64,000 nt of DNA from a bacterium. GTDB lineage: Bacteria > Krumholzibacteriota > Krumholzibacteriia > LZORAL124-64-63. Below are positions 1 through 64,000 of the stretch, piece by piece. Under the pieces are notes generated by a model. That model searched no databases and was not told the origin of the DNA. It saw nothing but the letters and a program-made list of their open reading frames with translations. The stretch covers positions 80,033-144,032 of the forward strand of contig JAAEQC010000102.1 of assembly GCA_024231905.1 (NCBI GenBank). Direction: 5' to 3'. A program made the position numbers and the translations under genes. Positions within the stretch are counted from its first letter, which is position 1; each line of letters opens with the position of its first letter.

Positions 1-1
1 G

Positions 2-430
2 CGGCGGGGCGGTACGAAACTCGAAGCCAGCCGGTACATCCACGAGAAGGACGAGAACCGGACCATGTGGAACCGGTTCCTGTACGGTGTGGAGTCGCTG
101 GCCGACTGCGTCTATTACGACCAGGTCGTCAACCTGGAGGTGATGTCGGTGACCGAGGCGACCGGCATCGTCGAGCGGGCCACGACCTACCCGTGTTTCC
201 GCTGGCTGGACGAGGACCGGCAGGCCATCGACGACATCGCGCTCGCCACGCGGGTCAAGTCGATCCTCATGCAGAACTTCAACACGCGGATGTTCACCCT
301 CGACGTGCAGGCCGACGGCGGCACCGTCACGGTTACCGGTCGCGGGGACGAGGAGGCGGCCAAGGACGAGATCAGCCGGATCTGCCTCGCGGTTCCGGGC
401 GTCGAGAACGTGACCGTGGTCCACGAATGA
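2..430 (+). CDS. BON-domain protein, 5' partial (reading frame is open to the window edge)
   Basis: ORF 65..430 stays open in-frame upstream to position 2. The C-terminal region TVTVTGRGDEEAAKDEISRICLAVPGVENVTV resembles a BON (OsmY-like) domain. Confidence 0.45.
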   Translation, partial: RRGGTKLEASRYIHEKDENRTMWNRFLYGVESLADCVYYDQVVNLEVMSVTEATGIVERATTYPCFRWLDEDRQAIDDIALATRVKSILMQNFNTRMFTLDVQADGGTVTVTGRGDEEAAKDEISRICLAVPGVENVTVVHE

Positions 431-479
431 CGAAACGGCCCGCCCGGCCCGGCCGGGCGGCTGGAAAACGAGATACGCC

Positions 480-962
480 ATGAGCGAGACGACAACCGGC
501 TTCGACACCGGTGGCATCGATACCATCCTGGCCCGGTACGACGGCTTCGAGGGCCATTTGATCGGTATCCTCCACGAAGTGCAGAAGCTGTACAACTACC
601 TGCCGCGAGAGGCGCTCGAACGTGTGTCCGAACAGACCGGGTTCACGCTCGAGCGGCTCTACAGCATCGCGACGTTCTACAACTTCTTCAGCCTCGAGCC
701 TCGGGGCAAGCACGTCATCCGGGTCTGTACCGGTACGGCCTGCCACGTCAAGGGCGCCCCGCGCGTCCTCCAGGAAATCGAGGAAAGGCTGGAGATCTCC
801 TCGGACGAGACCACGCCGGACGGACAGTTCAGCATCGAGCATGTCCATTGCGTGGGCACGTGCAGTCTGGCACCGGTGGTCGTGGTCGACCAGGACACGC
901 ATTCCCACGTGAAACCGTCGAAGGTCCGCGCGCTGCTGAAGAACTACGAGGACAAGGGATGA
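480..962 (+). CDS. NuoE/HoxE/HndA-like thioredoxin-fold [2Fe-2S] subunit (NADH dehydrogenase 24 kDa family)
   Basis: 160 aa with CTGTAC...CVGTC cysteine motifs typical of the 24-kDa subunit family. ATG start at 480, followed by the NuoF-like gene. Confidence 0.85.
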   Translation: MSETTTGFDTGGIDTILARYDGFEGHLIGILHEVQKLYNYLPREALERVSEQTGFTLERLYSIATFYNFFSLEPRGKHVIRVCTGTACHVKGAPRVLQEIEERLEISSDETTPDGQFSIEHVHCVGTCSLAPVVVVDQDTHSHVKPSKVRALLKNYEDKG

Positions 963-1026
963 TCCCGGCGGCACACCGCCCCGGCCGCGGGGCCGGCGAC
1001 GGTACGCACGGGGACAACCGAAGGCG

Positions 1027-2859
1027 TTGCACTTGAACCAGAATACGAACAACGACCGCCCCGGGGGCGGCAGCGGACGAGCGATCGTCATCCGTGTCTG
1101 CGTGGGCACGGGGGGTATCGCCGCCGGCGCCCACGAGGTCATGGCGGAGTTCCGCTCCCAGTTCCTGCAGCAGGGCGTGGACGGCCGCGTCCAGGGACGA
1201 CCCTGCTCCTGCGACATCAAACAGGTCGGCTGCCGCGGCTTCTGCGCGCGCGACCTGCTGGTCGACGTGGAAGTGGACGGCCGGACGCACACCTACCAGA
1301 AGGTGAAGAAGACCTACGTCAAACGGATCGTCCAGGACCACATCCTCCTGGGGGAGCCCGTGGCCTCGTGGCTTGTCGGCGACGACTATGCCCAGTTCCA
1401 TGACCAGCAGGAGAAGATCCTGCTCGCCGAGTGCGGCACCGTCGACCCCGAGGACATCGATTCCTACATCGAGTACCACGGCTACGAGGGCGCCCGCAAG
1501 GCCCTCGGCGGGATGAAGCCCGAGGAGGTCATCGACGAGGTCACGCGGTCGGTGCTGCGCGGCCGGGGCGGGGGCGGCTTCCCCGCCGGCCGGAAGTGGA
1601 CATCCACCCGCCGGGCCGCCGGAGAGCCCAAATACGTGATCTGCAACGCGGACGAGGGGGATCCGGGCGCCTTCATGGACCGGGCCCTGCTTGAAGGAAC
1701 CCCGCACGCGGTCATCGAGGGCATGCTCATCGGCGCCTACGCCGTCGGCTCCTGCGAAGGCTTCATCTATGTGCGTGCCGAGTACACCCTGGCCGTGGAA
1801 CGCTTCCAGACCGCCCTGGACCAGGCCTACGAACACGGCTTTCTGGGCAAGGACATCCTCGGCAGCGGTTTCGACTTCGACCTGAGCATCCGTCTCGGCG
1901 CCGGCGCCTTCGTCTGCGGCGAGGCCAGCGCCCTGTGCATGTCCATCATGGACCGCATCGGCACGCCCTGGCCCAAGCCGCCCCGGCTGGCCGAGAAGGG
2001 CCTGTGGGGCAAGCCCACCAACGTGAACAACGTGGAGACCTGGGCCAACGTTCCCAAGATCATCCGCCACGGCGCCGAGTGGTTCGCGTCCATCGGGACT
2101 CCCAAGTCCACGGGCACGAAGATCTTCTCCCTGGTGGGCAAGATCAACAACACGGGCCTGGTGGAGGTGCCCATGGGCATCTCCCTGCGCACCATCATCG
2201 AGGACATCGGGGGGGGCATCCCCAAGGGCAAGAAGTTCAAGGCGGTGCAGACCGGCGGTCCTTCCGGCGGTTGCATCCCAGCCGAGCACCTGGACTCGCC
2301 GGTGGACTTCGAGACCCTCGAAGAGTTGGGCTCGATCATGGGTTCGGGGGGCATGGTCGTCATGGACGAGGACACGTGCATGGTGGACGTGGCCAAGTAC
2401 TTCGTGACCTTCTGTCGGGACGAGAGCTGCGGCCAGTGCACGCCCTGCCGCGACGGCACGGCCCAGATGGTGCAGCTTCTGGAGGACATCTGTGAGGGTC
2501 GGGGAACCCCCGAGCACATCACCAAGCTGGAACAGCTCTCGGAACTGGCCACTCTCGGTTCCCTGTGCGGGCTCGGCAAGGCGGCGGCCAACCCGGTGCT
2601 GTCGACCCTGCGCTTCTTCCGCGACGAGTACGACGCCCACGTCAACGACAAGCGTTGCCCGGGCGGCGTGTGCAAGGCCCTGCACACCCTGCACATCAAC
2701 GCCGACCTCTGCACCGGTTGCCGGGTCTGCGCGGTGGCCTGCCCGGTCGAGGCCATCACCGGCGAGAAGAAGCAGCCTCACGTGATCGACAACGAGATCT
2801 GTACCCGGTGCGGCAGCTGCTACGATGTCTGCCGCTTCGACGCGATCTACAAGGAGTAG
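1027..2859 (+). CDS. NuoF/HydB/HndC-like 51-kDa flavoprotein subunit with N-terminal [2Fe-2S] Trx-like domain and C-terminal 2x[4Fe-4S] ferredoxin domain
   Basis: GRGGGGFPAGRKW (FMN/NADH site), ESCGQCTPCRDG (N3 [4Fe-4S]) and C-terminal CTGCRVCAVACP...CTRCGSCYDVC. The start appears to be TTG at 1027, so exact start is uncertain. Confidence 0.85.
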   Translation: MHLNQNTNNDRPGGGSGRAIVIRVCVGTGGIAAGAHEVMAEFRSQFLQQGVDGRVQGRPCSCDIKQVGCRGFCARDLLVDVEVDGRTHTYQKVKKTYVKRIVQDHILLGEPVASWLVGDDYAQFHDQQEKILLAECGTVDPEDIDSYIEYHGYEGARKALGGMKPEEVIDEVTRSVLRGRGGGGFPAGRKWTSTRRAAGEPKYVICNADEGDPGAFMDRALLEGTPHAVIEGMLIGAYAVGSCEGFIYVRAEYTLAVERFQTALDQAYEHGFLGKDILGSGFDFDLSIRLGAGAFVCGEASALCMSIMDRIGTPWPKPPRLAEKGLWGKPTNVNNVETWANVPKIIRHGAEWFASIGTPKSTGTKIFSLVGKINNTGLVEVPMGISLRTIIEDIGGGIPKGKKFKAVQTGGPSGGCIPAEHLDSPVDFETLEELGSIMGSGGMVVMDEDTCMVDVAKYFVTFCRDESCGQCTPCRDGTAQMVQLLEDICEGRGTPEHITKLEQLSELATLGSLCGLGKAAANPVLSTLRFFRDEYDAHVNDKRCPGGVCKALHTLHINADLCTGCRVCAVACPVEAITGEKKQPHVIDNEICTRCGSCYDVCRFDAIYKE

Positions 2860-2861
2860 CC

Positions 2862-3641
2862 GTGATCTCGATCCAGTTGAACGACCTGCAGGTCGAGTGC
2901 GAACAAGGCCGGACGATTCTCGAAGTCGCCCGTGCCCACGGTGTCGAGATTCCGACCCTCTGCCACCATCCGTCGCTGCCGCCGGCGGGATTGTGCCGCC
3001 TGTGCATCGTCGAGCAGGAATGGCCCGACGGGGAACGTTCGGTGAAGTCCTCCTGCACGCTCCAGGCCACCGACGGCATGAAGATCCTCACGGATACGGA
3101 CCGGGTGCATTCTCTGCGCGCCGGCGTCATCGAACTGCTCCTGCTGCGGGCGCCCCACGCCACGTCGATCCGCGACCTGGCCAATCTCTACGGCGTCGAG
3201 CAACCCGCCCTGACGCAGTTGCAGGAACCCGACGGTTGCGTCCTTTGCGGCCTGTGTGTGCGCACCTGCGAGCAGTCCATGGCCCGCGAGGCCATCACCT
3301 GCGCCCAGCGTTCCACCGGACGCTCGGTGGCCACGGCCTTCCACGACCGTTCGGAGAACTGCGTGGGCTGTGGTTCCTGTGTGAACGTGTGCCCCACGGG
3401 CGTGCTCCACCTGGAGCAGCAGGACGGCGTCCGCCGTATCTTCTGGAACGACCAGCTACTGAACGAGACCGAACTGGTGCCCTGCGAGGACTGCGGGGAC
3501 GAGTTCACCACGCGGCAGTTGCTGGACTGGACCGCCCAGCGGGGCAAGCCCAACGCCGTCGATACCGAACACCCGGTCTGTCCGGCCTGTGCCCGCCAGC
3601 GGCAGGCCCGCCGCATGGCGCGGCCCCTGGCCCGGTACTGA
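2862..3641 (+). CDS. HoxU / NuoG-N-terminal-like [2Fe-2S]+[4Fe-4S] subunit (259 aa) with no catalytic domain
   Basis: GTG start 3 nt after the upstream TAG and preceded by AAGGAG. Plant-type 2Fe-2S motif (CHHPSL...CRLC), a His/Cys3 cluster and CVLCGLCVRTC / CVGCGSCVNVCP ferredoxin motifs. It ends after about 260 aa. Confidence 0.75.
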   Translation: MISIQLNDLQVECEQGRTILEVARAHGVEIPTLCHHPSLPPAGLCRLCIVEQEWPDGERSVKSSCTLQATDGMKILTDTDRVHSLRAGVIELLLLRAPHATSIRDLANLYGVEQPALTQLQEPDGCVLCGLCVRTCEQSMAREAITCAQRSTGRSVATAFHDRSENCVGCGSCVNVCPTGVLHLEQQDGVRRIFWNDQLLNETELVPCEDCGDEFTTRQLLDWTAQRGKPNAVDTEHPVCPACARQRQARRMARPLARY

Positions 3642-3678
3642 GCGCCCGCCGCCGGCGGCGCCCGAGGAGGATGATCCC

Positions 3679-4431
3679 ATGGCGCTGCCGTTGCTCCTGG
3701 CGGTGATTTTTCTGTCTTCCCTGGTGCTGACCATGGTCGGTCTCGGCGGTGGCCTGATCTTCTCGCCGCTGTTCGTGCTGCTGGACTTCCCCGTGAGCCA
3801 GGCCGTGTCGGCCTCCCTGCTACTCAACGGCATCGCGGCCGTGTCCGCAGCTTCGGTGTACCTGAGCAAACGCATGGTGGACATGGCGCTGGCCGTGCCG
3901 CTGATCGTCACCTCCGTGGCCGGGGCCCCCCTGGGGGCGCTCATGACCTCCCGGGTGGACGTGCGCCTGTTCACGGGACTGCTGGCGGCGGTGGTCTTCC
4001 TGGCGGCCCTGCGCATGATTTTTGGCCGGAAGGGCGCCGACGGCCGGCGGGAGATCGGCCGTACCCACCGGATCGTGGGCGGGGGGCTGATCGGCCTGGG
4101 CATCGGCTTCCTGGGGGGGATGCTGGGCATCGGCGGCGGCGTGTTCATCGTGCCGCTCTTGATCTACGTGCTGGGCGTACCCACCAAGACGGCGGCGGCC
4201 TCGTCCATCTTCATCGTCTGCTTCTCCTCCTTTGCCGGATTCGCCACCCACGCCGCCCGGGCGGACGTGGACTGGCGCTTCCTGGGTCTGGCTGCGGTCT
4301 GCTCCTTCGCCGGGGGGCAGATCGGTTCGCGGATCATGGCGGACCGGCTCCGGGGGCGCACCGTACGCCTGGTTTTCGGGGTCGTGCTGCTGGCCTTCTG
4401 CGCCCGGCTCGTGTCGCGGATCGTCGCCTGA
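3679..4431 (+). CDS. TauE/SafE (DUF81) family sulfite/anion exporter, polytopic membrane protein
   Basis: Glycine-rich hydrophobic repeats (GLGGGLIFSPLFV.., GIGGGVFIVPLLIYVLG) typical of TauE/SafE. The ATG follows GAGGAGGATGA. Confidence 0.75.
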   Translation: MALPLLLAVIFLSSLVLTMVGLGGGLIFSPLFVLLDFPVSQAVSASLLLNGIAAVSAASVYLSKRMVDMALAVPLIVTSVAGAPLGALMTSRVDVRLFTGLLAAVVFLAALRMIFGRKGADGRREIGRTHRIVGGGLIGLGIGFLGGMLGIGGGVFIVPLLIYVLGVPTKTAAASSIFIVCFSSFAGFATHAARADVDWRFLGLAAVCSFAGGQIGSRIMADRLRGRTVRLVFGVVLLAFCARLVSRIVA

Positions 4432-4575
4432 ACCACCGGTAGCGGCGACCGCCCCGGCCCCGCGCGAAACAATCCCCGGCCGATCCGGTTTTGAGGTGCA
4501 GAATTCGGCTCCGAGGATATTGTCAAGGGCCGCTCCATGTGCCACATTGTCGGGTACTGTTCTCAGGTCAGGGAC

Positions 4576-4606
4576 GATCCCGCCCGAGTCGCGGGATCCG
4601 GTTTTC
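4576..4606 (+). terminator. GC hairpin plus T-run about 22 nt upstream of the pckG start codon (terminator or attenuator-like)
   Basis: gatcccgc-ccgagtc-gcgggatc followed by cggtttt. Confidence 0.4.
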
Positions 4607-4627
4607 ATGGCATAGAAGGAGGCAGAG

Positions 4628-6586
4628 ATGCTGGAGTTGAAGAAGGGTGTCGACATCCTCTCCCATTGCGGTGGGATCGAGTCGCTCGATGAAGCCAAGA
4701 AGCTTTTCGCCGAGAAGATGAACGCGGAGCACCTGGCCCGCCTGGATAAGATCAAGACCGGTGACGCCCTCCTGAAGATCGCCAACGCGATCGCGCTGTG
4801 CCAGCCGGACAGCGTCTTCATCTCCACCGGCTCCCCCGAGGACATGGCCGCGGCCAAGAAGATGAGCCTCGACAAGGGCGAAGAGAAGACGCTTGCCATG
4901 AAGGACCACACGATCCACTTCGACCTGCCCGAGGAGCAGGGCCGGATCGTCGACCGCACCTACTACATCATCAACGAGGGCGAGCCCGTCAGCGTGCTGG
5001 GCAAGAAGATGATCCGCGACGAGGCCCTGGCCTACGTCAAGGAGCAGATGACCGGCATCATGAAGGGCAAGACCATGCTGGTCGGCTTCTTCAGCCGCGG
5101 TCCGGCCGGCGCCAAGATGGCCCTGCCCGCCCTGGAGATCACCTCGTCCACCTACGTCATGCACTCGGGCGACATCCTCTACCGCCACTGCTACGACCGC
5201 TTCGACGAGCAGGTCGAGAAGTCGGGCACGTTCCTGACCAACGTCCACTCCGAGGGCCAGAACCGCCCCGAGGACCTGCCCAACGCCCGCGTCTTCATGG
5301 ACCGCAGCTGGCTGACGACGTTCTCCATGTTCTGCACCTACGCCGGCAACACCCTGTTGCTGAAGAAGGGCAACCACCGCTTCGCCGTGGACCTGGCCAC
5401 CTACTACGGCAAGGGCCAGGAGCTCTCCGAGCACATGTTCATCACGGGCATGGAAGAGGACAGCGGCCGGATCACCTGGTTCGCCGGCGCCGCGCCCAGT
5501 GGCTGCGGCAAGACCACCACGGCCATGGCCGGCACCGAGTTCGTGGGTGACGACCTGGCCCAGATGTGGATCGCCGAGGACGGCACCATGCGGGCCATCA
5601 ACCCCGAGCAGGGCATCTTCGGTATCGTGGCCGACGTGAACCGCGAGGGCGACCCGTTCCTGATGAAAAACCTGCGCGAGGAAGGGACCGAGATCATCTG
5701 GTCCAACGTGCTGATCGACGACAAGGGCGTTCCCCACTGGACCGGTAACGGCGAAGAGCACGCCGACAAGGGCGTCAACTTCCAGGGCGAGTGGACCAAG
5801 GGCAAGAAGAACGCCGAGGGCAAGGAGATCCCCATCTCCCACCCCAACGCGCGTTGCACCCTGCGTTGCCGGGACATCGGCAACTACAGCAACACGACCG
5901 GCGAGGATCCCGCGGGCGCGCCGGTGAAGGTCGTTACCTACTCCGGCCGTGACGCCGACACCATGCCTCCGGTGTGGGCCGGCAAGAACTCGGACCACGG
6001 CGTGGTCATCGGCGCCTCCATCGTCTCGGCCGCTACGGCGACCGAGGTGGGGGCTTCCGGCGTCAAGCGCCAGCCCTGGGCCAACGCGCCGTTCATCCCC
6101 GGCGCCCTGGCCGACTACATGCGCGTACAGTTCCAGTTCTACGGCAGCGACAAGTACACCGACGCCGGCAAGCCCGTCCTGGCCGGTCTGAACTACTTCC
6201 TGACCAACGAGGCTCGCGGCGGCGAGGGCCGGGCCCTGCTGGGCGAGAAGCGCGACGTGAAGGCCTGGCTGACCTGGCTGGCCCGTTACGCCCACGGCGA
6301 CTACAAGGGCATCGAGACGCCGGTCGGCTTCATTCCCCGGTACGAAGAGATGAAGCAGACCTTCGCGGACACGATCCAGAAGGACTATCCGAGGGATCTG
6401 TACGACAAACAGTTCTCCATCTACATCGACAACATCCTCGGCCGCATCGAACTGCAGCGCGAGGCCTTCGGCAAGGAAGAGAACCTGCCGGAGCAGCTGT
6501 TCAAGGTGTACGACGAGTGGGAGGCCGGACTCAACGAACTGAAGGGCAAGTTCGGCGCCATCGTGACGCCGGATCAGCTCGGCTAG
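4628..6586 (+). CDS. pckG: Phosphoenolpyruvate carboxykinase (GTP)
   Basis: 652 aa. PSGCGKTTTAM resembles the PSACGKTNLAM kinase-1a motif, and GNTLLLKKGNHRF resembles GNSLLGKKCFALR. Strong RBS GAAGGAGG. Confidence 0.85.
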   Translation: MLELKKGVDILSHCGGIESLDEAKKLFAEKMNAEHLARLDKIKTGDALLKIANAIALCQPDSVFISTGSPEDMAAAKKMSLDKGEEKTLAMKDHTIHFDLPEEQGRIVDRTYYIINEGEPVSVLGKKMIRDEALAYVKEQMTGIMKGKTMLVGFFSRGPAGAKMALPALEITSSTYVMHSGDILYRHCYDRFDEQVEKSGTFLTNVHSEGQNRPEDLPNARVFMDRSWLTTFSMFCTYAGNTLLLKKGNHRFAVDLATYYGKGQELSEHMFITGMEEDSGRITWFAGAAPSGCGKTTTAMAGTEFVGDDLAQMWIAEDGTMRAINPEQGIFGIVADVNREGDPFLMKNLREEGTEIIWSNVLIDDKGVPHWTGNGEEHADKGVNFQGEWTKGKKNAEGKEIPISHPNARCTLRCRDIGNYSNTTGEDPAGAPVKVVTYSGRDADTMPPVWAGKNSDHGVVIGASIVSAATATEVGASGVKRQPWANAPFIPGALADYMRVQFQFYGSDKYTDAGKPVLAGLNYFLTNEARGGEGRALLGEKRDVKAWLTWLARYAHGDYKGIETPVGFIPRYEEMKQTFADTIQKDYPRDLYDKQFSIYIDNILGRIELQREAFGKEENLPEQLFKVYDEWEAGLNELKGKFGAIVTPDQLG

Positions 6587-6608
6587 CCGATCCGACCGCA
6601 GGACAGAC

Positions 6609-6642
6609 GAGGCGCCCGGTTCGCGAGAGCCGGGCGCCTTGG
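6609..6642 (+). terminator. Hairpin terminator downstream of pckG
   Basis: ggcgcccgg-ttcgcgagag-ccgggcgcc followed by ttgg. Confidence 0.4.
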
Positions 6643-6804
6643 CGTATTCGGGAACCGTCACGGCCGCCCCGGTGAACGACAGCCGGACAATCATGCTCCT
6701 GGATCGAGCCCCCCAATCTGTGGTATAGATTGTCGAGAACGGTACGGCAACGGGTGGGCGCGGGTATCGCGTGCACCGACCACGCCTCCGGTCCGAGGTG
6801 TAAG

Positions 6805-8817
6805 ATGGCCCCGACGAGCGAGAGCCACTTCGGTCACGATTCCGGGGAAACGAGCGTCGGCAGCAGAGAAGACCTGCAGACGGTGCTGGACGGCATTTCC
6901 GCGGGCGTCATCCTCCAGCATGCCTCGGGCAAGATCCTCACCTGGAATCGCACCGCCGCCCACATATTCGGCCTCGAGGCCAGGGATATCGTCGGCCGCG
7001 CGACCGCGGATGCCGAGTGGGCCACGATCCGCGAGGACGGCTCCCCGCTCCCCGGCCGCGACCACCCTTCCATGGTCACCCTGCGCACGGGCCGGCCCTG
7101 TCGGGGCCAGGTCATGGGCGTGCGCCAACCGAACGGCAACTACCGCTGGATCTCCATCGACACCGAACCCATCTTCGCCACCGAAGCCGGCGCCATCGAA
7201 GCGGTCGCCATCTCCTTCACCGACATCACCGAGCAGCGGCAGGTGGCCGCCGACCTGGTGCGGAGCCGGCGCAGCATGGCCACGCTCCTGGGCAACCTGC
7301 CGGGCATGGTGTACCGCTGCCAGAATGATCCCGACTGGACGTTCGACTACGTGAGCGAAGGCTGTCTCGGATTGACCGGCTACGAGCCCGACAACCTGGT
7401 CAACAGCCGGACCATCTCCTACGCCGAGATCATCCATCCCGAGGACCGGCAACTGGTCTGGGACGGGGTCCAGGAGGCGCTGGCGGCGGGACACGAGTTC
7501 GAACTCGAATACCGGATCATCACGAGATCGGGCCAGGTGCGCTGGATGTGGGAACGCGGCATCATGGTGCCCGGGGACCTGGGCGAACCAGACCTGCTCG
7601 AGGGCTTCATCACCGATATCACACCCCGCAAGCGGGCCGAAGAAGAACGCGTGGGCCTGGAGTTGCGCCTGCGGCAGTCCCAGAAGATCGAGGCCATGGG
7701 CACCATCGCCGGGGGGATCGCCCACGACTTCAACAACATCCTTGCTTCGATCATGGGCTACGCGGAACTGGCGCTGCTCGATGCGGAGCCGGAATCGGAC
7801 CTGCAATCGTCCCTGGACGCGGTGGTCAAGGCCAGCCTCCGGGCGCGGGACCTGGTCTCCCAGATCCTCACCTTCAGCCGGGGAGGGGAACACGACCGGC
7901 GTCCGGTGCGGCTGGACGGCATCGTGGACGAAGCGGTCGGCATGCTGCGCTCGGTCCTGCCTTCCACGGTGGGAATCGAGGTTGTCGTCGACGGCGCGCC
8001 GCCTGTCATCGACGCGGATCCGTCGGAGCTCCATCAGGTGGTCGTGAATCTGGCCACCAACGCCGTGCACGCCATCGAACCGAACACCGGCACCATCACC
8101 ATCACCGTGGGCGCCACCGAGGTCGCCGCCCACGAACTGACCGCGGGCGAACTCGCTTCCGGCCGCTACGCTTGCCTGGAGGTCCGGGACAACGGTTGCG
8201 GCATTCCCACCTCCAGTCTGGGCTCCATCTTCGACCCTTACTTCACGACCCAGGTGAACGGCAAGGGCACGGGCCTGGGCCTGGCCGTGGTCCACGGCAT
8301 CGTCCTGGCCCACGGGGGTGGCCTGAGGGTCGTCAGCACGCCGGAGGTCGGCTCGGTTTTCGCCGTGTACCTACCGCTCTGCGCGACCGGCACCGCCGAG
8401 GATCCTCCCGCGTCCGGAGAACCGGTGGGTGACGTCTGCGGCCATATCCTGGTGGTGGACGACGAGGAATCGCTGGTCGTGCTCAGGACCCGGGAGCTGT
8501 GCCGTCAGGGCTGCGAGGTCACCGCGGTCACGGACAGCCTGCAGGCGCTGGCCCTGTTCCAGGCGGATCCCCAGGCGTTCGATCTGGTGATCACGGATAT
8601 GACCATGCCGGGCATGGCCGGGGACGAACTCTTCCGGGCGATCCGGTCCGTGCGCGCGGACCTGCCGGTGGTGATCTGCACCGGTTACAGCGAGCGCCTG
8701 GGCAAGCTGGCGGACCGGGAATCGACGCCGGACGCGATCATCCACAAGCCCGTGCGCCACGAGGAGTTCCTGGCCACGGTGCGGAAACTGCTGTCGCGGC
8801 CGCGGCCCGGTCGCTGA
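6805..8817 (+). CDS. Hybrid sensor histidine kinase (two PAS domains, HisKA, HATPase_c, C-terminal receiver)
   Basis: PAS-like blocks, an H-box (GIAHDFNNIL), an HATPase G-box region and a C-terminal receiver (ILVVDDEES...DLVITDMTMPGM). The start could be 6730 or 6805. Confidence 0.8.
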   Translation: MAPTSESHFGHDSGETSVGSREDLQTVLDGISAGVILQHASGKILTWNRTAAHIFGLEARDIVGRATADAEWATIREDGSPLPGRDHPSMVTLRTGRPCRGQVMGVRQPNGNYRWISIDTEPIFATEAGAIEAVAISFTDITEQRQVAADLVRSRRSMATLLGNLPGMVYRCQNDPDWTFDYVSEGCLGLTGYEPDNLVNSRTISYAEIIHPEDRQLVWDGVQEALAAGHEFELEYRIITRSGQVRWMWERGIMVPGDLGEPDLLEGFITDITPRKRAEEERVGLELRLRQSQKIEAMGTIAGGIAHDFNNILASIMGYAELALLDAEPESDLQSSLDAVVKASLRARDLVSQILTFSRGGEHDRRPVRLDGIVDEAVGMLRSVLPSTVGIEVVVDGAPPVIDADPSELHQVVVNLATNAVHAIEPNTGTITITVGATEVAAHELTAGELASGRYACLEVRDNGCGIPTSSLGSIFDPYFTTQVNGKGTGLGLAVVHGIVLAHGGGLRVVSTPEVGSVFAVYLPLCATGTAEDPPASGEPVGDVCGHILVVDDEESLVVLRTRELCRQGCEVTAVTDSLQALALFQADPQAFDLVITDMTMPGMAGDELFRAIRSVRADLPVVICTGYSERLGKLADRESTPDAIIHKPVRHEEFLATVRKLLSRPRPGR

Positions 8818-8946
8818 ACCGGCCCCCCCCTCCCGCCCCGAGAATCTTTGATCCCCATTGAAAACCCGTATTCGCAAACCCGCCGGTTAGGGGTGCAATT
8901 GCCGACGTTCGCACTTTCGCATGAGATGGACAACGTGGTGGAGGGG

Positions 8947-9729
8947 ATGATGAAGAGGAACCTTATTCATGCGCTGCTGGCAATGTCGCTGCTGGTCCTG
9001 GTCTGGGGCTGCGGGGACGACGACGATCCCACCGAGACGGCCAACAAGCTCACCGGCACCTTCAGCATCAACGACGGGAATCCGCAGACGGATTCGCGCG
9101 CCGTCACCCTGCTCTACGACGTGGCCGAGGCCGACTCCGCGCGCTTCTGCAACGTCGGCAGCGCCTGGACCACGTGGCTGCCGATCCCGGTGGTCAAGGC
9201 ATCCCGGGCCTGGGCTCTCGAAGGCGACGACGGGGTCAAGACCGTCCAGGCCGAATTCAAGTCCACCGACGGCCGCACCCTGGACCTGGAGGACGACATC
9301 GAGTTGGACACTGTGCGCACCCGCATCCTGATCCTCGACGACAACGGCTACGAGATCGATCTGGATATCGCGACGCTCCTGGAGATCCTGCCCCTGACCT
9401 ACGACGGCGACTACTGCGACGACGGTGGAGGAGTCTGTCCGGAGACCTACACGCGGATGATCGACCATCCGATCACCGAGGGTCTGCCGGCCACGTTCGT
9501 CACGCCCAACGATTGGACCTACAGTTTCTTGGCGGTCCACGACGCCTCCCTGGCCACGGGCATCCAGGTGCTGTTCGAGGGTTCCAACAGCGGTGCGGCG
9601 CTGGGGATCGGAACCTACGGCAGCGGCAGCACGGTGCATTGGAGCATGGCCGGCGAGTACGACGGGGACGCGATCTGGTCCGCCGAAACCGAGCGCATCC
9701 TGACGAACATAGCGGCGTTCGCCGACTAG
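8947..9729 (+). CDS. Hypothetical lipoprotein
   Basis: Signal peptide with lipobox (LLVLVWGC) after an MMKRN start preceded by GGAGGGG. No recognisable catalytic motif. Acidic and cysteine-containing. Confidence 0.55.
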   Translation: MMKRNLIHALLAMSLLVLVWGCGDDDDPTETANKLTGTFSINDGNPQTDSRAVTLLYDVAEADSARFCNVGSAWTTWLPIPVVKASRAWALEGDDGVKTVQAEFKSTDGRTLDLEDDIELDTVRTRILILDDNGYEIDLDIATLLEILPLTYDGDYCDDGGGVCPETYTRMIDHPITEGLPATFVTPNDWTYSFLAVHDASLATGIQVLFEGSNSGAALGIGTYGSGSTVHWSMAGEYDGDAIWSAETERILTNIAAFAD

Positions 9730-9780
9730 GGCGGGCGTACCTGCGCAGTACGACGGCCCGTCCCCACATGGGGCGGGCCG

Positions 9781-9808
9781 TTGACGTGCGGGCCCGTGGG
9801 GCTACACT
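9781..9808 (+). promoter_or_regulatory. Sigma-70-like promoter candidate upstream of yjbQ-like gene
   Basis: TTGACG, 16 nt spacer, TACACT, about 50 nt upstream of the ATG at 9858. Confidence 0.3.
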
Positions 9809-9857
9809 GGCGCAGATACCGGAATTCCGGTAGGACCTTGCCGTGAGGAGCCACGCC

Positions 9858-10274
9858 ATGATCCACGCCGAGACGATTACCATCCCCAGCCGCGGTTTCA
9901 GCCACGTCCACGACGTCACGCCGCAGGTGCGCCGGATCGCCCGGGCATCGGGCATGGCCGAGGGCCTGGTCAACGTCTTCATGGTGGGTTCCACCGGTTC
10001 GGTGACCACCATCGAGTTCGAGCCCGCCTTGGTCGCGGACATGGAGGAGGCCCTGGAAAAGCTCTGGCCCCGGGACATGCCCACCCGCCACGGCGACACC
10101 TGGGGCGACGATAACGGTTTTTCCCATTTGCGGGCCTCGTTCCTGGGACCCAACATTACGGTACCCCTGCACCGGGGCGACCTGGTGCTGGGCACCTGGC
10201 AGCAGATCGTGGCCATCGACCACGACAACGGACCTCGCGACCGGCAGATCTTCGTGCAGGTCGTTGGGGAGTAG
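9858..10274 (+). CDS. YjbQ/UPF0047 family protein (secondary thiamine-phosphate synthase-like), copy 1
   Basis: 138 aa with family-typical length and conserved blocks (HTTAGVTINE-like; GTWQQIV...). RBS GAGGAG. Confidence 0.75.
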   Translation: MIHAETITIPSRGFSHVHDVTPQVRRIARASGMAEGLVNVFMVGSTGSVTTIEFEPALVADMEEALEKLWPRDMPTRHGDTWGDDNGFSHLRASFLGPNITVPLHRGDLVLGTWQQIVAIDHDNGPRDRQIFVQVVGE

Positions 10275-10293
10275 CCGTCACCGGAGGAATACC

Positions 10294-11601
10294 ATGTCCG
10301 GACCCAGCCTTTCCGCCCACTTCGCTTCGCGCCAGCCGTCGGTGATCCGCCTGGCCCAGATCGAGTTTGCCAAGCGCCAGGACGAGGTCGAAGACCTGAA
10401 CGTGGCCATCGGCAACGTCTCTTTGCCCATGCACCCGGCTATGCAGGCGCGCATGCGCACCCTCGGCGACCCGGGCAGTCCCTTCGCTGAGGGAGTCGTG
10501 GGCTACAGCGCCACCGTGGGCCTGGCCGAGACCAACGCCGCCTTCCTGAACATCATCGCCGCCAGCGGTTGCGACACGGCGGGGCTCCACAGCCAGATCA
10601 CCGACGGGGGCAGCCAGGCCATGGAACTGGTGGTCGTGGGTTGCTGCGGTCCCGCCGGCAGCGACGAGAAACCCTTGCTGCTCATCGACGCCGCCTACAC
10701 CAACTACAAGGCGTTCGCCGAGCGCGTGGGCCGCGACACCGCCTCCATCACCCGCACTCTGGGTGACGACGGCCGCTTCAGCCTGCCGGATCGTGCGGAG
10801 ATCGCGTCAACCATCGCCGCCACGAAACCCGGCGCCATGGTCGTCATCCCTTACGACAACCCCACCGGGCAACTCTACGACCGGGCGGCGCTCATCGGAC
10901 TGGCCCAGCTGTGCGTCGAGCACGACCTGTGGCTCATCAGCGACGAGGCCTACCGCGAGCTGTACTACGTGGGCGACGAGGCCGTGAGCGTGTGGTCGCT
11001 CACCGAGGAAGAAGTGCCGGGCATCACCGGCCGCCGCATCAGCATCGAGACCTCCAGCAAGGTGTGGAATGCCTGCGGCCTGAGGATCGGCGGCCTGGTC
11101 ACGGACAGCCCCGAGTTCCACGCCCGGGCCGTGGCGGAGAACACGGCCGGGCTGTGTTCCAATGTCATCGGGCAATACATCTTCGGCGGGTTGGCCGGCG
11201 AGTCCCACGCGGACCTGCAACGGTGGTTCGCCGACCAGCGGGCCTACTACGGCGGCATGCTCGAGGACTTCACGCGCCGCACGCGCGACCTGCTGCCGGG
11301 CGTCATCGTCTCCAGCCCCGATGCCTCCATCTACTCGGTGGTGGACTTCCGGAACGCGGCGCCGGCGGACTTCGACGCCCTGGATTTCGTACTCTTCTGT
11401 TCACGGGAGGGTTCGGTGGAGGTGGATGGCCGTTTGCGGACGTTGCTGGCCGCGCCCATGGCTGGTTTCTACAGCGTCCCCGCGGGCGAACCCAACCCCG
11501 GACGGACCCAGTTGCGCATCGCCTACGTGGCGCCCCCGGCGGAGATGGCCCTGGTGCCGGACCTGCTGGCGGGGCTCCTGGAGACGTACCTGGCCCGCTG
11601 A
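10294..11601 (+). CDS. Class I/II pyridoxal-phosphate aminotransferase
   Basis: 435 aa. PYDNPTG and SKVWNACGLRIGG (PLP-lysine motif region). RBS GGAGGA. Confidence 0.8.
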   Translation: MSGPSLSAHFASRQPSVIRLAQIEFAKRQDEVEDLNVAIGNVSLPMHPAMQARMRTLGDPGSPFAEGVVGYSATVGLAETNAAFLNIIAASGCDTAGLHSQITDGGSQAMELVVVGCCGPAGSDEKPLLLIDAAYTNYKAFAERVGRDTASITRTLGDDGRFSLPDRAEIASTIAATKPGAMVVIPYDNPTGQLYDRAALIGLAQLCVEHDLWLISDEAYRELYYVGDEAVSVWSLTEEEVPGITGRRISIETSSKVWNACGLRIGGLVTDSPEFHARAVAENTAGLCSNVIGQYIFGGLAGESHADLQRWFADQRAYYGGMLEDFTRRTRDLLPGVIVSSPDASIYSVVDFRNAAPADFDALDFVLFCSREGSVEVDGRLRTLLAAPMAGFYSVPAGEPNPGRTQLRIAYVAPPAEMALVPDLLAGLLETYLAR

Positions 11602-11616
11602 ACCGGCGACGCGACG

Positions 11617-11650
11617 AGAAGGCCCCCCGGACCGCGATCCGGGGGGCCTT
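11617..11650. terminator. Bidirectional GC hairpin terminator between convergent genes
   Basis: aggccccccgg-accgcgat-ccggggggcct, a 12-bp perfect stem. Confidence 0.45.
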
Positions 11651-11670
11651 CGTACGTCATGCTGGATCGG

Positions 11671-12156
11671 TCAGAAAGCGTAGCCGAAGGCCGCGCCGCC
11701 CATGGGCTGGAAGCCGTCCTTGGTCACCGCCGGGGTGAAGGCCAGCCGGTAGGTGAAGCCGTAGTGCCCGAGGAAGCGGTAGCCGAAGGTGCCCGTGCCC
11801 ACCACCTGGTTCTCGGCCACGTCCAGGTAGGTGTCGTCCGTGGACGTGTCGTCGATGTTCACGTAGGCGCCGCCGATGCCGAATTCCAGGAAGTTGCGGT
11901 CGTCGACGGCCATGAGGTAGCTCATGCCGAAGGGCGTGACCAGGCCCTGCCGGAACACGGCGCCCGTGCCGCCGATGCCCACCCGGATCGTGATCTTCTC
12001 GGCCAGGATCTTCTCGAAGTTCACCGACAGTTCGCCGCCGTGCCCGAAGAACTCGGCGTAGATGCTGGTCTCCTTGTCGTAGAAACTCTGGGCGGAGGCG
12101 GTGCCGTTGCCCGCCAGCAGCAGGAGCACGGCGCCGACGATCAGGACGTTCTTCAT
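11671..12156 (-). CDS. Small secreted outer-membrane beta-barrel-like protein
   Basis: Signal peptide, alternating hydrophobic beta-strand pattern and a C-terminal aromatic residue (…FGYAF). ATGA overlap with the upstream gene. Confidence 0.55.
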   Translation of the reverse strand: MKNVLIVGAVLLLLAGNGTASAQSFYDKETSIYAEFFGHGGELSVNFEKILAEKITIRVGIGGTGAVFRQGLVTPFGMSYLMAVDDRNFLEFGIGGAYVNIDDTSTDDTYLDVAENQVVGTGTFGYRFLGHYGFTYRLAFTPAVTKDGFQPMGGAAFGYAF

Positions 12157-12839
12157 GTGTCATCTCCCATGGTCAGGGCGGCGCGCTCGAAATCCGAGGC
12201 GGCCGCCAGGGTGAGCGGTTCGTCCAAGAGGTCGGCGGCGACTTCCGGACCGAAGGTCAGGGTCTCGAGGCCGGCGGCGGCCAGGTCGACCACCACGGCG
12301 GCCGAACGCAGGCTGGCCGCCAGCAGGCGCAGGCGTGAACCCGTGTTCCGCAGCAGGCGCTGCATCTCCAACAGGATGGCGCGACCGTCGCGGCCGGCGT
12401 CGTCCAGGCGGCCCAGGTAGGGGGCGGCGTAGGCTGCGCCCAGGCCGGCGGCGGCCAGCACCTGGGCCGGAGCGTAGACGGCGGTCATGGTCACGGTAGC
12501 TCCCGAGGCCACCAGTTCGCCGGCAGCCAGGAAGCCCTCGCCGGTGGCGGGCACTTTCACGGCGACGGCGAGCCCGGCGTCGATGGCGGCGAGCCGGGCA
12601 CCCCGGTCGGCCATCTCCACGGCGTCTTCGCCCCAGGTCTGCAGGTGGATCTCCATGGCGCCCAGGGCCGCGGCCTGGGCGGCCAGATCCGCCAGGTTGC
12701 CGACGGTGCACCGCTGGCCGGATCGTTCCAGCAGGAGCGGATTCGTGGTCACGCCGTGGTAGATGCCCGTGGGCAGATACTCGGCCCAGGCGTCCGGGTC
12801 CGCGCTGTCGAGATAGAGTCTGGGGCCCGCCCCGTTCAT
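12153..12839 (-). CDS. Transaldolase / fructose-6-phosphate aldolase family protein (short type)
   Basis: LYLDSADP...GVTTNP, AVKVP (Schiff-base Lys region), AAPYLGRLDD, 228 aa. Confidence 0.75.
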   Translation of the reverse strand: MNGAGPRLYLDSADPDAWAEYLPTGIYHGVTTNPLLLERSGQRCTVGNLADLAAQAAALGAMEIHLQTWGEDAVEMADRGARLAAIDAGLAVAVKVPATGEGFLAAGELVASGATVTMTAVYAPAQVLAAAGLGAAYAAPYLGRLDDAGRDGRAILLEMQRLLRNTGSRLRLLAASLRSAAVVVDLAAAGLETLTFGPEVAADLLDEPLTLAAASDFERAALTMGDDT

Positions 12840-13564
12840 GCCGTTGCTCCCTGGTCGTCGTCTCCGAAGAGGTCGAGTTGGTCGCCCGTGTCGTCGTCGA
12901 CCGCCTCGAGGCAGTCCGGTTCGTCGCAGGACGGGCTGTTCACGCGGCGGCTCACCGGGTGGGCGAGCAGAAGGTCCGCGGGTGCCGGTTTCAACAGACC
13001 GGCCACCTGGTCGAGACTAGCGTCCGGCAGGTCGCACCACAATCGCCAATCCGCCGCCGGCAGGATCACCGGCATACGGTGATGGATCGGACGCATGACC
13101 TCGTTGGCCGCGGTGGTGACGATGGCGCAGGTCTCCACCTCCCGGCCGTCCGGACCCCGCCAGGTCTCCCAGAGGCCGGCCAGGGCGAAGAGGTCCGCGT
13201 CGGGCCGACGGAAGAGGTAGGGACGACGGGGCCCCGGGCCCGGTCGCCACTCGTAGAATCCGTTCACGGGAATGAGACAGCGTCGGCGGGCGAAGGCCTC
13301 TCGGAAGGCGGGCTTCTCACGCACGGTCTCGCCCCGGGCGTTGATGAGCTGGCGACCCGCTTTGGGTCCCTCGCTCCAGGGTGGGACCAGGCCCCAACGC
13401 ATGGCCCGCAGGATGCGGTGTTCGGCCCGCGGGTCGGCCGCCACCACGGCGATGTCCGTGCCCGGGGCGATGTTGTAGCGCGGCAGGAGATCCGGCTCCA
13501 GGTCCAGGTAGAAACGCTCGGCCAGGACATGGGGAGCGGAGGTCAGGTTGATGCGGCCGCACAT
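12836..13564 (-). CDS. SOS-response-associated peptidase (SRAP/YedK/HMCES family, abasic-site DNA-protein crosslink)
   Basis: N-terminal MCGR (catalytic Cys2) and conserved SRAP blocks (YNIAPG, MRWGLVP, NARGET, PVNGFYEW, MPVIL). Confidence 0.8.
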   Translation of the reverse strand: MCGRINLTSAPHVLAERFYLDLEPDLLPRYNIAPGTDIAVVAADPRAEHRILRAMRWGLVPPWSEGPKAGRQLINARGETVREKPAFREAFARRRCLIPVNGFYEWRPGPGPRRPYLFRRPDADLFALAGLWETWRGPDGREVETCAIVTTAANEVMRPIHHRMPVILPAADWRLWCDLPDASLDQVAGLLKPAPADLLLAHPVSRRVNSPSCDEPDCLEAVDDDTGDQLDLFGDDDQGATA

Positions 13565-13650
13565 GGGGATCCCTTCCGGTCCGCGGCGCGTCCGCGGGCC
13601 GATGGGATGATAGGGCAGGTGGTCGGGTTCGGCCAGATGCCGGAGTCGGA

Positions 13651-15003
13651 TCAGGCGCCGAGCAGGAGCTTGGCCACGGCCGGAGCTTCCTCCTCGGCCA
13701 GGTCCACTGCGAGCATGGCGTCCTGGCCCAGGAGGGCGCCGTCCTCGTCGTGGGTGATCTTCACCCGGGGCCGCTCGATGTCGTCGCCCGCGGCCATGAT
13801 GATGCCCGCGGTGCCGTCCGAGAGAACGACTTTCTGGCCCGGCGGGTAGAGTCCGACCGCCTTGACGAGGGCGTGCATGGCGGCGGGGGAGTAGGCGTCC
13901 CGATCCTTGAGCATGATCTCGTAGGCGTGCCGCGGGGTCATGGCCCGCTTGTAGGGACGGATGGCGGTCAAGGCCTCGAAGACATCGCACGTGTGGACGA
14001 GCTGGGTGAGTTCGCTGGTGCGATCACCGTGGGGCATCTTCGGGTAGCCGCCGCCGTCGTAGCGGCGGTGGTGGCCCCAGGCGATGGCCACGGCCAGGGG
14101 CGTGGCGTCGTTGCTGTCCAGCAGCATACGGGCGCCTTCTTCCGGGTGCGTCTCGATGATCAGGCGCTCTTCGGCGTCGAGCCGGCCGGGCTTGAAGAGG
14201 ACTTCCTGGGGGATCTTGCCCTTGCCTACGTCGTGCAGCAGGCCGGCGGCGCCCAGTTCGCAGAGCAGGTTCTCCTCGAGTCCCGCGGCGCGTCCGACCA
14301 GGATGGACAGCATGGCCACCCGCACCGAATGGCCCACGGTGTAGGTGTCGCAGTCCGGGTAGTTGACCAGGTTCATGATGTCGGTGCTGCCGGTGCGGCT
14401 GACCTTCACCAGGGACTCGCCCACCGAGCGCGCCTCGTCGATCTGCAGGTCGCGGCTCATGGCCGCGTGCATGTGGGCGTGCTCCACGGTGGAGAACATG
14501 GCCTGGTAGACCGCGAGCAGGGTCTCGATGTCGCTGTGGGTCTCGTCGGCCAGGTCGATGCTCTCCTGGCTCGTGCCGTAGTTGCGGTAGGGCGGCGAGA
14601 GATTGATCAGGCCGATGCCGTTGGCGGCCAGGAGTTGCCGACTGGCCTCGAGCCCCCCGGGCGCCTCCTCGGTCTCGGCGGCCAGGGTGAAGAAGCGGAC
14701 CAGCTCCGAAGCCTCGATGCGGGCGTCGATCTCGTAGCCGCCGGCCTCCAGCAGTTCCGCGAAGGACGTGAGCTGCCGGCCCACCACCGTGGAACCCACC
14801 AGGTACCGTCCGTCGTGGACCAGCTTGCCTTCCACCACGCCCAGCAGGAAGGAGGAAACCTCTTCCTCGGCCAGCAGGCGCCCCAGCAGGTCGACGAATT
14901 CCGTGGCGCACTGCTTGACGTTGGGGTGGCCGTCGAAGTACATGCGTCGTTGGCTGATACCGCGGGCCAGGAGCGTGGCCAGATCCGCGTAGTTGCCTGC
15001 CAT
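13651..15003 (-). CDS. HD-GYP domain c-di-GMP phosphodiesterase
   Basis: HDVGK...HH..YDGGGYPK motif set. The ATG at 15001-15003 overlaps the upstream stop (ATGA). AGGAAGG RBS. Confidence 0.8.
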   Translation of the reverse strand: MAGNYADLATLLARGISQRRMYFDGHPNVKQCATEFVDLLGRLLAEEEVSSFLLGVVEGKLVHDGRYLVGSTVVGRQLTSFAELLEAGGYEIDARIEASELVRFFTLAAETEEAPGGLEASRQLLAANGIGLINLSPPYRNYGTSQESIDLADETHSDIETLLAVYQAMFSTVEHAHMHAAMSRDLQIDEARSVGESLVKVSRTGSTDIMNLVNYPDCDTYTVGHSVRVAMLSILVGRAAGLEENLLCELGAAGLLHDVGKGKIPQEVLFKPGRLDAEERLIIETHPEEGARMLLDSNDATPLAVAIAWGHHRRYDGGGYPKMPHGDRTSELTQLVHTCDVFEALTAIRPYKRAMTPRHAYEIMLKDRDAYSPAAMHALVKAVGLYPPGQKVVLSDGTAGIIMAAGDDIERPRVKITHDEDGALLGQDAMLAVDLAEEEAPAVAKLLLGA

Positions 15004-16955
15004 CAGTCGTCTTCCTTCCTCTCGCGCATGGCTACCGCCGCGGTGGCCAGGGCTCGGGACGCTGCCTCGCGGGCTTCCTGGGGCCAGGCCTTGAACAGGA
15101 GCATCCGGCGTTCGTCCGAGATGCGTTCCAACAGCCGCCGACCCGAGGCTGGGCAGTGGCGTCCAATGATGTCCAGGACCTCCGTCAGCCAGGGTTCCGA
15201 CCGCTCGGTCGCCTTGAGTCCGGACACCCGGCGCCGCAGTTCGTCGAGCACTTCGGAAGCCGGCGCCGCGTTGTGATCGCTCGACGCCTTCAACCACTCG
15301 GCGTAGGCCTTGCGTTGTTTGCCGCGGAAGGGACCGAGGGCGGCGGCGATGGTGCGCATCTGTCGGTCGGGGCCTCCGCGCACCAGGCCGTCCTGCAGCC
15401 AGCCGCCGAAGACCTTGCCACGGGACGTCAGCAGCAGGACCGAGTACACGGGAAAATAGCGACGCTCGGGACGGCTGCAGAAATCGAAGCCGCTGCGCAC
15501 TTCGCCGAAGATGGCCAGGCGCTCCAGGCGCCGGCCGATGTCTGGATCCTCCAGGGCGCTGGGGCTCGTCACGAGGGTTTGCATGAGGCGCAGGTCGTCG
15601 CGCCCTTCGACAGTGTCGGCCAGGAATTCGCCGACCAGGTGCGGCCAGACCGCCGCGTGCAGGCCGGGGCGGTTTTCGCTGCAGACGCGCCCCCAGAAGG
15701 AGATGACGGCCCTTATGCCCCGTTCGCGGATCACCGAAGCGATGCGCTCGATCACCGGGTCGACCGCCGCCAGGTCGTCCGCTTCCAGCAGGGAGCCTAC
15801 CGCCTCGTGGAGTTCGGTGTCGTATTCGGGTTCCGGGTGGCCGGCCACGATGCGCGTGACCTCGGCCAAGGCCCGCGTGCGGCCGAAGGCATCCCCGCCC
15901 TTGCTCAGGAAATTCAGGTAGATGAAGAGATCTTCCGTGTCGGCGCGCGATTCGAAGCACTGGTCGCCGGCCTCGAACGAGGAAAGCTCATGGCGCAGTT
16001 CCTCCAGGGGCAGGTCGTATTCGGAATCGTCGGTAAGACAGCGGGGATCGACCTCGGCGTCCCCCTCCTCGAAGTCCGCCCCGGCGTGGGAGCCGAGGGC
16101 CTTGAGCAGGACCTGGGCCGCTGCGCGGTCGATACCGGCCTCCATGTCGTCGGCCGCTTCGCGGATCGCTTCGGCCAGGCGCGAGAGATCTCCGTCCTGG
16201 TCGAGCATGCGCCGCAAGGCGCCACCCACCGAACGGGCCCCCTCGGCCAACCGGTGATCCTTGTCCGCGTCCTGGGGACGGGTGGCGGGATCCGTGTCCG
16301 GCGCGACGATGTCGGTGCTGCGGGCCATGAGCACGGTGAAGAGTTCCTGCAGGGTCTCGCGGCAGTCCTGGAGAACGTTTTCGTGGGTGCCCCGGGAAGA
16401 GAGCTCGTCGAGGATGGCGTCCACGGCCTCGCCGATGCTGGCCGCGCCGGCCTCGGCCCACTGCTTGGCGAAGACCTTGGGCACCACCTGCACCGTGTCG
16501 GGCAGGTGCGCGAAGTCCGCCTCGGCCAGATGACCCGTGTCGTCGGCCTCCCGCCGATGGCCCAGGAGGGAGGTGGACAGGTCGTGGAGGGCCGCTTCGG
16601 TGGCCTGGGGGTGGATCGTGATCCGGTGCAGCCCCAGTTTCTCCATGAGGCTCGCCACGCGTTCCACGCCGCGGGATGCAGCGTCGAGCAGGACCGGTCC
16701 GATCCGCAACTGATCGCCGGCTTCGATGATGACGAAGGCCTCGCGATCAGCAGTCAGGGCCGCGCGGAAATTGTCGGAAGCAGCGGTGAAGTTGACATGC
16801 CCGGGCGGATAGAGCGCGCCACTGGTCAGCAGCTTGTCCAGCAGCATCATCATCTCGGACGCGGGCGGGGCGTCCATCAGGCCGGTGGCTTGACCGGTCT
16901 GGTTCGGCGTGTCGAAAGCTGGGGACATGGTGGCGAATTCCCTCCTCGTATGCAC
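15003..16955 (-). CDS. Hypothetical protein (about 640-650 aa), no recognisable domain, translationally coupled to the HD-GYP gene
   Basis: Long ORF with coding-like codon usage. Start is either GTG at 16955 or ATG at 16928, which follows GAGGAGGG. The stop overlaps the HD-GYP start. Confidence 0.5.
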   Translation of the reverse strand: MHTRREFATMSPAFDTPNQTGQATGLMDAPPASEMMMLLDKLLTSGALYPPGHVNFTAASDNFRAALTADREAFVIIEAGDQLRIGPVLLDAASRGVERVASLMEKLGLHRITIHPQATEAALHDLSTSLLGHRREADDTGHLAEADFAHLPDTVQVVPKVFAKQWAEAGAASIGEAVDAILDELSSRGTHENVLQDCRETLQELFTVLMARSTDIVAPDTDPATRPQDADKDHRLAEGARSVGGALRRMLDQDGDLSRLAEAIREAADDMEAGIDRAAAQVLLKALGSHAGADFEEGDAEVDPRCLTDDSEYDLPLEELRHELSSFEAGDQCFESRADTEDLFIYLNFLSKGGDAFGRTRALAEVTRIVAGHPEPEYDTELHEAVGSLLEADDLAAVDPVIERIASVIRERGIRAVISFWGRVCSENRPGLHAAVWPHLVGEFLADTVEGRDDLRLMQTLVTSPSALEDPDIGRRLERLAIFGEVRSGFDFCSRPERRYFPVYSVLLLTSRGKVFGGWLQDGLVRGGPDRQMRTIAAALGPFRGKQRKAYAEWLKASSDHNAAPASEVLDELRRRVSGLKATERSEPWLTEVLDIIGRHCPASGRRLLERISDERRMLLFKAWPQEAREAASRALATAAVAMRERKEDD

Positions 16956-17147
16956 CGCGGGCCGTAGCCACGGTCCGGCGGAGTCCTCCAGCTATGTGAT
17001 CGGCGTTGATCTGGACGACCTTGAGGGGGAAATGGTGTTGCCAGAAGCTCCGTATTCGGCTCCTGGCGGGTCTTTGGGCCCAGGCGGACACTGCTTCCGG
17101 TGGCCCCCCGGGTTCCCGCGGGCGCCGATCCGTGGTATCAACGTGCC

Positions 17148-18317
17148 ATGGAAGAACCGCGCGCGATCCTCCACGTGGATATGGACGCCTTCTACGCCTC
17201 GGTCGAGGTGCTGGACGACCCGTCCCTGCGCGGTCTGCCGGTGATCGTGGGGGGGACGCCCGAGGGCCGGGGCGTGGTGTCGGCCGCCAGCTACGAGGCC
17301 CGGCGCTACGGGGTGCACAGCGCCATGAGCGCCGCCCGGGCGCGGCAACTGTGCCCGGACGGGGTCTTCCTGCGGGGCCGCATGGAGCGTTACGCGGAGA
17401 TCTCGGCGGCCATCTTCGACGTCATGCGGGACTTCACGCCCCTGGTGGAACCCCTGTCCATCGATGAGGCCTTCCTGGATGTGACCGGTTGCCGGCGGCT
17501 CTTCGGTCCCCCGGAACGGCTGGGCCGCGCCGTCAAGGACCGCATCGCCGCCGACCTGGGCCTGACCGCTTCTGTGGGCCTGGCCCCCAACAAGTTCCTG
17601 GCCAAGCTCGCCTCGGATCTGGACAAGCCCGACGGTTTCGTGGTGGTTCCGCGGGACGACGTGGCGGGCTTCCTGGCGCCCCTGGAGGTGACCCGTCTCT
17701 GGGGTGTGGGGCCGGCGACCGCCAAGTTGTTGGCGGACATGGGGATCCATAAGGTGGCGGACCTGCTGGCCCATCCCCGGGGGGCCCTGGTGGACCGCTG
17801 GGGCGACCACGCCCGCAAGCTGCTGGAACTGGCCGTGGGCCGGGACGAACGGCCGGTCATCCCGGACCACGAGGCCAAGTCCATCGGCAACGAGACCACC
17901 TTCGCCGTGGACGTGGCGGACCAGGAGCACCTGGAGGAGATCCTCGACCACCTGGCCGACAAGGTGGCCCGCCGCCTGCGGCGCCACGGCCTGAGCGCCC
18001 GTACGGTCACCCTCAAGGCGCGCTACACGGACTTCGAGACCCACACCCGCTCAGCCACACTGCCCGAGGCCACCGAACGCACGGTGGTGATTCGCGACGC
18101 GGCCCGGGACCTCCTGCGCCGGCGCCTGGGCCGTCGGGGCCGTCCCCTGCGCCTGGTGGGGGTGATGACCTCCAATCTCACCGGTGGTACTCCAGCCCAG
18201 GGCAAACTCTTCGCCGATCCCGAGCAGGAGCATCAGCGCACCCTGGACCAGGTCATGGACCGGGTCCACGAACGTTTCGGCGCCAAACTCCGCCGCGGCC
18301 TGAATCGCGACCGCTGA
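17148..18317 (+). CDS. dinB: DNA polymerase IV (Y-family translesion polymerase)
   Basis: ILHVDMDAFYASVE, SIDEAFLDVT and the rest of the Y-family palm and finger motifs. 389 aa. Confidence 0.85.
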   Translation: MEEPRAILHVDMDAFYASVEVLDDPSLRGLPVIVGGTPEGRGVVSAASYEARRYGVHSAMSAARARQLCPDGVFLRGRMERYAEISAAIFDVMRDFTPLVEPLSIDEAFLDVTGCRRLFGPPERLGRAVKDRIAADLGLTASVGLAPNKFLAKLASDLDKPDGFVVVPRDDVAGFLAPLEVTRLWGVGPATAKLLADMGIHKVADLLAHPRGALVDRWGDHARKLLELAVGRDERPVIPDHEAKSIGNETTFAVDVADQEHLEEILDHLADKVARRLRRHGLSARTVTLKARYTDFETHTRSATLPEATERTVVIRDAARDLLRRRLGRRGRPLRLVGVMTSNLTGGTPAQGKLFADPEQEHQRTLDQVMDRVHERFGAKLRRGLNRDR

Positions 18318-18440
18318 GTCTCGTCCGTATTTTCCATAGCCGATCGTTAAAGGACCGCGTTAGTCCGACGATAACGTGAACACGTACATCCGGCTACGCG
18401 ACCGGATTCCAGTCCTGATACGAGCGCCCGGGAGCGAATC

Positions 18441-19658
18441 ATGTCCGTCGACCGAGTCAAGGCCCGCATCATGACCGTCATGCGGAATCTGCCGCCCCTG
18501 CCGGAAGTGACCCGGCAGCTGATGGCGGTCATGGGCAACGAGGACTCTTCCGCGGCCGACGTGGCCAAGGTGCTCTCCGGCGACCAGGCCCTGGCCGGCA
18601 AGGTGCTCAAGATCGCCAACTCCTCCTTCTACGGCGTGCCCAACGAGGTGACGACCATCAGCCGCGCCGTGGTGATCATGGGCTTCACCGGCGTGCGCAA
18701 CATGGCCCTGGGCCTGGGCACCACCTCCGCCCTGCGCGAGATGAGCAGCAAGCTCGACATGAATTCCTTCTGGAGCCACGCCATGGCCAACGCGGCGGCG
18801 GCTCAGGTCCTGGCCCCGCATATGCAGCGCCGCATGGACCCGGAGGAGGCCTTCCTGGCCGGGCTCATGCACGACATCGGCGCCTACGTGCTGGCCGCCG
18901 CCGTGCCCGACGCCTATGCCGAGGCCCATGTGGGCGAGGAAGGCAGCATCCTGGAGCGCGAGCGCAACCACGTGGGCTTCACCCACACCCAGATCGGCCA
19001 GGGACTGCTGCAGTTCTGGCAACTGCCCGACCCCTTCGGCGAGGCGGCTCGTTTCCACCACGACGCGGACAAGGCATCCAGCGGCGACCAGCCCCTGACG
19101 AATCTCGTGGCCTTGGCCGACATCCTGGCCTGCATCCACGACGGCAGCTTCGAGGCTCCCGCCGGCGAGTCCGACCTGGGCCGTTTGATGATGGCTGCCG
19201 GCATCAGCACCGACAACATGATGGCCGCCATCGCCGGCATGAGCGCCAAGATCGACGACATGCAGGAGTTCATGCACATTGCGGGCGCCGCCGGCGCTAG
19301 CAAGGTCGAGAGCGCCGAGTTCGGCGCCGGATGCGTCGTCGTCACCACCGATGAGCAACGCCGCCAGTGGACCGAGGGGGTCCTCAAGTCCTTCGGTTAC
19401 GAACTCTGTCCCATGGATTCCTACTTCAACGGCGGTGCCGGCAGCGAAGGCGTGCGCCTGGCCATGGTCGACCCCCAGACCCTCACCCGCGAACAGACCG
19501 CGCGCCTGATGCCCTTCCTGTCCTCCCAGCCGGTCCAGGTGTGCGTCATGACGGATTCGGAAACGCCGCCGCCCCAGCACCTGGCCGAATATTCCCACCT
19601 GAATTTCATCTTCACGCGCCGCCAGCTCAACGCCTTGCTGGAGGAGACCTTCGTCTAG
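18441..19658 (+). CDS. HDOD-domain signalling protein
   Basis: LPPLPEV...KIANSSFYG...MHDIG, a typical HDOD signature. C-terminal 150 aa uncharacterised. Confidence 0.75.
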   Translation: MSVDRVKARIMTVMRNLPPLPEVTRQLMAVMGNEDSSAADVAKVLSGDQALAGKVLKIANSSFYGVPNEVTTISRAVVIMGFTGVRNMALGLGTTSALREMSSKLDMNSFWSHAMANAAAAQVLAPHMQRRMDPEEAFLAGLMHDIGAYVLAAAVPDAYAEAHVGEEGSILERERNHVGFTHTQIGQGLLQFWQLPDPFGEAARFHHDADKASSGDQPLTNLVALADILACIHDGSFEAPAGESDLGRLMMAAGISTDNMMAAIAGMSAKIDDMQEFMHIAGAAGASKVESAEFGAGCVVVTTDEQRRQWTEGVLKSFGYELCPMDSYFNGGAGSEGVRLAMVDPQTLTREQTARLMPFLSSQPVQVCVMTDSETPPPQHLAEYSHLNFIFTRRQLNALLEETFV

Positions 19659-19736
19659 CCCCGACCGCGGGTCCGTGTCGATCTCGCCTTGATCGGGAGG
19701 GATCCGTTTGCCATGCTCCGGTTCCGAAAGGAGCCT

Positions 19737-20480
19737 GACGTGGACCTTCTCTTCATGGGATTCGGAGGCGGCCTGGTGGTGGCGGCCGTGGCCTGGGGTG
19801 TGTGGAAGATCGCCCGCCGGGGACGCCGGCGCGGTCCCGCCGCCCCGGACGTGACCTACGAGAGCTTCGTGACCAGCATGAAAGCCGTGGGCGAGCTGAG
19901 CGTCTTCCGCATCGTGACCAAGGAAGTCATCACCGCCAGCGACCACTGGTTCGGCGAGTTCGGCAAGAAGTACCTGAACTGGCTGCTGTCCAGCCAGCGC
20001 ATCACCCTGGTCATCGAGTTCGACGTGGACTTCCGCTACGACCTGACCGATCCGGCCTTCCGGGTCGAGCGCCGGGGCGAGGGCGCCTTCCACATGACCC
20101 TGCCGTCGTGCCGCCACGAGGTCCTCATCCGGGACATGCGCATCCACTCGGAGGACAAGACCGAGTTGCTGCCCTGGCTCATGCCCGACCTGCTGGGCCG
20201 TTTCTTCACCGGCGGCTTCAGCGTCGAGGCCAAGAACAAGCTCATCACCGAGACCCGCGACCAGGCCAGCCGCTTCGCCGGCGACCTGGTGGGGCGCACC
20301 ACGGGCGAGGCCCAGCGCTCGGCGGCCCGCACCCTGACCATGCTGGCCCAGGGCCTGGGCGCCTGGAAGGTGGACTTCGATTTCACCGAGGGCGGCGATT
20401 TTGAACCGGTGGTGGATACGTCCTCCCTGGAACGAACCTTGCCCGCCTCCGGCGCGGACGTGGCCGGAGGTGCCTCATGA
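19737..20480 (+). CDS. DUF4230-like membrane-anchored protein
   Basis: N-terminal TM helix after a GTG start preceded by AAGGAG. Alternative starts at 19689 and 19713. Pattern ELSVFRIV...ITLVIEFDV resembles DUF4230. Stop overlaps the next start (ATGA). Confidence 0.5.
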   Translation, partial: DVDLLFMGFGGGLVVAAVAWGVWKIARRGRRRGPAAPDVTYESFVTSMKAVGELSVFRIVTKEVITASDHWFGEFGKKYLNWLLSSQRITLVIEFDVDFRYDLTDPAFRVERRGEGAFHMTLPSCRHEVLIRDMRIHSEDKTELLPWLMPDLLGRFFTGGFSVEAKNKLITETRDQASRFAGDLVGRTTGEAQRSAARTLTMLAQGLGAWKVDFDFTEGGDFEPVVDTSSLERTLPASGADVAGGAS

Positions 20481-20983
20481 GCGGACGCCGCACGGTGGTG
20501 GGGGTCATGGGCGGTTGCGCGGCAGAATCCGGAACCGTGGAGAACGCGCGGACCCTCGGCCGGCTCATCGCCGAACACGGGTGGGTGCTGCTGTCCGGCG
20601 GACGGCCCACGGGGGTCATGCAGGCCTCGGTGGACGGGGCCAAAGAGGCCGGGGGCTTCACCGTGGGGGTGCTATTCGACACGGAGCACGCCGACGCGGC
20701 CGTGGGCCTGGACCTGGTCATCCCCACGGGCATGGGCGCCGGGCGCAACGTCATCAACATCCTGGCCAGCGACGTGGTGGTGGCCTGCCGGGGCTCGGGC
20801 GGCACCCTGAGCGAGATCGCCCTGGCCCTGCGCTTCGGCCGGCCGGTGGTGCTGCTGGACTTCGATCCGGGAGAGGCGTTCCTGACGGCCTGCGCCGCCG
20901 ACGCCCGCTGGACCCTGGCGGCCGATCCGCGGAAGGCTGTCGACGCGGTGCGGGGCTACCTGGAGGAAGCGGGGCGGGCCTAG
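20477..20983 (+). CDS. TIGR00725 / LOG-like Rossmann-fold protein
   Basis: GGRPTGVMQASVDGAKEAGG and CRGSGGTLSEIA match the LOG-family GGGxxGLMG and PGGxGTxxE motifs. 168 aa. Confidence 0.7.
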   Translation: MSGRRTVVGVMGGCAAESGTVENARTLGRLIAEHGWVLLSGGRPTGVMQASVDGAKEAGGFTVGVLFDTEHADAAVGLDLVIPTGMGAGRNVINILASDVVVACRGSGGTLSEIALALRFGRPVVLLDFDPGEAFLTACAADARWTLAADPRKAVDAVRGYLEEAGRA

Positions 20984-21606
20984 TTCGTCGTGGGCGCGCC
21001 CGCCGGCATGGACAGTCCGCGGGCGAAGATGGGCACGTTGTTGCAGACCACGTCGTTGGCCTGGAATTCTACCGACGTGATTTCTTCCCAGACGTTGACG
21101 TTCAAAGCGCAGTCCATGACCATGCCCACGAAGCAACGGCTGGTGATGAAGGGATCGACCTTGCGCACCTCGCCCGCGTCCATGAGGCGCTGGAGTTCCC
21201 CGGTCAGGAACGTGATGTAGGGCAAGCGCACCTCCCGGAACAGGGCGGTGGCCACGTCGTTGCTGTCGACACTGTTGGCGAACATGAGACGCATGAGTTC
21301 GGGATCGCCGGCCGCCAGTCCCAGCACGTGCTCGGCGATGCGTGTGAGCACGGCCTCGATGTCGCCCCGGCCCTCCTGCGCCGCCAGGTAGCCCTCGATG
21401 TCGTGCTGGTGGGCCTTGGCGCTGATGACTTCCCGGTAGAGATCCACCTTGCTCTCGAAGTGCCGGTAGATGGCGGCCTCGGTGATGCCGCAGGCCCGGG
21501 CGATCACGCGCACGGACGTGCCTTCGAAGCCGCCGCCCGCGAAGAGAGTGGTGGCTTCGCGCAGGATCTGGTCGCGGCGGTCGGGCCGACGTTTCGTGGG
21601 TGTCAT
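20980..21606 (-). CDS. TetR/AcrR family transcriptional regulator
   Basis: N-terminal HTH (ILREATTLFAGGGFEGTSVRVIARACGITEAAIYRHFESK). Confidence 0.8.
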   Translation of the reverse strand: MTPTKRRPDRRDQILREATTLFAGGGFEGTSVRVIARACGITEAAIYRHFESKVDLYREVISAKAHQHDIEGYLAAQEGRGDIEAVLTRIAEHVLGLAAGDPELMRLMFANSVDSNDVATALFREVRLPYITFLTGELQRLMDAGEVRKVDPFITSRCFVGMVMDCALNVNVWEEITSVEFQANDVVCNNVPIFARGLSMPAGAPTTN

Positions 21607-21980
21607 GAGCCTTGTCCCCGGGACGATCAGGGTGGGGAGTGGGTCTTCGCCGCAGCGCGAGTGTCGCGAGGCGAGTAAACGACCGTTGACTTTCGGAATC
21701 TAAGCGCCGGGCGGAGTCAGGTCAACGATAGAACAGATTAAATGGTCTAATAACTACTGATATGGTCGTGATTTACGCGGGTGGGGCGTGGCGGAGGGCC
21801 GGGGACCGGACGCCGCAGCGCCCGGTCCCGTGGCAGGAGATCTTTGCCCTTGGCTGGAGATTCTAGTTCAATCGGCAGGCTCGGTGGCCAGGGGCTTCAG
21901 GTACATGTCGAACCAGCTGGCTCGGTAGTTAGAGACCGCTCGCCCAAGCCGTTGCCGTGGCGAGCGGTCGCAAGCTACTG
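21607..21980. promoter_or_regulatory. Non-coding region with a local AT-rich island (about 21694-21780); TetR gene promoter/operator region plus a hairpin downstream of the peptidase gene
   Basis: Sharp GC drop (ttgactttcggaatctaag...gatagaacagattaaatggtctaataactactgatatggtc). An 11-bp perfect-stem hairpin gaccgctcgcc/ggcgagcggtc sits at about 21945-21981, just 3' of the minus-strand peptidase gene end. Confidence 0.3.
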
Positions 21981-24080
21981 CTACCGGGCCGCCCCGGTCG
22001 GCACCTCGGTCGGTCGCTCAACAAATGGTTCGTTCTCCTCTGGAGATTGTAGCAACCACAAGTCGAACCACGCCCGGTCCCACTCCATCTTCGCCAGCCG
22101 GTTCTCGTGGGTGGTCAGCCCGTGGGGTTCGCCCGGATAGACCACCAGTTCCGTGGGCACGTCCAGGTAGTGGCGCAGGGCCCGGTACAGGGCCTTGCTG
22201 TGGGCCGGTGGCACCCGCGGGTCGTTGCCGCCCACGTGGATCAGGGTGGGCGTCCTGACCTGGTCCAACCCGTACAGGGGACTGGCCTGCTGGTAGTGGT
22301 GCTCCTGCTCCCAGGGCAGGCCCTCCACGAAGTTGATCACGTGGCCGGGCGTGTCCTCGGTGCCCCACTGGATGACCATGTCCAGGACGCCGGCGCCGCT
22401 GCTGGCGGCGGCGAACAGGTCCGGTTCGGCGACGATCATGCAGTTGGTCAGGTAGCCGCCGTTGCTCCAGCCCATGACGCCGATGTGGTCCGGGTCGGCG
22501 ATGCCATCGTCGATCAGCCAGCGGGTGCCGGCGGTGATGTCCGCCACCTCGATCTCGTTCTCGCGGCCGATGAGCTTCTCCAGGAACTCGTCCCCGTAGC
22601 CGGTGGACCCATGGTAGTTGGGACTGAGCATGGCGTAGCCCTGGCTGGCCATGAGGGTGCGGCCGTAGATCCACAGGCGCAGACGGTGCTTGGTGCTGCT
22701 GGTGGGACCGCCGTGGAGTTCGATGACCGTGGGCAGGGGGCCGTCCGCCCGCTCGTAGCCGGCCGGCAGTTCGAGAATGCCCCACACCTCGTCGCCGTCA
22801 GCGCCGGTCCAGCTCACGTGCTCGATACGCGGCAGGACCCAGGAGTCCACCTGAGGATTGGTCTTGGTCAGGCGGGAGAAACGGTCCTTGGCGGCCACGG
22901 CGTAGATGTCGTTGGCGTCGGTGATGGTCTCCAGGACCACCGCCAGACGCCGGCCGCGCTCGTCGAAGCTGAAAGAGCCGATGACGCCGTCGCCGTCGGC
23001 CAGCAATTCGGAGCGGCCTTGGCCGCCCTGTTGCACGTCGTGGGTGCCGTACACCCGCACCCGGGCCATGCTCTCGCCCCGGTAGCAGAGGGTGCGCGAG
23101 GTGCCGCGCCAGGCCAGACCACCGTCGAAGGTCACCATTTCCGGACGCCCGATCCGCTGCAGGGGCCATCCGTCGCGGCCCTGCTCGGCGACCCAGATCT
23201 GGGACGCGTAGCCGTCGTAGGCGATGGAGAAGGCCAGGGCGCGGCTGTCGCCCGACCAGGCCAGGCCCTCGATCCAGCCGTAGGGGGAGGGATGGTCGGC
23301 GCGCCACTGCTGGTCCGTCAGGGCGGTGAGCTCGCCGCTCTCCAGGTCGAGGACCTCCACCCGGGACCAGCCTTCCTTGAAGATCAGTTCGTTGTCCTCG
23401 GTGGTGACCATGGCCAGCCGCCGGCCGTCGGGGGACAGGCTCAACTCCCAGATCACCCGTTCGGCCGCCAGGACCTCGTCCTCGCGCCAGGCCAGCAGGT
23501 CCAGGCGGTGGATGGCCTGCAGGTCGCGCACGCCGTGGCCGTACTCCAGGTCGGCGTACTTCTCGCGCAGATCGGTCCACTCGTCGTCGCGGTGTTCCTT
23601 GCTGGTCACGTAGTAGAGAGCGGTGCCGTCGGGGGCGAGGGCGAAGTCGTCCACGCCGTCCTTCACGCGGGTCACGGGGACCGGATCGCCGCCGTTGGTG
23701 GGCACCCGCCATACCTGGCGCGAACCGTCCCGCGGGGGAGCCTCGAGGCCGGCGTCCACCCGGCCCAGGCACCAGATGTCGCGTCCGCCCGGACCCCAGG
23801 CCACGGCGCCGGGACCGAAGCCGTCGAAGGTCAGGCGCCGGCGGTCCGTGCCGTCGCGTCCCACGATCCACAGGTCGCGGCTGCGGCCTTCCTTGCCCTG
23901 GCCCCAGCGGCTCTCGCTGTGGGCGACCAGTTCGCCGTCGGGGGAGAGGGCCAGGTTGCCCAGGCCGATGAGGTCGAAGTAGTCCTCGGGCTGGGGAACG
24001 TGGTCGCGGAAGGGTGTCTCGGCCAGGGCGGGGAGCGCCAGGAACGCGGCGAGGATCATGATCACGGATAGCGAACGCAC
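21981..24080 (-). CDS. Secreted S9-family serine peptidase with N-terminal PD40/beta-propeller region
   Basis: GWSNGGY nucleophile motif, a C-terminal Asp/His region and a signal peptide. GTG start after GGAGGT. Confidence 0.8.
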   Translation of the reverse strand: MRSLSVIMILAAFLALPALAETPFRDHVPQPEDYFDLIGLGNLALSPDGELVAHSESRWGQGKEGRSRDLWIVGRDGTDRRRLTFDGFGPGAVAWGPGGRDIWCLGRVDAGLEAPPRDGSRQVWRVPTNGGDPVPVTRVKDGVDDFALAPDGTALYYVTSKEHRDDEWTDLREKYADLEYGHGVRDLQAIHRLDLLAWREDEVLAAERVIWELSLSPDGRRLAMVTTEDNELIFKEGWSRVEVLDLESGELTALTDQQWRADHPSPYGWIEGLAWSGDSRALAFSIAYDGYASQIWVAEQGRDGWPLQRIGRPEMVTFDGGLAWRGTSRTLCYRGESMARVRVYGTHDVQQGGQGRSELLADGDGVIGSFSFDERGRRLAVVLETITDANDIYAVAAKDRFSRLTKTNPQVDSWVLPRIEHVSWTGADGDEVWGILELPAGYERADGPLPTVIELHGGPTSSTKHRLRLWIYGRTLMASQGYAMLSPNYHGSTGYGDEFLEKLIGRENEIEVADITAGTRWLIDDGIADPDHIGVMGWSNGGYLTNCMIVAEPDLFAAASSGAGVLDMVIQWGTEDTPGHVINFVEGLPWEQEHHYQQASPLYGLDQVRTPTLIHVGGNDPRVPPAHSKALYRALRHYLDVPTELVVYPGEPHGLTTHENRLAKMEWDRAWFDLWLLQSPEENEPFVERPTEVPTGAAR

Positions 24081-24210
24081 GGCGGGACCTCCGGATAGTC
24101 TGTTGCCAGGAATTTTCGTCAGGTTACACTATCATGACCGATGCCTACGAGGTACCGGTTCCTGGTCCGGAGCGGTTCCGGACATCCACCCCCTTTCCCG
24201 GAGTCTCCAC

Positions 24211-26223
24211 GTGTGCGGAATCTGCGGCGCGTTCGCCCTGGACGGGCGCCTGGACCTGCCCGACAAGACGCCCGAACGCATGATCGGCGTCATGCGCCAT
24301 CGCGGTCCCGACGAGTTCGGCGCCTGGCGTGACGACCGCGTCTTCCTGGGCCACGCGCGCCTGAGCATCATCGATCTGGCGGGCGGCCAGCAACCCATGG
24401 CCGGCCGGGCCGACCATTGGCTCACTTTCAACGGCGAGATCTTCAACTACGTGGAACTGACCGAGGAACTGCGGGCCCTGGGCCACGTCTTCCGCACGCG
24501 CTGCGACACCGAGGTCATCCTCCGGGCCTACGAGGAGTGGGGCGACGCCTGCGTCGAGCGTTTCAACGGCCAGTTCGCCTTCGCCCTGTGGGACCGACCC
24601 CGCGGCCGCCTCTTCCTGGCCCGGGACCGTTACGGCATTCGCCCCCTCTACCTGGCCGCCCACGACGGGCGCCTGCTCTTCGCGTCGGAGATCAAGTCTC
24701 TGCGGGCCTACCCAGGCTTCGCCCCGGCCCTGGATCCGGGCTCCGTGGCGGAAGTCTCCACCTACTGGGTGAACATCGCCCCGGCCACCGCCTTCGCGGG
24801 CGTGGCCCAGTTGCCCCCCGGCCACACGGCCGTGGTGGAGGCGAATCCGTCCGGACCGCCCCCGCCCGCGCCCCTGCCGCCGGCGTTGCGAATCCGCCGC
24901 TACTGGCACCCGGAATTCCTGCCTGCGGACGAGGACCGGCGGCGCGTGGCCCCGGACGAGGCCTCGCGCCTGGCGAAGGACGTGCGCGAGGCCCTGGTCG
25001 ATGCTGCCACCATCCGTCTGCGGGCGGACGTGCCCGTGGGCGCCTACCTCTCCGGCGGCCTGGATTCCTCCACCACCGCGGCGCTGATCCACCGCTACAC
25101 GGACCACCGCCTGAAGACCTTCTCCGTGGGCTTCGCTGACCGGGACTACGACGAGACCGACTGGCAGTACGCCATGGCCGCCCACATCGGCACCGAGCAC
25201 GTCACGGTGAAAGTGGACGGCGACGACATCGCGTCCCGCTTCGAGGAAGTCGTGTGGCTGGCCGAGACGCCGGTCCTGCGCACGGCTCCGGCGCCCCTGC
25301 ATGCCCTGTCGGGCCTGGCCCGCTCCGAGGACTTCAAGGTCGTCCTGACGGGCGAGGGCGCCGACGAGGTCTTCGTGGGCTACAACATCTTCCGCGAGGC
25401 CAAGGTGCGCCGCTTCTGGGCGCGGGACCCGGCAGCGCGGGCCCGGTCCATGCTGCTGACCCGACTCTACCCTTACCTGGCCCAGTCGCCTCCGGAATTC
25501 CTGCGCCGCTTCTACGGCCAGGGCCTGGAGGACGTGGACGACCCCTTCTACTCCCACCGCCCCCGCTGGCACAATACGGGCGCCGTCGCCAAGCTTCTGG
25601 CGGTGGACGGAACCGACGCCCTGCGGTCCGCCGAGGAACGCCTGGCCGCCTCTCTGCCCGCGGAATTCACGGCCTGGGGACCGGTGGCCCGGGCCCAGTA
25701 CGTGGAGATGACCACCTTCCTGGCCGGCTATCTGCTCAGCTCCCAGGGGGACCGCATGCTCATGGGGCATTCGGTGGAGGGGCGCTTCCCGTTCCTGGAC
25801 CACGAACTGGCCGCTGTGGCCGCGCGGATACCCGCGTCGGCCAAGCTTCAGTCCCTGGTGGAGAAGGCGATATTGAAGGAGAGCGTTGCGGATCTGCTGC
25901 CCGCGAGTATCCTGAACAGGCCGAAGCAGCCGTACCGGGCGCCCGACGGCGCCAGTTTCGCCGGCAACGCCGGCCGCGATATCGTGGCCGCGCGGCTGGG
26001 CCAACACGGCGGCAGCCTGTGGGACGACCGCCGGGTGGGGGCCTTGCGGCGCAAGTGGGAAGCCGGCAAGCTGGCCAGCGCCCGCGACAACATGGCTTTC
26101 GTGGCCGCTCTGAGCGGCCGCATCCTCGAACACGAGTTCGGACCGGGTTTCGCTGACCGGCTGGCGTCTACGGAGCTGGCCCCGCAGGACCTGGTCTGGC
26201 GCGAACGACCCCGCGACGACTAG
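24211..26223 (+). CDS. Asparagine synthetase-family glutamine amidotransferase (AsnB-like, 670 aa)
   Basis: Starts (GTG)-CGICGAF (N-terminal nucleophile Cys), followed by the SGGLDSS PP-loop. Confidence 0.8.
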   Translation: MCGICGAFALDGRLDLPDKTPERMIGVMRHRGPDEFGAWRDDRVFLGHARLSIIDLAGGQQPMAGRADHWLTFNGEIFNYVELTEELRALGHVFRTRCDTEVILRAYEEWGDACVERFNGQFAFALWDRPRGRLFLARDRYGIRPLYLAAHDGRLLFASEIKSLRAYPGFAPALDPGSVAEVSTYWVNIAPATAFAGVAQLPPGHTAVVEANPSGPPPPAPLPPALRIRRYWHPEFLPADEDRRRVAPDEASRLAKDVREALVDAATIRLRADVPVGAYLSGGLDSSTTAALIHRYTDHRLKTFSVGFADRDYDETDWQYAMAAHIGTEHVTVKVDGDDIASRFEEVVWLAETPVLRTAPAPLHALSGLARSEDFKVVLTGEGADEVFVGYNIFREAKVRRFWARDPAARARSMLLTRLYPYLAQSPPEFLRRFYGQGLEDVDDPFYSHRPRWHNTGAVAKLLAVDGTDALRSAEERLAASLPAEFTAWGPVARAQYVEMTTFLAGYLLSSQGDRMLMGHSVEGRFPFLDHELAAVAARIPASAKLQSLVEKAILKESVADLLPASILNRPKQPYRAPDGASFAGNAGRDIVAARLGQHGGSLWDDRRVGALRRKWEAGKLASARDNMAFVAALSGRILEHEFGPGFADRLASTELAPQDLVWRERPRDD

Positions 26224-26244
26224 CGGACAGGGAGACGGGATTCC

Positions 26245-26496
26245 ATGAACGTGCGTGATAAGGTGTGCGAGTACATCATCGAGAACTTCCTCTTCGGCGA
26301 CGCCGAGCCCATGGCGGACGACACCATGTCGCTGCTGGACGAGGGCATCATCGACTCGGTGGGCGTCATGGAACTGGTGGCCTTCCTCGAGTCCGACTTC
26401 GGTATCTCCGTGGGCGACGAGGAACTCGTGCCCGACAACCTGGACTCGGTGGCCAACCTGGTGGCCTTCGTGGGCCGCAAGCAAGCCGCCGCCTAG
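26245..26496 (+). CDS. Acyl carrier protein
   Basis: 83 aa with IIDSVGVMELV (phosphopantetheine Ser in a DSx context). 4-helix ACP size. Confidence 0.75.
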   Translation: MNVRDKVCEYIIENFLFGDAEPMADDTMSLLDEGIIDSVGVMELVAFLESDFGISVGDEELVPDNLDSVANLVAFVGRKQAAA

Positions 26497-28034
26497 TGTC
26501 CACCGGCCTCGCACCCGTCCACACCCTCCTGGAGCATACGGTCCAGGCCCACGGCGACGCCGTGGGCCTGGTCCACGGCAAGAAGAGCCTGACTTGGGCC
26601 GAGGTGGAGACCGCCGCCAACCGGACGGCCCGCCTGCTGGTGGAACTGGGCGTGGCGCCCGGCGACCGGGTCGGCCTGCTGGTGGACAACGGCGTCACCT
26701 ACGTCACGAGCTTCTTCGGCATCCTCAAGGCCGGCGCCTGCGCCGTGGCCCTGAACGCGGCCAACCGGGCCGATACCCAGCGCAAACTCCTGGCCGACGC
26801 CGGGGCCCGGGTCCTGGTGACCAAGGCGGCCCAAGCCCGGCGCGACCTGCCTGAGATGGTGGCCGGCCTCGATGATCTCACCCACGTGGTGGTGGACCGG
26901 GCGGCGCCCCACTGGGAGCTTCCCGCGGGACTGTCGGTCGTCACCACCGATCAGCGCGAAGCCCTGCCCGGCGACCGCCTCGATCTGGCGGTGGAACTGG
27001 AATCCCCGGCGGCCATCCTCTACACGAGCGGCTCCACGGGCATGCCCCGGGGTGTCACGCTCCTGCACCGGAATCTGGCGGCCAACACGCGGCAGATCCT
27101 CGACTACCTGGAACTCACGTCCGACGACTCGGTCCTGGCCGTGCTCCCTTTCCACTACAGCTTCGGCATGTCCCTGCTGCTGACCCACACGGCGGTGGGC
27201 GGCCGGCTGGTGGTGGACAACCGTTTCGCCTATCCGGCCACCATCGTGGACGCCCTGGCGGAGCACGCGGTGAGCGGGTTCTCGGGGGTGCCCTCGACCT
27301 ACGCCATTCTGGCGGCGCGCACGGATTTCCTGACCCGTCCGCTACCGGCCCTGCGCTACCTGACCCAGGCCGGAGGCGGCATGACGCCGGCGTTGACGCG
27401 GAAGCTGCTGGCCACCCGCGGGCAGACGGCGCAGCTGTTCGTCATGTACGGCCAGACCGAAGCCGGCGCCCGCCTGAGTTGGGTGCCGCCCGAGCGTCTC
27501 GAAGAGAAGCTGGGTTCCATCGGCGTGGGTATCCCCGGCGTGGAACTCGCGGTGCGCCGGCCCGACGGCTCCGAGTGCGACGTGGACGAAGTGGGGGAGG
27601 TCGTGGCCCGCGGCGACAACATCATGCGCGGCTACTGGAACGACCCCGATGAGACCGCCCTCGTGCTCAAGGGCGGCGCCCTCTTCACCGGCGACCTGGG
27701 CCGCCGCGACGACGACGGCTTCATCTTCCTGGTGGACCGGGTCAAGAACATGATCAAGGCCGGCGCCAATCGCGTCAGCGCCAAGGAGATCGAGGACGCG
27801 ATCGCTGAGCTCGAGGGCGTGATGGAAGTGTGCGTGGTCGGCGTTCCGGACGAGTTGCTGGGGGAGGCCATCGAGGCGCACGTAGTGTCCGCCCCGGGCG
27901 CCGAACTGGACGAGCGGGCGGTTCTGGCCCATCTGCGCGGACGGCTGGCGTTGTTCAAGATTCCGCGCGTGGTGCAATTCCGCAAGGACCTGCCGAGAAG
28001 TTCTGCTGGGAAGATTCTCAAGTCCGAGTTGTGA
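26496..28034 (+). CDS. AMP-dependent acyl-CoA/acyl-ACP ligase
   Basis: GTG start overlapping the ACP stop (TAGTG). LYTSGSTGMPRGV AMP-binding motif, and YGQTE and GD motifs. Confidence 0.8.
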   Translation: MSTGLAPVHTLLEHTVQAHGDAVGLVHGKKSLTWAEVETAANRTARLLVELGVAPGDRVGLLVDNGVTYVTSFFGILKAGACAVALNAANRADTQRKLLADAGARVLVTKAAQARRDLPEMVAGLDDLTHVVVDRAAPHWELPAGLSVVTTDQREALPGDRLDLAVELESPAAILYTSGSTGMPRGVTLLHRNLAANTRQILDYLELTSDDSVLAVLPFHYSFGMSLLLTHTAVGGRLVVDNRFAYPATIVDALAEHAVSGFSGVPSTYAILAARTDFLTRPLPALRYLTQAGGGMTPALTRKLLATRGQTAQLFVMYGQTEAGARLSWVPPERLEEKLGSIGVGIPGVELAVRRPDGSECDVDEVGEVVARGDNIMRGYWNDPDETALVLKGGALFTGDLGRRDDDGFIFLVDRVKNMIKAGANRVSAKEIEDAIAELEGVMEVCVVGVPDELLGEAIEAHVVSAPGAELDERAVLAHLRGRLALFKIPRVVQFRKDLPRSSAGKILKSEL

Positions 28035-28043
28035 CCGGGAAGC

Positions 28044-28143
28044 GTGGGTGGGGCTGTGGTCCGGCGCGCTCCGCGCTTCGGCCCTGCGGGCCTCGCTCGG
28101 GCCGGACGGCCCGAGTCGCTTGCCGGACCACAACCCCACCCAC
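28044..28143 (+). repeat. 21-bp inverted repeat (20/21 match) enclosing a GC-rich, internally palindromic 58-nt core
   Basis: gtgggtggggctgtggtccgg ... ccggaccacaaccccacccac, immediately after the ligase stop. Confidence 0.3.
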
Positions 28144-28216
28144 CCCTCCCGGACCCAGTGGGGGCGGGGAAGAAGGTTGGTGGCGTGGATTGGCCTGGTC
28201 GGGTGGGTTCGCAGAC

Positions 28217-28250
28217 GAAGAGGCCCCGGGTGTTTACCCGGGGCCTCTTC
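28217..28250. terminator. Bidirectional GC hairpin between convergent ligase and C25 protease genes
   Basis: gaagaggccccggg-tgtttac-cccggggcctcttc, a 14-bp stem. Confidence 0.45.
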
Positions 28251-28272
28251 TGTGCTGGCAGGGCGTTTCGGG

Positions 28273-31200
28273 CTATTTGACGAGGGTCATTTTGCGGGTG
28301 ACGATGTGGTCGTCGGCGGCCACCCGGCAGTAGTAGATGCCGCTCGCCATCCTGCGGCCTGAGCTGTCGGAGCCGTCCCACATCACCGTATGGGTGGCCG
28401 CCGGCAGGTCCTCGTTCAGCAGTTCCCGCACCAGGCGTCCGGCCACGTCGTAGATCCGCACGCTCACCTGGCTGTCGCGGGGGATATCGAACCTGATGGT
28501 GGTCGCCGGGTTGAACGGGTTCGGGAAGTTCTGGTAGGCACGGAAAGCCAGCGGCGCGCCCTGATCCCCCACACCGGAGATGCCGCCGGACCCGTAGGTG
28601 AACCGCAGACACCATTCGTCGAAGGTGCCGGTATCGCCGCCGGCGCCGTCGGCCACCGTAAGAGTCCATGTGCCGTCCAGGCCCAGGCCGATGAGGGCGT
28701 CGAGGCTCTCGGCGGGGGTAAGCTCGCCGGGATACCACCCGTAGATGTTGTCGGTGCTCGAGCCGGTCCGGTTGTGAAGGATGACCGAGGCCTTGTCCGG
28801 CGAGGTCAGCGTGACCGTGAGATCGCCCTGGAAGGTGTGGCTGATATCGAGGAAGACCTCGATCCCGCTGATCGTCAACGCCGGGCCGACCGCCACATCC
28901 ACTGTGGCGACGGCGGTCTGATTGTCGTTGATCGGCAGGTCCGGCTTGTCCCAGAAATCGCTCACCACCGTCGGCACGAGCGTCATGTCGATGCCCGTCA
29001 GGTGCTGGCCCGAGGTGGGTTCCACGGGCACGGTGCCCACGCTCCATTCCTCCTTCTCGGCGACGATGGTGTAGGGACCGGCGTACAGGCCGTCCAGCAG
29101 GTAGGTGCCGTCGGTGCCGGTCGTCGCGCTGGGACCGTTGGGCAGCGCACGCACTGTTATGCCCGAGTGGTCGGCCTGGCCGTGGAGGGTCACTGTACCG
29201 GAGACGGTGCAATCGCCCGCCTCAGGGGTGAGCAGCCAGGTCACGGCGTTCTCCAGCAGGTCGGCGCGCTCGGTTCCCGCCACCGCGTAGTTGAAGCAGA
29301 AGTAGACGACTTGACCGCCCTCGGGGGCCGGGTTGGGATCGTAGGCGATGACGCTGGCGTCGCTGGGGTAAGAGGTCCAGGACGCCACCATCTCGGCGTC
29401 CGGCAGCGGCGCCATGGCGTCGTTGTCGGCGTAGGCGGTGCCGCCGCCGGTGATGGTCGAGTTCGCCAGGTTGTTGGGATGTGTGGCCACGTAGTGCGAC
29501 GTGACGCCTATGGAGATGTCGCCGCTGAGGTCATGATTCCAGTCCGTCGTGTGCAAGACGTCGGTGGCGAAGGCGCCCGAGCTCTGCTGGTCGTAGCCCA
29601 GTTCGCCGCCTTCCAGCAGGATATGGCCGCCGGCCTGGACGAATATCACCAGGCCGTCCCTGAGCGCCGTGTTGGCCAGGGTGGTGGAGTTGTTGCCGCA
29701 ACCGAGGACGACCAGGTCGTAGTTCCAGAACGTGGCCGGATCCACCGCGCCCGCGTCCACGACCGTGACGCCGTAGCCGAGTGCCTCGAGATCGGCGACG
29801 AGTTCCGCCACGCTCTTGGCGCCGTCAGGTTGGTAGCCCTCCGCCAACAGTTCGCCCTTTTCCGTGAATTTAGGCTCCGCCGCCGCCGCGACACTGTCGT
29901 CGATGACCAGCATGTCGCCTGCCGTGGGGGCGAGAGCCCAGTCCCTCGCTACTGTGGGGCCGTCGACGACGACCGGCTCGTTGGCGGGGACGTGATGCCA
30001 GGCCCGCACGACCACGTCGTAGGTGAAGTAGGGCAGGTCGCCGGTGGTGTACAGCCCGTCTGCGCCGCAGGTGACCTCGTCGTAGAGTTCGCCCGTGTCC
30101 GATCGGAAGACCCGGACCGTCGCCGTCAGCGGTTCCATGGTCACGCTGTCGTAGGCCTGGCCCTGGAGTACGCCTGCGGGCGCCGGGTCGAGAGCGAGGT
30201 CGAAGGTGTTGGCGCCGTAGTTGACTAAAACGACCTGCTCCAGGTGCAGGTAGCCGAAGCGGTCGGCCTCGAGGGTGTAATCGGCCACCAGCACGTCCTC
30301 CGGACCGGAGTAGTCGCCCTGGGCGTCGGTGACGACGCTGAACACCACGTCGTCCTTGACGAGGTTCACCACCACACCGGCTACCGGCGTGCCGCCGGAC
30401 GTGACCTTTCCGGCCACGGTGCCGTAGGCCTCGATCACGTCGAAGACCTCGCTGTGGATGTCGTGACCGGCCAGGGCGATCATGCTGGTGACCTGGCCCG
30501 GCCCGGCGGCGGTTACGGTGAGTTGGTCGCCGACCACGCTGTGCAGCGAACCGTCGGGCATCCGCGCGTAGAGCGTGGAGCCGGCCTGGTCGCAACTCGC
30601 GTGCAGCGTGCCGGGCAGGTTCAACGGGAACATGTCGTTCAAGCCGATGTCCGTGGTCACCGCCAGGTCCGGATTGCCCAGGGGCAGGGCGTTGACCGCG
30701 ATGGTCTCGGTGAACAGACGGTAGGTGTCGGCGGGGTCTCGGCCCACGATGTCGAGGCTGGGGCCGTACGGATAGTTCACCGTGATCACGGCGACGCCGC
30801 CGGCGTCGGTGGCGATGGGAGTCGTCGCGTAGTCGAGGCCCTCGGCCCAGATGTCGACGCCGGGCTTGGGCGTGACGCCGTCCTCCGCCATGACGGTCAC
30901 GGTGATGCCGGTTTCGACGCCGGCGTCGATGACCGTCGGGTCGATGGTCACCACCGCCGGCACGATCACGTTCAACTCGGCGATCACGGGCTCGCGGGAG
31001 GAGACCATGGCCACCATCTTCAGCGGCACGCCGGGCGTGAGGATCGATTCGAAGACGATCTCGCCGGTCCCATCCTGGCCGATAAGGCCGGTTCCCACCA
31101 GCACGCCGTCCTGGGTGCAGCCGACGTAGGTGCCCCACTGGCCGGTCACGGCCATGGAAGTTGAGCCCACGAAGACGGTCTCCGGGTAGGTCATCTCGTT

Positions 31201-33021
31201 GGCAGCGGGACGGCCCTGGTAGGTGGCGATGGAAGGGTCGCCCAGCAGGTTGTAGATGTTCCAGTAGTACTCCTCGTTGCTCGAGGCGGCCTCCGAGACA
31301 CTCAGGTTGCCGCGGAAGACCACGGCGCCGTTGGTGACGTACCACATGGTGGGGTCGGCCACTTCGTTGGCCCCCTCGTGGAAGAGGGCGTCGTACACAC
31401 CGCTGCCGGTCTCCGCGTAGGTCATGCCGTCGCGGATCGACGCGCCGGGGAGCGCGCCCACCGACCACCACACATCCTCGTCCCAGAGTGTGTTGTTGGA
31501 ACCGCCGATGTAGCCGATGGCGCCCTTGTTCGCGGCGCGCAGGAAGGTCTCGCCGAAGCACTCGGCGGCGTCGTAGGTGGCGGACTGGCAGCAGTTGCCG
31601 ATGGCCAGGAAGTACTTGCCGTCGTTGGTCAGGCCGTTGACGTCGCTCTGCGTCATTGTCGGGTCGGCCCAGCTCGTGACGCTGCCGTGGGCGGTGTAGT
31701 TGACGAAGCCGACGCCGTTCGAACAGTCGGCGATGATGGCCGCCTCGCTGCTGCCGCTCGCTGGGTAGTAGTAGGTGTTGGCGGTGATGCCGTGCGCCGG
31801 GTTGTAGTAGTAGTCCTGGCCGTAACGGATGGTGCCGTTGCCGTGGGTGGGACCGAACGTGCCGTCGACGCCGGCGATCAGGGTCACGTTCTCCATGTAG
31901 GACGGGTCGGGCATGCTGAAGCTGTCGTACATCAGGGTCTTGTCGATGATCCCCTGCAGCATGGCCGTGTCGGTAGCAGAAAGGCGGCCGTAGTACATCT
32001 CGGGGAACAGGTCACCGGTGGTCTCGCAGTAGGGACGGTCGGATGCCCCGTCGGACGTGGTCCAGGTGGGGCACTGGTCGACGTCACCCACGAAGAGCAC
32101 GAAGCTGGGCGCCGGATCCTCGGGGGTCGCTGCGTTGTAGAGATCGTGCAGGTAGGTCTGGATGGAGGCCGTCGTGGAGCCCACCTCAGGCGAGCCGATC
32201 ACACCGGTGATCACGGTGAAGCCGCGCTCGGTCTTCCAGGCGATGAAGTCGTCGAGCTGGGCCTGGAACCCGGACGGCGTGACGATGACCATCTTGACCG
32301 GCTGCCGCACGAGATCCGCCTTGAGCGCCGGGATGTGCACGCCGTCGATCATCCCGTAGACCGAGGCGAAGAACGGGCTCCGGGTGGCGGCCTGCAGATG
32401 TTCGGTCTCCGCCCAGCCCTGGTCGAAGACCACCTCCAGGTCGAAGCTCTCGACGATCTCCAGCTCGCCGCTCTGCGGCAGGTACCGTACCGGGGCGATC
32501 TCCAGGCGCGCCAGGTCCGCGGCGCGCATGCGGCCGAGGTATTCAACGATGACCAGCTCGCGCTCCACGCGCGCCTGGGCGTAGGCGGCGGTGTCGTAGG
32601 CGAAGGGTACGTCCTCGGGCTTCTGGCTCTTGCTCAGCGAGGGCTGGTGCGGGAAGAGCGGGTTGGTGAGGCCGTGATCGGCGAGGCGCACCGTGCGGGT
32701 CCGCAGGTTCGTGATCGTGATGCCGGCCTTGCCGCCGGCGGGCAGCGCGATGAGGCGATTCATCTGCGGCAACTCGGGCGCGCCCTCGGTCATGGAGCCG
32801 TGGAACCCGGGAATGATCAACCGGGTGAATTCGCCTCCCCGGGTATCGACGGTCAGGGCTTCGAGCCGGCCGACCTCCACGCGGTAGGTCAGCGCATCGC
32901 TCTTCTGCTCGAGCAGCGTCAGTTGCGGCTGACCTCCCTCGAGCGTGAGCGTGGTGGCGGCCATGGCGCTCGCCGCGGTGATGAGGATCAAAACGGAGGT
33001 CGTCAGCATACTCAGGCGCAT
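28273..33021 (-). CDS. Giant secreted C25-family (gingipain-like) cysteine peptidase (about 1582 aa) with P-domain and T9SS C-terminal sorting domain
   Basis: Signal peptide. C25 catalytic-domain pattern (YTAHGSVTSW His region; LAIGNCCQSATYD Cys region). FQGDLTVTLTSPDK (proprotein-convertase P-domain-like). The last ~80 aa (…NFPNPFNPATTIRFDIPRDSQVSVRIYDVAGRLVREL…RKMTLVK) match the Por/T9SS type-A CTD. Start ATG at 33021 after GAAGGGA. Confidence 0.8.
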   Translation of the reverse strand: MRLSMLTTSVLILITAASAMAATTLTLEGGQPQLTLLEQKSDALTYRVEVGRLEALTVDTRGGEFTRLIIPGFHGSMTEGAPELPQMNRLIALPAGGKAGITITNLRTRTVRLADHGLTNPLFPHQPSLSKSQKPEDVPFAYDTAAYAQARVERELVIVEYLGRMRAADLARLEIAPVRYLPQSGELEIVESFDLEVVFDQGWAETEHLQAATRSPFFASVYGMIDGVHIPALKADLVRQPVKMVIVTPSGFQAQLDDFIAWKTERGFTVITGVIGSPEVGSTTASIQTYLHDLYNAATPEDPAPSFVLFVGDVDQCPTWTTSDGASDRPYCETTGDLFPEMYYGRLSATDTAMLQGIIDKTLMYDSFSMPDPSYMENVTLIAGVDGTFGPTHGNGTIRYGQDYYYNPAHGITANTYYYPASGSSEAAIIADCSNGVGFVNYTAHGSVTSWADPTMTQSDVNGLTNDGKYFLAIGNCCQSATYDAAECFGETFLRAANKGAIGYIGGSNNTLWDEDVWWSVGALPGASIRDGMTYAETGSGVYDALFHEGANEVADPTMWYVTNGAVVFRGNLSVSEAASSNEEYYWNIYNLLGDPSIATYQGRPAANEMTYPETVFVGSTSMAVTGQWGTYVGCTQDGVLVGTGLIGQDGTGEIVFESILTPGVPLKMVAMVSSREPVIAELNVIVPAVVTIDPTVIDAGVETGITVTVMAEDGVTPKPGVDIWAEGLDYATTPIATDAGGVAVITVNYPYGPSLDIVGRDPADTYRLFTETIAVNALPLGNPDLAVTTDIGLNDMFPLNLPGTLHASCDQAGSTLYARMPDGSLHSVVGDQLTVTAAGPGQVTSMIALAGHDIHSEVFDVIEAYGTVAGKVTSGGTPVAGVVVNLVKDDVVFSVVTDAQGDYSGPEDVLVADYTLEADRFGYLHLEQVVLVNYGANTFDLALDPAPAGVLQGQAYDSVTMEPLTATVRVFRSDTGELYDEVTCGADGLYTTGDLPYFTYDVVVRAWHHVPANEPVVVDGPTVARDWALAPTAGDMLVIDDSVAAAAEPKFTEKGELLAEGYQPDGAKSVAELVADLEALGYGVTVVDAGAVDPATFWNYDLVVLGCGNNSTTLANTALRDGLVIFVQAGGHILLEGGELGYDQQSSGAFATDVLHTTDWNHDLSGDISIGVTSHYVATHPNNLANSTITGGGTAYADNDAMAPLPDAEMVASWTSYPSDASVIAYDPNPAPEGGQVVYFCFNYAVAGTERADLLENAVTWLLTPEAGDCTVSGTVTLHGQADHSGITVRALPNGPSATTGTDGTYLLDGLYAGPYTIVAEKEEWSVGTVPVEPTSGQHLTGIDMTLVPTVVSDFWDKPDLPINDNQTAVATVDVAVGPALTISGIEVFLDISHTFQGDLTVTLTSPDKASVILHNRTGSSTDNIYGWYPGELTPAESLDALIGLGLDGTWTLTVADGAGGDTGTFDEWCLRFTYGSGGISGVGDQGAPLAFRAYQNFPNPFNPATTIRFDIPRDSQVSVRIYDVAGRLVRELLNEDLPAATHTVMWDGSDSSGRRMASGIYYCRVAADDHIVTRKMTLVK

Positions 33022-33446
33022 GGTCGGGGTCCCTTCGTTCGGCATATCGGATGATCCGATTCGGCGGTCTGTGGAAGCGAAGAGATTGTGCGCCGCGAAT
33101 CGCGAGGCATCATATCACGGTTGGGTATTCCGGATCGAAGCCCGTCCTGCGCGCTCCGGCGTTACGAAACGTTCTCCGATCGGGTGGTTTCGAGACTTCG
33201 GTGGTGAACTTATTGGTTGTCATTGAACTAGACAAGACCAGTCCTGGATTGTGTGACGATTCGCGGAGAGGGGTGATCTCTGAAGTCGAAAGGGAGGCTC
33301 GCCGTGCCCGGAAAGGCCGGCCGACTCGACTCGTCAATGGCGGTCCGGATTCGGTCCGAGGGGCGGATTTTCCATCGTACCGATAGGTGTTGGGTGCTTC
33401 CTGGTACCTGCAGAGCGTTGCTCCGGAACGCGGTGAAGGCGAAGGA

Positions 33447-33472
33447 GCCGGGACGCAGATCCCGGCTCCAAT
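33447..33472 (-). terminator. Hairpin downstream of leuCD (minus strand)
   Basis: ggagccggga-cgcaga-tcccggctcc, a 10-bp stem about 25 nt after the stop. Confidence 0.35.
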
Positions 33473-33496
33473 TCCCAAGGCCTAAATGCCGACAGG

Positions 33497-35293
33497 CTAC
33501 CCCGCCAGCAATCCACCCCTCCTGTAGATCTCCAACTGCACCTTGCTCGCCGGCGTGATCGTCGTCCCGCCGCCGTCCCAATGCACCTTGCCGGTCTCCA
33601 GGTCGAGTTCGATCTCCTGACCGTTCTCCAGTTCCGCTGCCAGCAGATCACCTGCGAGCACAGGCAGCCCCGCGTTGATGGCGTTGCGCTCGTAGATGGC
33701 GCCGTAGCTGCGGGCTACCAGGGCGGTCACGCCCAGGCTGGAGAAGCAGTCCACGGCCTGTTGCCGCGAGGATCCGCAACCGAAGTTGCTGCCGGTGACG
33801 ACCAAGTCGCCGGGCTGGACCTTGGCCGGGAAGTCCTCCCAGCCGGGCAGATTGCCGAAGGCGTGCTGGCCCATCTCGGCTGGGTCGGTGATGGCCAGGT
33901 GGCGGTTGTGGAAAATCATGTCCGTGTCGATGTTCTCCTCGTTCACCAGCCAGACACGGCCCTTGAGTACGGTGGGCTTGTCACCTGCCGCTGCGGCTGT
34001 GGGTGCCGCCGTGTCCACCGTGGCGGTCGGCGCGGTCTTGGCCACCGGCTCGGGAATATCGTCTGCCCGGGCCAGGACACCGCAGAGCGCCGTGGCCGCG
34101 CAGGTGGCCGGGCTGGCCAGGTAGACCTCGCCCTTGCCCTGCTTGCCCGCGAAGTTGCGATTGCCGCTGGAGACGGTCACCTCGCCGGGACCGTTCTGGC
34201 CGATCTGTCCGGCCGCGCAGCCGCCGCAGCCCGCGTTGCCGATCAGCGCGCCCGCGTCGATGAGCGTCTGCACCAGCCCCTCGGCCAGGGCCGCTTCCCA
34301 CACCTTCCGCGTGGAGGGGACGATCTTCAGGACCACGCCCGGGGCCACGCGCTTGCCCGCCAGGATGCCGGCGGCGGTGCGCAGGTCTTCCAGGCGACCG
34401 TTGGTGCAGCTGCCGATGAAGACCGAGTCCACGGATCGGCCGGCCACTTCGGAAACCGGGACCACGTCCTCGGGATGTCCGGGCCGGGCTACCATGGGCT
34501 CCAGGCCGTCGATGTCGATCTCGATGGTTTCCACGTAGGCCGCGTCCAGGTCGGCGGCGATGGGGGCGAAGTCCTGGCCGCCGGCCCGGCGACAGAATTC
34601 CAGCACCTTCTCGTTGGGCGTGAACAGCATGATGATGGCGCCCATTTCCGTGCCCATGCTGGCAATGGTCACGCGGTCGGGTACGTCCAGGTCGTCTACC
34701 ACGTCGCCGTAGATCTCGGCGGCGCAGCCCAACAGGCCGCTGGCGCCGAGCTGGCTGGCCATGGCCAGGACGATGTCCTTGGCCGTAGCCGTCGGCGACG
34801 GCTTGCCCGTCAGGATGACCTTCTTGGAGGGCGGGACCTTGAACCACACCTTGCCGTGGGCCCAGGCGGCGGCGATGTCCTGGTCGCCCATGCCCTGGCC
34901 GAAGGCACCCACGGCACCCATGATGTTGGCATGGCTGTCGGTGGAGACGAAGGTGCTGCCCGGGCCTACGAGCCCGTCCTCGATGGCGATGTGGGTGCCG
35001 ATGCCCTGGTCGATGTCACGCAGGGCGACGCCGGTCTCGCGGGCGAAAGTCCGGCAGATCTGCTGGTTCGCCGCGTAGCCCTGGTCGCTGCCGCCCGGGT
35101 TGCAGTCGAAGGTGAATACGGTCCGCGCCGGATCGGCCACGGGCAGGCCCGCCTTGCGCAGGTTCTGGACCACGTTGGCGCCGCCGAAGTCACGGGCGGC
35201 GCGCACGTCGATGGCCACGTCGACGATCTCGCCGGGAACGGCGGGTTGGTCGCTGTGCTGGCCGATGATCTTCTCGATGAGGGTCTGTCCCAC
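33497..35293 (-). CDS. leuCD: Fused 3-isopropylmalate dehydratase large+small subunit (aconitase-family LeuC-LeuD fusion)
   Basis: LeuC blocks (GSCTNGR, GCGGCAAGQ..) joined by a Pro/Ala/Thr linker to a LeuD-like swivel domain (GSNFGCGSSRQ). GTG start after GAGGAGGA. Confidence 0.8.
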   Translation of the reverse strand: MGQTLIEKIIGQHSDQPAVPGEIVDVAIDVRAARDFGGANVVQNLRKAGLPVADPARTVFTFDCNPGGSDQGYAANQQICRTFARETGVALRDIDQGIGTHIAIEDGLVGPGSTFVSTDSHANIMGAVGAFGQGMGDQDIAAAWAHGKVWFKVPPSKKVILTGKPSPTATAKDIVLAMASQLGASGLLGCAAEIYGDVVDDLDVPDRVTIASMGTEMGAIIMLFTPNEKVLEFCRRAGGQDFAPIAADLDAAYVETIEIDIDGLEPMVARPGHPEDVVPVSEVAGRSVDSVFIGSCTNGRLEDLRTAAGILAGKRVAPGVVLKIVPSTRKVWEAALAEGLVQTLIDAGALIGNAGCGGCAAGQIGQNGPGEVTVSSGNRNFAGKQGKGEVYLASPATCAATALCGVLARADDIPEPVAKTAPTATVDTAAPTAAAAGDKPTVLKGRVWLVNEENIDTDMIFHNRHLAITDPAEMGQHAFGNLPGWEDFPAKVQPGDLVVTGSNFGCGSSRQQAVDCFSSLGVTALVARSYGAIYERNAINAGLPVLAGDLLAAELENGQEIELDLETGKVHWDGGGTTITPASKVQLEIYRRGGLLAG

Positions 35294-35294
35294 G

Positions 35295-36101
35295 TCAATC
35301 CTCCTCGGGCTGGGTGGGTGCTTCGAGCACCGGTTCACGGCCTTCCCGCCAGGCTCGCAGGCCCTCTGCGGTCTCCAGGGAGGACCAGCACTGCTGCTGG
35401 GTTTCCCACTCGTAGGCCAACATGTTGGTCATGTCGAACTGCTGATTCTGCTGCACGCCGAGCTTGGTCAGGCGCACGGCGGGCTGGGGGAGGGAGCGCA
35501 GGCGGTCGACGACCGTGTCGAGTTCTTCCTCGTACATGTCCTCGTCCAGGAGCCGGTCCACCAGGCCCAGTTGCCAGGCTTCGGCCGCTCCCACCGTGCG
35601 GCCGGACCATAGGAATTCCAGGGCGCGTCCCTGGCCCAGGAGGCCGGGCAGGGTGTGCAGCAATCCCCAGCCGGGGATCAGGCCCGCCTGCATGCTCGCG
35701 GCGGTGAAGCTGGCGGACTTGGCGGCCAGGTGCACGTCGGCGGCCAGGTAGAAGCCCAGCCCCGAGTCGCGGACATCGCCCCGGGTGGCAGCCACCACAG
35801 GTTTGGGGCATTCGCGGATGACGGTGATGATGCGGCCGCTGATCTCGTCGTCGGCGGCCAGGGTATCGAAACCGCCACCTTGGGGCTGGGCGTCGGCCAG
35901 CCCGTCCAGGTGGTGGTGCAGTTCGAAGCTGTGGTCGCCGTCGGTGAGAAGGACCACGCGCACGGCGTTATCCTCCTGTAGGCGGAGCATGAGGTCGACG
36001 AACTCGTCGCACAACTCGCCCAGGTCCGGGGCGCCGGGGCCGATCAGGCGCAGGCGCGCCCTTCCGTCGGCGATCTCACAGTCGAAGTTCCGGTACTCCA
36101 T
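35295..36101 (-). CDS. Enoyl-CoA hydratase/isomerase (crotonase) family protein
   Basis: Crotonase-fold oxyanion region (VVAATRGDVRDSGLGFYLAADVHLA...LIPGWG). RBS GGAGGGA. Start overlaps leuCD. Confidence 0.7.
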   Translation of the reverse strand: MEYRNFDCEIADGRARLRLIGPGAPDLGELCDEFVDLMLRLQEDNAVRVVLLTDGDHSFELHHHLDGLADAQPQGGGFDTLAADDEISGRIITVIRECPKPVVAATRGDVRDSGLGFYLAADVHLAAKSASFTAASMQAGLIPGWGLLHTLPGLLGQGRALEFLWSGRTVGAAEAWQLGLVDRLLDEDMYEEELDTVVDRLRSLPQPAVRLTKLGVQQNQQFDMTNMLAYEWETQQQCWSSLETAEGLRAWREGREPVLEAPTQPEED

Positions 36102-36265
36102 GGACGGTCCCTCCGGGGCCGGGGTCGTGTGCTGTGCCATACGCCCAAAATACGCGCGGAAGCGTCCTTGTCCAATGCTCCCGTGGACACTCGCCGTCCC
36201 GTGGGATAGGTTCCGATGAACCCCTGCGCCGCGCCGCTCCGTGCGGCGGGAAAGGACACCCCGAC

Positions 36266-37177
36266 TTGCGCGTCTTTCTGACCGGAGCCACGGGCCTGGT
36301 GGGTCGGCATTTGGCAGCCCGTCTGGTGGAGTTGGGCCGCGAGGTGGTGTGCGTGAGCCGCGATCCGGGCGCCGCCCGCGCGGTCTTGCCCGAGGGCGTG
36401 GAAATCGTCGGCGCCGATCCGGTCCTGCCCGGCTCCTGGCAGGATCGCCTGGCCGGCTGCGACGCTGTGGTGAACCTGGCGGGGGAGTCCGTGGCCGAGG
36501 GCCGGTGGTCCCGGGCCAAGAAACGCCGTCTGCGCCGGTCCCGCCTGCGCACCACCGAGCACGTGGCCCGGGCCATGGCCGGGGCGGACCGCCCCATGAC
36601 CCTGATCAACGCCTCGGCCACGGGTTACTACGGCGACGCCGGTGACAGGGCCCTGGCCGAGGACGCCCAGCCGGGCCAGGACTTCCTGGCCCGCCTGGCT
36701 GTGGAATGGGAGCACACGGCCCTGGAGGCCGAGCGCGAAGGCGTGCGGATCGTACTCCTGCGCATCGGCGTGGTCCTGGCCCGCGAGGGGGGCGCCCTGC
36801 CGGCCCTGCTGAAGCCCTTCCGCTCCGGTTTCGGCGGCTCGCTGGGCAACGGTCGCCAGTACTTTCCCTGGATCCACATCGAGGACCTGGTGCGGGTCAT
36901 CCTTTTTGCCCTGGATCGCGACGATCTGGCCGGCCCGGTGAACGCCGTGGTACCCGCGCCGCCCACCCAGGGAGAATTCGCCCGGGCCCTGGCCGCGGCG
37001 GTGGACAAACCGGCCCGCTGGCCGGCGCCGGGTTTCGTGCTGCGTCTGTTGCTGGGGGAGAAGGCGGCCATGCTGCTGGCCAGCCAGCGAGCTGTGCCCG
37101 CGGCGCTCAGGGCGCTGGAATTCAAGTTCAGCTACCAGGAATTGGACGCGGCCCTGGCCGACCTGATCGAGCCCTGA
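36266..37177 (+). CDS. TIGR01777 (YfcH-like) NAD-dependent epimerase/dehydratase family protein
   Basis: VFLTGATGLVGRHL Rossmann motif and a C-terminal DUF1731-like region. TTG start after GGAAAGGA is assumed. Confidence 0.65.
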   Translation: MRVFLTGATGLVGRHLAARLVELGREVVCVSRDPGAARAVLPEGVEIVGADPVLPGSWQDRLAGCDAVVNLAGESVAEGRWSRAKKRRLRRSRLRTTEHVARAMAGADRPMTLINASATGYYGDAGDRALAEDAQPGQDFLARLAVEWEHTALEAEREGVRIVLLRIGVVLAREGGALPALLKPFRSGFGGSLGNGRQYFPWIHIEDLVRVILFALDRDDLAGPVNAVVPAPPTQGEFARALAAAVDKPARWPAPGFVLRLLLGEKAAMLLASQRAVPAALRALEFKFSYQELDAALADLIEP

Positions 37178-37183
37178 CCCCGT

Positions 37184-38368
37184 TCAACCCACCACGAAGG
37201 CGTCGGCCACCGTGTCGCCGTTGGCGAAGCGGTCGAGCGACAGGCTCTCGATGATGTCGTCCCGTTCGCCGGTGACCACATGCTTCGCCATGCGCTTGCC
37301 CGTCATGGGACCGAGCATGAAACCGTGGCCGCTGAACCCGCAGATATGGAAGTAACCCTCGAGCCCCGGCACGCCGCCCAGGATGGGCCGGTGGTCCGGG
37401 GTCACGTCGTACATGCCCGCCCACTGGCGCATGAGGCGCACGCCGCCGGCCTTGGGATAGTAGGCCAGCAGGGCCTTGGCGAACCGCACGGCGAAGCGCA
37501 GCTGGCTGCGGGTGTCGAACTGTTCGGGGGCGGTCCAGTGGGGCTCGGCCGGGTCGCCGATGCCGCCGACGATTTCCCCGCGCATGCTCTGGCTGAAGTA
37601 GATGCCGTTGCTGATGGAGATGACCATGGGCCCCAGGAAGGGCTTGAGCGACTCGGAGACCATGATCTCGTGGCGTTCCTGCCGGTTGGGCAATTCGATC
37701 CCGACCTTGGCCGCCAGCGTGCGGGCCCAGGGGCCGGCGCAGTTCACCACCAGGGGCGTGGCGATGGTGCCGCGGTCGGTGACCACGGCGCGCACGCGGC
37801 CGTCATCGCACTCGATATCCTCGACGGCGGTGCGGATGTGGATGGCGATGTTCCGCCGGTGGCAGGCCCGGGCGTAGCCCCACACCACGGCGAAGGGGTA
37901 GGCCGTGCCGTCGCGGGGACAAAAGGTGGCGCCCTTGATGGCGGACACGTCCAGGTCCGGGACGATGCGGCGGCAGTCCTCGGGCTGGAGGAATTCGGTC
38001 GGCACGTCGCAGCGGTTCTGCAGGGTCACGGCCTCGCGCATGGACGTCAGGTGGGACTCGTCCTCGGTGACCATGAGGTAGCCGCCCTGGCGGAAGAAGA
38101 CCTGGTAGCCCAGTTCGGCCGACATGTTCTCGTACATGCGGACCGATTCCTGGGCCAGCCGGATGTTCTCCTCGGTGGTCCACTGCTGGCGGATGCCGCC
38201 GCCGCAGCGGCCGGTGCTGCCGGCGCCGATGTAGTTCTTCTCCAGGACGACGATGTTCTTCACGCCCTGCTTGGACAGCTCGTAGGCGGTGGTCAGGCCG
38301 TTGATGCCGCCGCCGACGACGACCGCGTCTGCCGTGGCGGGAACGGGACCCGTGGACATGGGGATCAT
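37184..38368 (-). CDS. FAD-dependent oxidase beta subunit (DadA/SoxB/HcnC/OoxB-like)
   Basis: N-terminal VVVGGGINGLTTAYELSK dinucleotide fold. 394 aa. RBS GGAGGAG. Confidence 0.8.
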   Translation of the reverse strand: MIPMSTGPVPATADAVVVGGGINGLTTAYELSKQGVKNIVVLEKNYIGAGSTGRCGGGIRQQWTTEENIRLAQESVRMYENMSAELGYQVFFRQGGYLMVTEDESHLTSMREAVTLQNRCDVPTEFLQPEDCRRIVPDLDVSAIKGATFCPRDGTAYPFAVVWGYARACHRRNIAIHIRTAVEDIECDDGRVRAVVTDRGTIATPLVVNCAGPWARTLAAKVGIELPNRQERHEIMVSESLKPFLGPMVISISNGIYFSQSMRGEIVGGIGDPAEPHWTAPEQFDTRSQLRFAVRFAKALLAYYPKAGGVRLMRQWAGMYDVTPDHRPILGGVPGLEGYFHICGFSGHGFMLGPMTGKRMAKHVVTGERDDIIESLSLDRFANGDTVADAFVVG

Positions 38369-38670
38369 GGCGTCTCCTCCGGGTCCGCGGCCGGGTCGGG
38401 CACCTGGAGGGTGGCCAACTGGGAGAAGGTGAGCGGCTCGGATGGGGGCCGGATCGTGGTCAACCTGATATCGCCGGGTTCCAGTTCGCGCAGGCGGGCC
38501 AGTTCGCCGGTGGCCTCGCACAGGCAGCCCTTGCCCTGGCAGAAGCCCGTGCCCACGCCGGTGTACCGCTTGAGGGACTCCAACTCCGTGAAACCCTCGC
38601 GGAAGGCCGCGGTGAACTCGTCTACGGTCACGTCCTCGCAGCGACAGAGGAAGATCTTGGGCTTGCTCAT
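38365..38670 (-). CDS. Small BFD-like [2Fe-2S]-binding subunit (101 aa)
   Basis: IFLCRCEDV...GFCQGKGCLC cysteine pattern. Start and stop overlap both neighbouring genes. Confidence 0.65.
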   Translation of the reverse strand: MSKPKIFLCRCEDVTVDEFTAAFREGFTELESLKRYTGVGTGFCQGKGCLCEATGELARLRELEPGDIRLTTIRPPSEPLTFSQLATLQVPDPAADPEETP

Positions 38671-40049
38671 GACGCCTCCCCGGCGCCGGCCAGCACCGTC
38701 TCCGGTGTCTCGCCGGCGGCCTCGCCGACGAACGTCACCTCGGGACCGTTCGGCACCGTCGTCGACCAGCCGGAACCGGTGCAACCGCGGGGTACGAAGC
38801 CGCCTTGTTCGGGCGCCAGATGCAGGTCCACACCCAGCTGGTAAGGGATGTCGTAGATCGGCTTCGCCCGGCGGCAGACCACCACCAGATCCGCGTCCAG
38901 GGTCAGACGGCCGCCGCCGCCGGGACCGGGGCCGGGGACGAATTCGGCCCGCAGGCCGCTGCCGTCGGCAGCGGTGTGGGCGCGGTCCAGCACCAGGCCC
39001 GTGTGCAGGGGCCAGCGCCGGGCCACCGCCGTGGCCAGGTCCGTGCCGTTGTCGTCGCTTTCCAGGAGGATGGACGGGTGTGCGCCGCGGGTTTCCAGCA
39101 ACGCCGCGGCCAACCAAAGATCCTGGCCGCCGCCCACCAGCAGGATCGTGCGCCCGGTCACGTCCAGACCGTCGCGCACCAGGAGCCGCAGCAGGGCGCG
39201 GGTTCCCAGCACGCCGGGGACGTCGTTGCCCGGGAAGAGCCCGGGGGCGTCCAGGGCGCCGGCCGCCCACACCAGCCGGTCACAGGCGAGGGTGGCGAGC
39301 TCGGCACCGTGGCGCAGGACCAAGCCGCCCGGATGGTAGCCGGCCACCACCCGCACGCCGGTCCGCAGGTCCACATCCGCGGCGGCCACCCCCTCGGCCA
39401 GGTGGTTCAGGCCGGCGCGGGCCGAGGTCAAACCGGCGAAACCGTCGAGGCAGCCCGCGGCCGCGGCCTCGTCCAGGGCCGCCAGGCGCAGTCCGCCGGG
39501 AGCGTCGTTCTCGTCCACCAGGACCACCGGACCGTCGGACGTCAGCGCCGCGGACAGCCCCGCGGGCCCGGCGCCCACCACCACTGTGGGGATACGGCCC
39601 AGATCCGTCGCCGGTTCTGCCTCCGCCTCGGCCCGTTCGGGCAGGCGGCCCACACCGGTCAGGGGACGGATGGCCGACAGAAAGACTCGGCTCAGGATCG
39701 CCGGCTTGGTGAACCACTTGTAATAGAAGCCCACGGGGACCAGGTCCCCGCCCACCGCCAGCATCTTCTGCATGGGGGCGCCATAGAAAGCTCCAGCGTC
39801 CTGGCGCTCGACCACCATGCCGTCCCGCAGGGGCGTTTCGCACACGCGCACGTTGGGCACGCCGTCCACGCGCATGAGGCAGGCGGTGCACTGGCCGCGG
39901 GCGCAGGTCACGCCGCGGGGGCGGCCGTACTTGGGACTGTGGGAGAGGTGGCGGATTCCGGCTTCCCAGAGGGCGGTCGCGATGCTGGTGCCCGTGCGGC
40001 AGATCAGGTCGCGTCCCTCGAAGCGGATGGTCGCCTTGTCACCGGCCAA
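38667..40049 (-). CDS. FAD/NAD(P)-binding oxidoreductase alpha subunit with N-terminal [2Fe-2S] ferredoxin-like domain (HcnB/OoxA/SoxA-N-like)
   Basis: N-terminal CARGQCTACLMRV...VCETP (2Fe-2S). TVVVGAGPAGLSAAL Rossmann. TTG start after GGAAAGGA. Confidence 0.75.
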   Translation of the reverse strand: MAGDKATIRFEGRDLICRTGTSIATALWEAGIRHLSHSPKYGRPRGVTCARGQCTACLMRVDGVPNVRVCETPLRDGMVVERQDAGAFYGAPMQKMLAVGGDLVPVGFYYKWFTKPAILSRVFLSAIRPLTGVGRLPERAEAEAEPATDLGRIPTVVVGAGPAGLSAALTSDGPVVLVDENDAPGGLRLAALDEAAAAGCLDGFAGLTSARAGLNHLAEGVAAADVDLRTGVRVVAGYHPGGLVLRHGAELATLACDRLVWAAGALDAPGLFPGNDVPGVLGTRALLRLLVRDGLDVTGRTILLVGGGQDLWLAAALLETRGAHPSILLESDDNGTDLATAVARRWPLHTGLVLDRAHTAADGSGLRAEFVPGPGPGGGGRLTLDADLVVVCRRAKPIYDIPYQLGVDLHLAPEQGGFVPRGCTGSGWSTTVPNGPEVTFVGEAAGETPETVLAGAGEAS

Positions 40050-40300
40050 GCTGGATCCTTTCCGGGAGCCGCGGCGGGCAGGCGCGGCGCCGCACTTGCG
40101 GCGCGGGCGATCCCGCCGGGGGTGGAACTCCGAAAATAGGACGCGCCCCCGGGCGCGGCAAGGACGCGATGCCCGGCAGTAGACCGTGCTTTCCTCCTGG
40201 CGCGTGGAGCATATATTTGATGGAGTCGAAACCCTTTAGGAGTACAGCACTCCTCTTACGGAGGCGTGCAATCCGGCCAACGGCCGCGACGAGGTGGATC

Positions 40301-41671
40301 ATGGCGGACAAGAATTTTGCCGATGTGCGCGAGGTCATCGAGAGTGAAAGCATCGAGTTCATCGACCTGAAGATGCTCGACCTGGCTGGCCGGCTGCACC
40401 ATATCTCCTATCCCGTGGAGCGTTTTACCGAGGAATCCTGCAAGGACGGCATCGGCTTCGACGGGTCGAGCTACGGTTTCCTCAAGGTCGAGAACAGCGA
40501 CATGGTCCTGGTGCCCGACCTGGCGACCCAAGCGCGGGACCCCTTCCGGCGCCGGCCCACCCTGTCCATGTTCGCCGAGGCGCGCCTGACCGACGCCGAC
40601 CGCACGCCCTTCGACCAGGACGCCCGCGGCCTGGCCCGCCGAGCCGAACAGGCTTTGGCCGACGCCGGTGTGGCCGACAAGAGCATGTGGGGACCGGAGT
40701 ACGAATTCCACATCTTCGAGGAGGCCGAGTTCCTCACCGAGAACAACGACTCGGCCTTCGGTGTGCGCAGCGGCGAGATCTTCTACAGCAACGCCTACCA
40801 TGCCTGCAATCCCTTCGACCGCTACGACGACTTCCGGGACGAGGCCTGCGCGGTCATGAAGGACTTCGGCATCCCGGTCCGCTACCACCACCACGAGGTG
40901 GGGGCCCAGGGCCAGCAGGAGATCGAGGGCTGGTTCCATGACCTGGTCACCACCGGCGACCACGCCGTCCTGACCAAGTACATCCTGTTGAACCTGGCCG
41001 AGGAGCGGGACCTGAAGCTCACCTTCATGCCCAAGCCCCTGCACGGCAACGCCGGCAGCGGCTGGCATCTGCACCAGTTCCTGACCAAGCAGGGCCACAA
41101 CGTCTTCCACGAGGACGGCGGCTATGCCGAACTCTCGCAGACGGCCCTCCACTACATCGGCGGCATCCTGCGCCACGCCGACGCCCTGTGCGCCCTGACC
41201 AACCCCAGCACCAACAGCTTCAAGCGTCTGGTGCCCGGCTTCGAGGCGCCCACCGCCCGCACCTTCGGCCGTTCGAACCGGGGCGCTGCCATCCGTGTCC
41301 CCAGCTACGTGACCGACCCCGAGGAGCGGCGCATTGAGTACCGTCCCCCGGATCTGACAGCCAACCCGTACCTCTGCGCCTCGGCCATCCTCATGGCCGG
41401 GCTCGACGGCATCATCAACCGCACCGATCCGGGCGATGCGGGCTGCGCTCCGGCGGACGCCCCGAGCGACGGCAGCCGCCACGAGGACTTCCTGCCGCGT
41501 TCCCTGGACGATGCCCTGGACGCTCTCGAGGACGACCACCAGTTCCTGTTGCGCGGCGACGTCTTCCCCGAGTCGCTCATCCGGCGCTGGGTTGAGATCA
41601 AGCGGGCGGAGATTGCTGCCATCAACCAGCGTCCGCACCCCTTCGAGTACACCATGTACTTCGACTTCTAG
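40301..41671 (+). CDS. glnA: Glutamine synthetase family protein (type I-like)
   Basis: GFDGSS, KPLHGNAGSGWHLHQ, NPSTNSFKRLVPGFEAP and ANPYL motifs. 456 aa. No NLYDLP adenylylation motif seen. Confidence 0.85.
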   Translation: MADKNFADVREVIESESIEFIDLKMLDLAGRLHHISYPVERFTEESCKDGIGFDGSSYGFLKVENSDMVLVPDLATQARDPFRRRPTLSMFAEARLTDADRTPFDQDARGLARRAEQALADAGVADKSMWGPEYEFHIFEEAEFLTENNDSAFGVRSGEIFYSNAYHACNPFDRYDDFRDEACAVMKDFGIPVRYHHHEVGAQGQQEIEGWFHDLVTTGDHAVLTKYILLNLAEERDLKLTFMPKPLHGNAGSGWHLHQFLTKQGHNVFHEDGGYAELSQTALHYIGGILRHADALCALTNPSTNSFKRLVPGFEAPTARTFGRSNRGAAIRVPSYVTDPEERRIEYRPPDLTANPYLCASAILMAGLDGIINRTDPGDAGCAPADAPSDGSRHEDFLPRSLDDALDALEDDHQFLLRGDVFPESLIRRWVEIKRAEIAAINQRPHPFEYTMYFDF

Positions 41672-41688
41672 CCGAACCGTGCCAGAAT

Positions 41689-41722
41689 GGGAGGGACCGC
41701 CGCCGGGCGGTCCCTCTTTTCA
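41689..41722 (+). terminator. Rho-independent terminator after glnA
   Basis: gggagggaccgc-cgccgg-gcggtccctc followed by TTTTCATT. Confidence 0.55.
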
Positions 41723-41741
41723 TTCCGCCGAGGAGCGAGCC

Positions 41742-42134
41742 ATGATCGAGATCAGTCTGCGCACGGGCGGTCGTACGGATTTCGTGGACGTGACCGCCGA
41801 GGTCCGCCGTGCCGCCACCGAACTGGGGATCACCGACGGCGCCCTGGTCGTCTTCAACCCCCACACAACCGCCGGTGTGACGGTGAACGAGGGCGCCGAC
41901 CCGGACGTGGTCCGCGACAAGGCCGTGGCCCTGGACAAACTCGTACCCTGGGAGGACGGCTACCGCCACGCCGAAGGCAACAGCGCCGCCCACATCAAGG
42001 CCAGCCTCTACGGCTCGTCGGTGACGCTCCTGGTGGCGGATGGAGAACTGCGCCTGGGCACCTGGCAGACCGTGTGGTTCGCCGAGTTCGACGGGCCGCG
42101 CACCCGGCGCCTGTGGGTGTCGAAGGCGGGCTAG
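41742..42134 (+). CDS. YjbQ/UPF0047 family protein, copy 2
   Basis: 130 aa. NPHTTAGVTVNE and LRLGTWQTV blocks, paralogous to the gene at 9858. RBS AGGAG. Confidence 0.75.
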   Translation: MIEISLRTGGRTDFVDVTAEVRRAATELGITDGALVVFNPHTTAGVTVNEGADPDVVRDKAVALDKLVPWEDGYRHAEGNSAAHIKASLYGSSVTLLVADGELRLGTWQTVWFAEFDGPRTRRLWVSKAG

Positions 42135-43156
42135 GGGCGGACCGGAAAGATACCCGACAGCTGATCGAGGGTTGTCTTGGCCGTCAAGGTGACGCGCCCT
42201 ACCGCGCAGGATGTGTCCGCGGCCGTGAAGCGGCTGGGCCGCAGACTGACGGTGCCACGGAAGCCCAGATCCCGGGCCAGGCTGTCCAGGTCGGCGGTGG
42301 CGAAGCCGTAGGGCCAGGCCAACCAGCGGGGGGACCTGCCCACGTGCCGGGCGATCTCGAAGCGGCTGGCGGCCAGGTCCACCAGGACCGGTTGCCACGG
42401 CCCCGACGGCGGCAGGGGCGTGCCTTCGCCCAGTGCCGCCCGGTTGGCGGCGGCCACTTCGGCGGGAATGGCCCCGGGGTGCCAGAAGACCGGCTCGTGA
42501 TCCCCGGTGGTGCGCACCTTGAAGTGGAGCGACCGGGTGTGGGACTCCACGAGTACGTGACCCGAGGCGGCCATCTCCGCCAGCTCCGCCCAGCTGCACA
42601 CGTCCAGATCGCTCCAGGCGCGCCCCGCTTCCCCGGTGGGGACGAAGAGATGAGCCCGCACGCCGTACTCCTGGAGCAGGGGCCAGGCCAGCTCGTACAC
42701 GCTGCGGTCGGCGTCGTCGATGGTGAGGATCACCGCTTTGGTGGGCAAGGGCTTATTGGCGGCATTGAGGTCAGCAACTTCATCAAGCGTAACGACTTCT
42801 ATCCCGGAATTGCGAAAATACTCGAGGTGTCGCGCTAGCTCCGCGCGGGGTGTCGTCCAGAACTCGCGGTCCCCCAGGGCGGGCAGTCCGAAGAGGAGGG
42901 AGCCCACGACCCGGGCCAGGTAGTCCGGGTCGAAGTCGGCCCGGAAGTAGTGGTAGCAGAGGACGGGAACGCCGGGGGTGTCGTCCACGAATTCGAAGCT
43001 GGCCAGGTGGGGCGGATCCAGCTGATGCAGGGAGACGGGCTCCTCGAGGGCTTCTTCGCCGCCGCCGCAGCCGGTGGCGAACAGGAGGCAGGCCAGCACC
43101 GCGGCGGTCGGGACGCACGGGTGGTGGCGGGTTCGGTGGTCCATGACCGCGTCCAT
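42131..43156 (-). CDS. Polysaccharide deacetylase (NodB-homology) lipoprotein
   Basis: Lipoprotein signal (LLFATGC). AVILTIDDADRSVYELAWPLLQEYGVRAHLFVPTG NodB motif 1-2 region. Start overlaps the upstream stop. Confidence 0.7.
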   Translation of the reverse strand: MDAVMDHRTRHHPCVPTAAVLACLLFATGCGGGEEALEEPVSLHQLDPPHLASFEFVDDTPGVPVLCYHYFRADFDPDYLARVVGSLLFGLPALGDREFWTTPRAELARHLEYFRNSGIEVVTLDEVADLNAANKPLPTKAVILTIDDADRSVYELAWPLLQEYGVRAHLFVPTGEAGRAWSDLDVCSWAELAEMAASGHVLVESHTRSLHFKVRTTGDHEPVFWHPGAIPAEVAAANRAALGEGTPLPPSGPWQPVLVDLAASRFEIARHVGRSPRWLAWPYGFATADLDSLARDLGFRGTVSLRPSRFTAADTSCAVGRVTLTAKTTLDQLSGIFPVRP

Positions 43157-44604
43157 CAGAAGAGTGCCCGCAGGGACACGTTGGCGAAGGTCCGGCTGTA
43201 GCCGCTGGCGGTGGCGAAACTGCTCTTGGCGTAGCCGGCCTCCAGGGCCGCAAGCCAGCCGCTGGCGAAGCGCCAGCCCACCCGGCCGGAGGCGCTGCCC
43301 ACTGAGACCGCGTCGGCGCCGGCCTCGCGCTCGGTGCCCAGGCTGCCGCCCAGGCGCCAGGTCGTGCGTCGCGAGCGGGTGGCCAGGGTCAATTCGAAAC
43401 TGCCACTGCGTACCCAGTCCGGCGCCCAGTAGCCGCCGGGGTAGGGGTCGCGGTAATCCATGTACGACACCACCGGTCCAGCCGTCACCTGGATGCGGCC
43501 CTCCCGGCGCCACTTGAGACTGGCACTGCCGCGGCGGCGCAGGTTGCCGTCGCTGTAGTCAGCCAGGCTGCCCTGGGCGTCGCAGGCCCAGTGGCGGGCC
43601 AGGCGCCACTCGGCCGACAGGCTCCCCTGCTCCAGGTGGAGACGGCGGCCGAAGGCGGTGTAGGTCTCCACCGCCTGGCTGGCCGCGCCCAGATCCGTCC
43701 GCCAGCGCGGGGCCGGCAACCAGGTGAGCCAGGCGTCGCCGCCGGTGCGGGTCCAGTCCAGTTCGCCGTTGCCAGCGGCCAAAGGACCGTCGCTGCGGAA
43801 GTGGTCCACCCAGCCGTAGGCGTGGAGAGACCAGTTGCGGGCCAGGGCCGTTGCCAGCCCGGCGCCCAGGCGCGGCGCCGTGACGTGGGGCCGGCCGGGC
43901 TGGGAGTAGCGGGCCACCGAGGGCATGATCTGCAGTAGCTTGTTGCCGGCGACGGTCACGGCGCCGTGGGCGGAGACCCGGTAGCGGTCCAGGTCGTCCG
44001 AGTCCCAGGCCGCGTCCACCCGCAGGTCCAGGTGGGGCGTGTAGCCGTCGAGGGTGGTCAGGAGGAAGGCGCCCGCTTCCCGGCCCGGCGCCGCGTCGCC
44101 GTCGAATTCCGTCTCCACCCGGCGCAGCACGCCGTAGCCCCCGTGGAGGCGGTTGTCCCAGACCAGGGTGCGGCCCAGGCCCACCCGGGCGTCGCCGTCG
44201 GCGGAGTCCTCGTCCACGAGGGAGCGGTACAGGGCCACGGCCGCCGGTTGCCGTCCACTCCAGCTGAGAGCCAGGGCCAAGCCCGAACGCACCCGGCGGT
44301 CAGCCTGACCCGGATGGCGGGCCAGGTGGCGGCGGAAGTAAAAGACGGCCCGTTCGGCGTCCTCCCGCCACAGTTTCTGGTAGGCGATCTCCTGGGCCAC
44401 TTCGGGCACCAGACTCGCGTCCTGGGCCAAGGCCTCCAGGTAGTCGGCCACGGCCTCGTGGTGGCGGTCGGCGCCGGCGGCGGTCCGGGCGGCCGCCACC
44501 TTGGCCCGGGCCGCCTCGGGATCGATGACCGTCGAGTCGGGCGCCGCGGCGTGGGCGCAGGCGGTCCAGATCAACAGCACGGACAGGGTGCGCAGCAGGG
44601 TCAT
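43156..44604 (-). CDS. PgaA-like exopolysaccharide export outer-membrane protein (TPR-like N-terminal region plus beta-barrel)
   Basis: Signal peptide. An N-terminal helical repeat region, then alternating beta-strand pattern ending in …SLRALF (C-terminal Phe). Position in operon with GT2 and deacetylase. RBS AGGGAG. Confidence 0.6.
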   Translation of the reverse strand: MTLLRTLSVLLIWTACAHAAAPDSTVIDPEAARAKVAAARTAAGADRHHEAVADYLEALAQDASLVPEVAQEIAYQKLWREDAERAVFYFRRHLARHPGQADRRVRSGLALALSWSGRQPAAVALYRSLVDEDSADGDARVGLGRTLVWDNRLHGGYGVLRRVETEFDGDAAPGREAGAFLLTTLDGYTPHLDLRVDAAWDSDDLDRYRVSAHGAVTVAGNKLLQIMPSVARYSQPGRPHVTAPRLGAGLATALARNWSLHAYGWVDHFRSDGPLAAGNGELDWTRTGGDAWLTWLPAPRWRTDLGAASQAVETYTAFGRRLHLEQGSLSAEWRLARHWACDAQGSLADYSDGNLRRRGSASLKWRREGRIQVTAGPVVSYMDYRDPYPGGYWAPDWVRSGSFELTLATRSRRTTWRLGGSLGTEREAGADAVSVGSASGRVGWRFASGWLAALEAGYAKSSFATASGYSRTFANVSLRALF

Positions 44605-44606
44605 GG

Positions 44607-45875
44607 CTACTCCCTGACCGGTTTCCAGAGCGTGTATTTCCGCTGCTGGCGGTTGACGTTCAGGCCCTGGGGCGCCGAGATGACGGTGATGGCCGCCAGG
44701 AGGATCCAGTAGACCAGCGGGTAGAAGACAGCCACCACGAAGTACCGGGGCAGCTTCCGGTCGTAGTTCCGGTCCAGGAAGACACCGGTCACCAGTTGGA
44801 CCAGGCACACGGTGGCGATGAGCATGCCCCAGAAGTTGGGGATGGGTGAGGCCCCGATGGGCGGGAAGCCCAGGGCGTAGCTCACCAGCCAGATGAACGA
44901 CAGGATGACGTAGGCGTAGGCCCAGCCCACCGACAGGCACGACTCCACCAGCACCGGCCAGAAGCGGCGGTGGCGCCAGGCCAACAGGGAGCGGCCGTGC
45001 CGGACCAGGACCTGGCTCAGTCCCACGGCCCAGCGCCGGCGCTGGCGCCACAGACCGTGCAGGGACTGGGGGACCCGCATCCACATGACCGCGTTGGCCT
45101 CGTAGCGCACATCCCAGTGGCGTAGTTGCAGGCGCCAAGTCAGGTCGATGTCCTCGGTGGCCATTTCCGGGCTGTACAGTCCCACGTCGTAAAGGGCGCT
45201 GCGGCGGAAGATCCCCACCACGCCGCTCATGGTCATGATGCGTCCCCATACCCTCTGGGCACGCCGCATGAGCGAGATGATCGAGGCGAACTCGATGGCC
45301 TGCAGCTTGGCCAGGAAGCTGTCCCGGTTCACCACGCGCGGGTTGCCGGTCACGGCGGCGCAGCGCGGCGAGTCGAAGTGGGGGACGAGCCAGCGCAGGA
45401 TGTCCGGGGCGGGTTCGGCGTCGGCGTCCATGACGAAGACCAGCTCCCCGCGGGTCAGGGGGATGGCGTCGTTCAGGGCCATGGCCTTGCCCTCGTTCAC
45501 CCGCTTGCGCAGCACCCTGACCCGGGCGTCCACCAGGTAGGGCCGGATGCGGTCGAAGGTGGCGTCGGTGGAGGAGTCGTCCACCACCAGCACCTCGAAC
45601 TCCGGGTAGTCCACGGCCAGGACCGCGGCCAGGGTGTCGCCCAGGTTCCCTTCCTCGTTGAAGGCGGGGATGACGAAGGACACGAAGGGCGTCTTGTCCG
45701 TGGCGTAGAAGGCCTGTTTCTCCTGGGGGTCCGAGGACTCGCGCCGCACGTAGTAGATGAGGGCCGTGAAGATCCACACGCAGCTGGTGACCAGGGGGTA
45801 CCAGGCGAAGTAGACGAGCATGGCCGTGTACCACCAGGTGTGCTGCAGGCGCACGACGAGACTCAGGAGGTCCAT
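44607..45875 (-). CDS. Family-2 glycosyltransferase, poly-beta-1,6-GlcNAc synthase-like (PgaC/IcaA-like)
   Basis: Processive GT2 pattern: VVDDSSTD, DADAEP, GNPRVVNR, QRRRWAVG (QxxRW) and flanking TM helices. RBS GGGAGGAG. Confidence 0.8.
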   Translation of the reverse strand: MDLLSLVVRLQHTWWYTAMLVYFAWYPLVTSCVWIFTALIYYVRRESSDPQEKQAFYATDKTPFVSFVIPAFNEEGNLGDTLAAVLAVDYPEFEVLVVDDSSTDATFDRIRPYLVDARVRVLRKRVNEGKAMALNDAIPLTRGELVFVMDADAEPAPDILRWLVPHFDSPRCAAVTGNPRVVNRDSFLAKLQAIEFASIISLMRRAQRVWGRIMTMSGVVGIFRRSALYDVGLYSPEMATEDIDLTWRLQLRHWDVRYEANAVMWMRVPQSLHGLWRQRRRWAVGLSQVLVRHGRSLLAWRHRRFWPVLVESCLSVGWAYAYVILSFIWLVSYALGFPPIGASPIPNFWGMLIATVCLVQLVTGVFLDRNYDRKLPRYFVVAVFYPLVYWILLAAITVISAPQGLNVNRQQRKYTLWKPVRE

Positions 45876-46240
45876 CAGGACTCCTCCCCGTCGACGATCC
45901 GGTAGACCTTGTGGCCGGCGGCGTCGCCCTCGATGATCACGGTGGTGGCGGCCTGGAGTTCCGCGCGGGACGGCGCCATCAGCGACCGGCCCAGGTGATC
46001 GTGGGTGAAGGGTTCGGGGGGCGCGGCGAAGCCCTGGCGCCGGCCCAGGCGGGCCGAGAGCCGCAGGTTGTGGCTCACCCACAGCAGGGTGATCACCAGT
46101 CCCGCCAGGACGATGCCCGCCAGCACCAGCAGGGCCACGCCGCTGTCGGCGGTGATCTGCCGCTGGGCGACCACGTACCAGTAGTAGCCCAGGAGGCACC
46201 ACAGGAGGATGGAGATGAAGATGTGCCACGCGTGGCGCAT
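45875..46240 (-). CDS. Small two-TM membrane protein (PgaD/IcaD-like accessory candidate)
   Basis: 121 aa with two hydrophobic helices. Its stop overlaps the GT2 start (ATGA). Confidence 0.45.
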   Translation of the reverse strand: MRHAWHIFISILLWCLLGYYWYVVAQRQITADSGVALLVLAGIVLAGLVITLLWVSHNLRLSARLGRRQGFAAPPEPFTHDHLGRSLMAPSRAELQAATTVIIEGDAAGHKVYRIVDGEES

Positions 46241-46272
46241 GCCGTTGACGCTCCCGCCGGCCGGTGCGCGGG

Positions 46273-46301
46273 TTGACCGCGCCCTGTCCGCCGCTTAGAC
46301 T
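46273..46301 (+). promoter_or_regulatory. Sigma-70-like promoter candidate for alaS
   Basis: TTGACC, 17 nt spacer, TAGACT, about 150 nt upstream of the TTG start. Confidence 0.3.
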
Positions 46302-46450
46302 ATCGCCTCTGTTCCAGGCGACGGCCCACCCACCCGTCCGGCACTTCCGGCAGGTGGCGACGACCGTCCCTGAACTTCACTGTCTGCAATCGGTTTCGGC
46401 AATTCCGGGACCGAATTGACCTTCAATCGCCGCCGTGCACAGGAGCCGCC

Positions 46451-49150
46451 TTGAAAGCCAGGGAAATCAGGTCCCGCTTCCTCGAGTACTTCGCCGCCCA
46501 TCAGCACGAGGTCGTCACCTCGTCTTCGCTGGTGCCCCGGGACGACCCGACCCTCATGTTCACCAACGCGGGCATGAACCAGTTCAAGGCCGTCTTCCTG
46601 GGCCTGGAGAAGCGCGACTACGTGCGCGCCACCTCGGTGCAGAAGTGCATGCGCGTCTCGGGCAAGCACAACGACCTGGAGGAGGTGGGCAAGGACGCCC
46701 GCCACCACACCTTCTTCGAGATGCTCGGCAACTGGTCCTTCGGGGACTACTACAAGCGCGAGTCCATCGCCTGGGGCTGGGAATTCCTCACCAAGGAGAT
46801 GGGCCTTGATCCGGAGCGCCTCTGGGTCTCGGTCTACAAGGATGACGACGAGAGCTTCGGCATCTGGGAAAAGGAGGTGGGTGTGCCCGCCGGTCGCATC
46901 GTGCGCCTGGGGGACATTGAGCAGGGCGACGAGGAGAACTTCTGGTCCATGGCCGACACGGGGCCCTGCGGTCCCTGCACCGAGATCCACTACGACCAGG
47001 GCGAGGCGCAGAAGTGCGACCACCCGGACGGCTGTTTCGTGGGCGTGTGCGACTGCGACCGCTGGCTCGAGCTGTGGAACCACGTCTTCATGGAGTTCGA
47101 CCGGCAGGAGGGCGGCAAGTTGATCCCCCTGCCCATGAAGAGCGTGGACACGGGCCTGGGCTTCGAACGCCTGGTGACGGTCATGCAGGGCAAGCAGAGC
47201 AACTACGAGACCGACGTCTTCACGCCCATGATCGCGCGCGTGGCCGAACTCTCGGACCGCGCGCCCGAGGGCGAGGACCGCATCTCCATGCAGGTGATCG
47301 CGGACCACGCCCGGGCCTGCGCCTTCACCGTGGCCGACGGTGCCATCCCCAGCAACCAGGACCGGGGCTACGTGGTCCGGCGCATCCTCAGACGCGCCGC
47401 CCGCCACGGTCATTTGCTGGGCCTGGAGAAGCCGTTCCTGTTCGAGATCGCCGACGTGGTCATCGCCGAGATGGGCGACGCCTACCCGGAACTGGTCGAG
47501 CGCCGCGAACGCATCCTGGAAGTGATCCGCAAGGAGGAGGAGCGTTTCGGACGCACCCTGGCCGGCGGTCTCCAGGTCTACGCCGAATTCAAGGCGGCCA
47601 TGTCTCGTGACGGCCGCACCGAGATCTCCGGCGCCGAGGCCTTCAAGCTCCACGACACCTTCGGCTTCCCGGTGGACCTGACCGCCGTGGTCGCCGAAGA
47701 GGACGGCTTCACCGTGGATCGGACCGGCTTCTCCGTCTGCATGGAGGAACAGCGGGCCCGCAGCGGTTCCGAACGGGTCTACCGCGAGGGCCTGGGCGCC
47801 TGGCAGCCCGTGGCCGACGCCGACCTGGCCGGGTATCGCGGCGCCTTCACCGGTTACGACGCCCTGACCGGATCCGGCCAGCCGGTGGCCCTGCGCGCAG
47901 CTGGCGACCAAGTGCACCTGCTTCTGGACGCCACGCCCTTCTACGGCGAATCCGGCGGCCAGGTGGGCGACAGCGGGACCATCACCCTGCAGCCCGCGGG
48001 CACCGTTCTGAAGGTCGTCGACACCCAGGCCGCCGAGGAGGGCTCTTCCCTGGTGCTCGCCGGCACGGTGGAGGACCTCCTGCCGGCCCTGGCCGCCGCC
48101 GAGTCGGTGGACCAGGTGGTGGACGCCGATGCACGGCTGTCGACCATGCGCCACCACACGGCCACCCACCTGCTGCACGCTGCCCTGCGCCGGGTCTTGG
48201 GCGACCACGTGGAACAGGCGGGCAGCGTGGTGGATCCGCGCCGCCTGCGCTTCGATTTCCGTCACGACCAAGCTCTCACCGCGGACGAGCTCACGCAGGT
48301 CGAGCGCCTGGTCCAGGACCGCATCCTGGACAACCGTCCGGTGGTGCGCCACGACGACATGGCCCTGGACGACGCCCGCGGTCGCGGCGCCATGGCTCTC
48401 TTCGGCGAGAAGTACGGGGACCGGGTGCGGGTCATCGAGATCCACGGCGGCGCCCAGGCCAACCAGGCGGCCCCCGACGCCGGCGACCTCTTCTCCCTGG
48501 AACTCTGCGGCGGCACCCACTGCCTGGCCACCGGCGATATCGGTCCCTTCCGTATCGTGGGCGAAGGCAGCGTCTCGGCGGGCGTGCGGCGCATCGAGGC
48601 AGTGGCCGGCATCGTGGCCCGGGACCTGACCCACCGGGACCGGGACCAGCTGGCGGCCCTGGGCCGGGTGCTGCGTTCGGACGGGGCGGGTTACTCCGAG
48701 CAGGTGGACGAATTGCTGGCCGAGCAGAAGGCCCTGCGCAAGGAACTGTCGGGCCAGCGAAGCGCTTCGGCCCAGGCGGGCCTGGAGGACGCGCTGGCGG
48801 CGCCGCAGGCCATCGGCGACCTGCGCCTGGTGGCGGCGGCGGTGCCCGCCGACGACAAGGACGCCTTCCTCAAGCTCGGCGACCACGTCAGGGACAAGCT
48901 GGGCACGGCAGGGGTGGTGGTCCTGGCGGCGGACATAGGCGGCAAGGCCATGGTGCTGGTGACGCTCACGTCCGACCTGGTGGCGAGCAAGCGCCTGCAC
49001 GCGGGCAACCTGGTCAAGGAGATCGCCGCTGCGGCCGGCGGCCGCGGCGGCGGTCGGCCCAACATGGCCCAGGCGGGCCTGCCGGACGCGGCGGCCGTGG
49101 CCACGGTCCTGGCGGCGGCGCCGGGCGTGGTCGAAACCCAGGCCGGCTAG
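46451..49150 (+). CDS. alaS: Alanine--tRNA ligase
   Basis: 899 aa. Class II core (FTNAGMNQFK), a WGGG-like editing region (HxxxH...CGGTH) and a C-terminal DHHA1. TTG start after AGGAG. Confidence 0.9.
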   Translation: MKAREIRSRFLEYFAAHQHEVVTSSSLVPRDDPTLMFTNAGMNQFKAVFLGLEKRDYVRATSVQKCMRVSGKHNDLEEVGKDARHHTFFEMLGNWSFGDYYKRESIAWGWEFLTKEMGLDPERLWVSVYKDDDESFGIWEKEVGVPAGRIVRLGDIEQGDEENFWSMADTGPCGPCTEIHYDQGEAQKCDHPDGCFVGVCDCDRWLELWNHVFMEFDRQEGGKLIPLPMKSVDTGLGFERLVTVMQGKQSNYETDVFTPMIARVAELSDRAPEGEDRISMQVIADHARACAFTVADGAIPSNQDRGYVVRRILRRAARHGHLLGLEKPFLFEIADVVIAEMGDAYPELVERRERILEVIRKEEERFGRTLAGGLQVYAEFKAAMSRDGRTEISGAEAFKLHDTFGFPVDLTAVVAEEDGFTVDRTGFSVCMEEQRARSGSERVYREGLGAWQPVADADLAGYRGAFTGYDALTGSGQPVALRAAGDQVHLLLDATPFYGESGGQVGDSGTITLQPAGTVLKVVDTQAAEEGSSLVLAGTVEDLLPALAAAESVDQVVDADARLSTMRHHTATHLLHAALRRVLGDHVEQAGSVVDPRRLRFDFRHDQALTADELTQVERLVQDRILDNRPVVRHDDMALDDARGRGAMALFGEKYGDRVRVIEIHGGAQANQAAPDAGDLFSLELCGGTHCLATGDIGPFRIVGEGSVSAGVRRIEAVAGIVARDLTHRDRDQLAALGRVLRSDGAGYSEQVDELLAEQKALRKELSGQRSASAQAGLEDALAAPQAIGDLRLVAAAVPADDKDAFLKLGDHVRDKLGTAGVVVLAADIGGKAMVLVTLTSDLVASKRLHAGNLVKEIAAAAGGRGGGRPNMAQAGLPDAAAVATVLAAAPGVVETQAG

Positions 49151-49172
49151 AAAGCACCGCGATTCAAAGCAA

Positions 49173-49209
49173 GAACCGGGACACCTGAGGGCGTCCCGGT
49201 TCTCGTTTT
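49173..49209 (+). terminator. Rho-independent terminator after alaS
   Basis: gaaccgggac-acctgagggc-gtcccggttc followed by TCGTTTT. Confidence 0.55.
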
Positions 49210-49224
49210 CCCACCATAAACCAA

Positions 49225-49779
49225 TTAGGGCAGGAATCCGATATCCACGCCCACCGTGAGGGTGTACAGCCGGGTGCGGTGGGACTCCAACTGCAGTTGC
49301 CGCGCCAGGACCTCAACGTAGAGGTTGGATTCCGTGTCGCCCCGCACCAACAGCCCGAATCCGCCGCCGTAGACCAGGTCCGAATGGGAATAGCTCGCGG
49401 CGCCGACCGCTGAATCGAAGTCGTAATCGTACTGGCCGGCGAAGCCCTTCAGGTAGGGCGCGTGCTTGCCGTCCCGCACGAAGTACTTGCCGGTGGCCAG
49501 GTAGTCGACGACGGACTCGTTGGGAGCGTTGCCGTTCACGTCCTGCTCGGCGTCGTAGCCCAGGTAGGAGATCTCCGCGCCCAGGATCAGCCGCGGGGTC
49601 AATTGGTAGCCCAGGCCGGCACCCACGATGTAGCCGTTGTCGGCCTCGTCGCTGGAAGGCACGTTGAAGCCGCCGCCGAAGGTGAGATTGAAGTTGCCCG
49701 GTTCGGGTTCGCTCGCTGTCGCGGTCCCGGCCACGGCCAGGACGCAGATCAGACCAACCAGCACGCGCATCATGGCCAT
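49225..49779 (-). CDS. Outer-membrane beta-barrel protein (OmpW/OmpA-TM-like)
   Basis: Signal peptide, Gly/Tyr-rich alternating strands and a terminal …GFLP. Confidence 0.6.
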   Translation of the reverse strand: MAMMRVLVGLICVLAVAGTATASEPEPGNFNLTFGGGFNVPSSDEADNGYIVGAGLGYQLTPRLILGAEISYLGYDAEQDVNGNAPNESVVDYLATGKYFVRDGKHAPYLKGFAGQYDYDFDSAVGAASYSHSDLVYGGGFGLLVRGDTESNLYVEVLARQLQLESHRTRLYTLTVGVDIGFLP

Positions 49780-49860
49780 GCTCCTCGGCTCGAGTGGGGC
49801 GAGTTTACGTGAACCCTTTAGGTATCGGGGGTGGGGGGCGGGTCTTGAGGACCGGGATCG

Positions 49861-50523
49861 TCAGCGCAGGTGCCGGACCTCGTCCGGGGATTTGCGCCCG
49901 ATGTCGGGCACGGTGGCGTCAGCGGCCGCATGGCCGGCTACCAGCAGCAGGAAAGGCTTCTCCCGGCGGGGCCGCTCCAGGATGCGACCCAGGAATTGCA
50001 TGGGACTGGGCGTGTGGGTGAGGGTGGCCAGCCCCGCGTCGTGGAGGGCGGCGATGAGGAAACCCGCCGCCAGGCCCACCGATTCCTTGGTGTAATAGTA
50101 GCGGATCTTCCGTCCGTCCGGAGCCAGGCCGTAGCGCTGCTCGAAGACCACGATGAGCCAGGGCGCCGTCTCCAGGAAAGGTTTCTCGGCGTCGGTGCCC
50201 AGGGGGGCAAGGGCGTCGAGCCACTCCTGGCTGGCCCGCCCCTCGTAGAAGGCCCGCTCCTCCGCCTCGGCGGCCAACCGGATCTCCCGCTTGACCGCCG
50301 GGTCGCCGACGATCTCGAAGTGCCAGGGCTGCATGTTGGCGCCGCTGGGCGCCTGGGCCGCCGCGCGGACGCACTCCTGGATGACGGCCCGGTCGACCGG
50401 ACGGTCGCAGAAGTGGCGGACCGTGCGCCGGGCGGTCAGGCGGTCGGCGAAATCCCGGGCCCGGGCCAGGCGTTCATCGTCGTCGTAGGCGGGCAGCGGG
50501 GGCAGGGGAAGGTGCGGCTTCAT
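49861..50523 (-). CDS. Nitroreductase family protein
   Basis: RRTVRHF...[13 protein letters not shown]-binding signature. 221 aa. Confidence 0.7.
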
Positions 50524-50530
50524 GATCTCC

Positions 50531-51109
50531 TCACGGGGTGGCGTCGAGCAGGAGTTGCGAGGCGATCTCTGCGCGCTTGTCGTCGCCGCACAGGATGCCC
50601 ACCAGGACGATGGCGAACTCGAGGGCCGTGCCGGGCCCCTGGCTCGTGACCAGGGGGCCGTCCACCACCACACGCTCGTCGCAGTGGGAACCGGCGGGCA
50701 ACCATTCGGCCAGGGCGGGGAAGCAGGTGGCGCGGCGGCCGTCCAGCAGGCCGTGCTCGGCCAGCACCGTCACCGGGGCGGCGCAGATGGCGCCCAGCAG
50801 GCGGCCGGCATCGGCATGGGTCCTCAGCAGTTCGGTGAGGGGCTCGCTGTCCCGGAGATACTCGGCGCCCGGCAGGCCGCCCGGCAAGACGACGGCGTCC
50901 CAGGCGGTGACAGCGCATTCGTCCAGCAGGGCGTCGGCCACCAGGCGTACGCCGCGCGAGGCGGTGACCTCCGGTCCTTCGCCGCCGGGCGAGGGTACCC
51001 GCGCCACGGTAACCTCGACACCGGCCCGGCGCAGGGTGTCGACGATGCAGACGGCTTCGATCTCCTCGGACCCGTCGCTGATCGGTACGAGCACGCGGGG
51101 TGGGGACAT
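50531..51109 (-). CDS. DJ-1/PfpI (ThiJ) family protein
   Basis: DAVVLPGG...AICAAP nucleophile-elbow Cys motif. 192 aa. Confidence 0.8.
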
Positions 51110-51176
51110 GGGGCCTCCCAGGTGTGGCGATGATGTTCGGCAGGAACAGGATACGATCCGCCGCCCCGGGCCGCAC

Positions 51177-52130
51177 TCAGAGATCGAAGGCCCAGCCCAC
51201 CGTTACCGTCAGCATGTCGTTGGTCGGTTGGGGATCGACGGCGCCGCTGCTGCGGTGGTGGCTGCGCACTTCGGCGGTGGCCCGGCCCGACCGGACGCCC
51301 ATGCCGATGGCGGTGCCGAGCCAGGAATTCTCCCGGTGATACCAGCCCAGGCCCAGGCTGACGAAGGGCTCGATGCCGCCGGCCGGCAGGGTGACGCGGG
51401 CGGTGGCGCCCGCGTGGCCCGTGTCGTGCACCGAGGCGGCGCGGCCGCTCCAGTGCTCGCGGTAGGTGCCCAGGCGCATCCAGCCCACGTCGGGTCCCGC
51501 CTCGAGCCAGGATTTCAGGCGGCGTGGCACGAAGAGGCGCAAGTGCAGGTCGTCGTACTTGTCGCCGCCGATGTCGTCGGCGGCGGACATGCCCAGTTGG
51601 GGTTCGAGGCGCCAGGCACAAAGCGGGACCGCTGCGCGGACATCCAGGTCGTACCACGTCTCGGAACCGGATCCGATCAGGGCGCCTATGCTGCCGACGA
51701 TCGTGGCCCCCACCGAGGCGCTGCCGATGGTCATGCCGGCGAAGGGGGCGACCGTACCCTCGATGGTGTTTTCGTCGGCCAGGTCCGACGCGGCGAGAGC
51801 GAACAGCAATCCCAGAACGCCGCCGCTCGCGGCGCCGATGGTGCTGCCGGTCCGCCAGCCGCGGGCGGACGTGGAGCGCTGCTGGCGCACCAGCAGGATC
51901 TCTCCGGCGGCCAAGGCTTCGCGCGCCGGCTGTCCCGAAATCGCGGCCAGACCCACCGAGTCGCCCGCCGCCGGGGCCGGAAAGCCTGTGTGCACGGCCC
52001 CGTCGTCAGTGGTGATCTCCAGCAGAAGGCCCGGGTCCAGGCGGAGGACGCGGATCGCCCAGTCCTCGTCGGCGCGGGCGGAGGACAGGAGCAGCGGGAC
52101 CAGGAGCAGTACGAGGATCAAGCGGGGCAT
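51177..52130 (-). CDS. Hypothetical secreted/outer-membrane protein
   Basis: Signal peptide. Gly/Ala/Ser-rich middle. C-terminal beta-strand pattern ending in …VGWAFDL. Confidence 0.5.
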   Translation of the reverse strand: MPRLILVLLLVPLLLSSARADEDWAIRVLRLDPGLLLEITTDDGAVHTGFPAPAAGDSVGLAAISGQPAREALAAGEILLVRQQRSTSARGWRTGSTIGAASGGVLGLLFALAASDLADENTIEGTVAPFAGMTIGSASVGATIVGSIGALIGSGSETWYDLDVRAAVPLCAWRLEPQLGMSAADDIGGDKYDDLHLRLFVPRRLKSWLEAGPDVGWMRLGTYREHWSGRAASVHDTGHAGATARVTLPAGGIEPFVSLGLGWYHRENSWLGTAIGMGVRSGRATAEVRSHHRSSGAVDPQPTNDMLTVTVGWAFDL

Positions 52131-52263
52131 GGTAGCAACCGTTTCCAGGGGTGTGTGGGGTGGGTCGACAGCCGGTGCATGAACGCCGTTACGGTACGGT
52201 ATCGAGAGGGATTCATCAAAAAAAGCGGGGACGGCAACCGCCGTCCCCGCTTCAAGCGCCGCT

Positions 52264-53796
52264 TCAGGAATCGGTCGCGGGAGTCTCCTCCTCGACCGGT
52301 TGGGGCAGCGGCGTGTCGGTGCCCAGGAACTCGTCCCGGTGGAACTTGTGCAGCATCAGGTCCGGATCTCCATGCTCCAAGGGGAGCAGGAACTGGAACG
52401 GCTGATCGCTGCCCTGGGCCAGGAGGGAGTGGCAAAGGGTGCAGTCGTAGGGGACCGCCACGCCCTGCTCGTCCACCATGTCCGGATTGTGGCACCGGAA
52501 GCACCCGCTCTCGCCCCGGTGGCCCAGGTGCGAAGGGTAGGTGTTCCAGGTCACGTTCATGGCCGGGAAGATGTTGCGGGCGTAGATGGCCTGCACCTCC
52601 TTAACCATGGTGTCGATTTCGAGGCCGAGTCCCGTCGCGCGGTGCTCGCCGCGCCGGTAGAAGCCGCGGATCTCGTTGTCGATGCCGGACAGGGCGGCGT
52701 CCTTGTCCCGCCAGTTGCCCAGCAGGGCGTCCAGGGCCACCCGCTTGGCGAACGGCAGATGCCGGTCGATGCGGTCGGCGGATAGGGCGGCGTCCACCGC
52801 GCCCTCCGGATCCTGGTAGACGTGGGTGGCGCGATTATGGCAATCGACGCAGTCCATGGACCGCACTTCCGCCGGGTGCTCGTCGCTCCCGGTCGGCTGC
52901 ACGTTGCGGTTCGTGTAGCGGTGGAACTTGTCGCCGCGCTTCACTTCCACCCAGGTCATCTTCGTGCGACCCGGATCGGCGGCCTCGTAGCGGACCTCGT
53001 TGGACCCGGCGATGTGCCAGTGGATCGTGCCCCGGTCCTCGCCCGTGCCCGATCCCACCTTCAGGGCCAACGTCGTGTGCCGCGGCGTCGAGGTCCGGTC
53101 CGGTGCGAAGCTGTCGAATGACTTGATGCGTGTCCCGTAGAACTTGTCGGGCCAGTGGCACTTCTCGCACGTCTCCCGGGCCGGACGCAGCTGGCGCACC
53201 GGCGTCGGGATGGGACGCTCGTAGAGGTCGAAGGTGGCCGAGATCACCTGCCACAGGCCGTTCAGTTTGGCGTCGATCAGGGCGCCGGCGCCCTCACCCA
53301 CGTGGCACTCCACGCACTTGACGTGGGCGTGGGGGGAGTTCTGGTAGGCCGTCCACTCCGGTTCCATGACCGGATGGCAGGCGGTCCCGCAGAATTCGGG
53401 TCCATCCATGAAATGGAGCACGCGCGCGCCGCCGAGACCGATGAACATGAGGTTCATCACGGTCAGCAGGGCGATCATGCCCACCAGCGACGAGCCCAGG
53501 CGCTTGGCCTTGGTCATGTCGTCGGGGAATCTCTGGCTGAGCAACTCTTCGGTCGTGCGCCCGGTGGCCTGGCGGAATTTCCACCAGCCGATCGGGATCA
53601 GGATCAGGCCCAGGAGGAACAGGGCCGGCAAGGCCATGTAGCTGATGAGCCCGACGTAGGAGTTGGTCAGGATTCCCGCGATCCGCAGCAGCTCGAAACC
53701 GACGAAGAGCAGGAACGCGGAGGTCACGAAAGTGACCCCCAACGTTCCGGTCCAGTTCGTCGAGATGCCGCGGATGAAGAGCTGGAATCGCTTCAT
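52264..53796 (-). CDS. Membrane-anchored hexaheme c-type cytochrome (3 N-terminal TM helices; NapC/NrfH/ImcH-like candidate quinol dehydrogenase)
   Basis: Three hydrophobic helices in the first ~130 aa, then six CxxCH sites (CGTACH, CVECH, CEKCH, CVDCH, CFRCH, CTLCH). Begins 11 nt after the HAO-like gene stop. Confidence 0.75.
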   Translation of the reverse strand: MKRFQLFIRGISTNWTGTLGVTFVTSAFLLFVGFELLRIAGILTNSYVGLISYMALPALFLLGLILIPIGWWKFRQATGRTTEELLSQRFPDDMTKAKRLGSSLVGMIALLTVMNLMFIGLGGARVLHFMDGPEFCGTACHPVMEPEWTAYQNSPHAHVKCVECHVGEGAGALIDAKLNGLWQVISATFDLYERPIPTPVRQLRPARETCEKCHWPDKFYGTRIKSFDSFAPDRTSTPRHTTLALKVGSGTGEDRGTIHWHIAGSNEVRYEAADPGRTKMTWVEVKRGDKFHRYTNRNVQPTGSDEHPAEVRSMDCVDCHNRATHVYQDPEGAVDAALSADRIDRHLPFAKRVALDALLGNWRDKDAALSGIDNEIRGFYRRGEHRATGLGLEIDTMVKEVQAIYARNIFPAMNVTWNTYPSHLGHRGESGCFRCHNPDMVDEQGVAVPYDCTLCHSLLAQGSDQPFQFLLPLEHGDPDLMLHKFHRDEFLGTDTPLPQPVEEETPATDS

Positions 53797-53807
53797 CGCT
53801 CAGCCCC

Positions 53808-55136
53808 TTACTTGATGTTCACCTGGTACGTGCCGTCGAACATGGCCGCCAGCTTGCCCGACTTGATGTCGGCCTTGATGTCGGCGGTCGGCTGCGACAT
53901 CCACACGTGCATGGGATCGGCGAGGATCTCGTCGATCAGCTTGTCCACGTCCGGGTCGTGGAATTTGCGCAGCTCCGGGATGTACTTGAAGTAGAAGTGC
54001 TGGGCCACTTCGTAGATGCCGTGCCACCAGGTGTAGTCCGGTCCCATCATGGCCGCGCCGTGACGCGCACGACGACCCTCGTGGTGCCAGATCTCCCACC
54101 AGATCCACTCGTACTTGTTGGAGAAGTTGGCGGTGCCGTCGCCCAGCTTCTTCTCCTTGGCCAGCTTGTGCAGGGCCGCGCCCGGCTTGGCGAACTTCTC
54201 GTTGTAGAGGTGCACGAGGCCGTCGAGCTGGGCGTAGTGGCCGTCCACGAAGGTCTTGCCGTGGCAGTTGGTGCACACGTCCTTCATGTTGTCCCGCTTG
54301 GCTTCCCAGTTGTCCTTGGTCTTGGACACGGGCGGACGCAGGGTCCAGCTGATGCGCATGCCCACGTCGTGGGTCACGGCCTGGTTGCTCGTGGCCGACA
54401 TGTGGCAGGTGGCGCAAGTGGGGGCCTCGAAGTAGTCCAAGCCCACGATCCAGCGCTTGGCCTCCAGGTTCATCTTTTCCTGGTTGGTGTAGTAGGCGTT
54501 GCCGTGCTTGGACTCCTCGTAGACTTCCTTCTGCGGATGGTCCGGGCCCAGGTGGCACTTGGAGCAGGCCTCGGGCTGGCGGGCCTGCTTCACGCTGAAG
54601 GCGTGCCGCGTATGGCAGGCCGTGCACGCACCCTTGCTGCCGTCAGGATTCAGTCGGCCGATGCCGCTGTTGGGCCAACTCAAGCGGTGCAGCTTGTTGG
54701 GGCTGTTGGGGTCGATGAGCATCTTGCCGCCGTGGCAACTCTCGCAACCGGCGATGGCCACCGGCGCGCCACCGGCCGCGTGGGCCAGGTATGCGTCCTT
54801 GGAGTCGAGAATCTCACCGGCGTGGGCGTGGTAGCTGTCGCCCACTTCCTTGGCTTCCTTCTCGTGGCATTTGCCGCAGTCGTAGGGTGTGACGAGGGTG
54901 GCGATGAGGGCGCCTTCGTGCATGAAACCGTCCGCGTCACCCTGGGCGGCAGCGTGGCAGTCGATGCAGGTCACGTTGTGCTTGGCGTGCTCCGAGTCGT
55001 ACCACTGGTTGTACAGGCCGAGGCTCTTCTCCTTGTGGCAAGTCATGCACTTGCCGGCCGCCGTGTCGTCGGCGGCCAGAGCGGCGCCGGACGCCAGGAG
55101 GGCGAGGAGGCTCGCGGCGATCAGCAGCTTCTTCAT
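53808..55136 (-). CDS. Octaheme cytochrome c of the hydroxylamine oxidoreductase (HAO) family
   Basis: Signal peptide plus eight CxxCH sites (CMTCH, CIDCH, CGKCH, CESCH, CTACH, CSKCH, CATCH, CTNCH). Spacing and ~440-aa length are HAO/epsilon-Hao-like. RBS AAGGAG 7 nt before the ATG. Confidence 0.8.
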   Translation of the reverse strand: MKKLLIAASLLALLASGAALAADDTAAGKCMTCHKEKSLGLYNQWYDSEHAKHNVTCIDCHAAAQGDADGFMHEGALIATLVTPYDCGKCHEKEAKEVGDSYHAHAGEILDSKDAYLAHAAGGAPVAIAGCESCHGGKMLIDPNSPNKLHRLSWPNSGIGRLNPDGSKGACTACHTRHAFSVKQARQPEACSKCHLGPDHPQKEVYEESKHGNAYYTNQEKMNLEAKRWIVGLDYFEAPTCATCHMSATSNQAVTHDVGMRISWTLRPPVSKTKDNWEAKRDNMKDVCTNCHGKTFVDGHYAQLDGLVHLYNEKFAKPGAALHKLAKEKKLGDGTANFSNKYEWIWWEIWHHEGRRARHGAAMMGPDYTWWHGIYEVAQHFYFKYIPELRKFHDPDVDKLIDEILADPMHVWMSQPTADIKADIKSGKLAAMFDGTYQVNIK

Positions 55137-55591
55137 CGTCGGGCTCCTTGATCGGATTCGGGACGAAACTGGTTGTGAACAACCCAACAACCTTCGTCTG
55201 AACTTCACCTTGGGTCAATCCCCCTTCGGGGGGTGCGGAGGGGGTCTCCGAGTGTCGCTTGACGCCTCATCTGCTGATTCTGAAACGCGTTATCGCGATG
55301 TCATCGGTTCGTCACAGGCATGTAAGCTGGTCCTCGGTCGTATATTCCGGTCGTATCGATAATTAGGACATATGTATCTGTTACAGAAGGTTCAAATCTT
55401 CGCAATCGCTGCATAATCACGAGCCGCCATGTTCCATGATGCTTTGTAACTGTTATCGACAAGAACGTCCTGAAACGGACGCTATCTGGGACCGGGTTTC
55501 GAGGGAATCAACTTTCCGGGAGGGTTCGCAGTTGGCGGGGTGGGAGAGACGGGCATGGATTCCCCGGACCGGTCGCCGTAGATTGACCTTC
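55137..55591. promoter_or_regulatory. Unusually AT-rich 450-bp divergent intergenic region upstream of the HAO operon and the LpxL-like gene
   Basis: Local GC drop with palindromes ATCGCGAT, TATCGATA (about 55355-55362) and the motif ttgtaactgttatcgacaag (55445-55464). Confidence 0.35.
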
Positions 55592-56500
55592 ATGCACTGG
55601 CGCGACGACATGGAATACCTGGCCTTTCGCGGAGCCCGCGCGGCCCTGTGTGCCTTGCCCTACGGAGGCGCCGAATGCGTTCTGCGTGAATTGGCGCGAT
55701 TGGTGGGCCCGGGGTTGGGCCTTCGCTCACGAGTCGTCGCCGACCAGCTGCGTTCAGTCTACGCCGACCTGTCCGACGCCCGGCGCGCCGCCATGCTGAG
55801 GGCTGTGTACGACCACTTGGGGCGCACGGTGGCGGAGATCCTCTGCGCGGAACCGGCGCGGCTGGCCGCCTCGGTCCGGGTCGATCCCGGCTGGGACGAA
55901 CTCGACCAGGCGGTGGCTCTCGGGCGCGGGGTTGTGGTGGCGTCGGCCCATCAGGGCAACTTCGAACTGGGTGGCCGCGTACTGGCCGCACGCTACGACG
56001 TACTGGACGTGGTCAAACCCCAGCGCAATCGGGCCTTCGACCGGGACCTGACGGACCTGCGCCAAGCCCACGGCATCGACACGGTGCCCATGGCCCGGGC
56101 GGGGCGTGCGGTGTTGGCCCACCTGCGGCGCGGCGGGGTGGTGACCTTCTTTATAGACCAGGATGCCGGGGCCCGGGGCCTGCGGCTGGATTTCCTGGGC
56201 CGTCCCGCTTCCACCTGGCCCGGGGCCGCCCGCTTCGCCCTGCGTGCCGGGGCGCCGGTGGTGCCGGCGGCCATGGCGCGGCGCCCGGGCGGACACGTCC
56301 TGCGTGTGGGGCGCGCACTGGCCACGCAATCGGGGCCGGCCGACCCGGCCGCCACCTTGAAACTCATGGGGCGGATCAACGCCGCCGTGGAAGAATTCGT
56401 ACGGGAGGATCCGGAACAGTGGTTCTGGGTCCACCGCCGCTGGAAGGGCGCCGCCGAGGCGCGCGCCGTCGCTTCATCCGGGAAGGACGAGGACACATGA
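55592..56500 (+). CDS. LpxL/HtrB-family lipid A (lyso)acyltransferase
   Basis: VVASAHQGNFELGG (HxxxxE/D acyltransferase motif of the LpxL family). Start uncertain. Stop overlaps the next start. Confidence 0.65.
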   Translation: MHWRDDMEYLAFRGARAALCALPYGGAECVLRELARLVGPGLGLRSRVVADQLRSVYADLSDARRAAMLRAVYDHLGRTVAEILCAEPARLAASVRVDPGWDELDQAVALGRGVVVASAHQGNFELGGRVLAARYDVLDVVKPQRNRAFDRDLTDLRQAHGIDTVPMARAGRAVLAHLRRGGVVTFFIDQDAGARGLRLDFLGRPASTWPGAARFALRAGAPVVPAAMARRPGGHVLRVGRALATQSGPADPAATLKLMGRINAAVEEFVREDPEQWFWVHRRWKGAAEARAVASSGKDEDT

Positions 56501-58443
56501 AGACGCTGCTGACGGTCCTGATGCTGGGGACGCTCCTTTCGCCCGCTACCCTGCTCGCGGAATCTCCCCGTTGGCCCGGAGGCACCGTCGAGGGCGAGGA
56601 ACCCGTCTGGCTCGCGCCGGGGTTGGTCAGCACCGGTGTCTCCACCCGGGACTGCGCCATGTCCCCGGATATGGACGAGCTGTGGTTCTGCATGGCGACG
56701 CCGCGCTACACCTACGCCGTCATTTGCGTCACCCGCCGCGTGGACGGCGCCTGGACCGAGCCGGCGGTGGCGGAGTTCTCCGGTGACCCGCGCTGGATGG
56801 ACATCGAACCGGCCATGTCGTCGGACGGGGCGCACCTGTACTTCATGTCCACGCGGCCGGACGTGGGGGACGACGAGCCCGGCGACGCGGACATCTGGGT
56901 CGTGGACCGCCAGGTGGACGGCTGGAGCGAGCCGCGCAATCTGGGCGCTCCGGTGAACACGGAATTCCGGGAGACCTTTCCGTCGCTGACCGCCGGCGGC
57001 ACCCTCTACTTCGGCCGTGCCGACAGCACGAATCGCGTGGACACCATCTGGCGCGCCCGACCCGCCGACGAAGGTTTCGCCGAGCCCGAGCGTCTGCCCG
57101 CCCAGGTGAATGCCGGCCGCACCCGCTTCAACGCCTGGGTCGCGCCGGACGAGAGCCGACTCATCTTGGCCACCGTGGGGCTGCCCGGAGGCCACGGCGG
57201 AGCCGATTACTTCCAGGTGGACCGCGGATCCGACGACACCTGGTCCGAACCGGCCAACCTGGGCGGTCTGCTAAACGCCGGCAAGGGCCGGGGCTGGTCG
57301 CCCTACGTGACGCCCGACGGCAAGAGCTTCGTCTTCATGACCGCGCGCCGCACCACTTCGGTGCCCTGGCCCGCCACCTGGAGCGCCCTGCAGGGAGCGC
57401 GCAGCGGCCCCGGGGCCGGGCAGCCAGGCATAGCTGTGGTCGGCGCGGCCGTGCTGGAGTCGCGATCTCCGGCCGTGGACCAACCGCAGATCCCCGCCAT
57501 ACCCGCGGCCTACGACGCTCCCGCCGGCGCCTGGGCCGGCACCCCGGAGCCAGGTGACGAACCGGAAATCTTCGCGCCCGGTTTCGTGAGTACGGGCATG
57601 CTCGAGCGGGACCTGGTAGTTCATCCCGGCGGTCGCGAACTGTGGTGGGGATTCATGGAGGGTGGCGAGGTGAGCGTCCTGTCGAGCCGCCTGGAGGACG
57701 GCCGCTGGACCGAGCCCGTGACCGTGCCATTCCACACGGACCGGGAGTTCGCCTGCTTCGAGCCGTGCCTTTCGGCCGACGGCCAGCGCGTGCTCTTCCT
57801 GTCCAATCAAGCCGCACCGGGCCAGGAACAGGGCCGCGGTTGGGCCAACCAGAACATCTTCGAGTGCCGGCGTACGGCCGACGGCTGGAGCGAACCTGCT
57901 GCCCTGCCCGCGCCGATCACCACCGCCGGCTTCGAGTACTTCCCGTCCCTGGCCACCGACGGCACCCTCTACTTCAGCCGTGAGGGCGAGGACGGCGTGG
58001 TCATCTGGTTCGCCGAACCCGTCGGCGACGGTTACGCCGAGCCGGTGCGTATGCCGGAGACGGTGAACGTCACCGCCAACGTCTACAATGCCACCGTGGC
58101 CCCGGACGAGAGCTGGCTCGTGTCCTGCGTGGCCGGCCACGATGGGAACCTGGGCGCCGCCGACTACTGGATCAGCTTCCGTGGTGAGGATGGCGCCTGG
58201 CTGCCGGCGGTGAACATGGGGCCCCGTTTCAACGGGGAGGATTTGCGGGCCAGCAGCGTGGCCCTCTCGCCCGACGGCGAGTTCTTCTTCTTCAGTTCGA
58301 GCCGCCGCACCGGCGGCGAGCCCTTCCCCTCGGGCCGGGTCACCCGCCAACGCCTCCTGGAGATGCACGACAGTCCGGGGGAGGGAAGTTCGGACCTCTG
58401 GTGGGTGCGGGCGCGGGTGCTGGAGGAGTTGCGGCCGGAGTGA
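56497..58443 (+). CDS. Secreted protein with two tandem PD40/TolB-like beta-propeller repeat modules
   Basis: Signal peptide. An internal duplication of ~300 aa (…LYFMSTRPD…/…VLFLSNQAAPG…; …TLYFGRADS…/…TLYFSREGEDG…). Confidence 0.6.
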   Translation: MKTLLTVLMLGTLLSPATLLAESPRWPGGTVEGEEPVWLAPGLVSTGVSTRDCAMSPDMDELWFCMATPRYTYAVICVTRRVDGAWTEPAVAEFSGDPRWMDIEPAMSSDGAHLYFMSTRPDVGDDEPGDADIWVVDRQVDGWSEPRNLGAPVNTEFRETFPSLTAGGTLYFGRADSTNRVDTIWRARPADEGFAEPERLPAQVNAGRTRFNAWVAPDESRLILATVGLPGGHGGADYFQVDRGSDDTWSEPANLGGLLNAGKGRGWSPYVTPDGKSFVFMTARRTTSVPWPATWSALQGARSGPGAGQPGIAVVGAAVLESRSPAVDQPQIPAIPAAYDAPAGAWAGTPEPGDEPEIFAPGFVSTGMLERDLVVHPGGRELWWGFMEGGEVSVLSSRLEDGRWTEPVTVPFHTDREFACFEPCLSADGQRVLFLSNQAAPGQEQGRGWANQNIFECRRTADGWSEPAALPAPITTAGFEYFPSLATDGTLYFSREGEDGVVIWFAEPVGDGYAEPVRMPETVNVTANVYNATVAPDESWLVSCVAGHDGNLGAADYWISFRGEDGAWLPAVNMGPRFNGEDLRASSVALSPDGEFFFFSSSRRTGGEPFPSGRVTRQRLLEMHDSPGEGSSDLWWVRARVLEELRPE

Positions 58444-58461
58444 CCGACGACGGGACCGCCG

Positions 58462-60306
58462 CTAGCGCCGCCCGCCCCGCCGCGAGACTTTCGTCCAATC
58501 GATGGCGAAGACCGTCGTATGCTCACCGTCCAGCACCGGTGTCAGGTAGGGCCGTCGGCGCAAGGCGTCCCTCTGCAGCACCGGCGCCCGTTCGAAGGGC
58601 CAGTGGTCGGTGGCATGGAGGTGGGTTACGCCCAGGTCCCGCAGGGCGCGCACCCCGGGATTCCACCAGCCCCGGGCCAACCCTTTGACCGCCTCGCGGT
58701 GGTCGAAACCCTCGTCTTCGCCCAGGATCCAGTTGGCGCCCATGAGGAAGCGTCGTCCCGACAGGTGCATGGCCCAGCAGCTGCCGTTGTTGCGCCAGTT
58801 GGCCACCACCGCGTCCTCGGCCACGACCTCGGCCAGGTCCCGGGCCAGGCGGGCGTCGTCGTCCAGGAAGTAGACGTCACCCGCGGCGGCTGGTCCCTGG
58901 AGTCGCCAGACCGCGGGGGTGGCCAAGAGCGCGACGAGCAGGACCGCGACCAAGGGCGTCCGGCGGCCGGGCACCTGGGCCAGGCGCCAGGTCAGCGTCG
59001 CTACCAGGGGCGCCAGCAGCAAGGCCAGCGGTGGGAAGAAACGGGTGTGGACCTGGTACCAGGGCTGGCTGAGGACCATGCTCACCGGGTCCTGCCAGGC
59101 GCCCAGGGCCACGCTGAGCGCGCCCAGGAAGAGGGCGAAGCCAGCCACCGGTCGCGTGGCGCGGCCGAGTAATCCGGTCAGCAAAGCCACGACGACCACC
59201 ACTTCGAGTCCCCACCAGGCACCGACGCTGCGGGCCACCAGGCGCAGGCATTCGCCGAGCGGCAGCAGGTCGTCCGGATTGAGTCCGCGCTCACGGTACA
59301 CGCCGGCCGCGGGCACCAGGTCCCAGACCGTGACCAGCAGGAAGGCCGCCAGGGCGAGGCCCGCCGTTCGCCAACCGCGAGAGCCGGCGCGGCGGACACA
59401 GAGTGCGGCCAGGATCACCGCCATGACCGTCCAGCTGGCGTGGATGAGCAGCAGGCAGGCCAGGCCCAGTCCCGCTAGGATCGCCGCTCCGTTCCGACCG
59501 GATCGCAGGGCGCGGGCCAGGGCCAGCACCGGCAGGACCAAGGCGAACATGGCCACGAATTGGCCCAGTCCGCCGTGGCCCGGGATGGCAGCGGTGATGT
59601 CCCCGGCGCCGGGCACGAGGAAGGCCGCCAGCACCGCCGTGGGGGCGGCGAAGCCCAGGCGGCGCCACACCAACGCCAACGACGCCGGCAGCAGGGCCGC
59701 GGCCAGGGAGGGCAGGAGCCAGGTGGCGGTCCAGGCCGGCAGCCGGCTCCACCAGGCGACCAGCGCCGAGGCCGCGTGCCAGCCCGTGAAATAGGGGCGG
59801 GACGGTTGGCCCCAGGGCGGGGCGAAAATGGCGTCCGGCGACGTGTGTCCGGTCTCCAGGATGCGCCAGGTCATGAAGGCGTGGTTGCCCGCGTCGTGCC
59901 GCGAGGCGGGTACCGGCAGGTCCGCCTGCAGGGCGACCAGGACCGCCGCCGTCAGCAGGCAGGCGGCCAGCACGGCCAACCATTGGCCCGGGGCCAGGTC
60001 GCCGTCCTCGCCCAGGAGATCGGCCGCCGTGGCGCGGTAGGCCGGCCAGCGGCCGAGACCGAAACCGGCGGCGGCCGCCAGGGCGAACCAGGGCCAGGGC
60101 AGGAGCGGCAGACCCAGGTGACCGCCCAGGAGCCCGGCGCCGGCCACGGCCAGGAAGCCCGCCGCCATGGAGAGCACCAACCGCGCCGGCAACGAGGCGC
60201 GAACGTGGCGGCCGAGGAGCCACCAGCCCGGCAGTCCCAGGACGAGGGCCGCACCCGACAGGGTCTGCACCCAGACGATGGGGTCGGTCAACGGGTGGGC
60301 GCTCAT
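58462..60306 (-). CDS. Large polytopic membrane protein, possibly a GT-C-fold glycosyltransferase, with C-terminal periplasmic domain
   Basis: About 12 predicted TM helices over 450 aa, then a soluble ~160-aa tail. RBS GAGGAG. The rest of the 1299-aa ORF is an antisense artefact. Confidence 0.55.
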   Translation of the reverse strand: MSAHPLTDPIVWVQTLSGAALVLGLPGWWLLGRHVRASLPARLVLSMAAGFLAVAGAGLLGGHLGLPLLPWPWFALAAAAGFGLGRWPAYRATAADLLGEDGDLAPGQWLAVLAACLLTAAVLVALQADLPVPASRHDAGNHAFMTWRILETGHTSPDAIFAPPWGQPSRPYFTGWHAASALVAWWSRLPAWTATWLLPSLAAALLPASLALVWRRLGFAAPTAVLAAFLVPGAGDITAAIPGHGGLGQFVAMFALVLPVLALARALRSGRNGAAILAGLGLACLLLIHASWTVMAVILAALCVRRAGSRGWRTAGLALAAFLLVTVWDLVPAAGVYRERGLNPDDLLPLGECLRLVARSVGAWWGLEVVVVVALLTGLLGRATRPVAGFALFLGALSVALGAWQDPVSMVLSQPWYQVHTRFFPPLALLLAPLVATLTWRLAQVPGRRTPLVAVLLVALLATPAVWRLQGPAAAGDVYFLDDDARLARDLAEVVAEDAVVANWRNNGSCWAMHLSGRRFLMGANWILGEDEGFDHREAVKGLARGWWNPGVRALRDLGVTHLHATDHWPFERAPVLQRDALRRRPYLTPVLDGEHTTVFAIDWTKVSRRGGRR

Positions 60307-60404
60307 GGTGCTCCTCGAGGAGGTGAAAGAGGATCGAGAGTCGAGGATAGCCCCGGCCGCTGCGGTCCTCAACTGCGTTTTCGTTTGACGGTGCCCCGCC
60401 CGGA

Positions 60405-60420
60405 CCGGATCATGATCCGG
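60405..60420. promoter_or_regulatory. Perfect 16-bp palindrome CCGGATCATGATCCGG in divergent promoter region
   Basis: Centred in the 174-bp gap between two divergently transcribed polytopic membrane protein genes. Confidence 0.3.
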
Positions 60421-60480
60421 CGTCGGGACGGGCCCGGCGCACCGCAACCGGGGAACGACGCCGTGCGCCATCGCTTCATC

Positions 60481-62112
60481 ATGACCGGGACTGTGCTGCT
60501 GTGCGCGCTCCCTCCCTTGGCGGAACTGGTGGCCAGGGGCTGGACCGTAGCCCTGCGCTACTTCGCCGGCGACGCCTATCTCTACCTCACCGTGGGCCGC
60601 AACCTGGCGGCCACCGGCCGCTTCACCATGGACCAGGTCCACGCCACCAGCGGCTTCCACCCTCTGTGGCAGCTCGTCATGGGCCTGCTCCACCTGGTGG
60701 CAAATCCACTCGGCCTGGGCAAGCCCGCGGTCATCGTCCTGGACTTTCTGCTCTGCCTCGCCCTGGTCGCTGCGGGACTGGGGCTGGTGCTGCTGGCCCA
60801 CCGGCGGGCCGAGGGACGCTTGCCGGTCCTGGTGCTCCTGTTGCCGGTGGGCGTCATGGGACTGGTCCTGGCGGACTACGATTCGGCCTTCGGGCCACGG
60901 GGAGCCCTGTGGGGCTACGTCAACGGCATGGAGAGCGGCTTGACCTTGCTGGGCTACGGTCTGCTGGCCGCGGTGATGGTGCGAACCGGCGCCGGATCCA
61001 CACGCCGCGGCGCCCTGGGCATCGGCCTGGTCCTGGCCTTCCTGCTGGTCGCCCGCCTGGACAACGCCTTCCTGGTGGCCGCCTACGCCGGCGTGCTCGG
61101 CCTGCGGGCTCTGCTGCGCCGGGACACGCCGGCCATCCGTCTGCTGGCTTGGCAAGGGGTGCCGGTGGTCCTGGTCCTGCTGCTCTACTTCGCCGGCAAC
61201 CTGGCCACCACGGGCCTGCTCATGCCCGTGAGTTTCCTGGCCAAGTCCGGCGTCTCCCTGGCGGACAAGGCGGCCGAGGTTCGCCGGGCCCTGGACGAGA
61301 ACGTCCTCATGTTCCAGTGGCGGTACCTGCAACTGGTGGTGCCCCTGGCCGGCGCTCTGGTGGCGCTCGTCCTGCTGCGGCGCACCTGGCGTGAAAAGCA
61401 GCCGCGCCCCCTGAATCTGGTCTTCCTGGTGACGGCCGTCGCCACCGTAGCCACCGGTCTGTACCACCTGCTGCACGTACCCACCCTGGCCCAGGGCCAC
61501 TGGTATTTTCCGGTGCCGGCCCTCTTTTTGACTTGGTTCCTGGTGGACCGGCTCGATCACCGGCGGCTGCGGCCGGTGCTGGACGGCTGGCCGGCGGCGG
61601 CCGCAGTGACGGTCCTCACAGGGTGGATCTTCGTGACCGTCTACGTGGGTTCGGCGGCCTGGGGCCCGGGCATCTACGAGCGTCTGCTGACCAGCGAGGC
61701 GGACAGCCTGCGCGCCCACTATGGGGACACGCCGCCCCGGATCCTGTCCTACGAGGACGGTATCCTGGCCTACGCCACCGGCTGGCCGGTCATGACCGGC
61801 CGCGGCTACCTGCTGGACCGGGAAGCGGTGGCGGTGTTCCGGGACGACGAACGCTCCCTCTTCAAGCTGGCCCTGGACCGGGGCTTCGACCGGGTGACGG
61901 TCTCGCCCTTCCACAACAAGAGACCGCGTTTCACGCAGCGCTCCCGCTCGCGGCAACTGGCCAGCGTCCTGTCCGCGCGGCTGCGCCTGAGCGCCACCGA
62001 GGCCCGCGGCATCGGCTTCGCCGTGGACTACATCTCCGCCGACGGCCAGTTCGTGATCCTGAAGATGGCCCCGGCCCGTCGCAGGGCCCAGGGCGGACCG
62101 AGGGGCAAGTAG
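60481..62112 (+). CDS. Large polytopic membrane protein (second GT-C-like candidate) with C-terminal soluble domain
   Basis: First periplasmic loop RYFAGDAYLYLTVGRN (Asp-containing loop as in GT-C enzymes). About 11-12 TM helices. Confidence 0.55.
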   Translation: MTGTVLLCALPPLAELVARGWTVALRYFAGDAYLYLTVGRNLAATGRFTMDQVHATSGFHPLWQLVMGLLHLVANPLGLGKPAVIVLDFLLCLALVAAGLGLVLLAHRRAEGRLPVLVLLLPVGVMGLVLADYDSAFGPRGALWGYVNGMESGLTLLGYGLLAAVMVRTGAGSTRRGALGIGLVLAFLLVARLDNAFLVAAYAGVLGLRALLRRDTPAIRLLAWQGVPVVLVLLLYFAGNLATTGLLMPVSFLAKSGVSLADKAAEVRRALDENVLMFQWRYLQLVVPLAGALVALVLLRRTWREKQPRPLNLVFLVTAVATVATGLYHLLHVPTLAQGHWYFPVPALFLTWFLVDRLDHRRLRPVLDGWPAAAAVTVLTGWIFVTVYVGSAAWGPGIYERLLTSEADSLRAHYGDTPPRILSYEDGILAYATGWPVMTGRGYLLDREAVAVFRDDERSLFKLALDRGFDRVTVSPFHNKRPRFTQRSRSRQLASVLSARLRLSATEARGIGFAVDYISADGQFVILKMAPARRRAQGGPRGK

Positions 62113-63882
62113 ATGGCCGGACTGCACGCCCTCGACTGGACCATCATCGCCGTCTACGTGGTGGTGACCGTGGCCCTGGGCCTGGCCTTCCGCAAGCGGG
62201 CTTCGCGCTCGGGCGCGGACTACTTCCTGGCGGGCCGCTCCCTGCCCTGGTGGGTCCTGGGCACGAGCATGGTGGCCACGACCTTCGCCGCCGACACGCC
62301 CCTGGCCGTCACCGGTTTCATCCGTAACCACGGCATCTGGTACAACTGGTTCGGCTGGCACTACGTGGCGAGCCAGATGCTGGCGGTCTTCCTCTTCTCA
62401 CGCTTCTGGCGGCGGGCCGAGGTCGTGACCGACAACGAGCTTATCGAGCTGCGCTACAGCGGCAAACCCGCGGCCTTCCTGCGGGGCTTCAAGGCCAGCT
62501 ACTTCGCCGTCCTCTATAATTTCATCGTGCTCGGCTGGGTGCTCAAGGGCATGGGCACCGTGGCCGAGTCGGTGCTGGGCGTGGATCCGGAGACGGCGGT
62601 GATCGTCGGCGCGGCCCTGGCCCTGAGCTACGCCCTGCTGGCCGGATTCTGGGGCGTGGTGATCACCGACGTGATCCAGTTCGTGCTGGCCATGGCGGGC
62701 TCCATCACCGTGGCGGTGCTGGCGGTGCGCCACGTGGGTGGGGTGGAGGAGTTGAAGGCGCGACTCCTGGACTCGCCTTTGGCCGACGCCAACACGCTCG
62801 CTTTCATCCCCGGCGGCGGACTGGGTTGGGACAGCGATCTCTTCAAATTCGTGGTCTTCGTCTCACTCATGTGGTGGGCCAGCCATAACGCCGACGGCGG
62901 CGGCTATCTCATCCAGCGCATGGCCGCCGCCCGGGACGAGCGTCACGCCCGCGCCGCGACCCTCTGGTTCGTGGTGGCCAACAACGCCGTGCGCTACTGG
63001 CCCTGGATCCTCACGGGTCTGGCTTCCCTGGTCATTTTCCCGACCCTGGCCGAGGGGCAGAACGAGGAGGCGGCCTACCCGCTGGTCATGCTCGAGGTCC
63101 TGGGACCGGGGCTGCTCGGCCTGCTGCTGGTGAGCTTCTTCGCCGCCTTCATGTCCACCATCGACACCCATCTGAACTGGGGCGCGAGCTACCTGGTGAA
63201 CGACGTCTACCGCCGCTTCCTGCGACCGGACGCCTCGGAGAAGGAGACGGTGGTGGCGGCCAAGATCGCCGTGGCGGCCATGATGGCCTGCGCGGTGGTG
63301 GTGGCCTTCAGTCTCACGAGCATCGGCCGGGCCTGGCTCTTCGTGTGGGCCATGGGAGCGGGCATCGGGCCGGTGCTGATCCTGCGCTGGTTCTGGTGGC
63401 GCATCAACGCCTGGAGTGAGATCGCGGCCCTGGCCACGTCGGTGCTGCTGGCGGTGGGTTTCGAGGTGGTAGCGGCGGTGCAGTCCGGCGCCGGGTACGA
63501 ACTCTTCGCCACGCCGATCCGGGTGGGGGGCATGGCCCTGGAGACCCACCACAAAGCTCTCATCCTGGTGCCGGTGACCATGGTCGTCTGGTTCGCCGTC
63601 ACGCTGATGACGCGTCCGGTGGACCGGGACCGGTTGGCGGACTTCCACCGCCGCGTGCGACCCGGCGGCGCCTGGGGGCCGGTGGCCGCGGCCGCACCGG
63701 ACGTGCGCAGCGACGGCCTGGGGTGGGACGTCCTGCTGGCCTGGTTCGGGGGCTGTGCGGGTGTCTTCGGACTCATCTTCGGCCTGGGCAAACTGCTGCT
63801 GGGGGAGCCGGTGGCGGGGACGGTCCTGCTGGCGGTGGCCATGGCCGGAGGGGCGCTCGTGGTGCGGGAGCTTCGGCGTTAG
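62113..63882 (+). CDS. Sodium:solute symporter (SSS/SLC5) family transporter
   Basis: 589 aa. An SSS signature region (…GRSLPWWVLGTSMVATTFAADTPL…) and 13-14 TM helices. ATG directly after the upstream TAG. Confidence 0.85.
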   Translation: MAGLHALDWTIIAVYVVVTVALGLAFRKRASRSGADYFLAGRSLPWWVLGTSMVATTFAADTPLAVTGFIRNHGIWYNWFGWHYVASQMLAVFLFSRFWRRAEVVTDNELIELRYSGKPAAFLRGFKASYFAVLYNFIVLGWVLKGMGTVAESVLGVDPETAVIVGAALALSYALLAGFWGVVITDVIQFVLAMAGSITVAVLAVRHVGGVEELKARLLDSPLADANTLAFIPGGGLGWDSDLFKFVVFVSLMWWASHNADGGGYLIQRMAAARDERHARAATLWFVVANNAVRYWPWILTGLASLVIFPTLAEGQNEEAAYPLVMLEVLGPGLLGLLLVSFFAAFMSTIDTHLNWGASYLVNDVYRRFLRPDASEKETVVAAKIAVAAMMACAVVVAFSLTSIGRAWLFVWAMGAGIGPVLILRWFWWRINAWSEIAALATSVLLAVGFEVVAAVQSGAGYELFATPIRVGGMALETHHKALILVPVTMVVWFAVTLMTRPVDRDRLADFHRRVRPGGAWGPVAAAAPDVRSDGLGWDVLLAWFGGCAGVFGLIFGLGKLLLGEPVAGTVLLAVAMAGGALVVRELRR

Positions 63883-63900
63883 CTGGTACCTATGATATTG

Positions 63901-64000
63901 TCAGTCAACGATATGTGCGGCCTGCCTCAAGTTGAACCAGAAGACTGACCCCTCGCCTTCGGTGGAGTCGACCTCCAGGGAGCCGTCGTGTTCGGCCACG
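63901..64000 (-). CDS. C-terminal end of a histidine kinase (HATPase_c), 3' partial at the window edge
   Basis: Reverse translation …VAEHDGSLEVDSTEGEGSVFWFNLRQAAHIVD*, a typical HK G2-box tail. Confidence 0.4.
   Translation of the reverse strand, partial: VAEHDGSLEVDSTEGEGSVFWFNLRQAAHIVD

Follow-up and report, generated by a model that had tools for sequence, protein, structure and literature searches.

In the Type 2 enzymes of the Bfu family (Wor-, FdhFeFe-, Bam-, Por- and Mbh-Bfu), the BfuA subunit has neither A3 nor A5, and electrons from extra subunits enter via A4 (Schut et al. 2022; PMC9304861). According to that survey, BfuA proteins of this kind always serve extra subunits, and B5 is conserved in all Bfu enzymes. 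A close example is WorABCSL, the bifurcating tungsten aldehyde oxidoreductase of Acetomicrobium mobile (PDB 9MQX), in which the polyferredoxin WorS docks on an adaptor made up of the zinc finger and helix of WorA (PMC12318220). On the side of sulfur metabolism, Dissulfuribacter thermophilus and Desulfolithobacter dissulfuricans possess a cytoplasmic PhsA-like protein without a Tat signal and a PhsB-like ferredoxin, but no PhsC, and the redox partner of these enzymes is left open or assumed (PMC13490349, PMC9751629). TauE is co-induced in the D. thermophilus proteome (PMC13490349). The locus described here has the BfuABC core in common with WorABCSL, and by description its catalytic pair resembles the PhsAB-like pair of the two sulfur bacteria.

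The bfuCBA module and its surroundings

The window, i.e. the whole 64-kb stretch of DNA that was analysed, begins inside a gene and carries the following features at its left end:

2-430, + strand: final 142 codons of a Cytidylate_kin2 + BON (CK2-BON) gene truncated by the window start; Pfam BON
480-962, + strand: bfuC, NuoE/HydC-like, 160 aa, [2Fe-2S] C1 subunit; Pfam 2Fe-2S_thioredx
1027-2859, + strand: bfuB, NuoF/HydB-like flavoprotein, 610 or 608 aa; Pfam and matches to BfuB chains
2862-3641, + strand: bfuA, short WorA-type, 259 aa; PDB 9mqx_A, Cys columns, AF2 and Foldseek
3679-4431, + strand: TauE/SafE (TSUP-family) anion permease, 250 aa (MCP4572255.1); Pfam TauE, E 3e-49
4576-4608, + strand: terminator-like G+C hairpin and T-run in the tauE-PEPCK intergenic region

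The sequence-only reading had described three coupled genes for NuoE-, NuoF- and short NuoG-like proteins at 480-3641, and coordinates, + strand and Pfam all agree with it. The GTG start of bfuA lies 2 bases past the bfuB stop and is preceded by AAGGAG at 2852-2857, and tauE, which begins 38 bases 3' of bfuA, is probably the last gene of the operon. The hairpin at 4576-4608 might mark the operon end; four terminator-like sites occur in 7 kb, with 3.2 expected by chance. The "BON protein" previously reported at 65-430 does have a BON domain but is not a complete gene. Positions 2-430 encode residues 124-265 of a 265-aa Cytidylate_kin2 + BON protein (P0249, MCP4572251.1, 100% identical), so the left flank of the locus is truncated by the window edge.

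Among the 46 ORFs scanned across the 64 kb, no member of the hydrogenase, formate dehydrogenase, AFOR, GltD or Hdr families was found, and hoxYH were likewise absent from the window ORFs scanned, in keeping with what the earlier reading had said of the visible flanks. This lack of a catalytic partner family, together with the CK2-BON gene that separates the module from the genes upstream, would suit an NAD(P)H/ferredoxin diaphorase that stands alone, its acceptor module lying at another place in the genome or being of a kind not yet known. The truncated left flank already counts against such an arrangement, as do the upstream genes considered below.

BfuC, identical to GenBank MCP4572252.1, matches Pfam 2Fe-2S_thioredx with an E of 9e-50, and in the PDB it is closest to NfnC, WorC (4e-33) and the C subunits of bifurcating hydrogenases. 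The start codon of bfuB is uncertain, with TTG 1027 (610 aa) and TTG 1033 (608 aa) as candidates and a stop ending at 2859; the exact 610-aa product is absent from the protein collection searched. BfuB matches the BfuB chains of NfnABC, NiFe-HydABCSL, HydABC and WorABCSL with E values of 1e-193 to 1e-213 (WorB, 2e-193). Pfam assigns it Complex1_51K, SLBB, NADH_4Fe-4S and, at residues 556-607, two C-terminal Fer4 motifs, where two CxxCxxCxxxC motifs are found, while an N-terminal extension of about 130 residues aligns with the [2Fe-2S] domain at the start of the solved bifurcating HydB, NfnB and WorB chains. The sites are thus an N-terminal [2Fe-2S]-type site (B5), the FMN/NAD(H) site, B1, B2 and the C-terminal 2x[4Fe-4S] (B3, B4). 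All five B2 ligands, the equivalents of A. mobile C438, C476, H525, C531 and C536, are kept, among them the His reported to be restricted to bifurcating BfuB and absent from non-bifurcating homologues. The earlier view of the extra Fe-S domains as a bifurcating hallmark therefore holds, and the motifs support a module of the bifurcating (Bfu/HydBC) type; that it bifurcates is what we infer from this type.

The B5 site lacks one of the four canonical Cys. In the Mo-enzyme-linked BfuBs (the window protein and those of loci L001-L003, L008 and L009), Gly takes the place of the second Cys of C-x-G-x-G-C and an extra Cys lies further on, a shared derived character of this group. The incomplete ligand set gives some room to a single complex that does not bifurcate, either a plain NADH- or ferredoxin-dependent reductase or an enzyme whose substrate contains no sulfur (arsenate, selenite or other oxyanions, for example). 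The complete B2 set with its His and the retained B3/B4 domain speak against this.

The short BfuA subunit

The third protein of the module, identical to MCP4572254.1, had been read as a HoxU/NuoG-N-terminal protein that stops before any catalytic domain. Its length of 259 aa and the missing catalytic domain stand; the assignment to HoxU does not. Pfam finds Fer2_4 and a 4Fe-4S dicluster but no NADH-G_4Fe-4S_3 domain, which holds the His-ligated cluster, and for this reason its cluster content differs from that of HoxU and the NuoG N-terminus. An A3 motif is likewise missing from the alignment of 48 homologues, in which sixteen Cys are invariant or nearly invariant in the WorA pattern. The sites are as follows:

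C34, C45, C48, C65: A1 [2Fe-2S] ligands
C126/129/132/136 and C167/170/173/177: two [4Fe-4S]
C208, C211, C240, C243: Cys4 zinc-finger motif
241-258: C-terminal helix

Over its full length the protein matches WorA (PDB 9mqx_A) with an E of 2e-42. The AF2 model (pLDDT 94.4) also ends in the helix 241-258, and Foldseek returned 9mqx_A as its top match with TM 0.84/0.88, all others being at or below 0.64. Like WorA, this BfuA is short, has A1, A2 and A4 only, and carries the Cys4 zinc finger and the C-terminal helix. From sequence and model, we identify it as a WorA-type "Type 2" BfuA, and the module falls under the Type 2 definition (PMC9304861). HoxEFU of the bidirectional [NiFe] hydrogenases has NuoE-, NuoF- and NuoG-N-terminal-like subunits in the same gene order, yet the NCBIfam HoxE model gives 147 bits against a 224-bit cut-off and HoxU 102 against 333, the TM to HoxU is 0.59 as compared with 0.84 to WorA, and a zinc finger takes the place of the His-ligated [4Fe-4S] domain. 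A HoxU-like identity was rejected on the missing His-ligated cluster and the presence of the zinc finger and C-terminal adaptor helix.

The upstream molybdoenzyme and its relatives

The 394,732-bp contig that encodes this BfuA also encodes a Psr/Phs-like molybdopterin oxidoreductase of 695 aa (P0123, MCP4572249). GenBank accessions run consecutively from the molybdoenzyme (MCP4572249) through CK2-BON (251), NuoE (252), BfuA (254) and TauE (255) to PEPCK (256). In two close relatives (BfuA 75-78% identical), the slot corresponding to 250 holds a four-cluster ferredoxin gene, from which we infer a four-[4Fe-4S] PhsB-like ferredoxin at this position. Taken with synteny, the accessions place the molybdoenzyme gene apparently three genes before nuoE, just upstream of position 1. 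The claim of an orphan without a catalytic partner in cis thus does not hold, nor does what lies upstream make an ordinary Hox/Hnd/Fds operon. The suggestion of a novel acceptor survives in changed form, as a Psr/Phs-type Mo enzyme and not a hydrogenase, FdhA, NfnB/GltD or Hdr.

The best PDB match of the molybdoenzyme is Thermus PsrA (2vpw_A, 1e-114), with residue 5 aligned to PsrA residue 39. With MTQTSTYSICGMC at its N-terminus, the protein cannot accommodate a Tat signal, which indicates a cytoplasmic enzyme. Conservation extends to the Mo-ligand column (Cys135) and to the FS0 Cys. The top-scoring NCBIfam model is PhsA (559 bits, below its 694-bit cut-off), and there are lower-scoring matches to ArrA, Dms/Ynf and acetylene hydratase; homologues that share 50-57% identity carry the labels Caldimicrobium, Dissulfurispiraceae, Nitrospirae, Thermodesulfobium and Desulfomonile. 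The ferredoxin of L001 matches both PsrB (2vpw_B, 8e-26) and WorS (9mqx_E, 1.5e-17). The predicted partner is therefore a cytoplasmic Psr/Phs-family Mo enzyme with a putative four-cluster ferredoxin. PsrABC (Thermus, PDB 2VPW) and PhsABC (Salmonella) have homologous catalytic and four-cluster subunits, the Cys Mo ligand and the FS0 motif, but they are membrane-bound, whereas a Tat signal, an NrfD-type anchor and quinol coupling are lacking here, and electrons would instead come from cytoplasmic NADH and ferredoxin.

The gene arrangement is conserved in related loci. L001 has the order molybdoenzyme (84% identical), ferredoxin, CK2-BON, NuoE, NuoF, BfuA (78%), TauE; L002 (BfuA 75%) follows it from the ferredoxin onward and continues with molybdenum cofactor biosynthesis genes, and L083 follows it as far as NuoF, at the contig end. 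In L001 and L002 the CK2-BON protein is 65-70% identical, and TauE, in the equivalent position, 81-83%. With a molybdoenzyme three accessions before nuoE on the same contig, an identical order in L001, L002 and L083, and a BfuA without A3 and A5, a form that always serves extra subunits (PMC9304861), a free-standing diaphorase is very improbable. We instead consider it probable that 480-3641 forms the 3' half of an operon split by the window start. In full, this would comprise a PhsA/PsrA-like Mo/W-bis-pyranopterin subunit, the putative PhsB-like ferredoxin, CK2-BON, bfuC, bfuB, short bfuA and TauE/TSUP.

The CK2-BON gene stands between the two halves of the operon; L084 and L088 have the molybdoenzyme, ferredoxin, NuoE, NuoF and BfuA genes without it. 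PhsA-like and ferredoxin genes adjoin NuoE/NuoF in about a dozen loci and in several gene orders. Elsewhere the PhsAB-like pair lies beside other partners, an 11-subunit Nuo complex (Nuo subunits in L085-L087) or a GltD-like flavoprotein, and the catalytic pair is therefore not tied to Bfu. Locus tags of D. dissulfuricans likewise show Nuo subunits directly after phsAB, as in L085-L087; in the window operon the partner is a Bfu module. These other contexts, and the unrelated-looking gene between the halves, could mean that the neighbours are separate enzymes, with the PhsAB-like pair acting alone or with another donor and BfuCBA independently. We regard this as unlikely. Adjacency is kept over 46-84% PhsA identity and through divergent and inverted orders; the neighbour is an electron-input module in every alternative context, in line with a plug-in catalytic head; the short BfuA lacks a catalytic domain and bears the WorA docking elements; and all of the nearest BfuBs are Mo-enzyme-linked and have the derived B5 motif in common.

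A candidate NADH- and ferredoxin-linked sulfur reductase

The operon probably encodes a single cytoplasmic complex in which thiosulfate or polysulfide reduction is coupled to NADH and ferredoxin. NAD(H) would bind at the BfuB FMN and ferredoxin at the C-terminal 2x[4Fe-4S] domain of BfuB, while the short BfuA would dock the four-cluster ferredoxin through its zinc-finger domain and C-terminal helix, by analogy with WorA. This docking mode is suggested by the analogy; the helix is much more basic than the hydrophobic WorA helix, which counts against the likeness. Electrons would pass along molybdopterin - FS0 - four [4Fe-4S] - A4 - A2 - A1 - BfuB. Most likely, NADH and reduced ferredoxin would be used jointly (confurcation) to reduce a cytoplasmic sulfur compound, and TauE might export sulfite or import the substrate.

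Thiosulfate is the favoured substrate, because the thiosulfate/sulfide + sulfite couple has an E0' of about -400 mV, almost exactly that of H+/H2 in bifurcating hydrogenases, and NADH by itself could not reach so low a potential. Salmonella Phs depends on the pmf. Sequence cannot assign substrates within the Psr/Phs/Ttr/Arr/Srr group, and polysulfide, tetrathionate, selenite or arsenate is thus possible. Polysulfide, at about -260 mV, would need no confurcation, which, with the PhsA score under the equivalog cut-off and the lesser ArrA, Dms/Ynf and acetylene hydratase matches, favours a non-bifurcating or non-sulfur enzyme. Such an enzyme has a low probability in our estimate, as many loci have, alongside the pair, TauE/TSUP genes, whose family annotation is transport of sulfite and organosulfonates (they adjoin the PhsA-like gene in L083-L086), and D. 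thermophilus proteomics tie the cytoplasmic PhsAB-like enzyme to thiosulfate disproportionation (PMC13490349).

The proposed NADH- and ferredoxin-dependent complex would thus resemble WorABCSL in reaching its partner via a WorS-related, ferredoxin-like subunit with four [4Fe-4S] clusters, as judged from the L001 ferredoxin. It differs in its catalytic subunit, which is of the Psr/Phs branch of the DMSO-reductase superfamily (Mo/W-bisPGD) where WorL is of the AFOR family, and in the CK2-BON and TauE genes, the altered BfuB N-terminal cluster motif and the basic BfuA helix. Across 29 surveyed loci that encode a full-length short BfuA, the partner was AFOR, CODH/ACS, POR or FdhA, in agreement with PMC9304861. 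A Psr/Phs-type partner is not mentioned in that survey, the main text of which contains neither polysulfide, thiosulfate nor molybdopterin, and we found no description of a Psr/Phs-Bfu pairing. A Psr/Phs-type molybdoenzyme with a Bfu module is thus a pairing not listed among the known Bfu-family enzymes, and its third substrate, in contrast to those of the surveyed Type 2 enzymes, would be an inorganic sulfur compound.

Subunits of the bifurcating-type module

Three plus-strand genes occupy positions 480-3641 and carry the expected Pfam domains, so that the sequence-only reading stands as to their presence and description. They are named here after the subunits of the electron-bifurcating BfuABC (Bfu) family, in which B1-B5, A1-A5 and C1 denote cluster or metal sites:

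480-962, + strand: bfuC (NuoE/HydC homologue), 160 aa, full-length thioredoxin-like [2Fe-2S] protein (Pfam 2Fe-2S_thioredx, E 9e-50)
TTG 1027 or 1033 to 2859, + strand: bfuB (NuoF-like), ~610 aa, with Nuo51 FMN domain, SLBB, NADH_4Fe-4S and two C-terminal 4Fe-4S motifs
GTG 2862-3641, + strand: bfuA, 259 aa, with a Fer2_4 [2Fe-2S] domain and a 4Fe-4S dicluster domain (Pfam)

BfuC displays the motifs CTGTAC and CVGTC of the C1 [2Fe-2S] subunit, and in the PDB it is matched best by C subunits from bifurcating enzymes. BfuB matches the solved bifurcating B subunits NfnB, NiFe-HydB, FeFe-HydB and WorB with E-values of 1e-193 to 1e-213. Its Pfam matches to Complex1_51K (5.8e-42) and NADH_4Fe-4S (5.3e-32) correspond to the FMN/NAD(H) domain and the B1 [4Fe-4S] cluster, and the motifs GRGGGGFP, NADEGDPG and ESCGQCTPC are seen in the sequence. 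The N-terminus is extended by about 130 residues, which align with the N-terminal [2Fe-2S] domain of the same four proteins, and two Fer4 motifs at residues 556-607 provide B3/B4, with CxxCxxCxxxC occurring twice in orthologues. The B2 site consists of four Cys (one often Thr) and a His; it is present in virtually all BfuB proteins, and the His is absent from non-bifurcating homologues (PMC9304861). Using the ligand list of that Bfu survey (Schut et al. 2022) and an alignment to 7t2r_B, the NiFe-BfuB of Acetomicrobium mobile, we found all five B2 ligands kept (equivalents of C438, C476, H525, C531 and C536), mapping onto DEDTC, LEDIC and AHVNDKRCPGGVC of the window protein. The B2 ligands, His included, together with the C-terminal B3/B4 domain bear out the earlier assignment of the module to the bifurcating type. 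On sequence grounds, the module has every feature by which the Bfu family is recognized, save for an ambiguous B5 ligand set.

The B5 domain is present in BfuB, but its C-x-G-T-G-C motif reads VCVGTGG, the second Cys being replaced by Gly (window 1090-1250, residues ~20-75). An extra, non-canonical Cys pair (PCSCD) lies 7-9 residues ahead of the C-x3-C pair in the N-terminal domain, and a Cys of this pair may stand in for the lost ligand, giving an alternative ligand set. In the alignment, the same change occurs at five other loci (L001, L002, L003, L008 and L009), all with Bfu modules adjoining molybdopterin enzymes; it was found only in such modules, and not in the aligned Wor-, Por- and CODH-linked ones.

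BfuA starts two bases past the bfuB stop, behind an AAGGAG box. It had been read as a HoxU-like or truncated NuoG protein, an assignment that its cluster content does not bear out: the His-ligated cluster domain (NADH-G_4Fe-4S_3) was not detected in a Pfam scan, and the protein scores 102 bits on the NCBIfam HoxU model against a cut-off of 333. The same applies to the module as a whole. A HoxEFU-type, NAD-reducing [NiFe] hydrogenase is contradicted by the HoxE score as well (147 versus 224 bits) and by a differing cluster content, and neither the window nor L001 and L002, the loci of two close relatives, gave a Pfam match to a NiFe hydrogenase family. A complex I NuoEFG module is likewise rejected by the scores (NuoF_fam 480 bits versus a cut-off of 559; NuoG 89 versus 470), and Pfam scans of the window ORFs found no other nuo genes near the module.

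The best solved-structure match of BfuA is WorA (9MQX chain A; full length, E 2e-42), the BfuA of WorABCSL, a bifurcating tungsten aldehyde oxidoreductase from A. mobile. An alignment of 48 homologues shows conserved Cys for the A1 [2Fe-2S] cluster (C34, C45, C48 and C65) and for two [4Fe-4S] clusters (C126, C129, C132 and C136; C167, C170, C173 and C177), and the invariant Cys sets account for one [2Fe-2S] and two [4Fe-4S] clusters only. A further set has the pattern of a zinc finger, with C208 invariant and C211, C240 and C243 at least 90% conserved. The AlphaFold2 model built on this alignment (pLDDT 94.4, pTM 0.85) ends in a C-terminal helix (241-258). In a Foldseek search of the PDB with this model, 9mqx_A ranks first (TM 0.84/0.88, rmsd 2.4 Å) and all other entries reach a TM of at most 0.64, HoxU being at 0.59. 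WorA is described as a BfuA without A3, in which the four Cys equivalent to the A5 ligands of other enzymes form a zinc finger, and its C-terminal α-helix recruits the polyferredoxin WorS, bringing S4 within 10.7 Å of A4 (PMC12318220). A BfuA without A3 and A5 defines Type 2, in which extra subunits feed electrons via A4 (Schut et al. 2022, PMC9304861). By its cysteine pattern and predicted fold, gene 3 is thus a WorA-type Type 2 BfuA with A1, A2, A4, a predicted Cys4 zinc finger and a putative C-terminal adaptor helix. For annotation, a short "HoxU-like" protein that has a Cys4 motif near its C-terminus should be read as an adaptor subunit that implies a nearby partner.

The enzyme probably encoded upstream

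As electrons enter a Type 2 BfuA via extra subunits, a partner is implied. Scanning 46 ORFs across the 64-kb window with Pfam, we found no hydrogenase, formate dehydrogenase, AFOR, GltD, NfnB or Hdr, in line with the earlier remark that none of the usual partners lies in the visible flanks. The other window genes include the following:

23983-28034, + strand: small cluster of asparagine synthase, acyl/peptidyl carrier protein (PP-binding) and AMP-binding adenylating enzyme
28273-33114, - strand: gingipain-like C25 peptidase, 1613 aa, with CarboxypepD_reg, P_proprotein, FlgD_ig and a T9SS C-terminal sorting domain
37184-40235, - strand: adjacent DAO FAD oxidoreductase and Fer2_4/Pyr_redox_2 protein, like HcnBC, opine oxidase or archaeal proline dehydrogenase; unrelated to the module
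52264-55214, - strand: two multihaem c-type cytochromes, one NapC/NirT-like and the other matching the seven-haem Multi-haem_cyto family

Two of these were considered as partners and rejected, the DAO and Fer2_4/Pyr_redox_2 pair (37.2-40.2 kb) and the multihaem cytochromes (52.3-55.2 kb); both are distant, on the other strand and unconserved in the relatives' loci. The T9SS sorting domain of the C25 peptidase hints at an organism from the FCB group, and a gene similar to this peptidase also occurs in L001. A scan of window positions 1-7000 gave no sigma-70-like promoter, a search that is uninformative for this organism.

The relatives' loci carry a different candidate. L001, whose BfuA is 78% identical to that of the window, encodes in order a molybdopterin oxidoreductase (695 aa), a four-cluster Fer4_11 ferredoxin (169 aa), a Cytidylate_kin2 (CK2) protein, NuoE, NuoF, a short BfuA and a TauE permease. 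L002 (BfuA 75% identical) starts within the ferredoxin gene and continues in the order of L001, its module being followed by the molybdenum cofactor synthesis genes MOSC, MoeA, MobB, MoaA and MobA. L083, whose molybdoenzyme shares 71% identity with the L001 query, keeps the L001 order until the contig ends, and L084 (62%) has the molybdoenzyme, ferredoxin, NuoE, NuoF and short BfuA without a CK2 gene. The three-gene arrangement is conserved, with NuoE, NuoF and short BfuA consecutive in L001, L002 and L084.

The window itself begins within this gene order. The "BON protein" at 65-430 is part of a longer gene whose open frame runs off the left edge: the translation of window 2-430 coincides with residues 124-265 of MCP4572251.1 (265 aa) at 100% identity. 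Two related contigs each encode a Cytidylate_kin2 protein of 266-267 aa, the C-terminal half of which is 65-70% identical to this translation. A search with the L001 molybdoenzyme retrieved MCP4572249.1 (695 aa), which is 84% identical to it. MCP4572249.1, the CK2-BON protein, NuoE (MCP4572252.1), gene 3 (MCP4572254.1), TauE (MCP4572255.1) and PEPCK (MCP4572256.1) are all assigned to one contig of 394,732 bp. Protein accessions of annotated genome submissions run in gene order, and here the series 251-252-254-255-256 matches the order of the window. On this basis, the molybdoenzyme gene is very probably the third one ahead of nuoE, and gene 250 separates it from the CK2-BON gene. The accession chain here and the synteny of L001, L002, L083 and L084 thus both display the Type 2 trait of extra catalytic and ferredoxin-like genes alongside bfuABC. 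The module had been called an orphan without a catalytic partner in cis; the chain MCP4572249-256 and the relatives' synteny overturn this by placing a PhsA-like molybdoenzyme upstream. The orphan appearance arises from the place where the window was cut. Most of the genes that define the pairing lie outside it, and no module at a window edge should be annotated as an orphan.

The CK2-BON fusion between ferredoxin and bfuC occurs in the window clade and in L083 and is absent from L084 and L003; at E 1e-10, its homologues number only 26 among 5.8 billion proteins. TauE/TSUP permease genes adjoin the PhsAB-like pair in many of the surveyed loci. A second, larger TauE fused to DUF8269 (~560 aa) stands divergent from the PhsA-like gene in L001 (1488-3170, - strand) and L083 (5544-7232, - strand), so that such loci hold two TSUP-family permeases.

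The best solved relative of the molybdoenzyme is PsrA of the Thermus thermophilus polysulfide reductase (2vpw_A, E 1e-114), and the alignment begins at query residue 5 against PsrA residue 39. The N-terminus of MCP4572249.1 reads MTQTSTYSICGMC, with the FS0 motif from residue 10 and no Tat motif. The Mo-ligand Cys135 and the FS0 columns C10/C13/C17/C44 are conserved among 44 homologues. The ferredoxin matches PsrB (8e-26) and WorS (9mqx_E, 1.5e-17). No gene for an NrfD-family membrane anchor (PhsC/PsrC) was found in L001, L083 or L084. The lack of a Tat signal and of an NrfD-type anchor points to a cytoplasmic PhsAB-like enzyme as the partner. Its top NCBIfam model is PhsA, at 559 bits and below the 694-bit cut-off, and the substrate is not assignable from sequence. 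We considered a formate dehydrogenase, as the nearest other Bfu modules (L008 and L009) adjoin a true FdhA; those FdhA proteins score 930 bits on the formate dehydrogenase model against a cut-off of 666, whereas MCP4572249.1 scores 228, far below its PhsA score. A Wor-Bfu enzyme was rejected too: AFOR_N and AFOR_C are absent from the window, L001 and L002, and the partner is a Molybdopterin/Molydop_binding enzyme. The BfuA is of the WorA type, but the AFOR-family tungstopterin subunit WorL of WorABCSL was not found at these loci.

In its main text, the Bfu survey mentions neither polysulfide nor thiosulfate nor molybdopterin (PMC9304861), and we found no description of a Psr/Phs-Bfu enzyme in the open-access literature. 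The interest of the locus lies in this Psr/Phs-Bfu pairing.

Distribution of the pairing

We surveyed the pairing from both of its sides. Starting from the short BfuA in GTDB genomes, 29 loci with a full-length, zinc-finger-bearing BfuA were obtained. Their neighbours are AFOR (Wor), CODH/ACS, pyruvate oxidoreductase, FdhA (L008 and L009, Acidobacteriota) and PhsA-like enzymes (L001 and L003). The survey recovers the Type 2 partners already on record, with the Psr/Phs type as an addition. A short WorA-type BfuA with NuoF was also seen in methanogen metagenome-assembled genomes (MAGs): L014 (Methanofollis), L038 and L047 (Methanoregula), L014 adjoining an AFOR-cluster protein. Bifurcating WORs are stated to occur only in Bacteria (PMC12318220), and these loci may represent either an archaeal case or a binning artefact.

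The second survey started from the PhsA-like enzyme in metagenomes, with counts taken over loci that extend at least 3 kb downstream. The PhsAB-like pair has NuoE and NuoF beside it at about a dozen of them, in varying orders that include divergent and inverted ones. These Bfu-linked loci fall into two subtypes, one with a canonical BfuB as in the window and the other with NuoF fused to a GltD-like domain. In the fusion at L003 (5945-9103, 1052 aa), which adjoins PhsA-like genes, Fer4_20 and Pyr_redox_2 replace the C-terminal 2x[4Fe-4S] domain; ORFs in L118, L120 and L164 were assigned by their length, similar to that of the L003 fusion. The fused subtype possibly has an NADPH site.

Another 11 loci carry an 11-subunit Nuo complex without NuoEFG (NuoB, D, I, A, C, H, J, K, L, M and N) directly after the ferredoxin gene. 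Nuo-linked loci are L085, L086, L087 (Thermodesulfobium acidiphilum, CP020921), L089-L097 and L105. It looks as if the PhsAB-like pair replaces the NADH-input module of the Nuo complex, an arrangement with Nuo that has been noted before in Thermodesulfovibrio (PMC5165239). TauE often stands divergent upstream in these Nuo-linked loci.

About 35 loci (among L098-L167) lack both a Bfu and a Nuo module. Two of them, L099 and L142, were scanned with Pfam, and both encode a 694-721-aa GltD/NfnB-like flavoprotein (Fer4_20, Pyr_redox_2 and Fer4) after the ferredoxin gene; most of the others show just a weak short-BfuA-like match farther downstream. The GltD-like context may be the commonest one for the PhsAB-like pair in the metagenome set. 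In L142, a separate short BfuA-like 2Fe-2S/4Fe-4S protein is encoded downstream. Judged from gene neighbourhoods, the PhsAB-like pair acts as a catalytic head to which different electron-input modules are joined.

Proposed reaction and its implications

Thiosulfate cleavage to sulfide and sulfite has an E0' of about -400 mV, close to that of H+/H2. NADH alone, or menaquinol without proton-motive force, is too weak for thiosulfate reduction, while NADH and reduced ferredoxin together suffice. The thermodynamic logic would be the same as that of the bifurcating hydrogenases, the thiosulfate couple being near H+/H2. Thiosulfate reduction in Salmonella depends on the proton-motive force, and the alternative Nuo context of the PhsAB-like pair fits this dependence.

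Building on the observed gene set, cofactor motifs, WorA-type fold and recurrent adjacency, a working model can be drawn on the pattern of 9MQX. In it, BfuA would dock the four-cluster ferredoxin by means of its zinc-finger domain and C-terminal helix, and the electron path would link molybdopterin, FS0, the four [4Fe-4S] clusters, A4, A2, A1 and BfuB. On BfuB, the FMN would be the site for NAD(H) and B3/B4 the site for ferredoxin. NADH and reduced ferredoxin would jointly drive the cleavage of thiosulfate to sulfide and sulfite, with polysulfide or another oxyanion as alternative substrates, and TauE would serve either for sulfite export or for uptake of the substrate. Our tentative proposal, which may well prove wrong, is that this is the first Bfu enzyme acting on inorganic sulfur: a cytoplasmic confurcating thiosulfate reductase that uses NADH and ferredoxin, requires neither quinones nor proton-motive force and relies on TauE for sulfite export.

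In Dissulfuribacter thermophilus, proteomics showed strong induction of a PhsAB-like enzyme when thiosulfate is disproportionated (PMC13490349). PhsAB-like enzymes without the quinol-binding PhsC are described as functionally unstudied, and their electron route is stated as an open question (PMC13490349, PMC9751629). If the proposal is true, one redox partner would be named for the cytoplasmic PhsAB enzymes of sulfur-disproportionating bacteria, and PhsAB would be a catalytic head that can be exchanged between Bfu, 11-subunit Nuo and GltD-type modules. If the PhsAB-like pair and the Bfu core form one complex, this would give a testable answer to how PhsC-less PhsAB is supplied with electrons, the question left open in those two studies, and flavin-based electron bifurcation would reach inorganic sulfur chemistry.

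Follow-up and report, generated by a model that had tools for sequence, protein, structure and literature searches.

A conserved AsnB-like amidotransferase, carrier protein and ANL ligase gene triad from a Krumholzibacteriia genome: a possible module for carboxamide formation on a carrier-bound acyl group

The window analysed here is a stretch of 64,000 nucleotides from a member of the Krumholzibacteriia, in which three genes are arranged head to tail. The genes and signals discussed are the following:

24211-26223, plus strand: gene for an AsnB-like amidotransferase (670 aa; Pfam domains GATase_7 and Asn_synthase)
26245-26496, plus strand: gene for a dedicated carrier protein (83 aa; Pfam domain PP-binding)
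26496-28034, plus strand: gene for an ANL (adenylate-forming) ligase (512 aa; Pfam domains AMP-binding and AMP-binding_C)
24103-24130, plus strand: sigma-70-like promoter candidate, TTGCCA-16 nt-TACACT, a consensus match only
28035-28272, no strand: convergent spacer between the ligase and C25 protease genes, probably a shared terminator region (238 nt, highly structured)
28273-33045, minus strand: gene for a C25/T9SS protease (1590 aa), convergent neighbour of the triad
20477-20983, plus strand: SLOG/LDcluster4 gene (PF18306, 152 bits), an uncertain companion of the triad

The AsnB-like, carrier and ligase genes form one compact unit on the plus strand, with the anatomy given in the preliminary description. 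The first two genes are separated by 21 nt and the last two overlap by 1 nt, G26496 being common to the stop codon TAG of the carrier gene (26494-26496) and the start codon GTG of the ligase gene (26496-26498). The AsnB-like gene starts with GTG at 24211, 7 nt downstream of a GGAG, and continues with TGC GGA ATC TGC GGC, giving M-C-G-I-C-G. An alternative ATG at 24058 would yield a longer reading frame in which the N-terminal cysteine is buried; all homologs begin with MCG. The promoter candidate is located 80 nt 5' of the start codon and is the one site found in a scan of 23800-28500, where 0.1 was expected from shuffled sequences. Behind the ligase gene, the spacer folds with a minimum free energy of -154 kcal/mol versus -126.7 +/- 5.3 kcal/mol in shuffles (z -5.2) and contains the GC hairpin GAGGCCCCGGG-TGTTTA-CCCGGGGCCTC at 28221-28248. 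A consensus terminator scan matched no terminator around the triad; the spacer probably is the terminator region of both converging genes.

Members of the AsnB-like family were found by the motifs SQGDRMLM and EGRFPFLD, and loci were compared in two sets, 13 close relatives from a genome scan (FCB-superphylum genomes recovered from metagenomes) and 71 distant genomes. The carrier gene adjoins the AsnB-like gene in 13/13 and 56/71 cases, respectively, and 52 of the 71 distant loci also have a ligase gene. The cassette occurs in three gene orders (ASN-ACP-LIG, ACP-LIG-ASN and ASN-LIG-ACP) and spans Krumholzibacteriia, Acidobacteriota, Chloroflexota, Nitrospirota, Myxococcota, Alphaproteobacteria, Actinomycetota and Cyanobacteria. 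Since it recurs in related loci and, with its genes reordered, in distant phyla, the linkage is not due to chance and the triad is a conserved functional unit, as had been supposed. The closest and most universal pairing is that of the AsnB-like with the carrier gene, ahead of carrier and ligase. Homolog searches revealed no fusion of an AsnB-like protein with a carrier.

In the window and the 13 close relatives the triad lies within a conserved housekeeping block, which is shared by three further close relatives, and polysaccharide genes are found near the triad in none of these 14 loci. At least 27 of the 71 distant cassettes are in polysaccharide loci, six of them with an exosortase within 10 kb (L019, L020, L029, L076, L081 and L083). 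In loci of this kind TIGR02602 is passed by an exosortase (138 bits versus a cut-off of 105) and TIGR03006 by the XrtA deacetylase (387 versus 276). Flanking genes of distant cassettes encode SGNH/GDSL-like proteins, hexapeptide-repeat acyltransferases, GT2 and GT4 glycosyltransferases, DegT, Wzx and Poly_export proteins and the exosortases; FemAB-like genes and genes for SGNH proteins with a DltD-like fold are also found nearby. A HemK/PrmC-like N5-glutamine methyltransferase is encoded inside the cassette in five genomes and a NadE-like fourth gene in 52 of the 71; the window has no NadE-like gene (best tblastn E-value 0.25 across 64 kb). The convergent protease has the domains Peptidase_C25, Por_Secre_tail and FlgD_ig of a cargo of type IX secretion (T9SS). 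It is an insertion found only in this window; in the relatives L009, L012 and L013 the ligase gene is directly followed by aconitase and in further relatives by other genes, so no significance attaches to this adjacency. The SLOG/LDcluster4 gene stands directly 5' of the AsnB-like gene (<50 bp, same strand) in 8 of 15 related loci and in 0 of the 71 distant ones; in the window, a TetR and an S9 peptidase gene stand in between. As a companion of the triad specific to this lineage it is an uncertain candidate.

The cassette has already been studied in part, which the preliminary description overlooked: pSymB of Sinorhizobium meliloti carries the operon asnB-smb20651 (ACP)-smb20650 (ligase)-nadE1 (Ramos-Vega et al. 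2009, Microbiology 155:257, PMID 19118366; Pech-Canul et al. 2020), of which smb20650 and smb20651 are cotranscribed; their co-expression in Escherichia coli, with no special substrate given, led to acylated SMb20651, and SMb20650 was unable to replace FadD as acyl-CoA synthetase (PMC7232532). Thus, loading of the carrier by the ligase was shown there, but not the product. The three proteins belong to the same families in the same order as in the window, with identities of 47% (AsnB-like), 57% (carrier) and about 35% (ligase), and both AsnB-like proteins have the motifs SQGDRMLM and EGRFPFLD. Differences are the NadE-like fourth gene, present only in S. meliloti, and the ligase, which falls into clade LIG-A in the window and into the separate clade LIG-B, with TIGR03098-like ligases, in the case of SMb20650.

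The AsnB-like protein was aligned with asparagine synthetase B of E. coli (AS-B), human ASNS and TsnB9. The N-terminal cysteine nucleophile and the PP-loop are intact; the family keeps without exception C2, R50, N74, G75, E76 and D99 of the glutaminase site, S281GGLDS286 of the PP-loop as well as E382, D385, E386, K552 and K572, the two lysines corresponding to AS-B K429 and K449. With this complete set of catalytic residues, the protein is predicted to be a glutamine- and ATP-dependent amidotransferase. AS-B (1CT9) and ASNS (6GQ3) have the same fold of Ntn-glutaminase and PP-loop synthetase with the catalytic residues kept, but only 22-24% identity in the structural alignment; a further difference is the linkage of the AsnB-like gene to a carrier gene. 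The family has helical insertions at about 392-510 and at about 580-654; about 110 residues (399-511) stand for 22 residues of AS-B beside the active site, and the C terminus is extended by a helical stretch of about 90 aa. The position of AS-B R387 (human R403) is taken by the invariant Gln512. In an AlphaFold2 model (pLDDT 86), the best Foldseek matches are TsnB9 from trichostatin biosynthesis (7YLZ) and AS-B. TsnB9 is also the solved structure closest by sequence (E 7.6e-62), albeit with only 27-28% identity; the TM score is 0.68 normalised to the query and 0.79 to the target, and additional helical material in the synthetase domain is common to both. TsnB9 acts on a polyketide acid, a non-amino-acid carboxylate, and has neither a dedicated carrier nor a ligase. 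It is a hydroxyamidotransferase that moves hydroxylamine from a glutamate hydroxamate donor.

The public annotation of the protein is asparagine synthase, the generic equivalog TIGR01536 is passed (507 bits versus 267), and the triad is located among housekeeping genes. This would fit ordinary genes that are no more than neighbours, with an acyl-CoA synthetase of FadD type and a surplus ACP next to an asparagine synthetase B, a view we regard as having next to no chance of being right in the face of the cross-phylum linkage with permuted gene order. The ligase is far under the cut-off of all FadD models, its S. meliloti homolog does not replace FadD, and the AsnB-like protein fails the AsnB-specific model NF006949 (310 versus 499). 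Because of this failure, the exchange of R387 for Gln512, the large insertions, the C-terminal extension and TsnB9 as closest structure, the protein is not a plain asparagine synthetase. It forms a separate long branch, the score dropping from 951 bits in its own 50%-identity cluster to 613 in the next.

A relation to exosortase-associated exopolysaccharide loci had been proposed before. Indeed, TIGR03098, the exosortase-A ligase, is the top model for the ligase, TIGR03108 is the second match and the best family-specific model for the amidotransferase, and the lengths of the models (628 positions for TIGR03108, 517 for TIGR03098) are similar to those of the window proteins. However, all three exosortase-linked models are missed widely (TIGR03108, 401 versus 817; TIGR03104, 350 versus 570; TIGR03098, 375 versus 592) and the triad proteins are therefore outside these families. 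Neither an exosortase or PEP-CTERM gene nor a polysaccharide gene stands beside the triad. The triad could still belong to an exosortase/PEP-CTERM system with its exosortase elsewhere in the genome, in line with the six distant cassettes near an exosortase and with a second ligase, in L033, that passes TIGR03098 (599.8 versus 592). We consider this very improbable: every exosortase-model cut-off is missed by 200-400 bits, none of 15 cassette-type AsnB-like proteins passes TIGR03108 (389-502 versus 817), the 64 kb contain neither an exosortase Pfam match nor a PEP-CTERM tail, the window and its close relatives lack polysaccharide genes in their housekeeping block, and the S. meliloti cassette adjoins minCDE and not an exosortase.

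The carrier has a predicted phosphopantetheine site at Ser38 in GIIDSVG and passes PF00550 (27.7 versus 20.8 bits); no NCBIfam cut-off is reached, the top model being ACP_for_OlsHI (51.6 versus 130). The nearest solved structures are 2MY5, PigG, PltL and DltC, and the protein is less similar to AcpP of fatty acid synthesis than to type II peptidyl and D-alanyl carrier proteins; close relatives are 67-95% identical. In the ligase the motifs YTSGSTGMPRG, YGQTE, TGD and SAGKILK are readable. Catalytic residues are intact in each of the three triad proteins. PRK06187 is missed as well (369 versus 476), and the closest solved structures are 8WEV and 8WEU, followed by oxalate- and malonyl-CoA ligases; by type, the nearest solved relatives are feruloyl- and fatty-acyl-CoA synthetases. 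The sequence LPFHYSFG is the motif type of ordinary acyl-CoA synthetases, and the ligase sequence therefore gives no specific pointer to a dicarboxylate. We propose that the enzyme acts as an acyl-carrier-protein ligase.

Amidation of an ACP-bound dicarboxylate by an AsnB-like enzyme, the second point overlooked before, is established in the formation of polyketide starter units. In gladiolin biosynthesis GbnB puts succinate on the stand-alone ACP GbnA and GbnC, an asparagine synthetase homolog, amidates it with glutamine to succinamyl-ACP; MgsC/MgsD of the iso-migrastatin system act likewise on malonyl-ACP to give malonamyl-ACP (bioRxiv 10.64898/2026.04.24.720606). These trans-AT polyketide synthase systems share with the triad the logic of dedicated ACP, loader and AsnB homolog, and they are its best mechanistic analogue. 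Their loader, however, is an acyltransferase using acyl-CoA, whereas an ANL ligase uses free acid and ATP, and the window has no polyketide synthase or other secondary-metabolite gene.

From the genetic coupling, the catalytically complete amidotransferase that is no plain asparagine synthetase, the S. meliloti system and this precedent we infer, tentatively and with the chances a little below even, that the triad is a self-contained module in which an acyl group bound to the carrier receives a carboxamide function. The carrier would be converted to the holo form at Ser38 by a phosphopantetheinyl transferase encoded elsewhere. The ligase would adenylate an acid with a second carboxyl group, for instance a short dicarboxylate, an acidic amino acid or an acidic acyl compound, and thioesterify it to the carrier instead of CoA. 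The AsnB-like enzyme would hydrolyse glutamine at Cys2, use its PP-loop site to adenylate the carboxylate left free at the distal end of the tethered acyl chain and transfer the ammonia to give a carbamoyl-acyl-S-carrier, analogous to malonamyl- and succinamyl-S-ACP. A transferase encoded elsewhere, none being encoded near the triad in the window, would then hand on the amidated group, the acceptor most probably being a glycan or lipid of the cell envelope. Against the carboxamide reading stand the likeness of the ligase to ordinary acyl-CoA synthetases, the acylation of SMb20651 in E. coli without a special substrate, the different clades of the window ligase and SMb20650, the lack of an adjacent ligase in the related loci L005 and L087, the missing transferase gene nearby and the lack of AsnB-carrier fusions among the homologs found. 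The NadE-like fourth gene common in distant cassettes is not accounted for by this model.

The acyl chains on SMb20651 were reportedly C12 to C18 (Ramos-Vega et al. 2009 are said to have described them), and the carrier was acylated in E. coli without a special substrate; ordinary fatty acids are therefore favoured, and these have no free carboxylate available for amidation. The ligase could be a long-chain acyl-carrier-protein synthetase that supplies an ordinary fatty acyl group, with the AsnB-like enzyme amidating a carboxylate on another molecule, e.g. on a peptide stem, the head group of a lipid or a uronic acid; the two activities would converge only in the end product, an amide-bearing lipid or lipoglycan. 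The likeness of the ligase to fatty-acyl- and feruloyl-CoA synthetases and PRK06187, the origin of TIGR03108 from XrtA exopolysaccharide loci and the two loci with AsnB-like and carrier genes but no ligase are in favour of this, and the AsnB homologs WbpS and LtsA/AsnB1 amidate sugars or peptidoglycan. Nevertheless, we regard it as rather unlikely: the tightest link is that of AsnB-like and carrier, a pairing not easily understood for an amidotransferase that never acts on the carrier, ligase clades are exchanged while this pair stays constant, and the cassette has no conserved acyltransferase.

A carrier resembling DltC, PigG and PltL-type aminoacyl carriers, with a DSxG motif, is also reminiscent of the Dlt system, in which an ANL enzyme, DltA, and the small carrier DltC feed envelope modification. 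In a combination of Dlt- and GatCAB-like reactions the ligase would load Asp or Glu by the alpha-carboxyl group, and the AsnB-like enzyme would form Asn- or Gln-S-carrier for decoration of an envelope polymer. The FemAB-like and SGNH genes near distant cassettes would fit, and E364, D367 and E368, which bind the alpha-amino group in human ASNS, are kept as E382, D385 and E386. However, the same E-x-x-D-E cluster is present in TsnB9, whose substrate has no amine, and is therefore not diagnostic. The ligase scores 212 bits with TIGR01733, the model for amino-acid adenylation, which speaks for this route, but the cut-off of 317 is missed. Amino-acid-activating enzymes have FDxS with an amine-binding Asp; this motif is missing from the window ligase, which has LPFHYSFG at its position. 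DltB (MBOAT) and DltD partners are absent from the window, and the Dlt system has no amidotransferase. Altogether, we find this route improbable.

The carboxamide reading gains support from the N5-glutamine methyltransferase in five cassettes and from the glycan-gene flanks, which point to an amide that persists and to a glycan as acceptor; nothing was found in support of the N-acyl amino acid or aminoacyl-lipid suggested earlier for the product. The triad of this bacterium is a ligase-swapped, NadE-less variant of the already known S. meliloti-type cassette.

The cassette consists of genes for an AsnB-like amidotransferase, an 83-aa carrier protein and an ANL ligase. The G+C content of the window is about 68%; ORF lists were noisy because of this high G+C, and the true frames were picked by third-position GC content. 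The genes of the cassette and its convergent neighbour are as follows:

24211-26223, + strand, AsnB-like gene (GTG start, 670 aa)
26245-26496, + strand, carrier gene (83 aa, Ser38 within GIIDSVG)
26496-28034, + strand, ligase gene (512 aa; its GTG has one base in common with the TAG of the carrier gene)
28273-33045, - strand, C25 protease gene (1590 aa; Peptidase_C25, Por_Secre_tail and FlgD_ig), convergent with the ligase gene

The carrier gene begins 21 nt 3' of the AsnB-like gene. Each protein of the triad has one set of Pfam domains, GATase_7 and Asn_synthase in the first, PP-binding in the second and AMP-binding with AMP-binding_C in the third. Sequence reading and Pfam agree in every detail with the preliminary description of these genes. 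The GTG of the AsnB-like gene is followed by the codons TGC GGA ATC TGC GGC, which gives the N terminus M-C-G-I-C-G, and GGAG sits 7 nt 5' of it. An alternative start at ATG 24058 was rejected, since the cysteine would be buried and an MCG N terminus is found in 17 of 17 aligned homologs. A promoter-like site that matches the consensus is located 80 nt 5' of the AsnB-like start. The 238-nt spacer at 28035-28272, where the ligase and protease genes converge, folds far more stably than shuffled sequence (z -5.2). It contains two hairpins, one long and imperfect (about 28043-28141) and one a GC hairpin (28221-28248); a consensus terminator scan 3' of the ligase gene gave no terminator, and both hairpins escaped it.

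Is this triad a functional unit? AsnB-like homologs at 59-94% identity were found by the hundreds in metagenome-recovered genomes labelled Krumholzibacteria, Gemmatimonadales or 'bacterium'. A look-up by exact sequence linked neither the window's AsnB-like protein nor an identical NCBI entry to a contig. Among the close relatives, all related loci inspected have the carrier gene 3' of the AsnB-like gene, and in most the ligase gene then follows. Two close relatives (L005 and L087) have kept the AsnB-like and carrier genes with no ligase adjoining, and therefore the AsnB-like/carrier pair is the invariant core. For distant relatives, one genome per GTDB species was scanned with the motifs SQGDRMLM and EGRFPFLD, which gave at least 600 candidates and at least 591 confirmed relatives. 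Of the best 80 of these at least 591, 13 belong to the clade of the window, with 62-68% identity, and the other 67 are distant, with 44-52%. The loci outside this clade number 71; among the matches listed, 56 of them have a carrier homolog and 52 a ligase homolog. These cassette genes were counted by tblastn, since a simple ORF caller chose antisense ORFs in some high-GC loci. The distant loci include those of Sorangium cellulosum So ce56, Mesorhizobium, Phyllobacterium, Rhodoblastus acidophilus, Nocardioides, Nitrospira, Anaerolineae and cyanobacteria, and the genes occur in the orders ASN-ACP-LIG, ACP-LIG-ASN and ASN-LIG-ACP. Linkage that is kept despite permuted gene order in at least eight phyla is strong evidence of shared function, and the earlier view of the triad as a conserved unit is borne out by its recurrence in close and distant relatives alike. 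The remainder of the window is indeed housekeeping in nature (NADH dehydrogenase subunits, PEP carboxykinase, DinB, an HDOD protein, aconitase, glutamine synthetase, AlaRS and cytochromes), and the three genes could be read as unrelated housekeeping genes as well; set beside the conserved linkage, this reading is hardly credible. In four Desulfobacteraceae-type loci (L040, L044, L063 and L078), a 69-aa carrier-like ORF that lacks the phosphopantetheine serine (..FVEDAFG..) is found just 5' of the AsnB-like gene, where it takes the place of the normal carrier. Fusions of the AsnB-like protein to carrier or ligase were not found: the top 150 AsnB-like representatives have 407-743 aa and no carrier-sized addition, and the lengths of the top 120 carrier homologs range from 81 to 92 aa.

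In the window's clade the ancestral gene order is DinB, HDOD, (DUF4230), SLOG, AsnB-like, carrier, ligase, aconitase (-), enoyl-CoA hydratase (-) and epimerase. Aconitase is directly 3' of the ligase gene in three related loci (L009, L012 and L013). The C25 protease gene is found between ligase and aconitase in the window only, and its adjacency is therefore a local insertion; a functional link of the triad to a C25/T9SS protease was rejected on these grounds, and the neighbourhood that had drawn notice is irrelevant. The S9 peptidase and TetR genes between the SLOG gene and the triad are inserts as well. The SLOG/LDcluster4 gene (PF18306; 20477-20983, + strand) is directly 5' of the AsnB-like gene (<50 bp, same strand) in 8 of 15 related loci (L003, L004, L008, L010, L012, L013, L086 and L088) and beside the cassette in none of the 71 distant loci, among the matches listed. 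This may reflect a partner specific to the lineage, or synteny alone.

Outside the window's lineage a fourth gene joins the cassette. It encodes a NadE-like PP-loop enzyme of about 330 aa (NF002048/PRK00876; 445 bits vs a cut-off of 313 on NF002048) and is present in 52 of the 71 distant loci (L014-L084), among the matches listed, and also in L085. There, the NadE-like member adjoins a second amidating enzyme, the AsnB-like one. No NadE-like gene was found in the 64-kb window (best E-value 0.25) or, among the matches listed, in any of the 13 close-relative loci. A gene for a HemK/PrmC-like N5-glutamine methyltransferase is embedded in the cassette of five loci (L028, L079, L030, L061 and L065), in the first two of them between ligase and carrier, and points to an amide nitrogen that may be methylated in some lineages.

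The window itself holds several further features of note. A polysaccharide deacetylase (42131-43513, - strand) and a family-2 glycosyltransferase (44607-46229, - strand) are close together and look like a PgaB/PgaC-type poly-N-acetylglucosamine pair; they are the sole polysaccharide-type element of the window, 14 kb away from the triad. A DAO-type FAD oxidoreductase and a Fer2_4/Pyr_redox_2 protein (37184-40049, - strand), similar to opine/sarcosine oxidase subunits, adjoin glutamine synthetase and are syntenic in the relatives L086 and L088. Two neighbouring multihaem c-type cytochromes are encoded at 52264-55208 (- strand), one NapC/NirT-like and one of a seven-haem family. Big ORFs with coding-like GC3 and no Pfam match are located at 15003-16955 (-), 8848-9729 (+) and 59560-62112 (+)/58462-62361 (-), the last being two long overlapping ORFs on opposite strands at 58.5-62.4 kb.

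The N terminus of the AsnB-like protein, M1-C2-G3-I4, is that of the class II (Ntn)/AsnB superfamily, and C2, R50, N74, G75, E76 and D99 are invariant among 18 family members. The synthetase domain scores 300.7 bits on PF00733 and its fold matches AS-B of E. coli, TsnB9 and beta-lactam synthetase. The PP-loop is S281-G-G-L-D-S286, K552 and K572 align with the ATP-binding lysines K429 and K449 of AS-B, and the acidic cluster E382/D385/E386 corresponds to E364/D367/E368 of human ASNS. The family alignment shows no variation at any catalytic residue of the glutaminase or synthetase site. The AF2 model is confident (pLDDT 86, pTM 0.90). By fold, the closest solved structure is that of TsnB9, an enzyme that acts on a polyketide acid; next come AS-B, human ASNS, beta-lactam synthetase and carbapenam synthetase. 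Residues 399-511 (about 110) stand beside the active site where AS-B has 22, the C terminus is extended by about 90 residues compared with AS-B, and both extra regions are helical.

Is aspartate the substrate? Among TIGR01536, TIGR03108, TIGR03104 and NF006949, the protein passes the generic asparagine synthase equivalog TIGR01536 only (507.1 vs 267.1 bits). Since every ACP-linked homolog tested exceeds this cut-off too, the match does not establish aspartate as substrate. The AsnB-specific NF006949 was missed (310.5 vs 499 bits). Furthermore, AS-B R387 (human R403), which is conserved in true asparagine synthetases, aligns with an invariant Gln512. The D-x-x-R element (AS-B D384/R387, human D400/R403) is scored firmly on the Arg alone, the counterpart of D384 falling outside the printed alignment; the role of human D400 and R403 is described in PMC6748925. 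A literature search with the AS-B residue names, as well as one for the four-gene combination, gave no match.

The triad had been likened to exosortase/PEP-CTERM exopolysaccharide loci. This tie holds for the surroundings of some relatives, but not for the proteins. Polysaccharide genes are found within 10 kb in at least 27 and an exosortase in 6 of the 71 distant loci, among the matches listed; the polysaccharide counts are lower bounds. The neighbours include sugar transferase, chain-length determinant, Wza/Poly_export, GT2/GT4, DegT, Wzx, XrtA-type deacetylase and FemAB-like GNAT genes; SGNH/GDSL-like genes are near the cassette in nine loci and hexapeptide-repeat acyltransferases in Rhodoblastus. 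No polysaccharide genes are present within 10 kb of the cassette in the window or in scan-retrieved close relatives. The window genes scanned with Pfam and NCBIfam gave no exosortase match, as had been stated before, and neither an exosortase nor a PEP-CTERM-like tail was found in the 64-kb window, the HMM scan having covered the called genes outside 12.2-15.0 kb and 56.5-59.5 kb, two stretches with no confident gene call. The model checks that had been proposed were all negative: the amidotransferase missed TIGR03108 (XrtA/PEP-CTERM amidotransferase; 401.3 vs 816.9 bits) and TIGR03104 (N-acetylglutaminylglutamine amide amidotransferase; 350 vs 570.1 bits), the ligase missed TIGR03098 (exosortase A-associated acyl-CoA ligase; 375.4 vs 592.35 bits), and the carrier reached none of the NCBIfam cut-offs. 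With six exosortase loci on one side and these scores on the other, literal membership of the triad in an exosortase system is very unlikely. Fourteen other cassette-type AsnB-like proteins reach 389-502 bits on TIGR03108, all below 816.9; the whole family is therefore without a dedicated model and called 'asparagine synthase' by default.

The carrier passes PF00550 (27.7 bits vs a gathering threshold of 20.8), and Ser38 in its D-S-x motif is the predicted phosphopantetheine site. The ornithine-lipid model 'ACP_for_OlsHI' was rejected as a lead (51.6/130 bits; no GH3-like OlsH or alpha/beta-hydrolase OlsI partner). The ligase belongs to the ANL superfamily (PF00501, 256.1 bits; PF13193, 59.6 bits) with readable P-loop, YGxTE and TGD motifs and the C-terminal catalytic Lys. 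TIGR03098 is its best model, in a near tie with PRK06187 (368.7). In a tree the ligases fall into two clades, LIG-A, which includes that of the window, and LIG-B, and both are found with the AsnB-like/carrier pair. LIG-B is close to TIGR03098 (457-600 bits, with one pass at 599.8 and the others at 457-493); LIG-A scores 355-395. The carrier resembles type II peptidyl and D-alanyl carriers. For the ligase, feruloyl- and fatty-acyl-CoA synthetases are the nearest likeness, and oxalate- and malonyl-CoA ligases come next. Transamidation of an Asp- or Glu-S-carrier is an unlikely route.

The cassette is already known from a model organism. A tblastn search of plasmids found it on pSymB of S. meliloti, annotated as asnB, acyl carrier protein, [ligase] and nadE, with minCDE adjoining. 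The carrier protein of S. meliloti was reportedly validated in 2009, but the product is not known to have been identified. The pSymB cassette and the asnB-smb20651-smb20650-nadE1 operon that Ramos-Vega et al. reported in 2009 are one and the same. According to PMC7232532, smb20650 is cotranscribed with smb20651, their co-expression leads to acylated SMb20651 in E. coli, and SMb20650 is no substitute for FadD. A 2017 paper still names the function of this cassette as needing investigation. Like S. meliloti, the window has an AsnB-like protein with SQGDRMLM and EGRFPFLD and a directly linked small carrier, which is 57% identical to that of S. meliloti. An ANL ligase adjoins as well, but it is from another clade (LIG-A) than SMb20650, and the NadE-like PP-loop gene is missing. 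Apparently, the window holds a core-genome variant of the cassette, with a swapped ligase and no NadE-like gene, that belongs to an uncultured FCB lineage.

A clear biochemical analogue now exists. A 2026 preprint shows that succinyl-S-GbnA, once loaded by the acyltransferase GbnB, is amidated by GbnC, a homolog of asparagine synthetase, and MgsC/MgsD are said to do likewise with malonyl-ACP. In architecture the window resembles these systems, with a dedicated stand-alone ACP and an AsnB homolog whose glutaminase site is intact. Unlike them, its loader is an ANL ligase instead of an acyltransferase, and no PKS domain is present in the window genes scanned, whereas theirs are part of a PKS cluster. 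Gene linkage and intact active sites, together with the loading data from S. meliloti and the Gbn/Mgs precedent, lead us tentatively to favour carrier-bound amidation. The ligase would load an acid with a second carboxyl group onto the holo-carrier, the AsnB-like enzyme would turn the free carboxylate into a carboxamide at the expense of ATP and glutamine, and a transferase encoded elsewhere would pass the group on, with an envelope glycan or lipid as the most probable acceptor. The weakest point of this model is that the ligase sequence has no pointer to a dicarboxylate and that no special substrate was needed for acylation of the S. meliloti carrier in E. coli. A fatty-acyl branch, in which the amidation target would be separate from the carrier, is somewhat unlikely; the ligase's likeness to fatty-acyl-CoA synthetases speaks for it.

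The recent finding that AsnB homologs amidate ACP-bound succinate or malonate opens, as a first, a concrete and cheap way to test the cassette biochemically. It is tempting, if rather speculative, to see in the cassette a widespread non-PKS pathway of carrier-bound transamidation, in which a carboxamide acyl group (malonamyl-, succinamyl- or asparaginyl-like) is built on a dedicated carrier for the decoration of envelope glycans or lipids. This possible new class of cell-surface modification would span more than 500 species in at least eight phyla, with the window's FCB lineage reduced to a core-genome triad and the SLOG-domain protein possibly replacing the NadE-like partner. Hundreds of bacterial species carry the cassette, among them the model symbiont Sinorhizobium meliloti, and the public name 'asparagine synthase' is probably wrong for the whole family and masks a distinct pathway. 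If the product is an envelope decoration, this would explain the presence of the cassette in polysaccharide and exosortase loci of many phyla, and also its fixation as a core-genome element in an uncultured FCB lineage.

Follow-up and report, generated by a model that had tools for sequence, protein, structure and literature searches.

A glutamine synthetase (GS)-family gene and a three-gene operon for a FAD/[2Fe-2S] oxidase are divergently transcribed in a 64-kb stretch of Krumholzibacteriia DNA (hereafter the window, meaning the whole stretch that was analyzed), which raises the question of whether they form one catabolic module for an amine or imino acid, as originally predicted, or two units that share an intergenic region. 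Our analysis makes it quite probable that the locus comprises two distinct, divergently oriented transcription units: a canonical GlnA and a heteromeric dehydrogenase of the PDH family. The arrangement itself, a three-subunit oxidase divergent from a GS-family gene, was confirmed by the ORFs, their Pfam domains and their coordinates (Table 1); three of the four ORFs are located on the minus strand and one on the plus strand. The GC3 of all four is that of real genes (the genome has 68% GC), and they are kept in more than 50 related genomes. Start and stop codons overlap as ATGA at both the alpha/small and the small/beta junctions. The operon is transcribed in the order alpha, small, beta, and not in the "B-A-C-like" order first proposed. 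Based on its Cys motifs, it is colinear with hcnA-hcnB-hcnC if A and B are taken as one fused gene from which the C-terminal domain of B has been detached, since the N-terminus of alpha carries the HcnA/gamma-type motif and the 101-aa protein carries the motif of the alpha C-terminus.

Table 1. Coordinates of the genes and putative regulatory features of the glnA/dehydrogenase locus (positions in the window)
Feature	Coordinates	Strand	Description
beta	37184-38368	-	394 aa; Pfam DAO, E 1e-74; third gene of the operon
small Cys4 protein	38365-38670	-	101 aa; SO_alpha_A3, E 6e-17; Fer2_BFD, E 2e-9
alpha	38667-40049	-	460 aa; TTG start; Fer2_4, E 2e-26, and weak Pyr_redox_2; first gene of the operon
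divergent promoter region	40050-40300	.	conserved blocks across 49 intergenic regions
alpha RBS	40056-40063		conserved block
TATTTT	within 40131-40140		alpha operon; conserved block, putative promoter element
TTGCCG	within 40155-40164		alpha operon; conserved block, putative promoter element
CATATATTTGA	40210-40220		TAnnTTTG-type element read towards glnA; conserved block, putative promoter element
glnA RBS GAGGTGG	40291-40297		conserved block
glnA (GS)	40301-41671	+	456 aa; Gln-synt_N, E 7e-23; Gln-synt_C, E 4e-101
terminator-like hairpin	41689-41719	+	GC-rich stem, then T-run; between glnA and yjbQ
yjbQ	41739-42134		downstream of the glnA terminator

Judged by its sequence, the product of glnA is an ordinary type I glutamine synthetase (glutamate-ammonia ligase), predicted to assimilate ammonium. 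Its score against the GlnA equivalog model TIGR00653 (442.1) passes the cutoff of 429.15, while those against the PuuA model NF045547 (209.7; cutoff 650) and the type III model TIGR03105 (219.6; cutoff 469.6) both lie under half of the cutoff. Its best PDB relatives are GSI-beta enzymes, at approximately 350 bits (352 for GlnA structures); GmaS and type III proteins range from 128 to 137 bits, with the glutamate-methylamine ligase 9QUR at 128 bits. In E. coli mature numbering, the metal ligands Glu129, Glu131, Glu212, Glu220, His269 and Glu357 and the substrate/phosphate-binding residues Arg321, Arg339, Arg344 and Arg359 are kept without exception by the window GS and by three of its Krumholzibacteriia orthologues. 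The ammonium site and flap of the window GS (Asp50, Ser53, Tyr179 and Glu327) are also intact, whereas these four residues are absent, in the same alignment, from E. coli PuuA and from the GS-like (GmaS-like) protein of a Latescibacterota locus, L058. With these residues kept and the GlnA cutoff passed, the proposal of a Puu- or GmaS-type gamma-glutamyl-amine ligase finds no support. In turn, the predicted lack of an adenylylation loop held: the equivalent of Tyr397, the adenylylation site, is Ser in the window GS, with Gly, Ser or a gap at this place in the three orthologues of the alignment, and the enzyme is without E. coli residues 162-178, which represent 17 aa of the roughly 25-aa GSI-beta insertion. 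By insertion and Tyr397, the enzyme falls outside the GSI-beta subclass, although its overall similarity is highest to GSI-beta structures; its regulation would resemble that of GSI-alpha, since residues 162-178 and Tyr397 are missing. Asn264 of E. coli GlnA is aligned with Ala. We predict a canonical dodecamer-type GSI that would ligate ammonium to glutamate, expressed from its own promoter, followed by its own terminator and free of adenylylation control. No other protein of the neighborhood is as conserved as the GS (64-87% identity), and no second GS-family gene is present within the 64-kb window, which covers part of a 394-kb contig.

The alpha subunit has a [2Fe-2S] ferredoxin-like domain at its N-terminus, after which comes an FAD/NAD(P) domain with two dinucleotide folds; its Pyr_redox_2 match is weak (23.9 bits, under the cutoff of 26.1). 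Alpha covers positions 18-445 of the TIGR01372 soxA model and the small protein positions 512-599; likewise, alpha matches residues 13-98 and 110-257 of 1Y56_A, while the small protein aligns to residues 412-482 of 1Y56_A and 488-565 of SoxA. A Foldseek search of the PDB with the AlphaFold model of alpha (pLDDT 75.7) returned SoxA 1VRQ_A, SoxA 2GAG_A and PH1363 1Y56_A as the top three matches, followed by dihydrolipoamide dehydrogenases. The motif C49-x4-C54-x2-C57-x12-C70 of alpha is conserved in 45/46 orthologues and its GxGxxG in 46/46, and the small-protein motif C9-x-C11-x32-C44-x4-C49, with the same x32 spacing as in PH1363, occurs in 50/50 orthologues. Taken as a pair, alpha and the small protein amount to a split PH1363. 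The alpha-small-beta three-gene layout is also present in Thermoplasmata and Myxococcota, and in other lineages beta carries the small-protein domain as an N-terminal fusion. WOR-3, Bacillota and Atribacteria have a five-gene PDH2-like layout, ordered as Thermococcus pdhA-F-X-B (PMC4364671), in which alpha and beta are separated by a Fer4 protein of ~165 aa and an A3/BFD protein of 92-105 aa. Since the latter protein occupies this place in the five-gene relatives, the 101-aa protein probably corresponds, by position and size alone, to the delta subunit (PdhX) of PDH2-type complexes. The ATGA translational coupling and the small/beta fusions found elsewhere lend indirect support to a hetero-oligomer of alpha, small and beta as the predicted quaternary structure.

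Beta, with its DAO fold, is predicted to be the catalytic subunit, an FAD-dependent amine/imino-acid dehydrogenase. Its best solved relative is 1Y56_B, the beta subunit of the P. horikoshii L-proline dehydrogenase (238 bits, versus 142 bits for SoxB). The motifs reported for the family comprise the ADP-binding GxGxxG and R-x-W (FMN) in beta and two Cys4 motifs, C-x4-C-x2-C-x11-12-C and C-x-C...C-x4-C, the second of which is located at the alpha C-terminus in characterized relatives (PMC4575208). All of them are present and conserved in the window alpha, small and beta proteins; in beta, GxGxxG and R-Q-W are found in 45/45 orthologues. Our neighbor-joining trees grouped beta with PH1364, the beta subunit of the archaeal L-proline dehydrogenase (82% and 72% bootstrap), apart from SoxB, PuuB and DadA, with SoxB as a separate clade (100%); the deep branches are weak. 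With only 35% identity to PH1364, beta is just as far from the betas of SoxBDAG-type systems (plasmid-borne SoxB-like proteins; 34-36%), and its identity to PuuB is 22%. By sequence, the dehydrogenase belongs to the heteromeric PDH/HcnABC/opine-DH/D-HypDH family, whose members include the dye-linked L-proline dehydrogenases PDH1 and PDH2 of archaea and the flavin opine dehydrogenase. Of the amine/imino-acid module in the original prediction, the part that stands is an enzyme of the HcnABC/opine/PDH type, most likely one that would oxidize imino or amino acids; as also proposed, it shows no positive sign of cyanide synthesis. The coupling to GS found no support. Apart from GS copy number, for which the analysis covered the 64-kb window, the results are those that the original prediction had named as refuting it.

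The translationally coupled operon would encode a heteromeric flavin/iron-sulfur amino-acid dehydrogenase. If it works like the solved PDH1 complex, the FAD of beta would oxidize a secondary amine at its C-N bond, and the likeliest substrate would be L-proline, converted to pyrroline-5-carboxylate (P5C), or L-pipecolate. If the cofactor sites are occupied as predicted, electrons would pass from the beta FAD to an FMN at the alpha/beta interface and then to the FAD and Fe-S centers of alpha and the small subunit, before leaving the complex to an acceptor that may be NAD(P)+, ferredoxin or quinone. [quoted passage not shown] No gene for a P5C dehydrogenase or a proline transporter adjoins the operon.

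Our k-mer and alignment analysis across 49 intergenic regions identified the conserved blocks listed in Table 1, which we interpret as putative promoter elements and RBSs of the two units. No conserved shared operator was found across these 49 regions; the glnA/alpha intergenic region contains no sigma-54 match, no NtrC-like site between the promoters and no match to an Rfam family. Downstream of glnA, the terminator scan detected a hairpin core at 41699-41711, and the sequence of the terminator-like hairpin is GGGAGGGACCGCCGCCGGGCGGTCCCTCTTTTC. The two units are predicted to be regulated independently.

The GS/alpha adjacency holds only within Krumholzibacteriia, where it is found in 49/52 loci, a total that includes L020 and L023; among the loci with enough sequence upstream of alpha, the junction is tight in 49/50. 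It is the most conserved junction of the neighborhood, the others being kept in 19-38 loci (YjbQ-GS, 38/45; beta-YfcH, 29/44; ECH-Acn, 19/35), and it spans alpha divergence down to 41% identity and persists at 65% GS identity. Such a tight junction could reflect selection for co-regulation. The pair sits, however, inside a 15-kb block that is syntenic as a whole and includes unrelated genes, so shared ancestry accounts for much of the adjacency. Three Krumholzibacteriia loci have the operon without GS, with a beta-carbonic anhydrase gene in its place in L012 and other genes in L020 and L023. Outside Krumholzibacteriota, GS is near none of the dehydrogenase relatives (0/6 loci), and GS orthologues from immediately beyond the lineage, at 58-59% identity, are found among unrelated genes with no dehydrogenase nearby. 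These distributions argue against GS and the oxidase as a linked pathway, and no sign was found of the two working together as a gamma-glutamyl-amine pathway. As for other neighborhoods, the Myxococcota relatives lie close to D-serine-dehydratase-like and YggS-like genes. In the Latescibacterota locus, soxBDAG-like genes are followed by a GS-like gene; GS-family genes do adjoin SoxB-family oxidases.

A GS-family protein acting as a PuuA- or GmaS-like gamma-glutamyl-amine ligase, with an oxidase for the gamma-glutamylated amine or for N-methylglutamate (NMG), would find its precedent in that Latescibacterota locus, but the GS-like protein there is without the ammonium-site residues, all of which the window GS keeps. 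The PuuA and type III scores and the distance of beta from PuuB also count against it, alpha has no GCV_T domain, and SoxD and SoxG, required for NMG dehydrogenase, are absent; together with the lack of genes for a gamma-glutamyl hydrolase, an aldehyde dehydrogenase or an NMG synthase within the 64-kb window, this makes the explanation extremely improbable. We are less dismissive, though still doubtful, of a dehydrogenase of the same family with another substrate, such as glycine (as in HCN synthase), an opine, D-hydroxyproline, a D-amino acid or a sarcosine-like N-methyl amino acid. The specificity of the family has shifted repeatedly, as OdhB2 illustrates (PMC4575208), and both the low identity between beta and PH1364 and the gene neighbors in Myxococcota are consistent with a further shift. 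Nevertheless, beta clusters with PH1364 and apart from SoxB, the operon order of the relatives is that of the characterized PDH2 (PMC4364671), and an opine transporter and an hcn-type context are absent at the locus.

It is also conceivable that the two units form a loosely coupled nitrogen-acquisition pair, in which the product of the dehydrogenase (glutamate via P5C, or ammonium) would feed a true GS and the shared 150-330 bp would place both promoters under common control. Oxidation of proline to glutamate, the GS substrate, is an established pathway (PMC4364671), and the GS/alpha junction is better kept than the other junctions and survives the divergence given above. We nonetheless regard this coupling as unlikely: the promoters have no conserved operator and no sigma-54 or NtrC-like site between them, the operon occurs without GS in three loci of the lineage and in the relatives from other phyla, no P5C dehydrogenase was found nearby, and the synteny of the whole block points to shared ancestry. 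That glnA and the PDH-like operon of Krumholzibacteriia are a conserved, co-regulated divergent pair tying the oxidation of an imino or amino acid (proline or another peptide-derived one) to glutamine synthesis as a lineage-specific nitrogen route, with an enzyme substrate that may be new to the family, strikes us as distinctly unlikely.

Read as a canonical GlnA next to a separate PDH-family dehydrogenase, the locus is mainly of value for correct annotation, as a housekeeping glnA is then not mistaken for a component of a novel gamma-glutamyl-amine pathway. The "archaeal" heteromeric L-proline-dehydrogenase family occurs widely among uncultured anaerobic bacteria and archaea, including Krumholzibacteriota, Myxococcota, WOR-3, Bacillota, Atribacteria and Thermoplasmata, and its subunit partition varies among three-gene, five-gene and small-subunit/beta fusion forms. 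Checking Asp50, Ser53, Tyr179 and Glu327 gave a clean separation of true GS and amine ligases in this analysis, and the same check can be applied to other loci. Our analysis of the locus neither opens nor closes a long-standing question.

Among known systems, the window GS has its catalytic residues in common with E. coli and Salmonella GlnA and M. tuberculosis GlnA1, with 40% identity to E. coli GlnA. The dehydrogenase resembles SoxBDAG and MgdABCD in that beta matches TIGR01373 and alpha plus the small subunit match TIGR01372, and such systems can adjoin GS-like ligases, as in L058; the Sox-model scores of the window proteins are, however, far under the cutoffs (240 versus 529; 112 versus 1164). 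Heterotetrameric sarcosine oxidase and NMG dehydrogenase have an alpha of ~960 aa that ends in a GCV_T folate domain, as well as SoxD and SoxG. We rejected this identity for the window operon, which contains none of GCV_T, SoxD and SoxG (true clusters were seen in L058 and L070-L072), and whose beta is not part of the SoxB clade. All three window proteins have their best solved match in P. horikoshii PDH1 (alpha4beta4; PH1363/PH1364; PDB 1Y56), which shares the ferredoxin-like N-terminal domain, the FAD/nucleotide domain, the Cys4 A3/BFD domain and the DAO-fold beta, with an R-x-W motif and no His available for covalent FMN. In contrast to PDH1, from a Thermococcales archaeon, the window alpha chain, from a mesophilic bacterium, is encoded by two genes (for 460 and 101 aa) and keeps the four Cys of the [2Fe-2S] site; the aligned segment of PH1363 is without them. 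PDH2 of T. profundus and T. litoralis (alpha-beta-gamma-delta; pdhA-pdhF-pdhX-pdhB) has the same order of alpha, small subunit(s) and beta (PMC4364671), but the window operon is without the Fer4 (gamma) subunit and has Fer2_4 fused to alpha. Finally, HcnABC, OdhABC and LhpBEF (alpha4beta4gamma4) have three subunits, two FAD sites, an FMN motif and two kinds of Cys4 motif (PMC4575208); these motifs were found in the window, in a comparison that covered architecture and motifs. There, the Fer2_4 ferredoxin is a small subunit of its own (gamma) and alpha contains the C-x-C...C-x4-C motif, whereas in the window operon this partition is reversed.

Because the window has a GC content of ~68%, spurious ORFs are abundant in it, and the real genes were picked out by a GC3 filter together with their translations. 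On this basis and with Pfam, the four genes of the original prediction, the three-gene dehydrogenase operon and the divergent glutamine synthetase (GS) gene glnA, were confirmed at their positions. The alpha/small and small/beta junctions are both ATGA overlaps, which are typical of translationally coupled subunits, and the starts of alpha and glnA are separated by 251 bp. The close relatives of the window proteins all come from Candidatus Krumholzibacteriia/Krumholzibacteriota MAGs.

Features of the dehydrogenase-glnA region and other genes of the window (domain E-values from Pfam)
Feature	Position	Strand	Description
alpha	38667-40049	-	460 aa, TTG start, GGAAAGGA before start; first gene transcribed; Fer2_4 2e-26, weak Pyr_redox_2 match
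small protein	38365-38670	-	101 aa; second gene transcribed; SO_alpha_A3 6e-17, Fer2_BFD 2e-9
beta	37184-38368	-	394 aa; third gene transcribed; DAO 1e-74
GS (glnA)	40301-41671	+	456 aa, divergent; Gln-synt_N + Gln-synt_C (4e-101)
hairpin	41689-41719		GC-rich, with T-run; between glnA and yjbQ
YfcH/DUF1731 epimerase-family protein	36134-37177	+	syntenic with the operon across the class
enoyl-CoA hydratase	35295-36140	-	syntenic with the operon across the class
fused aconitase-family large+small protein	33497-35338	-	613 aa, homoaconitase/IPM-isomerase-like; syntenic with the operon across the class
T9SS-sorted protein	28273-33045	-	1590 aa; C-terminal T9SS type A sorting domain, PorU-like segments
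PgaB-like polysaccharide deacetylase and family-2 glycosyltransferase	42131-46229	-	deacetylase 460 aa; adjoining glycosyltransferase PgaC-like
two neighboring multi-haem cytochrome c genes	52264-55214	-	one NapC/NirT-like, one multi-haem family

As judged from its sequence, the window GS is a genuine, bona fide GlnA-like glutamine synthetase and not the gamma-glutamyl-amine ligase that had been proposed. Among the NCBIfam models, it passes the GlnA equivalog TIGR00653 (442.1 bits, cutoff 429.15) and falls far below the cutoffs for gamma-glutamylputrescine synthetase (209.7 bits, cutoff 650) and type III enzymes (219.6 bits, cutoff 469.6). Against solved structures, it scores about 330-352 bits with GSI-beta (M. 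tuberculosis, Synechocystis, Salmonella), about 215-225 bits with GSI-alpha, 137 bits with type III and 128 bits with glutamate-methylamine ligase. The loss of ammonium-site residues is the signature expected for ligases that take amines instead of ammonium. We aligned the window GS with E. coli GlnA and PuuA, three Krumholzibacteriia orthologues and the GS-like protein of L058, a Latescibacterota locus (residues in E. coli mature numbering). The window enzyme keeps the metal ligands Glu129, Glu131, Glu212, Glu220, His269 and Glu357, the substrate/phosphate arginines Arg321, Arg339, Arg344 and Arg359, and all of Asp50, Ser53, Tyr179 and Glu327 of the ammonium site and flap, the last four of which are lost in PuuA and in the L058 protein. 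The observation that GS has no adenylylation loop was correct: Tyr397 is replaced by Ser, and 17 residues (162-178) from within the GSI-beta insertion are missing. The clade of the window GS (456-458 aa) is closest in sequence to GSI-beta, yet it lacks both the insertion and Tyr397, and it may form a GSI subgroup of its own among FCB-related phyla. The T9SS-sorted protein of the window fits an FCB-group organism.

Since the hairpin and T-run lie between glnA and yjbQ, glnA looks like its own transcription unit. In the orthologous alpha-glnA spacers (146-332 bp), conservation is limited to two ribosome-binding sites and two pairs of promoter-like blocks, TTGCCG-N17-TATTTT towards alpha and CATATATTTG, a TAnnTTTG-like element, towards glnA. 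Such elements are found at 40131-40220 and in the 49 orthologous spacers, as CATATATTTG towards glnA and TATTTTCG towards alpha, and suggest that Krumholzibacteriia use Bacteroidota-style promoters; a sigma-70 consensus scan of the window spacer gave no match. Neither sigma-54/NtrC-type sites nor a shared operator or palindrome was found in the 49 aligned intergenic regions. The glnA leader contains a ~34-nt insertion (40233-40266), missing from most orthologous spacers, with an inverted repeat that includes GCCTCCGTAAGAGGAG. No Rfam match was found anywhere in the window, and therefore no glutamine riboswitch or other known RNA in this leader.

The original prediction was that GS and the oxidase may form one catabolic module. 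Based on 63 GTDB loci mapped by tblastn, we identified a single syntenic block in Krumholzibacteriia, in the order PgaB-like / YjbQ / GS, divergent from alpha / small / beta / YfcH-like / enoyl-CoA hydratase (ECH) / fused aconitase-family protein (Acn). Expressed as tight over informative loci, its best-kept junction is GS-alpha (49/50), followed by YjbQ-GS (38/45), YfcH-ECH (32/38), beta-YfcH (29/44) and ECH-Acn (19/35). The conservation of the GS-alpha junction is the one point in favor of a GS-dehydrogenase link. Several observations count against such a functional link: the operon is kept without GS at three loci (L012, L020 and L023, with other genes in the place of GS in the last two); GS orthologues at 65% identity still adjoin the operon and those at 58-59% adjoin unrelated genes; no GS was found within 7 kb of six dehydrogenase relatives outside the lineage (L075-L080); the spacers hold no shared palindrome or sigma-54 site; and the rest of the window is housekeeping, as described below. 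The idea of a single module is not supported. GS has the properties of a bona fide GlnA and is the only GS gene of the 64-kb window, and the oxidase groups with complexes of the proline-dehydrogenase type that are found in unrelated contexts, which is essentially the outcome that the original prediction had named as its refutation. Conservation of the divergent gene pair within a single class is a minor curiosity.

At L012, a beta-class carbonic-anhydrase-like ORF with a CSDSRV motif (9094-9765) lies between yjbQ and alpha, in the place of glnA. L058 was considered as an independent GS-plus-oxidase pairing and rejected, as its genes form a complete cluster of the SoxBDAG type together with a ligase resembling GmaS/PuuA, a known, different system; at 8394-15527, the soxBDAG-like cluster, with a 1083-aa alpha, is followed by the GS-like gene, whose product has lost Asp50, Ser53 and Glu327 and retains a Tyr397-like NLYEVP motif. 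This locus is probably an N-methylglutamate/GmaS-type module. Within the 64-kb window, we found no P-II, amtB, GOGAT, P5C dehydrogenase, gamma-glutamyl hydrolase or second GS gene; the remainder consists of housekeeping genes (alaS, asnB, PEPCK, a NuoF-like protein and cytochromes). The multi-haem cytochromes point to anaerobic respiratory or extracellular electron-transfer capacity, and the PgaB/PgaC-like genes suggest a PNAG-type exopolysaccharide locus beside yjbQ. A literature search on Krumholzibacteria proline or GS metabolism returned no relevant work.

The best solved match of beta is 1Y56_B, the beta subunit (PH1364) of P. horikoshii L-proline dehydrogenase PDH1 (E 1e-69, 238 bits), and the next is SoxB (142 bits). 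Its identity is 35% to PH1364, 34-36% to plasmid-borne SoxB-like subunits, 29% to SoxB 2GAG, 22% to PuuB and 20% to DadA. The best plasmid matches were considered as opine oxidases and rejected, since they sit in full SoxBDAG-type clusters. In NJ trees (200 bootstraps), the Krumholzibacteriia beta clade joins PH1364 with 82% bootstrap, or PH1364 and a clade of five-gene systems with 72% in a larger set, and SoxB-type proteins form a separate clade (100%). For the branch of beta, which the original prediction had left to a phylogeny, these trees, with PH1364, SoxB-type proteins, PuuB and DadA among their references, favor PH1364 over SoxB.

An exhaustive HMMER search over 1.8 billion representative cluster sequences returned 1298 clusters of beta relatives at E <= 1e-30, many of which, at 40-47% identity, resemble the window beta more closely than PH1364 does. 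In other lineages, A3/BFD is fused to the beta N-terminus in proteins of ~500 aa (P0242, P0244, P0250, P0256, P0318 and P0334). These fusions are independent evidence for joint action of the small protein and beta. Operons of the layout alpha(Fer2_4+FAD) / A3-BFD / beta are also present in one Myxococcota MAG (L076) and one archaeon of the Thermoplasmata (L078); a Nannocystaceae MAG (L077) has the A3/BFD and beta genes, preceded by genes with no Pfam domain on record. A five-gene form, Fer2_4, Pyr_redox, ~165-aa Fer4, 92-105 aa A3/BFD and beta, is located at about 4800-8150 in each of L075, L079 and L080 (WOR-3, Bacillota and Atribacteria). A GntR regulator and an aldehyde:ferredoxin oxidoreductase flank this form in L079, and in L080 it adjoins a Liv-type amino-acid ABC transporter. 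Five Nocardioides loci (L059-L063) were rejected as the same architecture: they have no A3/BFD gene and carry, besides beta and a short alpha, another DAO protein that is PuuB-like.

Alpha aligns to residues 13-98 and 110-257 of PH1363 (1Y56_A), and the small protein to residues 412-482 of PH1363 and 488-565 of SoxA; alpha and the small protein thus correspond to a split PH1363-like alpha. The three top PDB neighbors of the alpha AlphaFold model (pLDDT 75.7) are SoxA 1VRQ_A, SoxA 2GAG_A and PH1363. Of the motifs defined for the PDH/HcnABC/OpnDH/D-HypDH family by Watanabe et al. (PMC4575208), GxGxxG is present in 45/45 beta and 46/46 alpha orthologues, the R-x-W FMN motif, as RQW, in 45/45 beta orthologues, C-x4-C-x2-C-x12-C at the alpha N-terminus in 45/46 and C-x-C-x32-C-x4-C in the small protein in 50/50. 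By these motifs, the dehydrogenase belongs to this family.

Building on the gene structure, motifs and family placement established here, and by analogy with the PDH1 structure and the enzymes of PMC4575208, the beta FAD would oxidize a secondary amine, most likely L-proline to P5C, and electrons would pass from the interface FMN to the alpha FAD and two Cys4 metal sites and on to an acceptor; GS would assimilate ammonium independently. The alpha4beta4 enzyme also takes L-pipecolate (PMC4141209). As a caveat on the substrate, OdhB2, a beta subunit close to archaeal L-ProDH, functions as an octopine dehydrogenase and has no activity with proline (PMC4575208). The chances that proline or pipecolate is the substrate, given the family assignment, are roughly even.

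Unlike SoxBDAG and N-methylglutamate dehydrogenase, candidates that were rejected, the window system lacks a GCV_T domain and SoxD/SoxG genes and scores far below the family cutoffs. The five-gene form shares the alpha-gamma-delta-beta order of Thermococcus PDH2 (pdhA-F-X-B; PMC4364671), so that, judged solely by position and size, the small subunit of the window probably corresponds to PdhX/delta. The B-A-C gene order originally proposed does not apply, as the alpha N-terminus carries the HcnA-type ferredoxin motif and the small protein is, in characterized enzymes, a domain at the C-terminus of alpha (HcnB-like). Compared with hcnABC, the window operon is colinear, with one fusion and one fission, and, beside an ordinary glnA, it encodes a member of a known enzyme family with a widespread, uncharacterized subunit partition.
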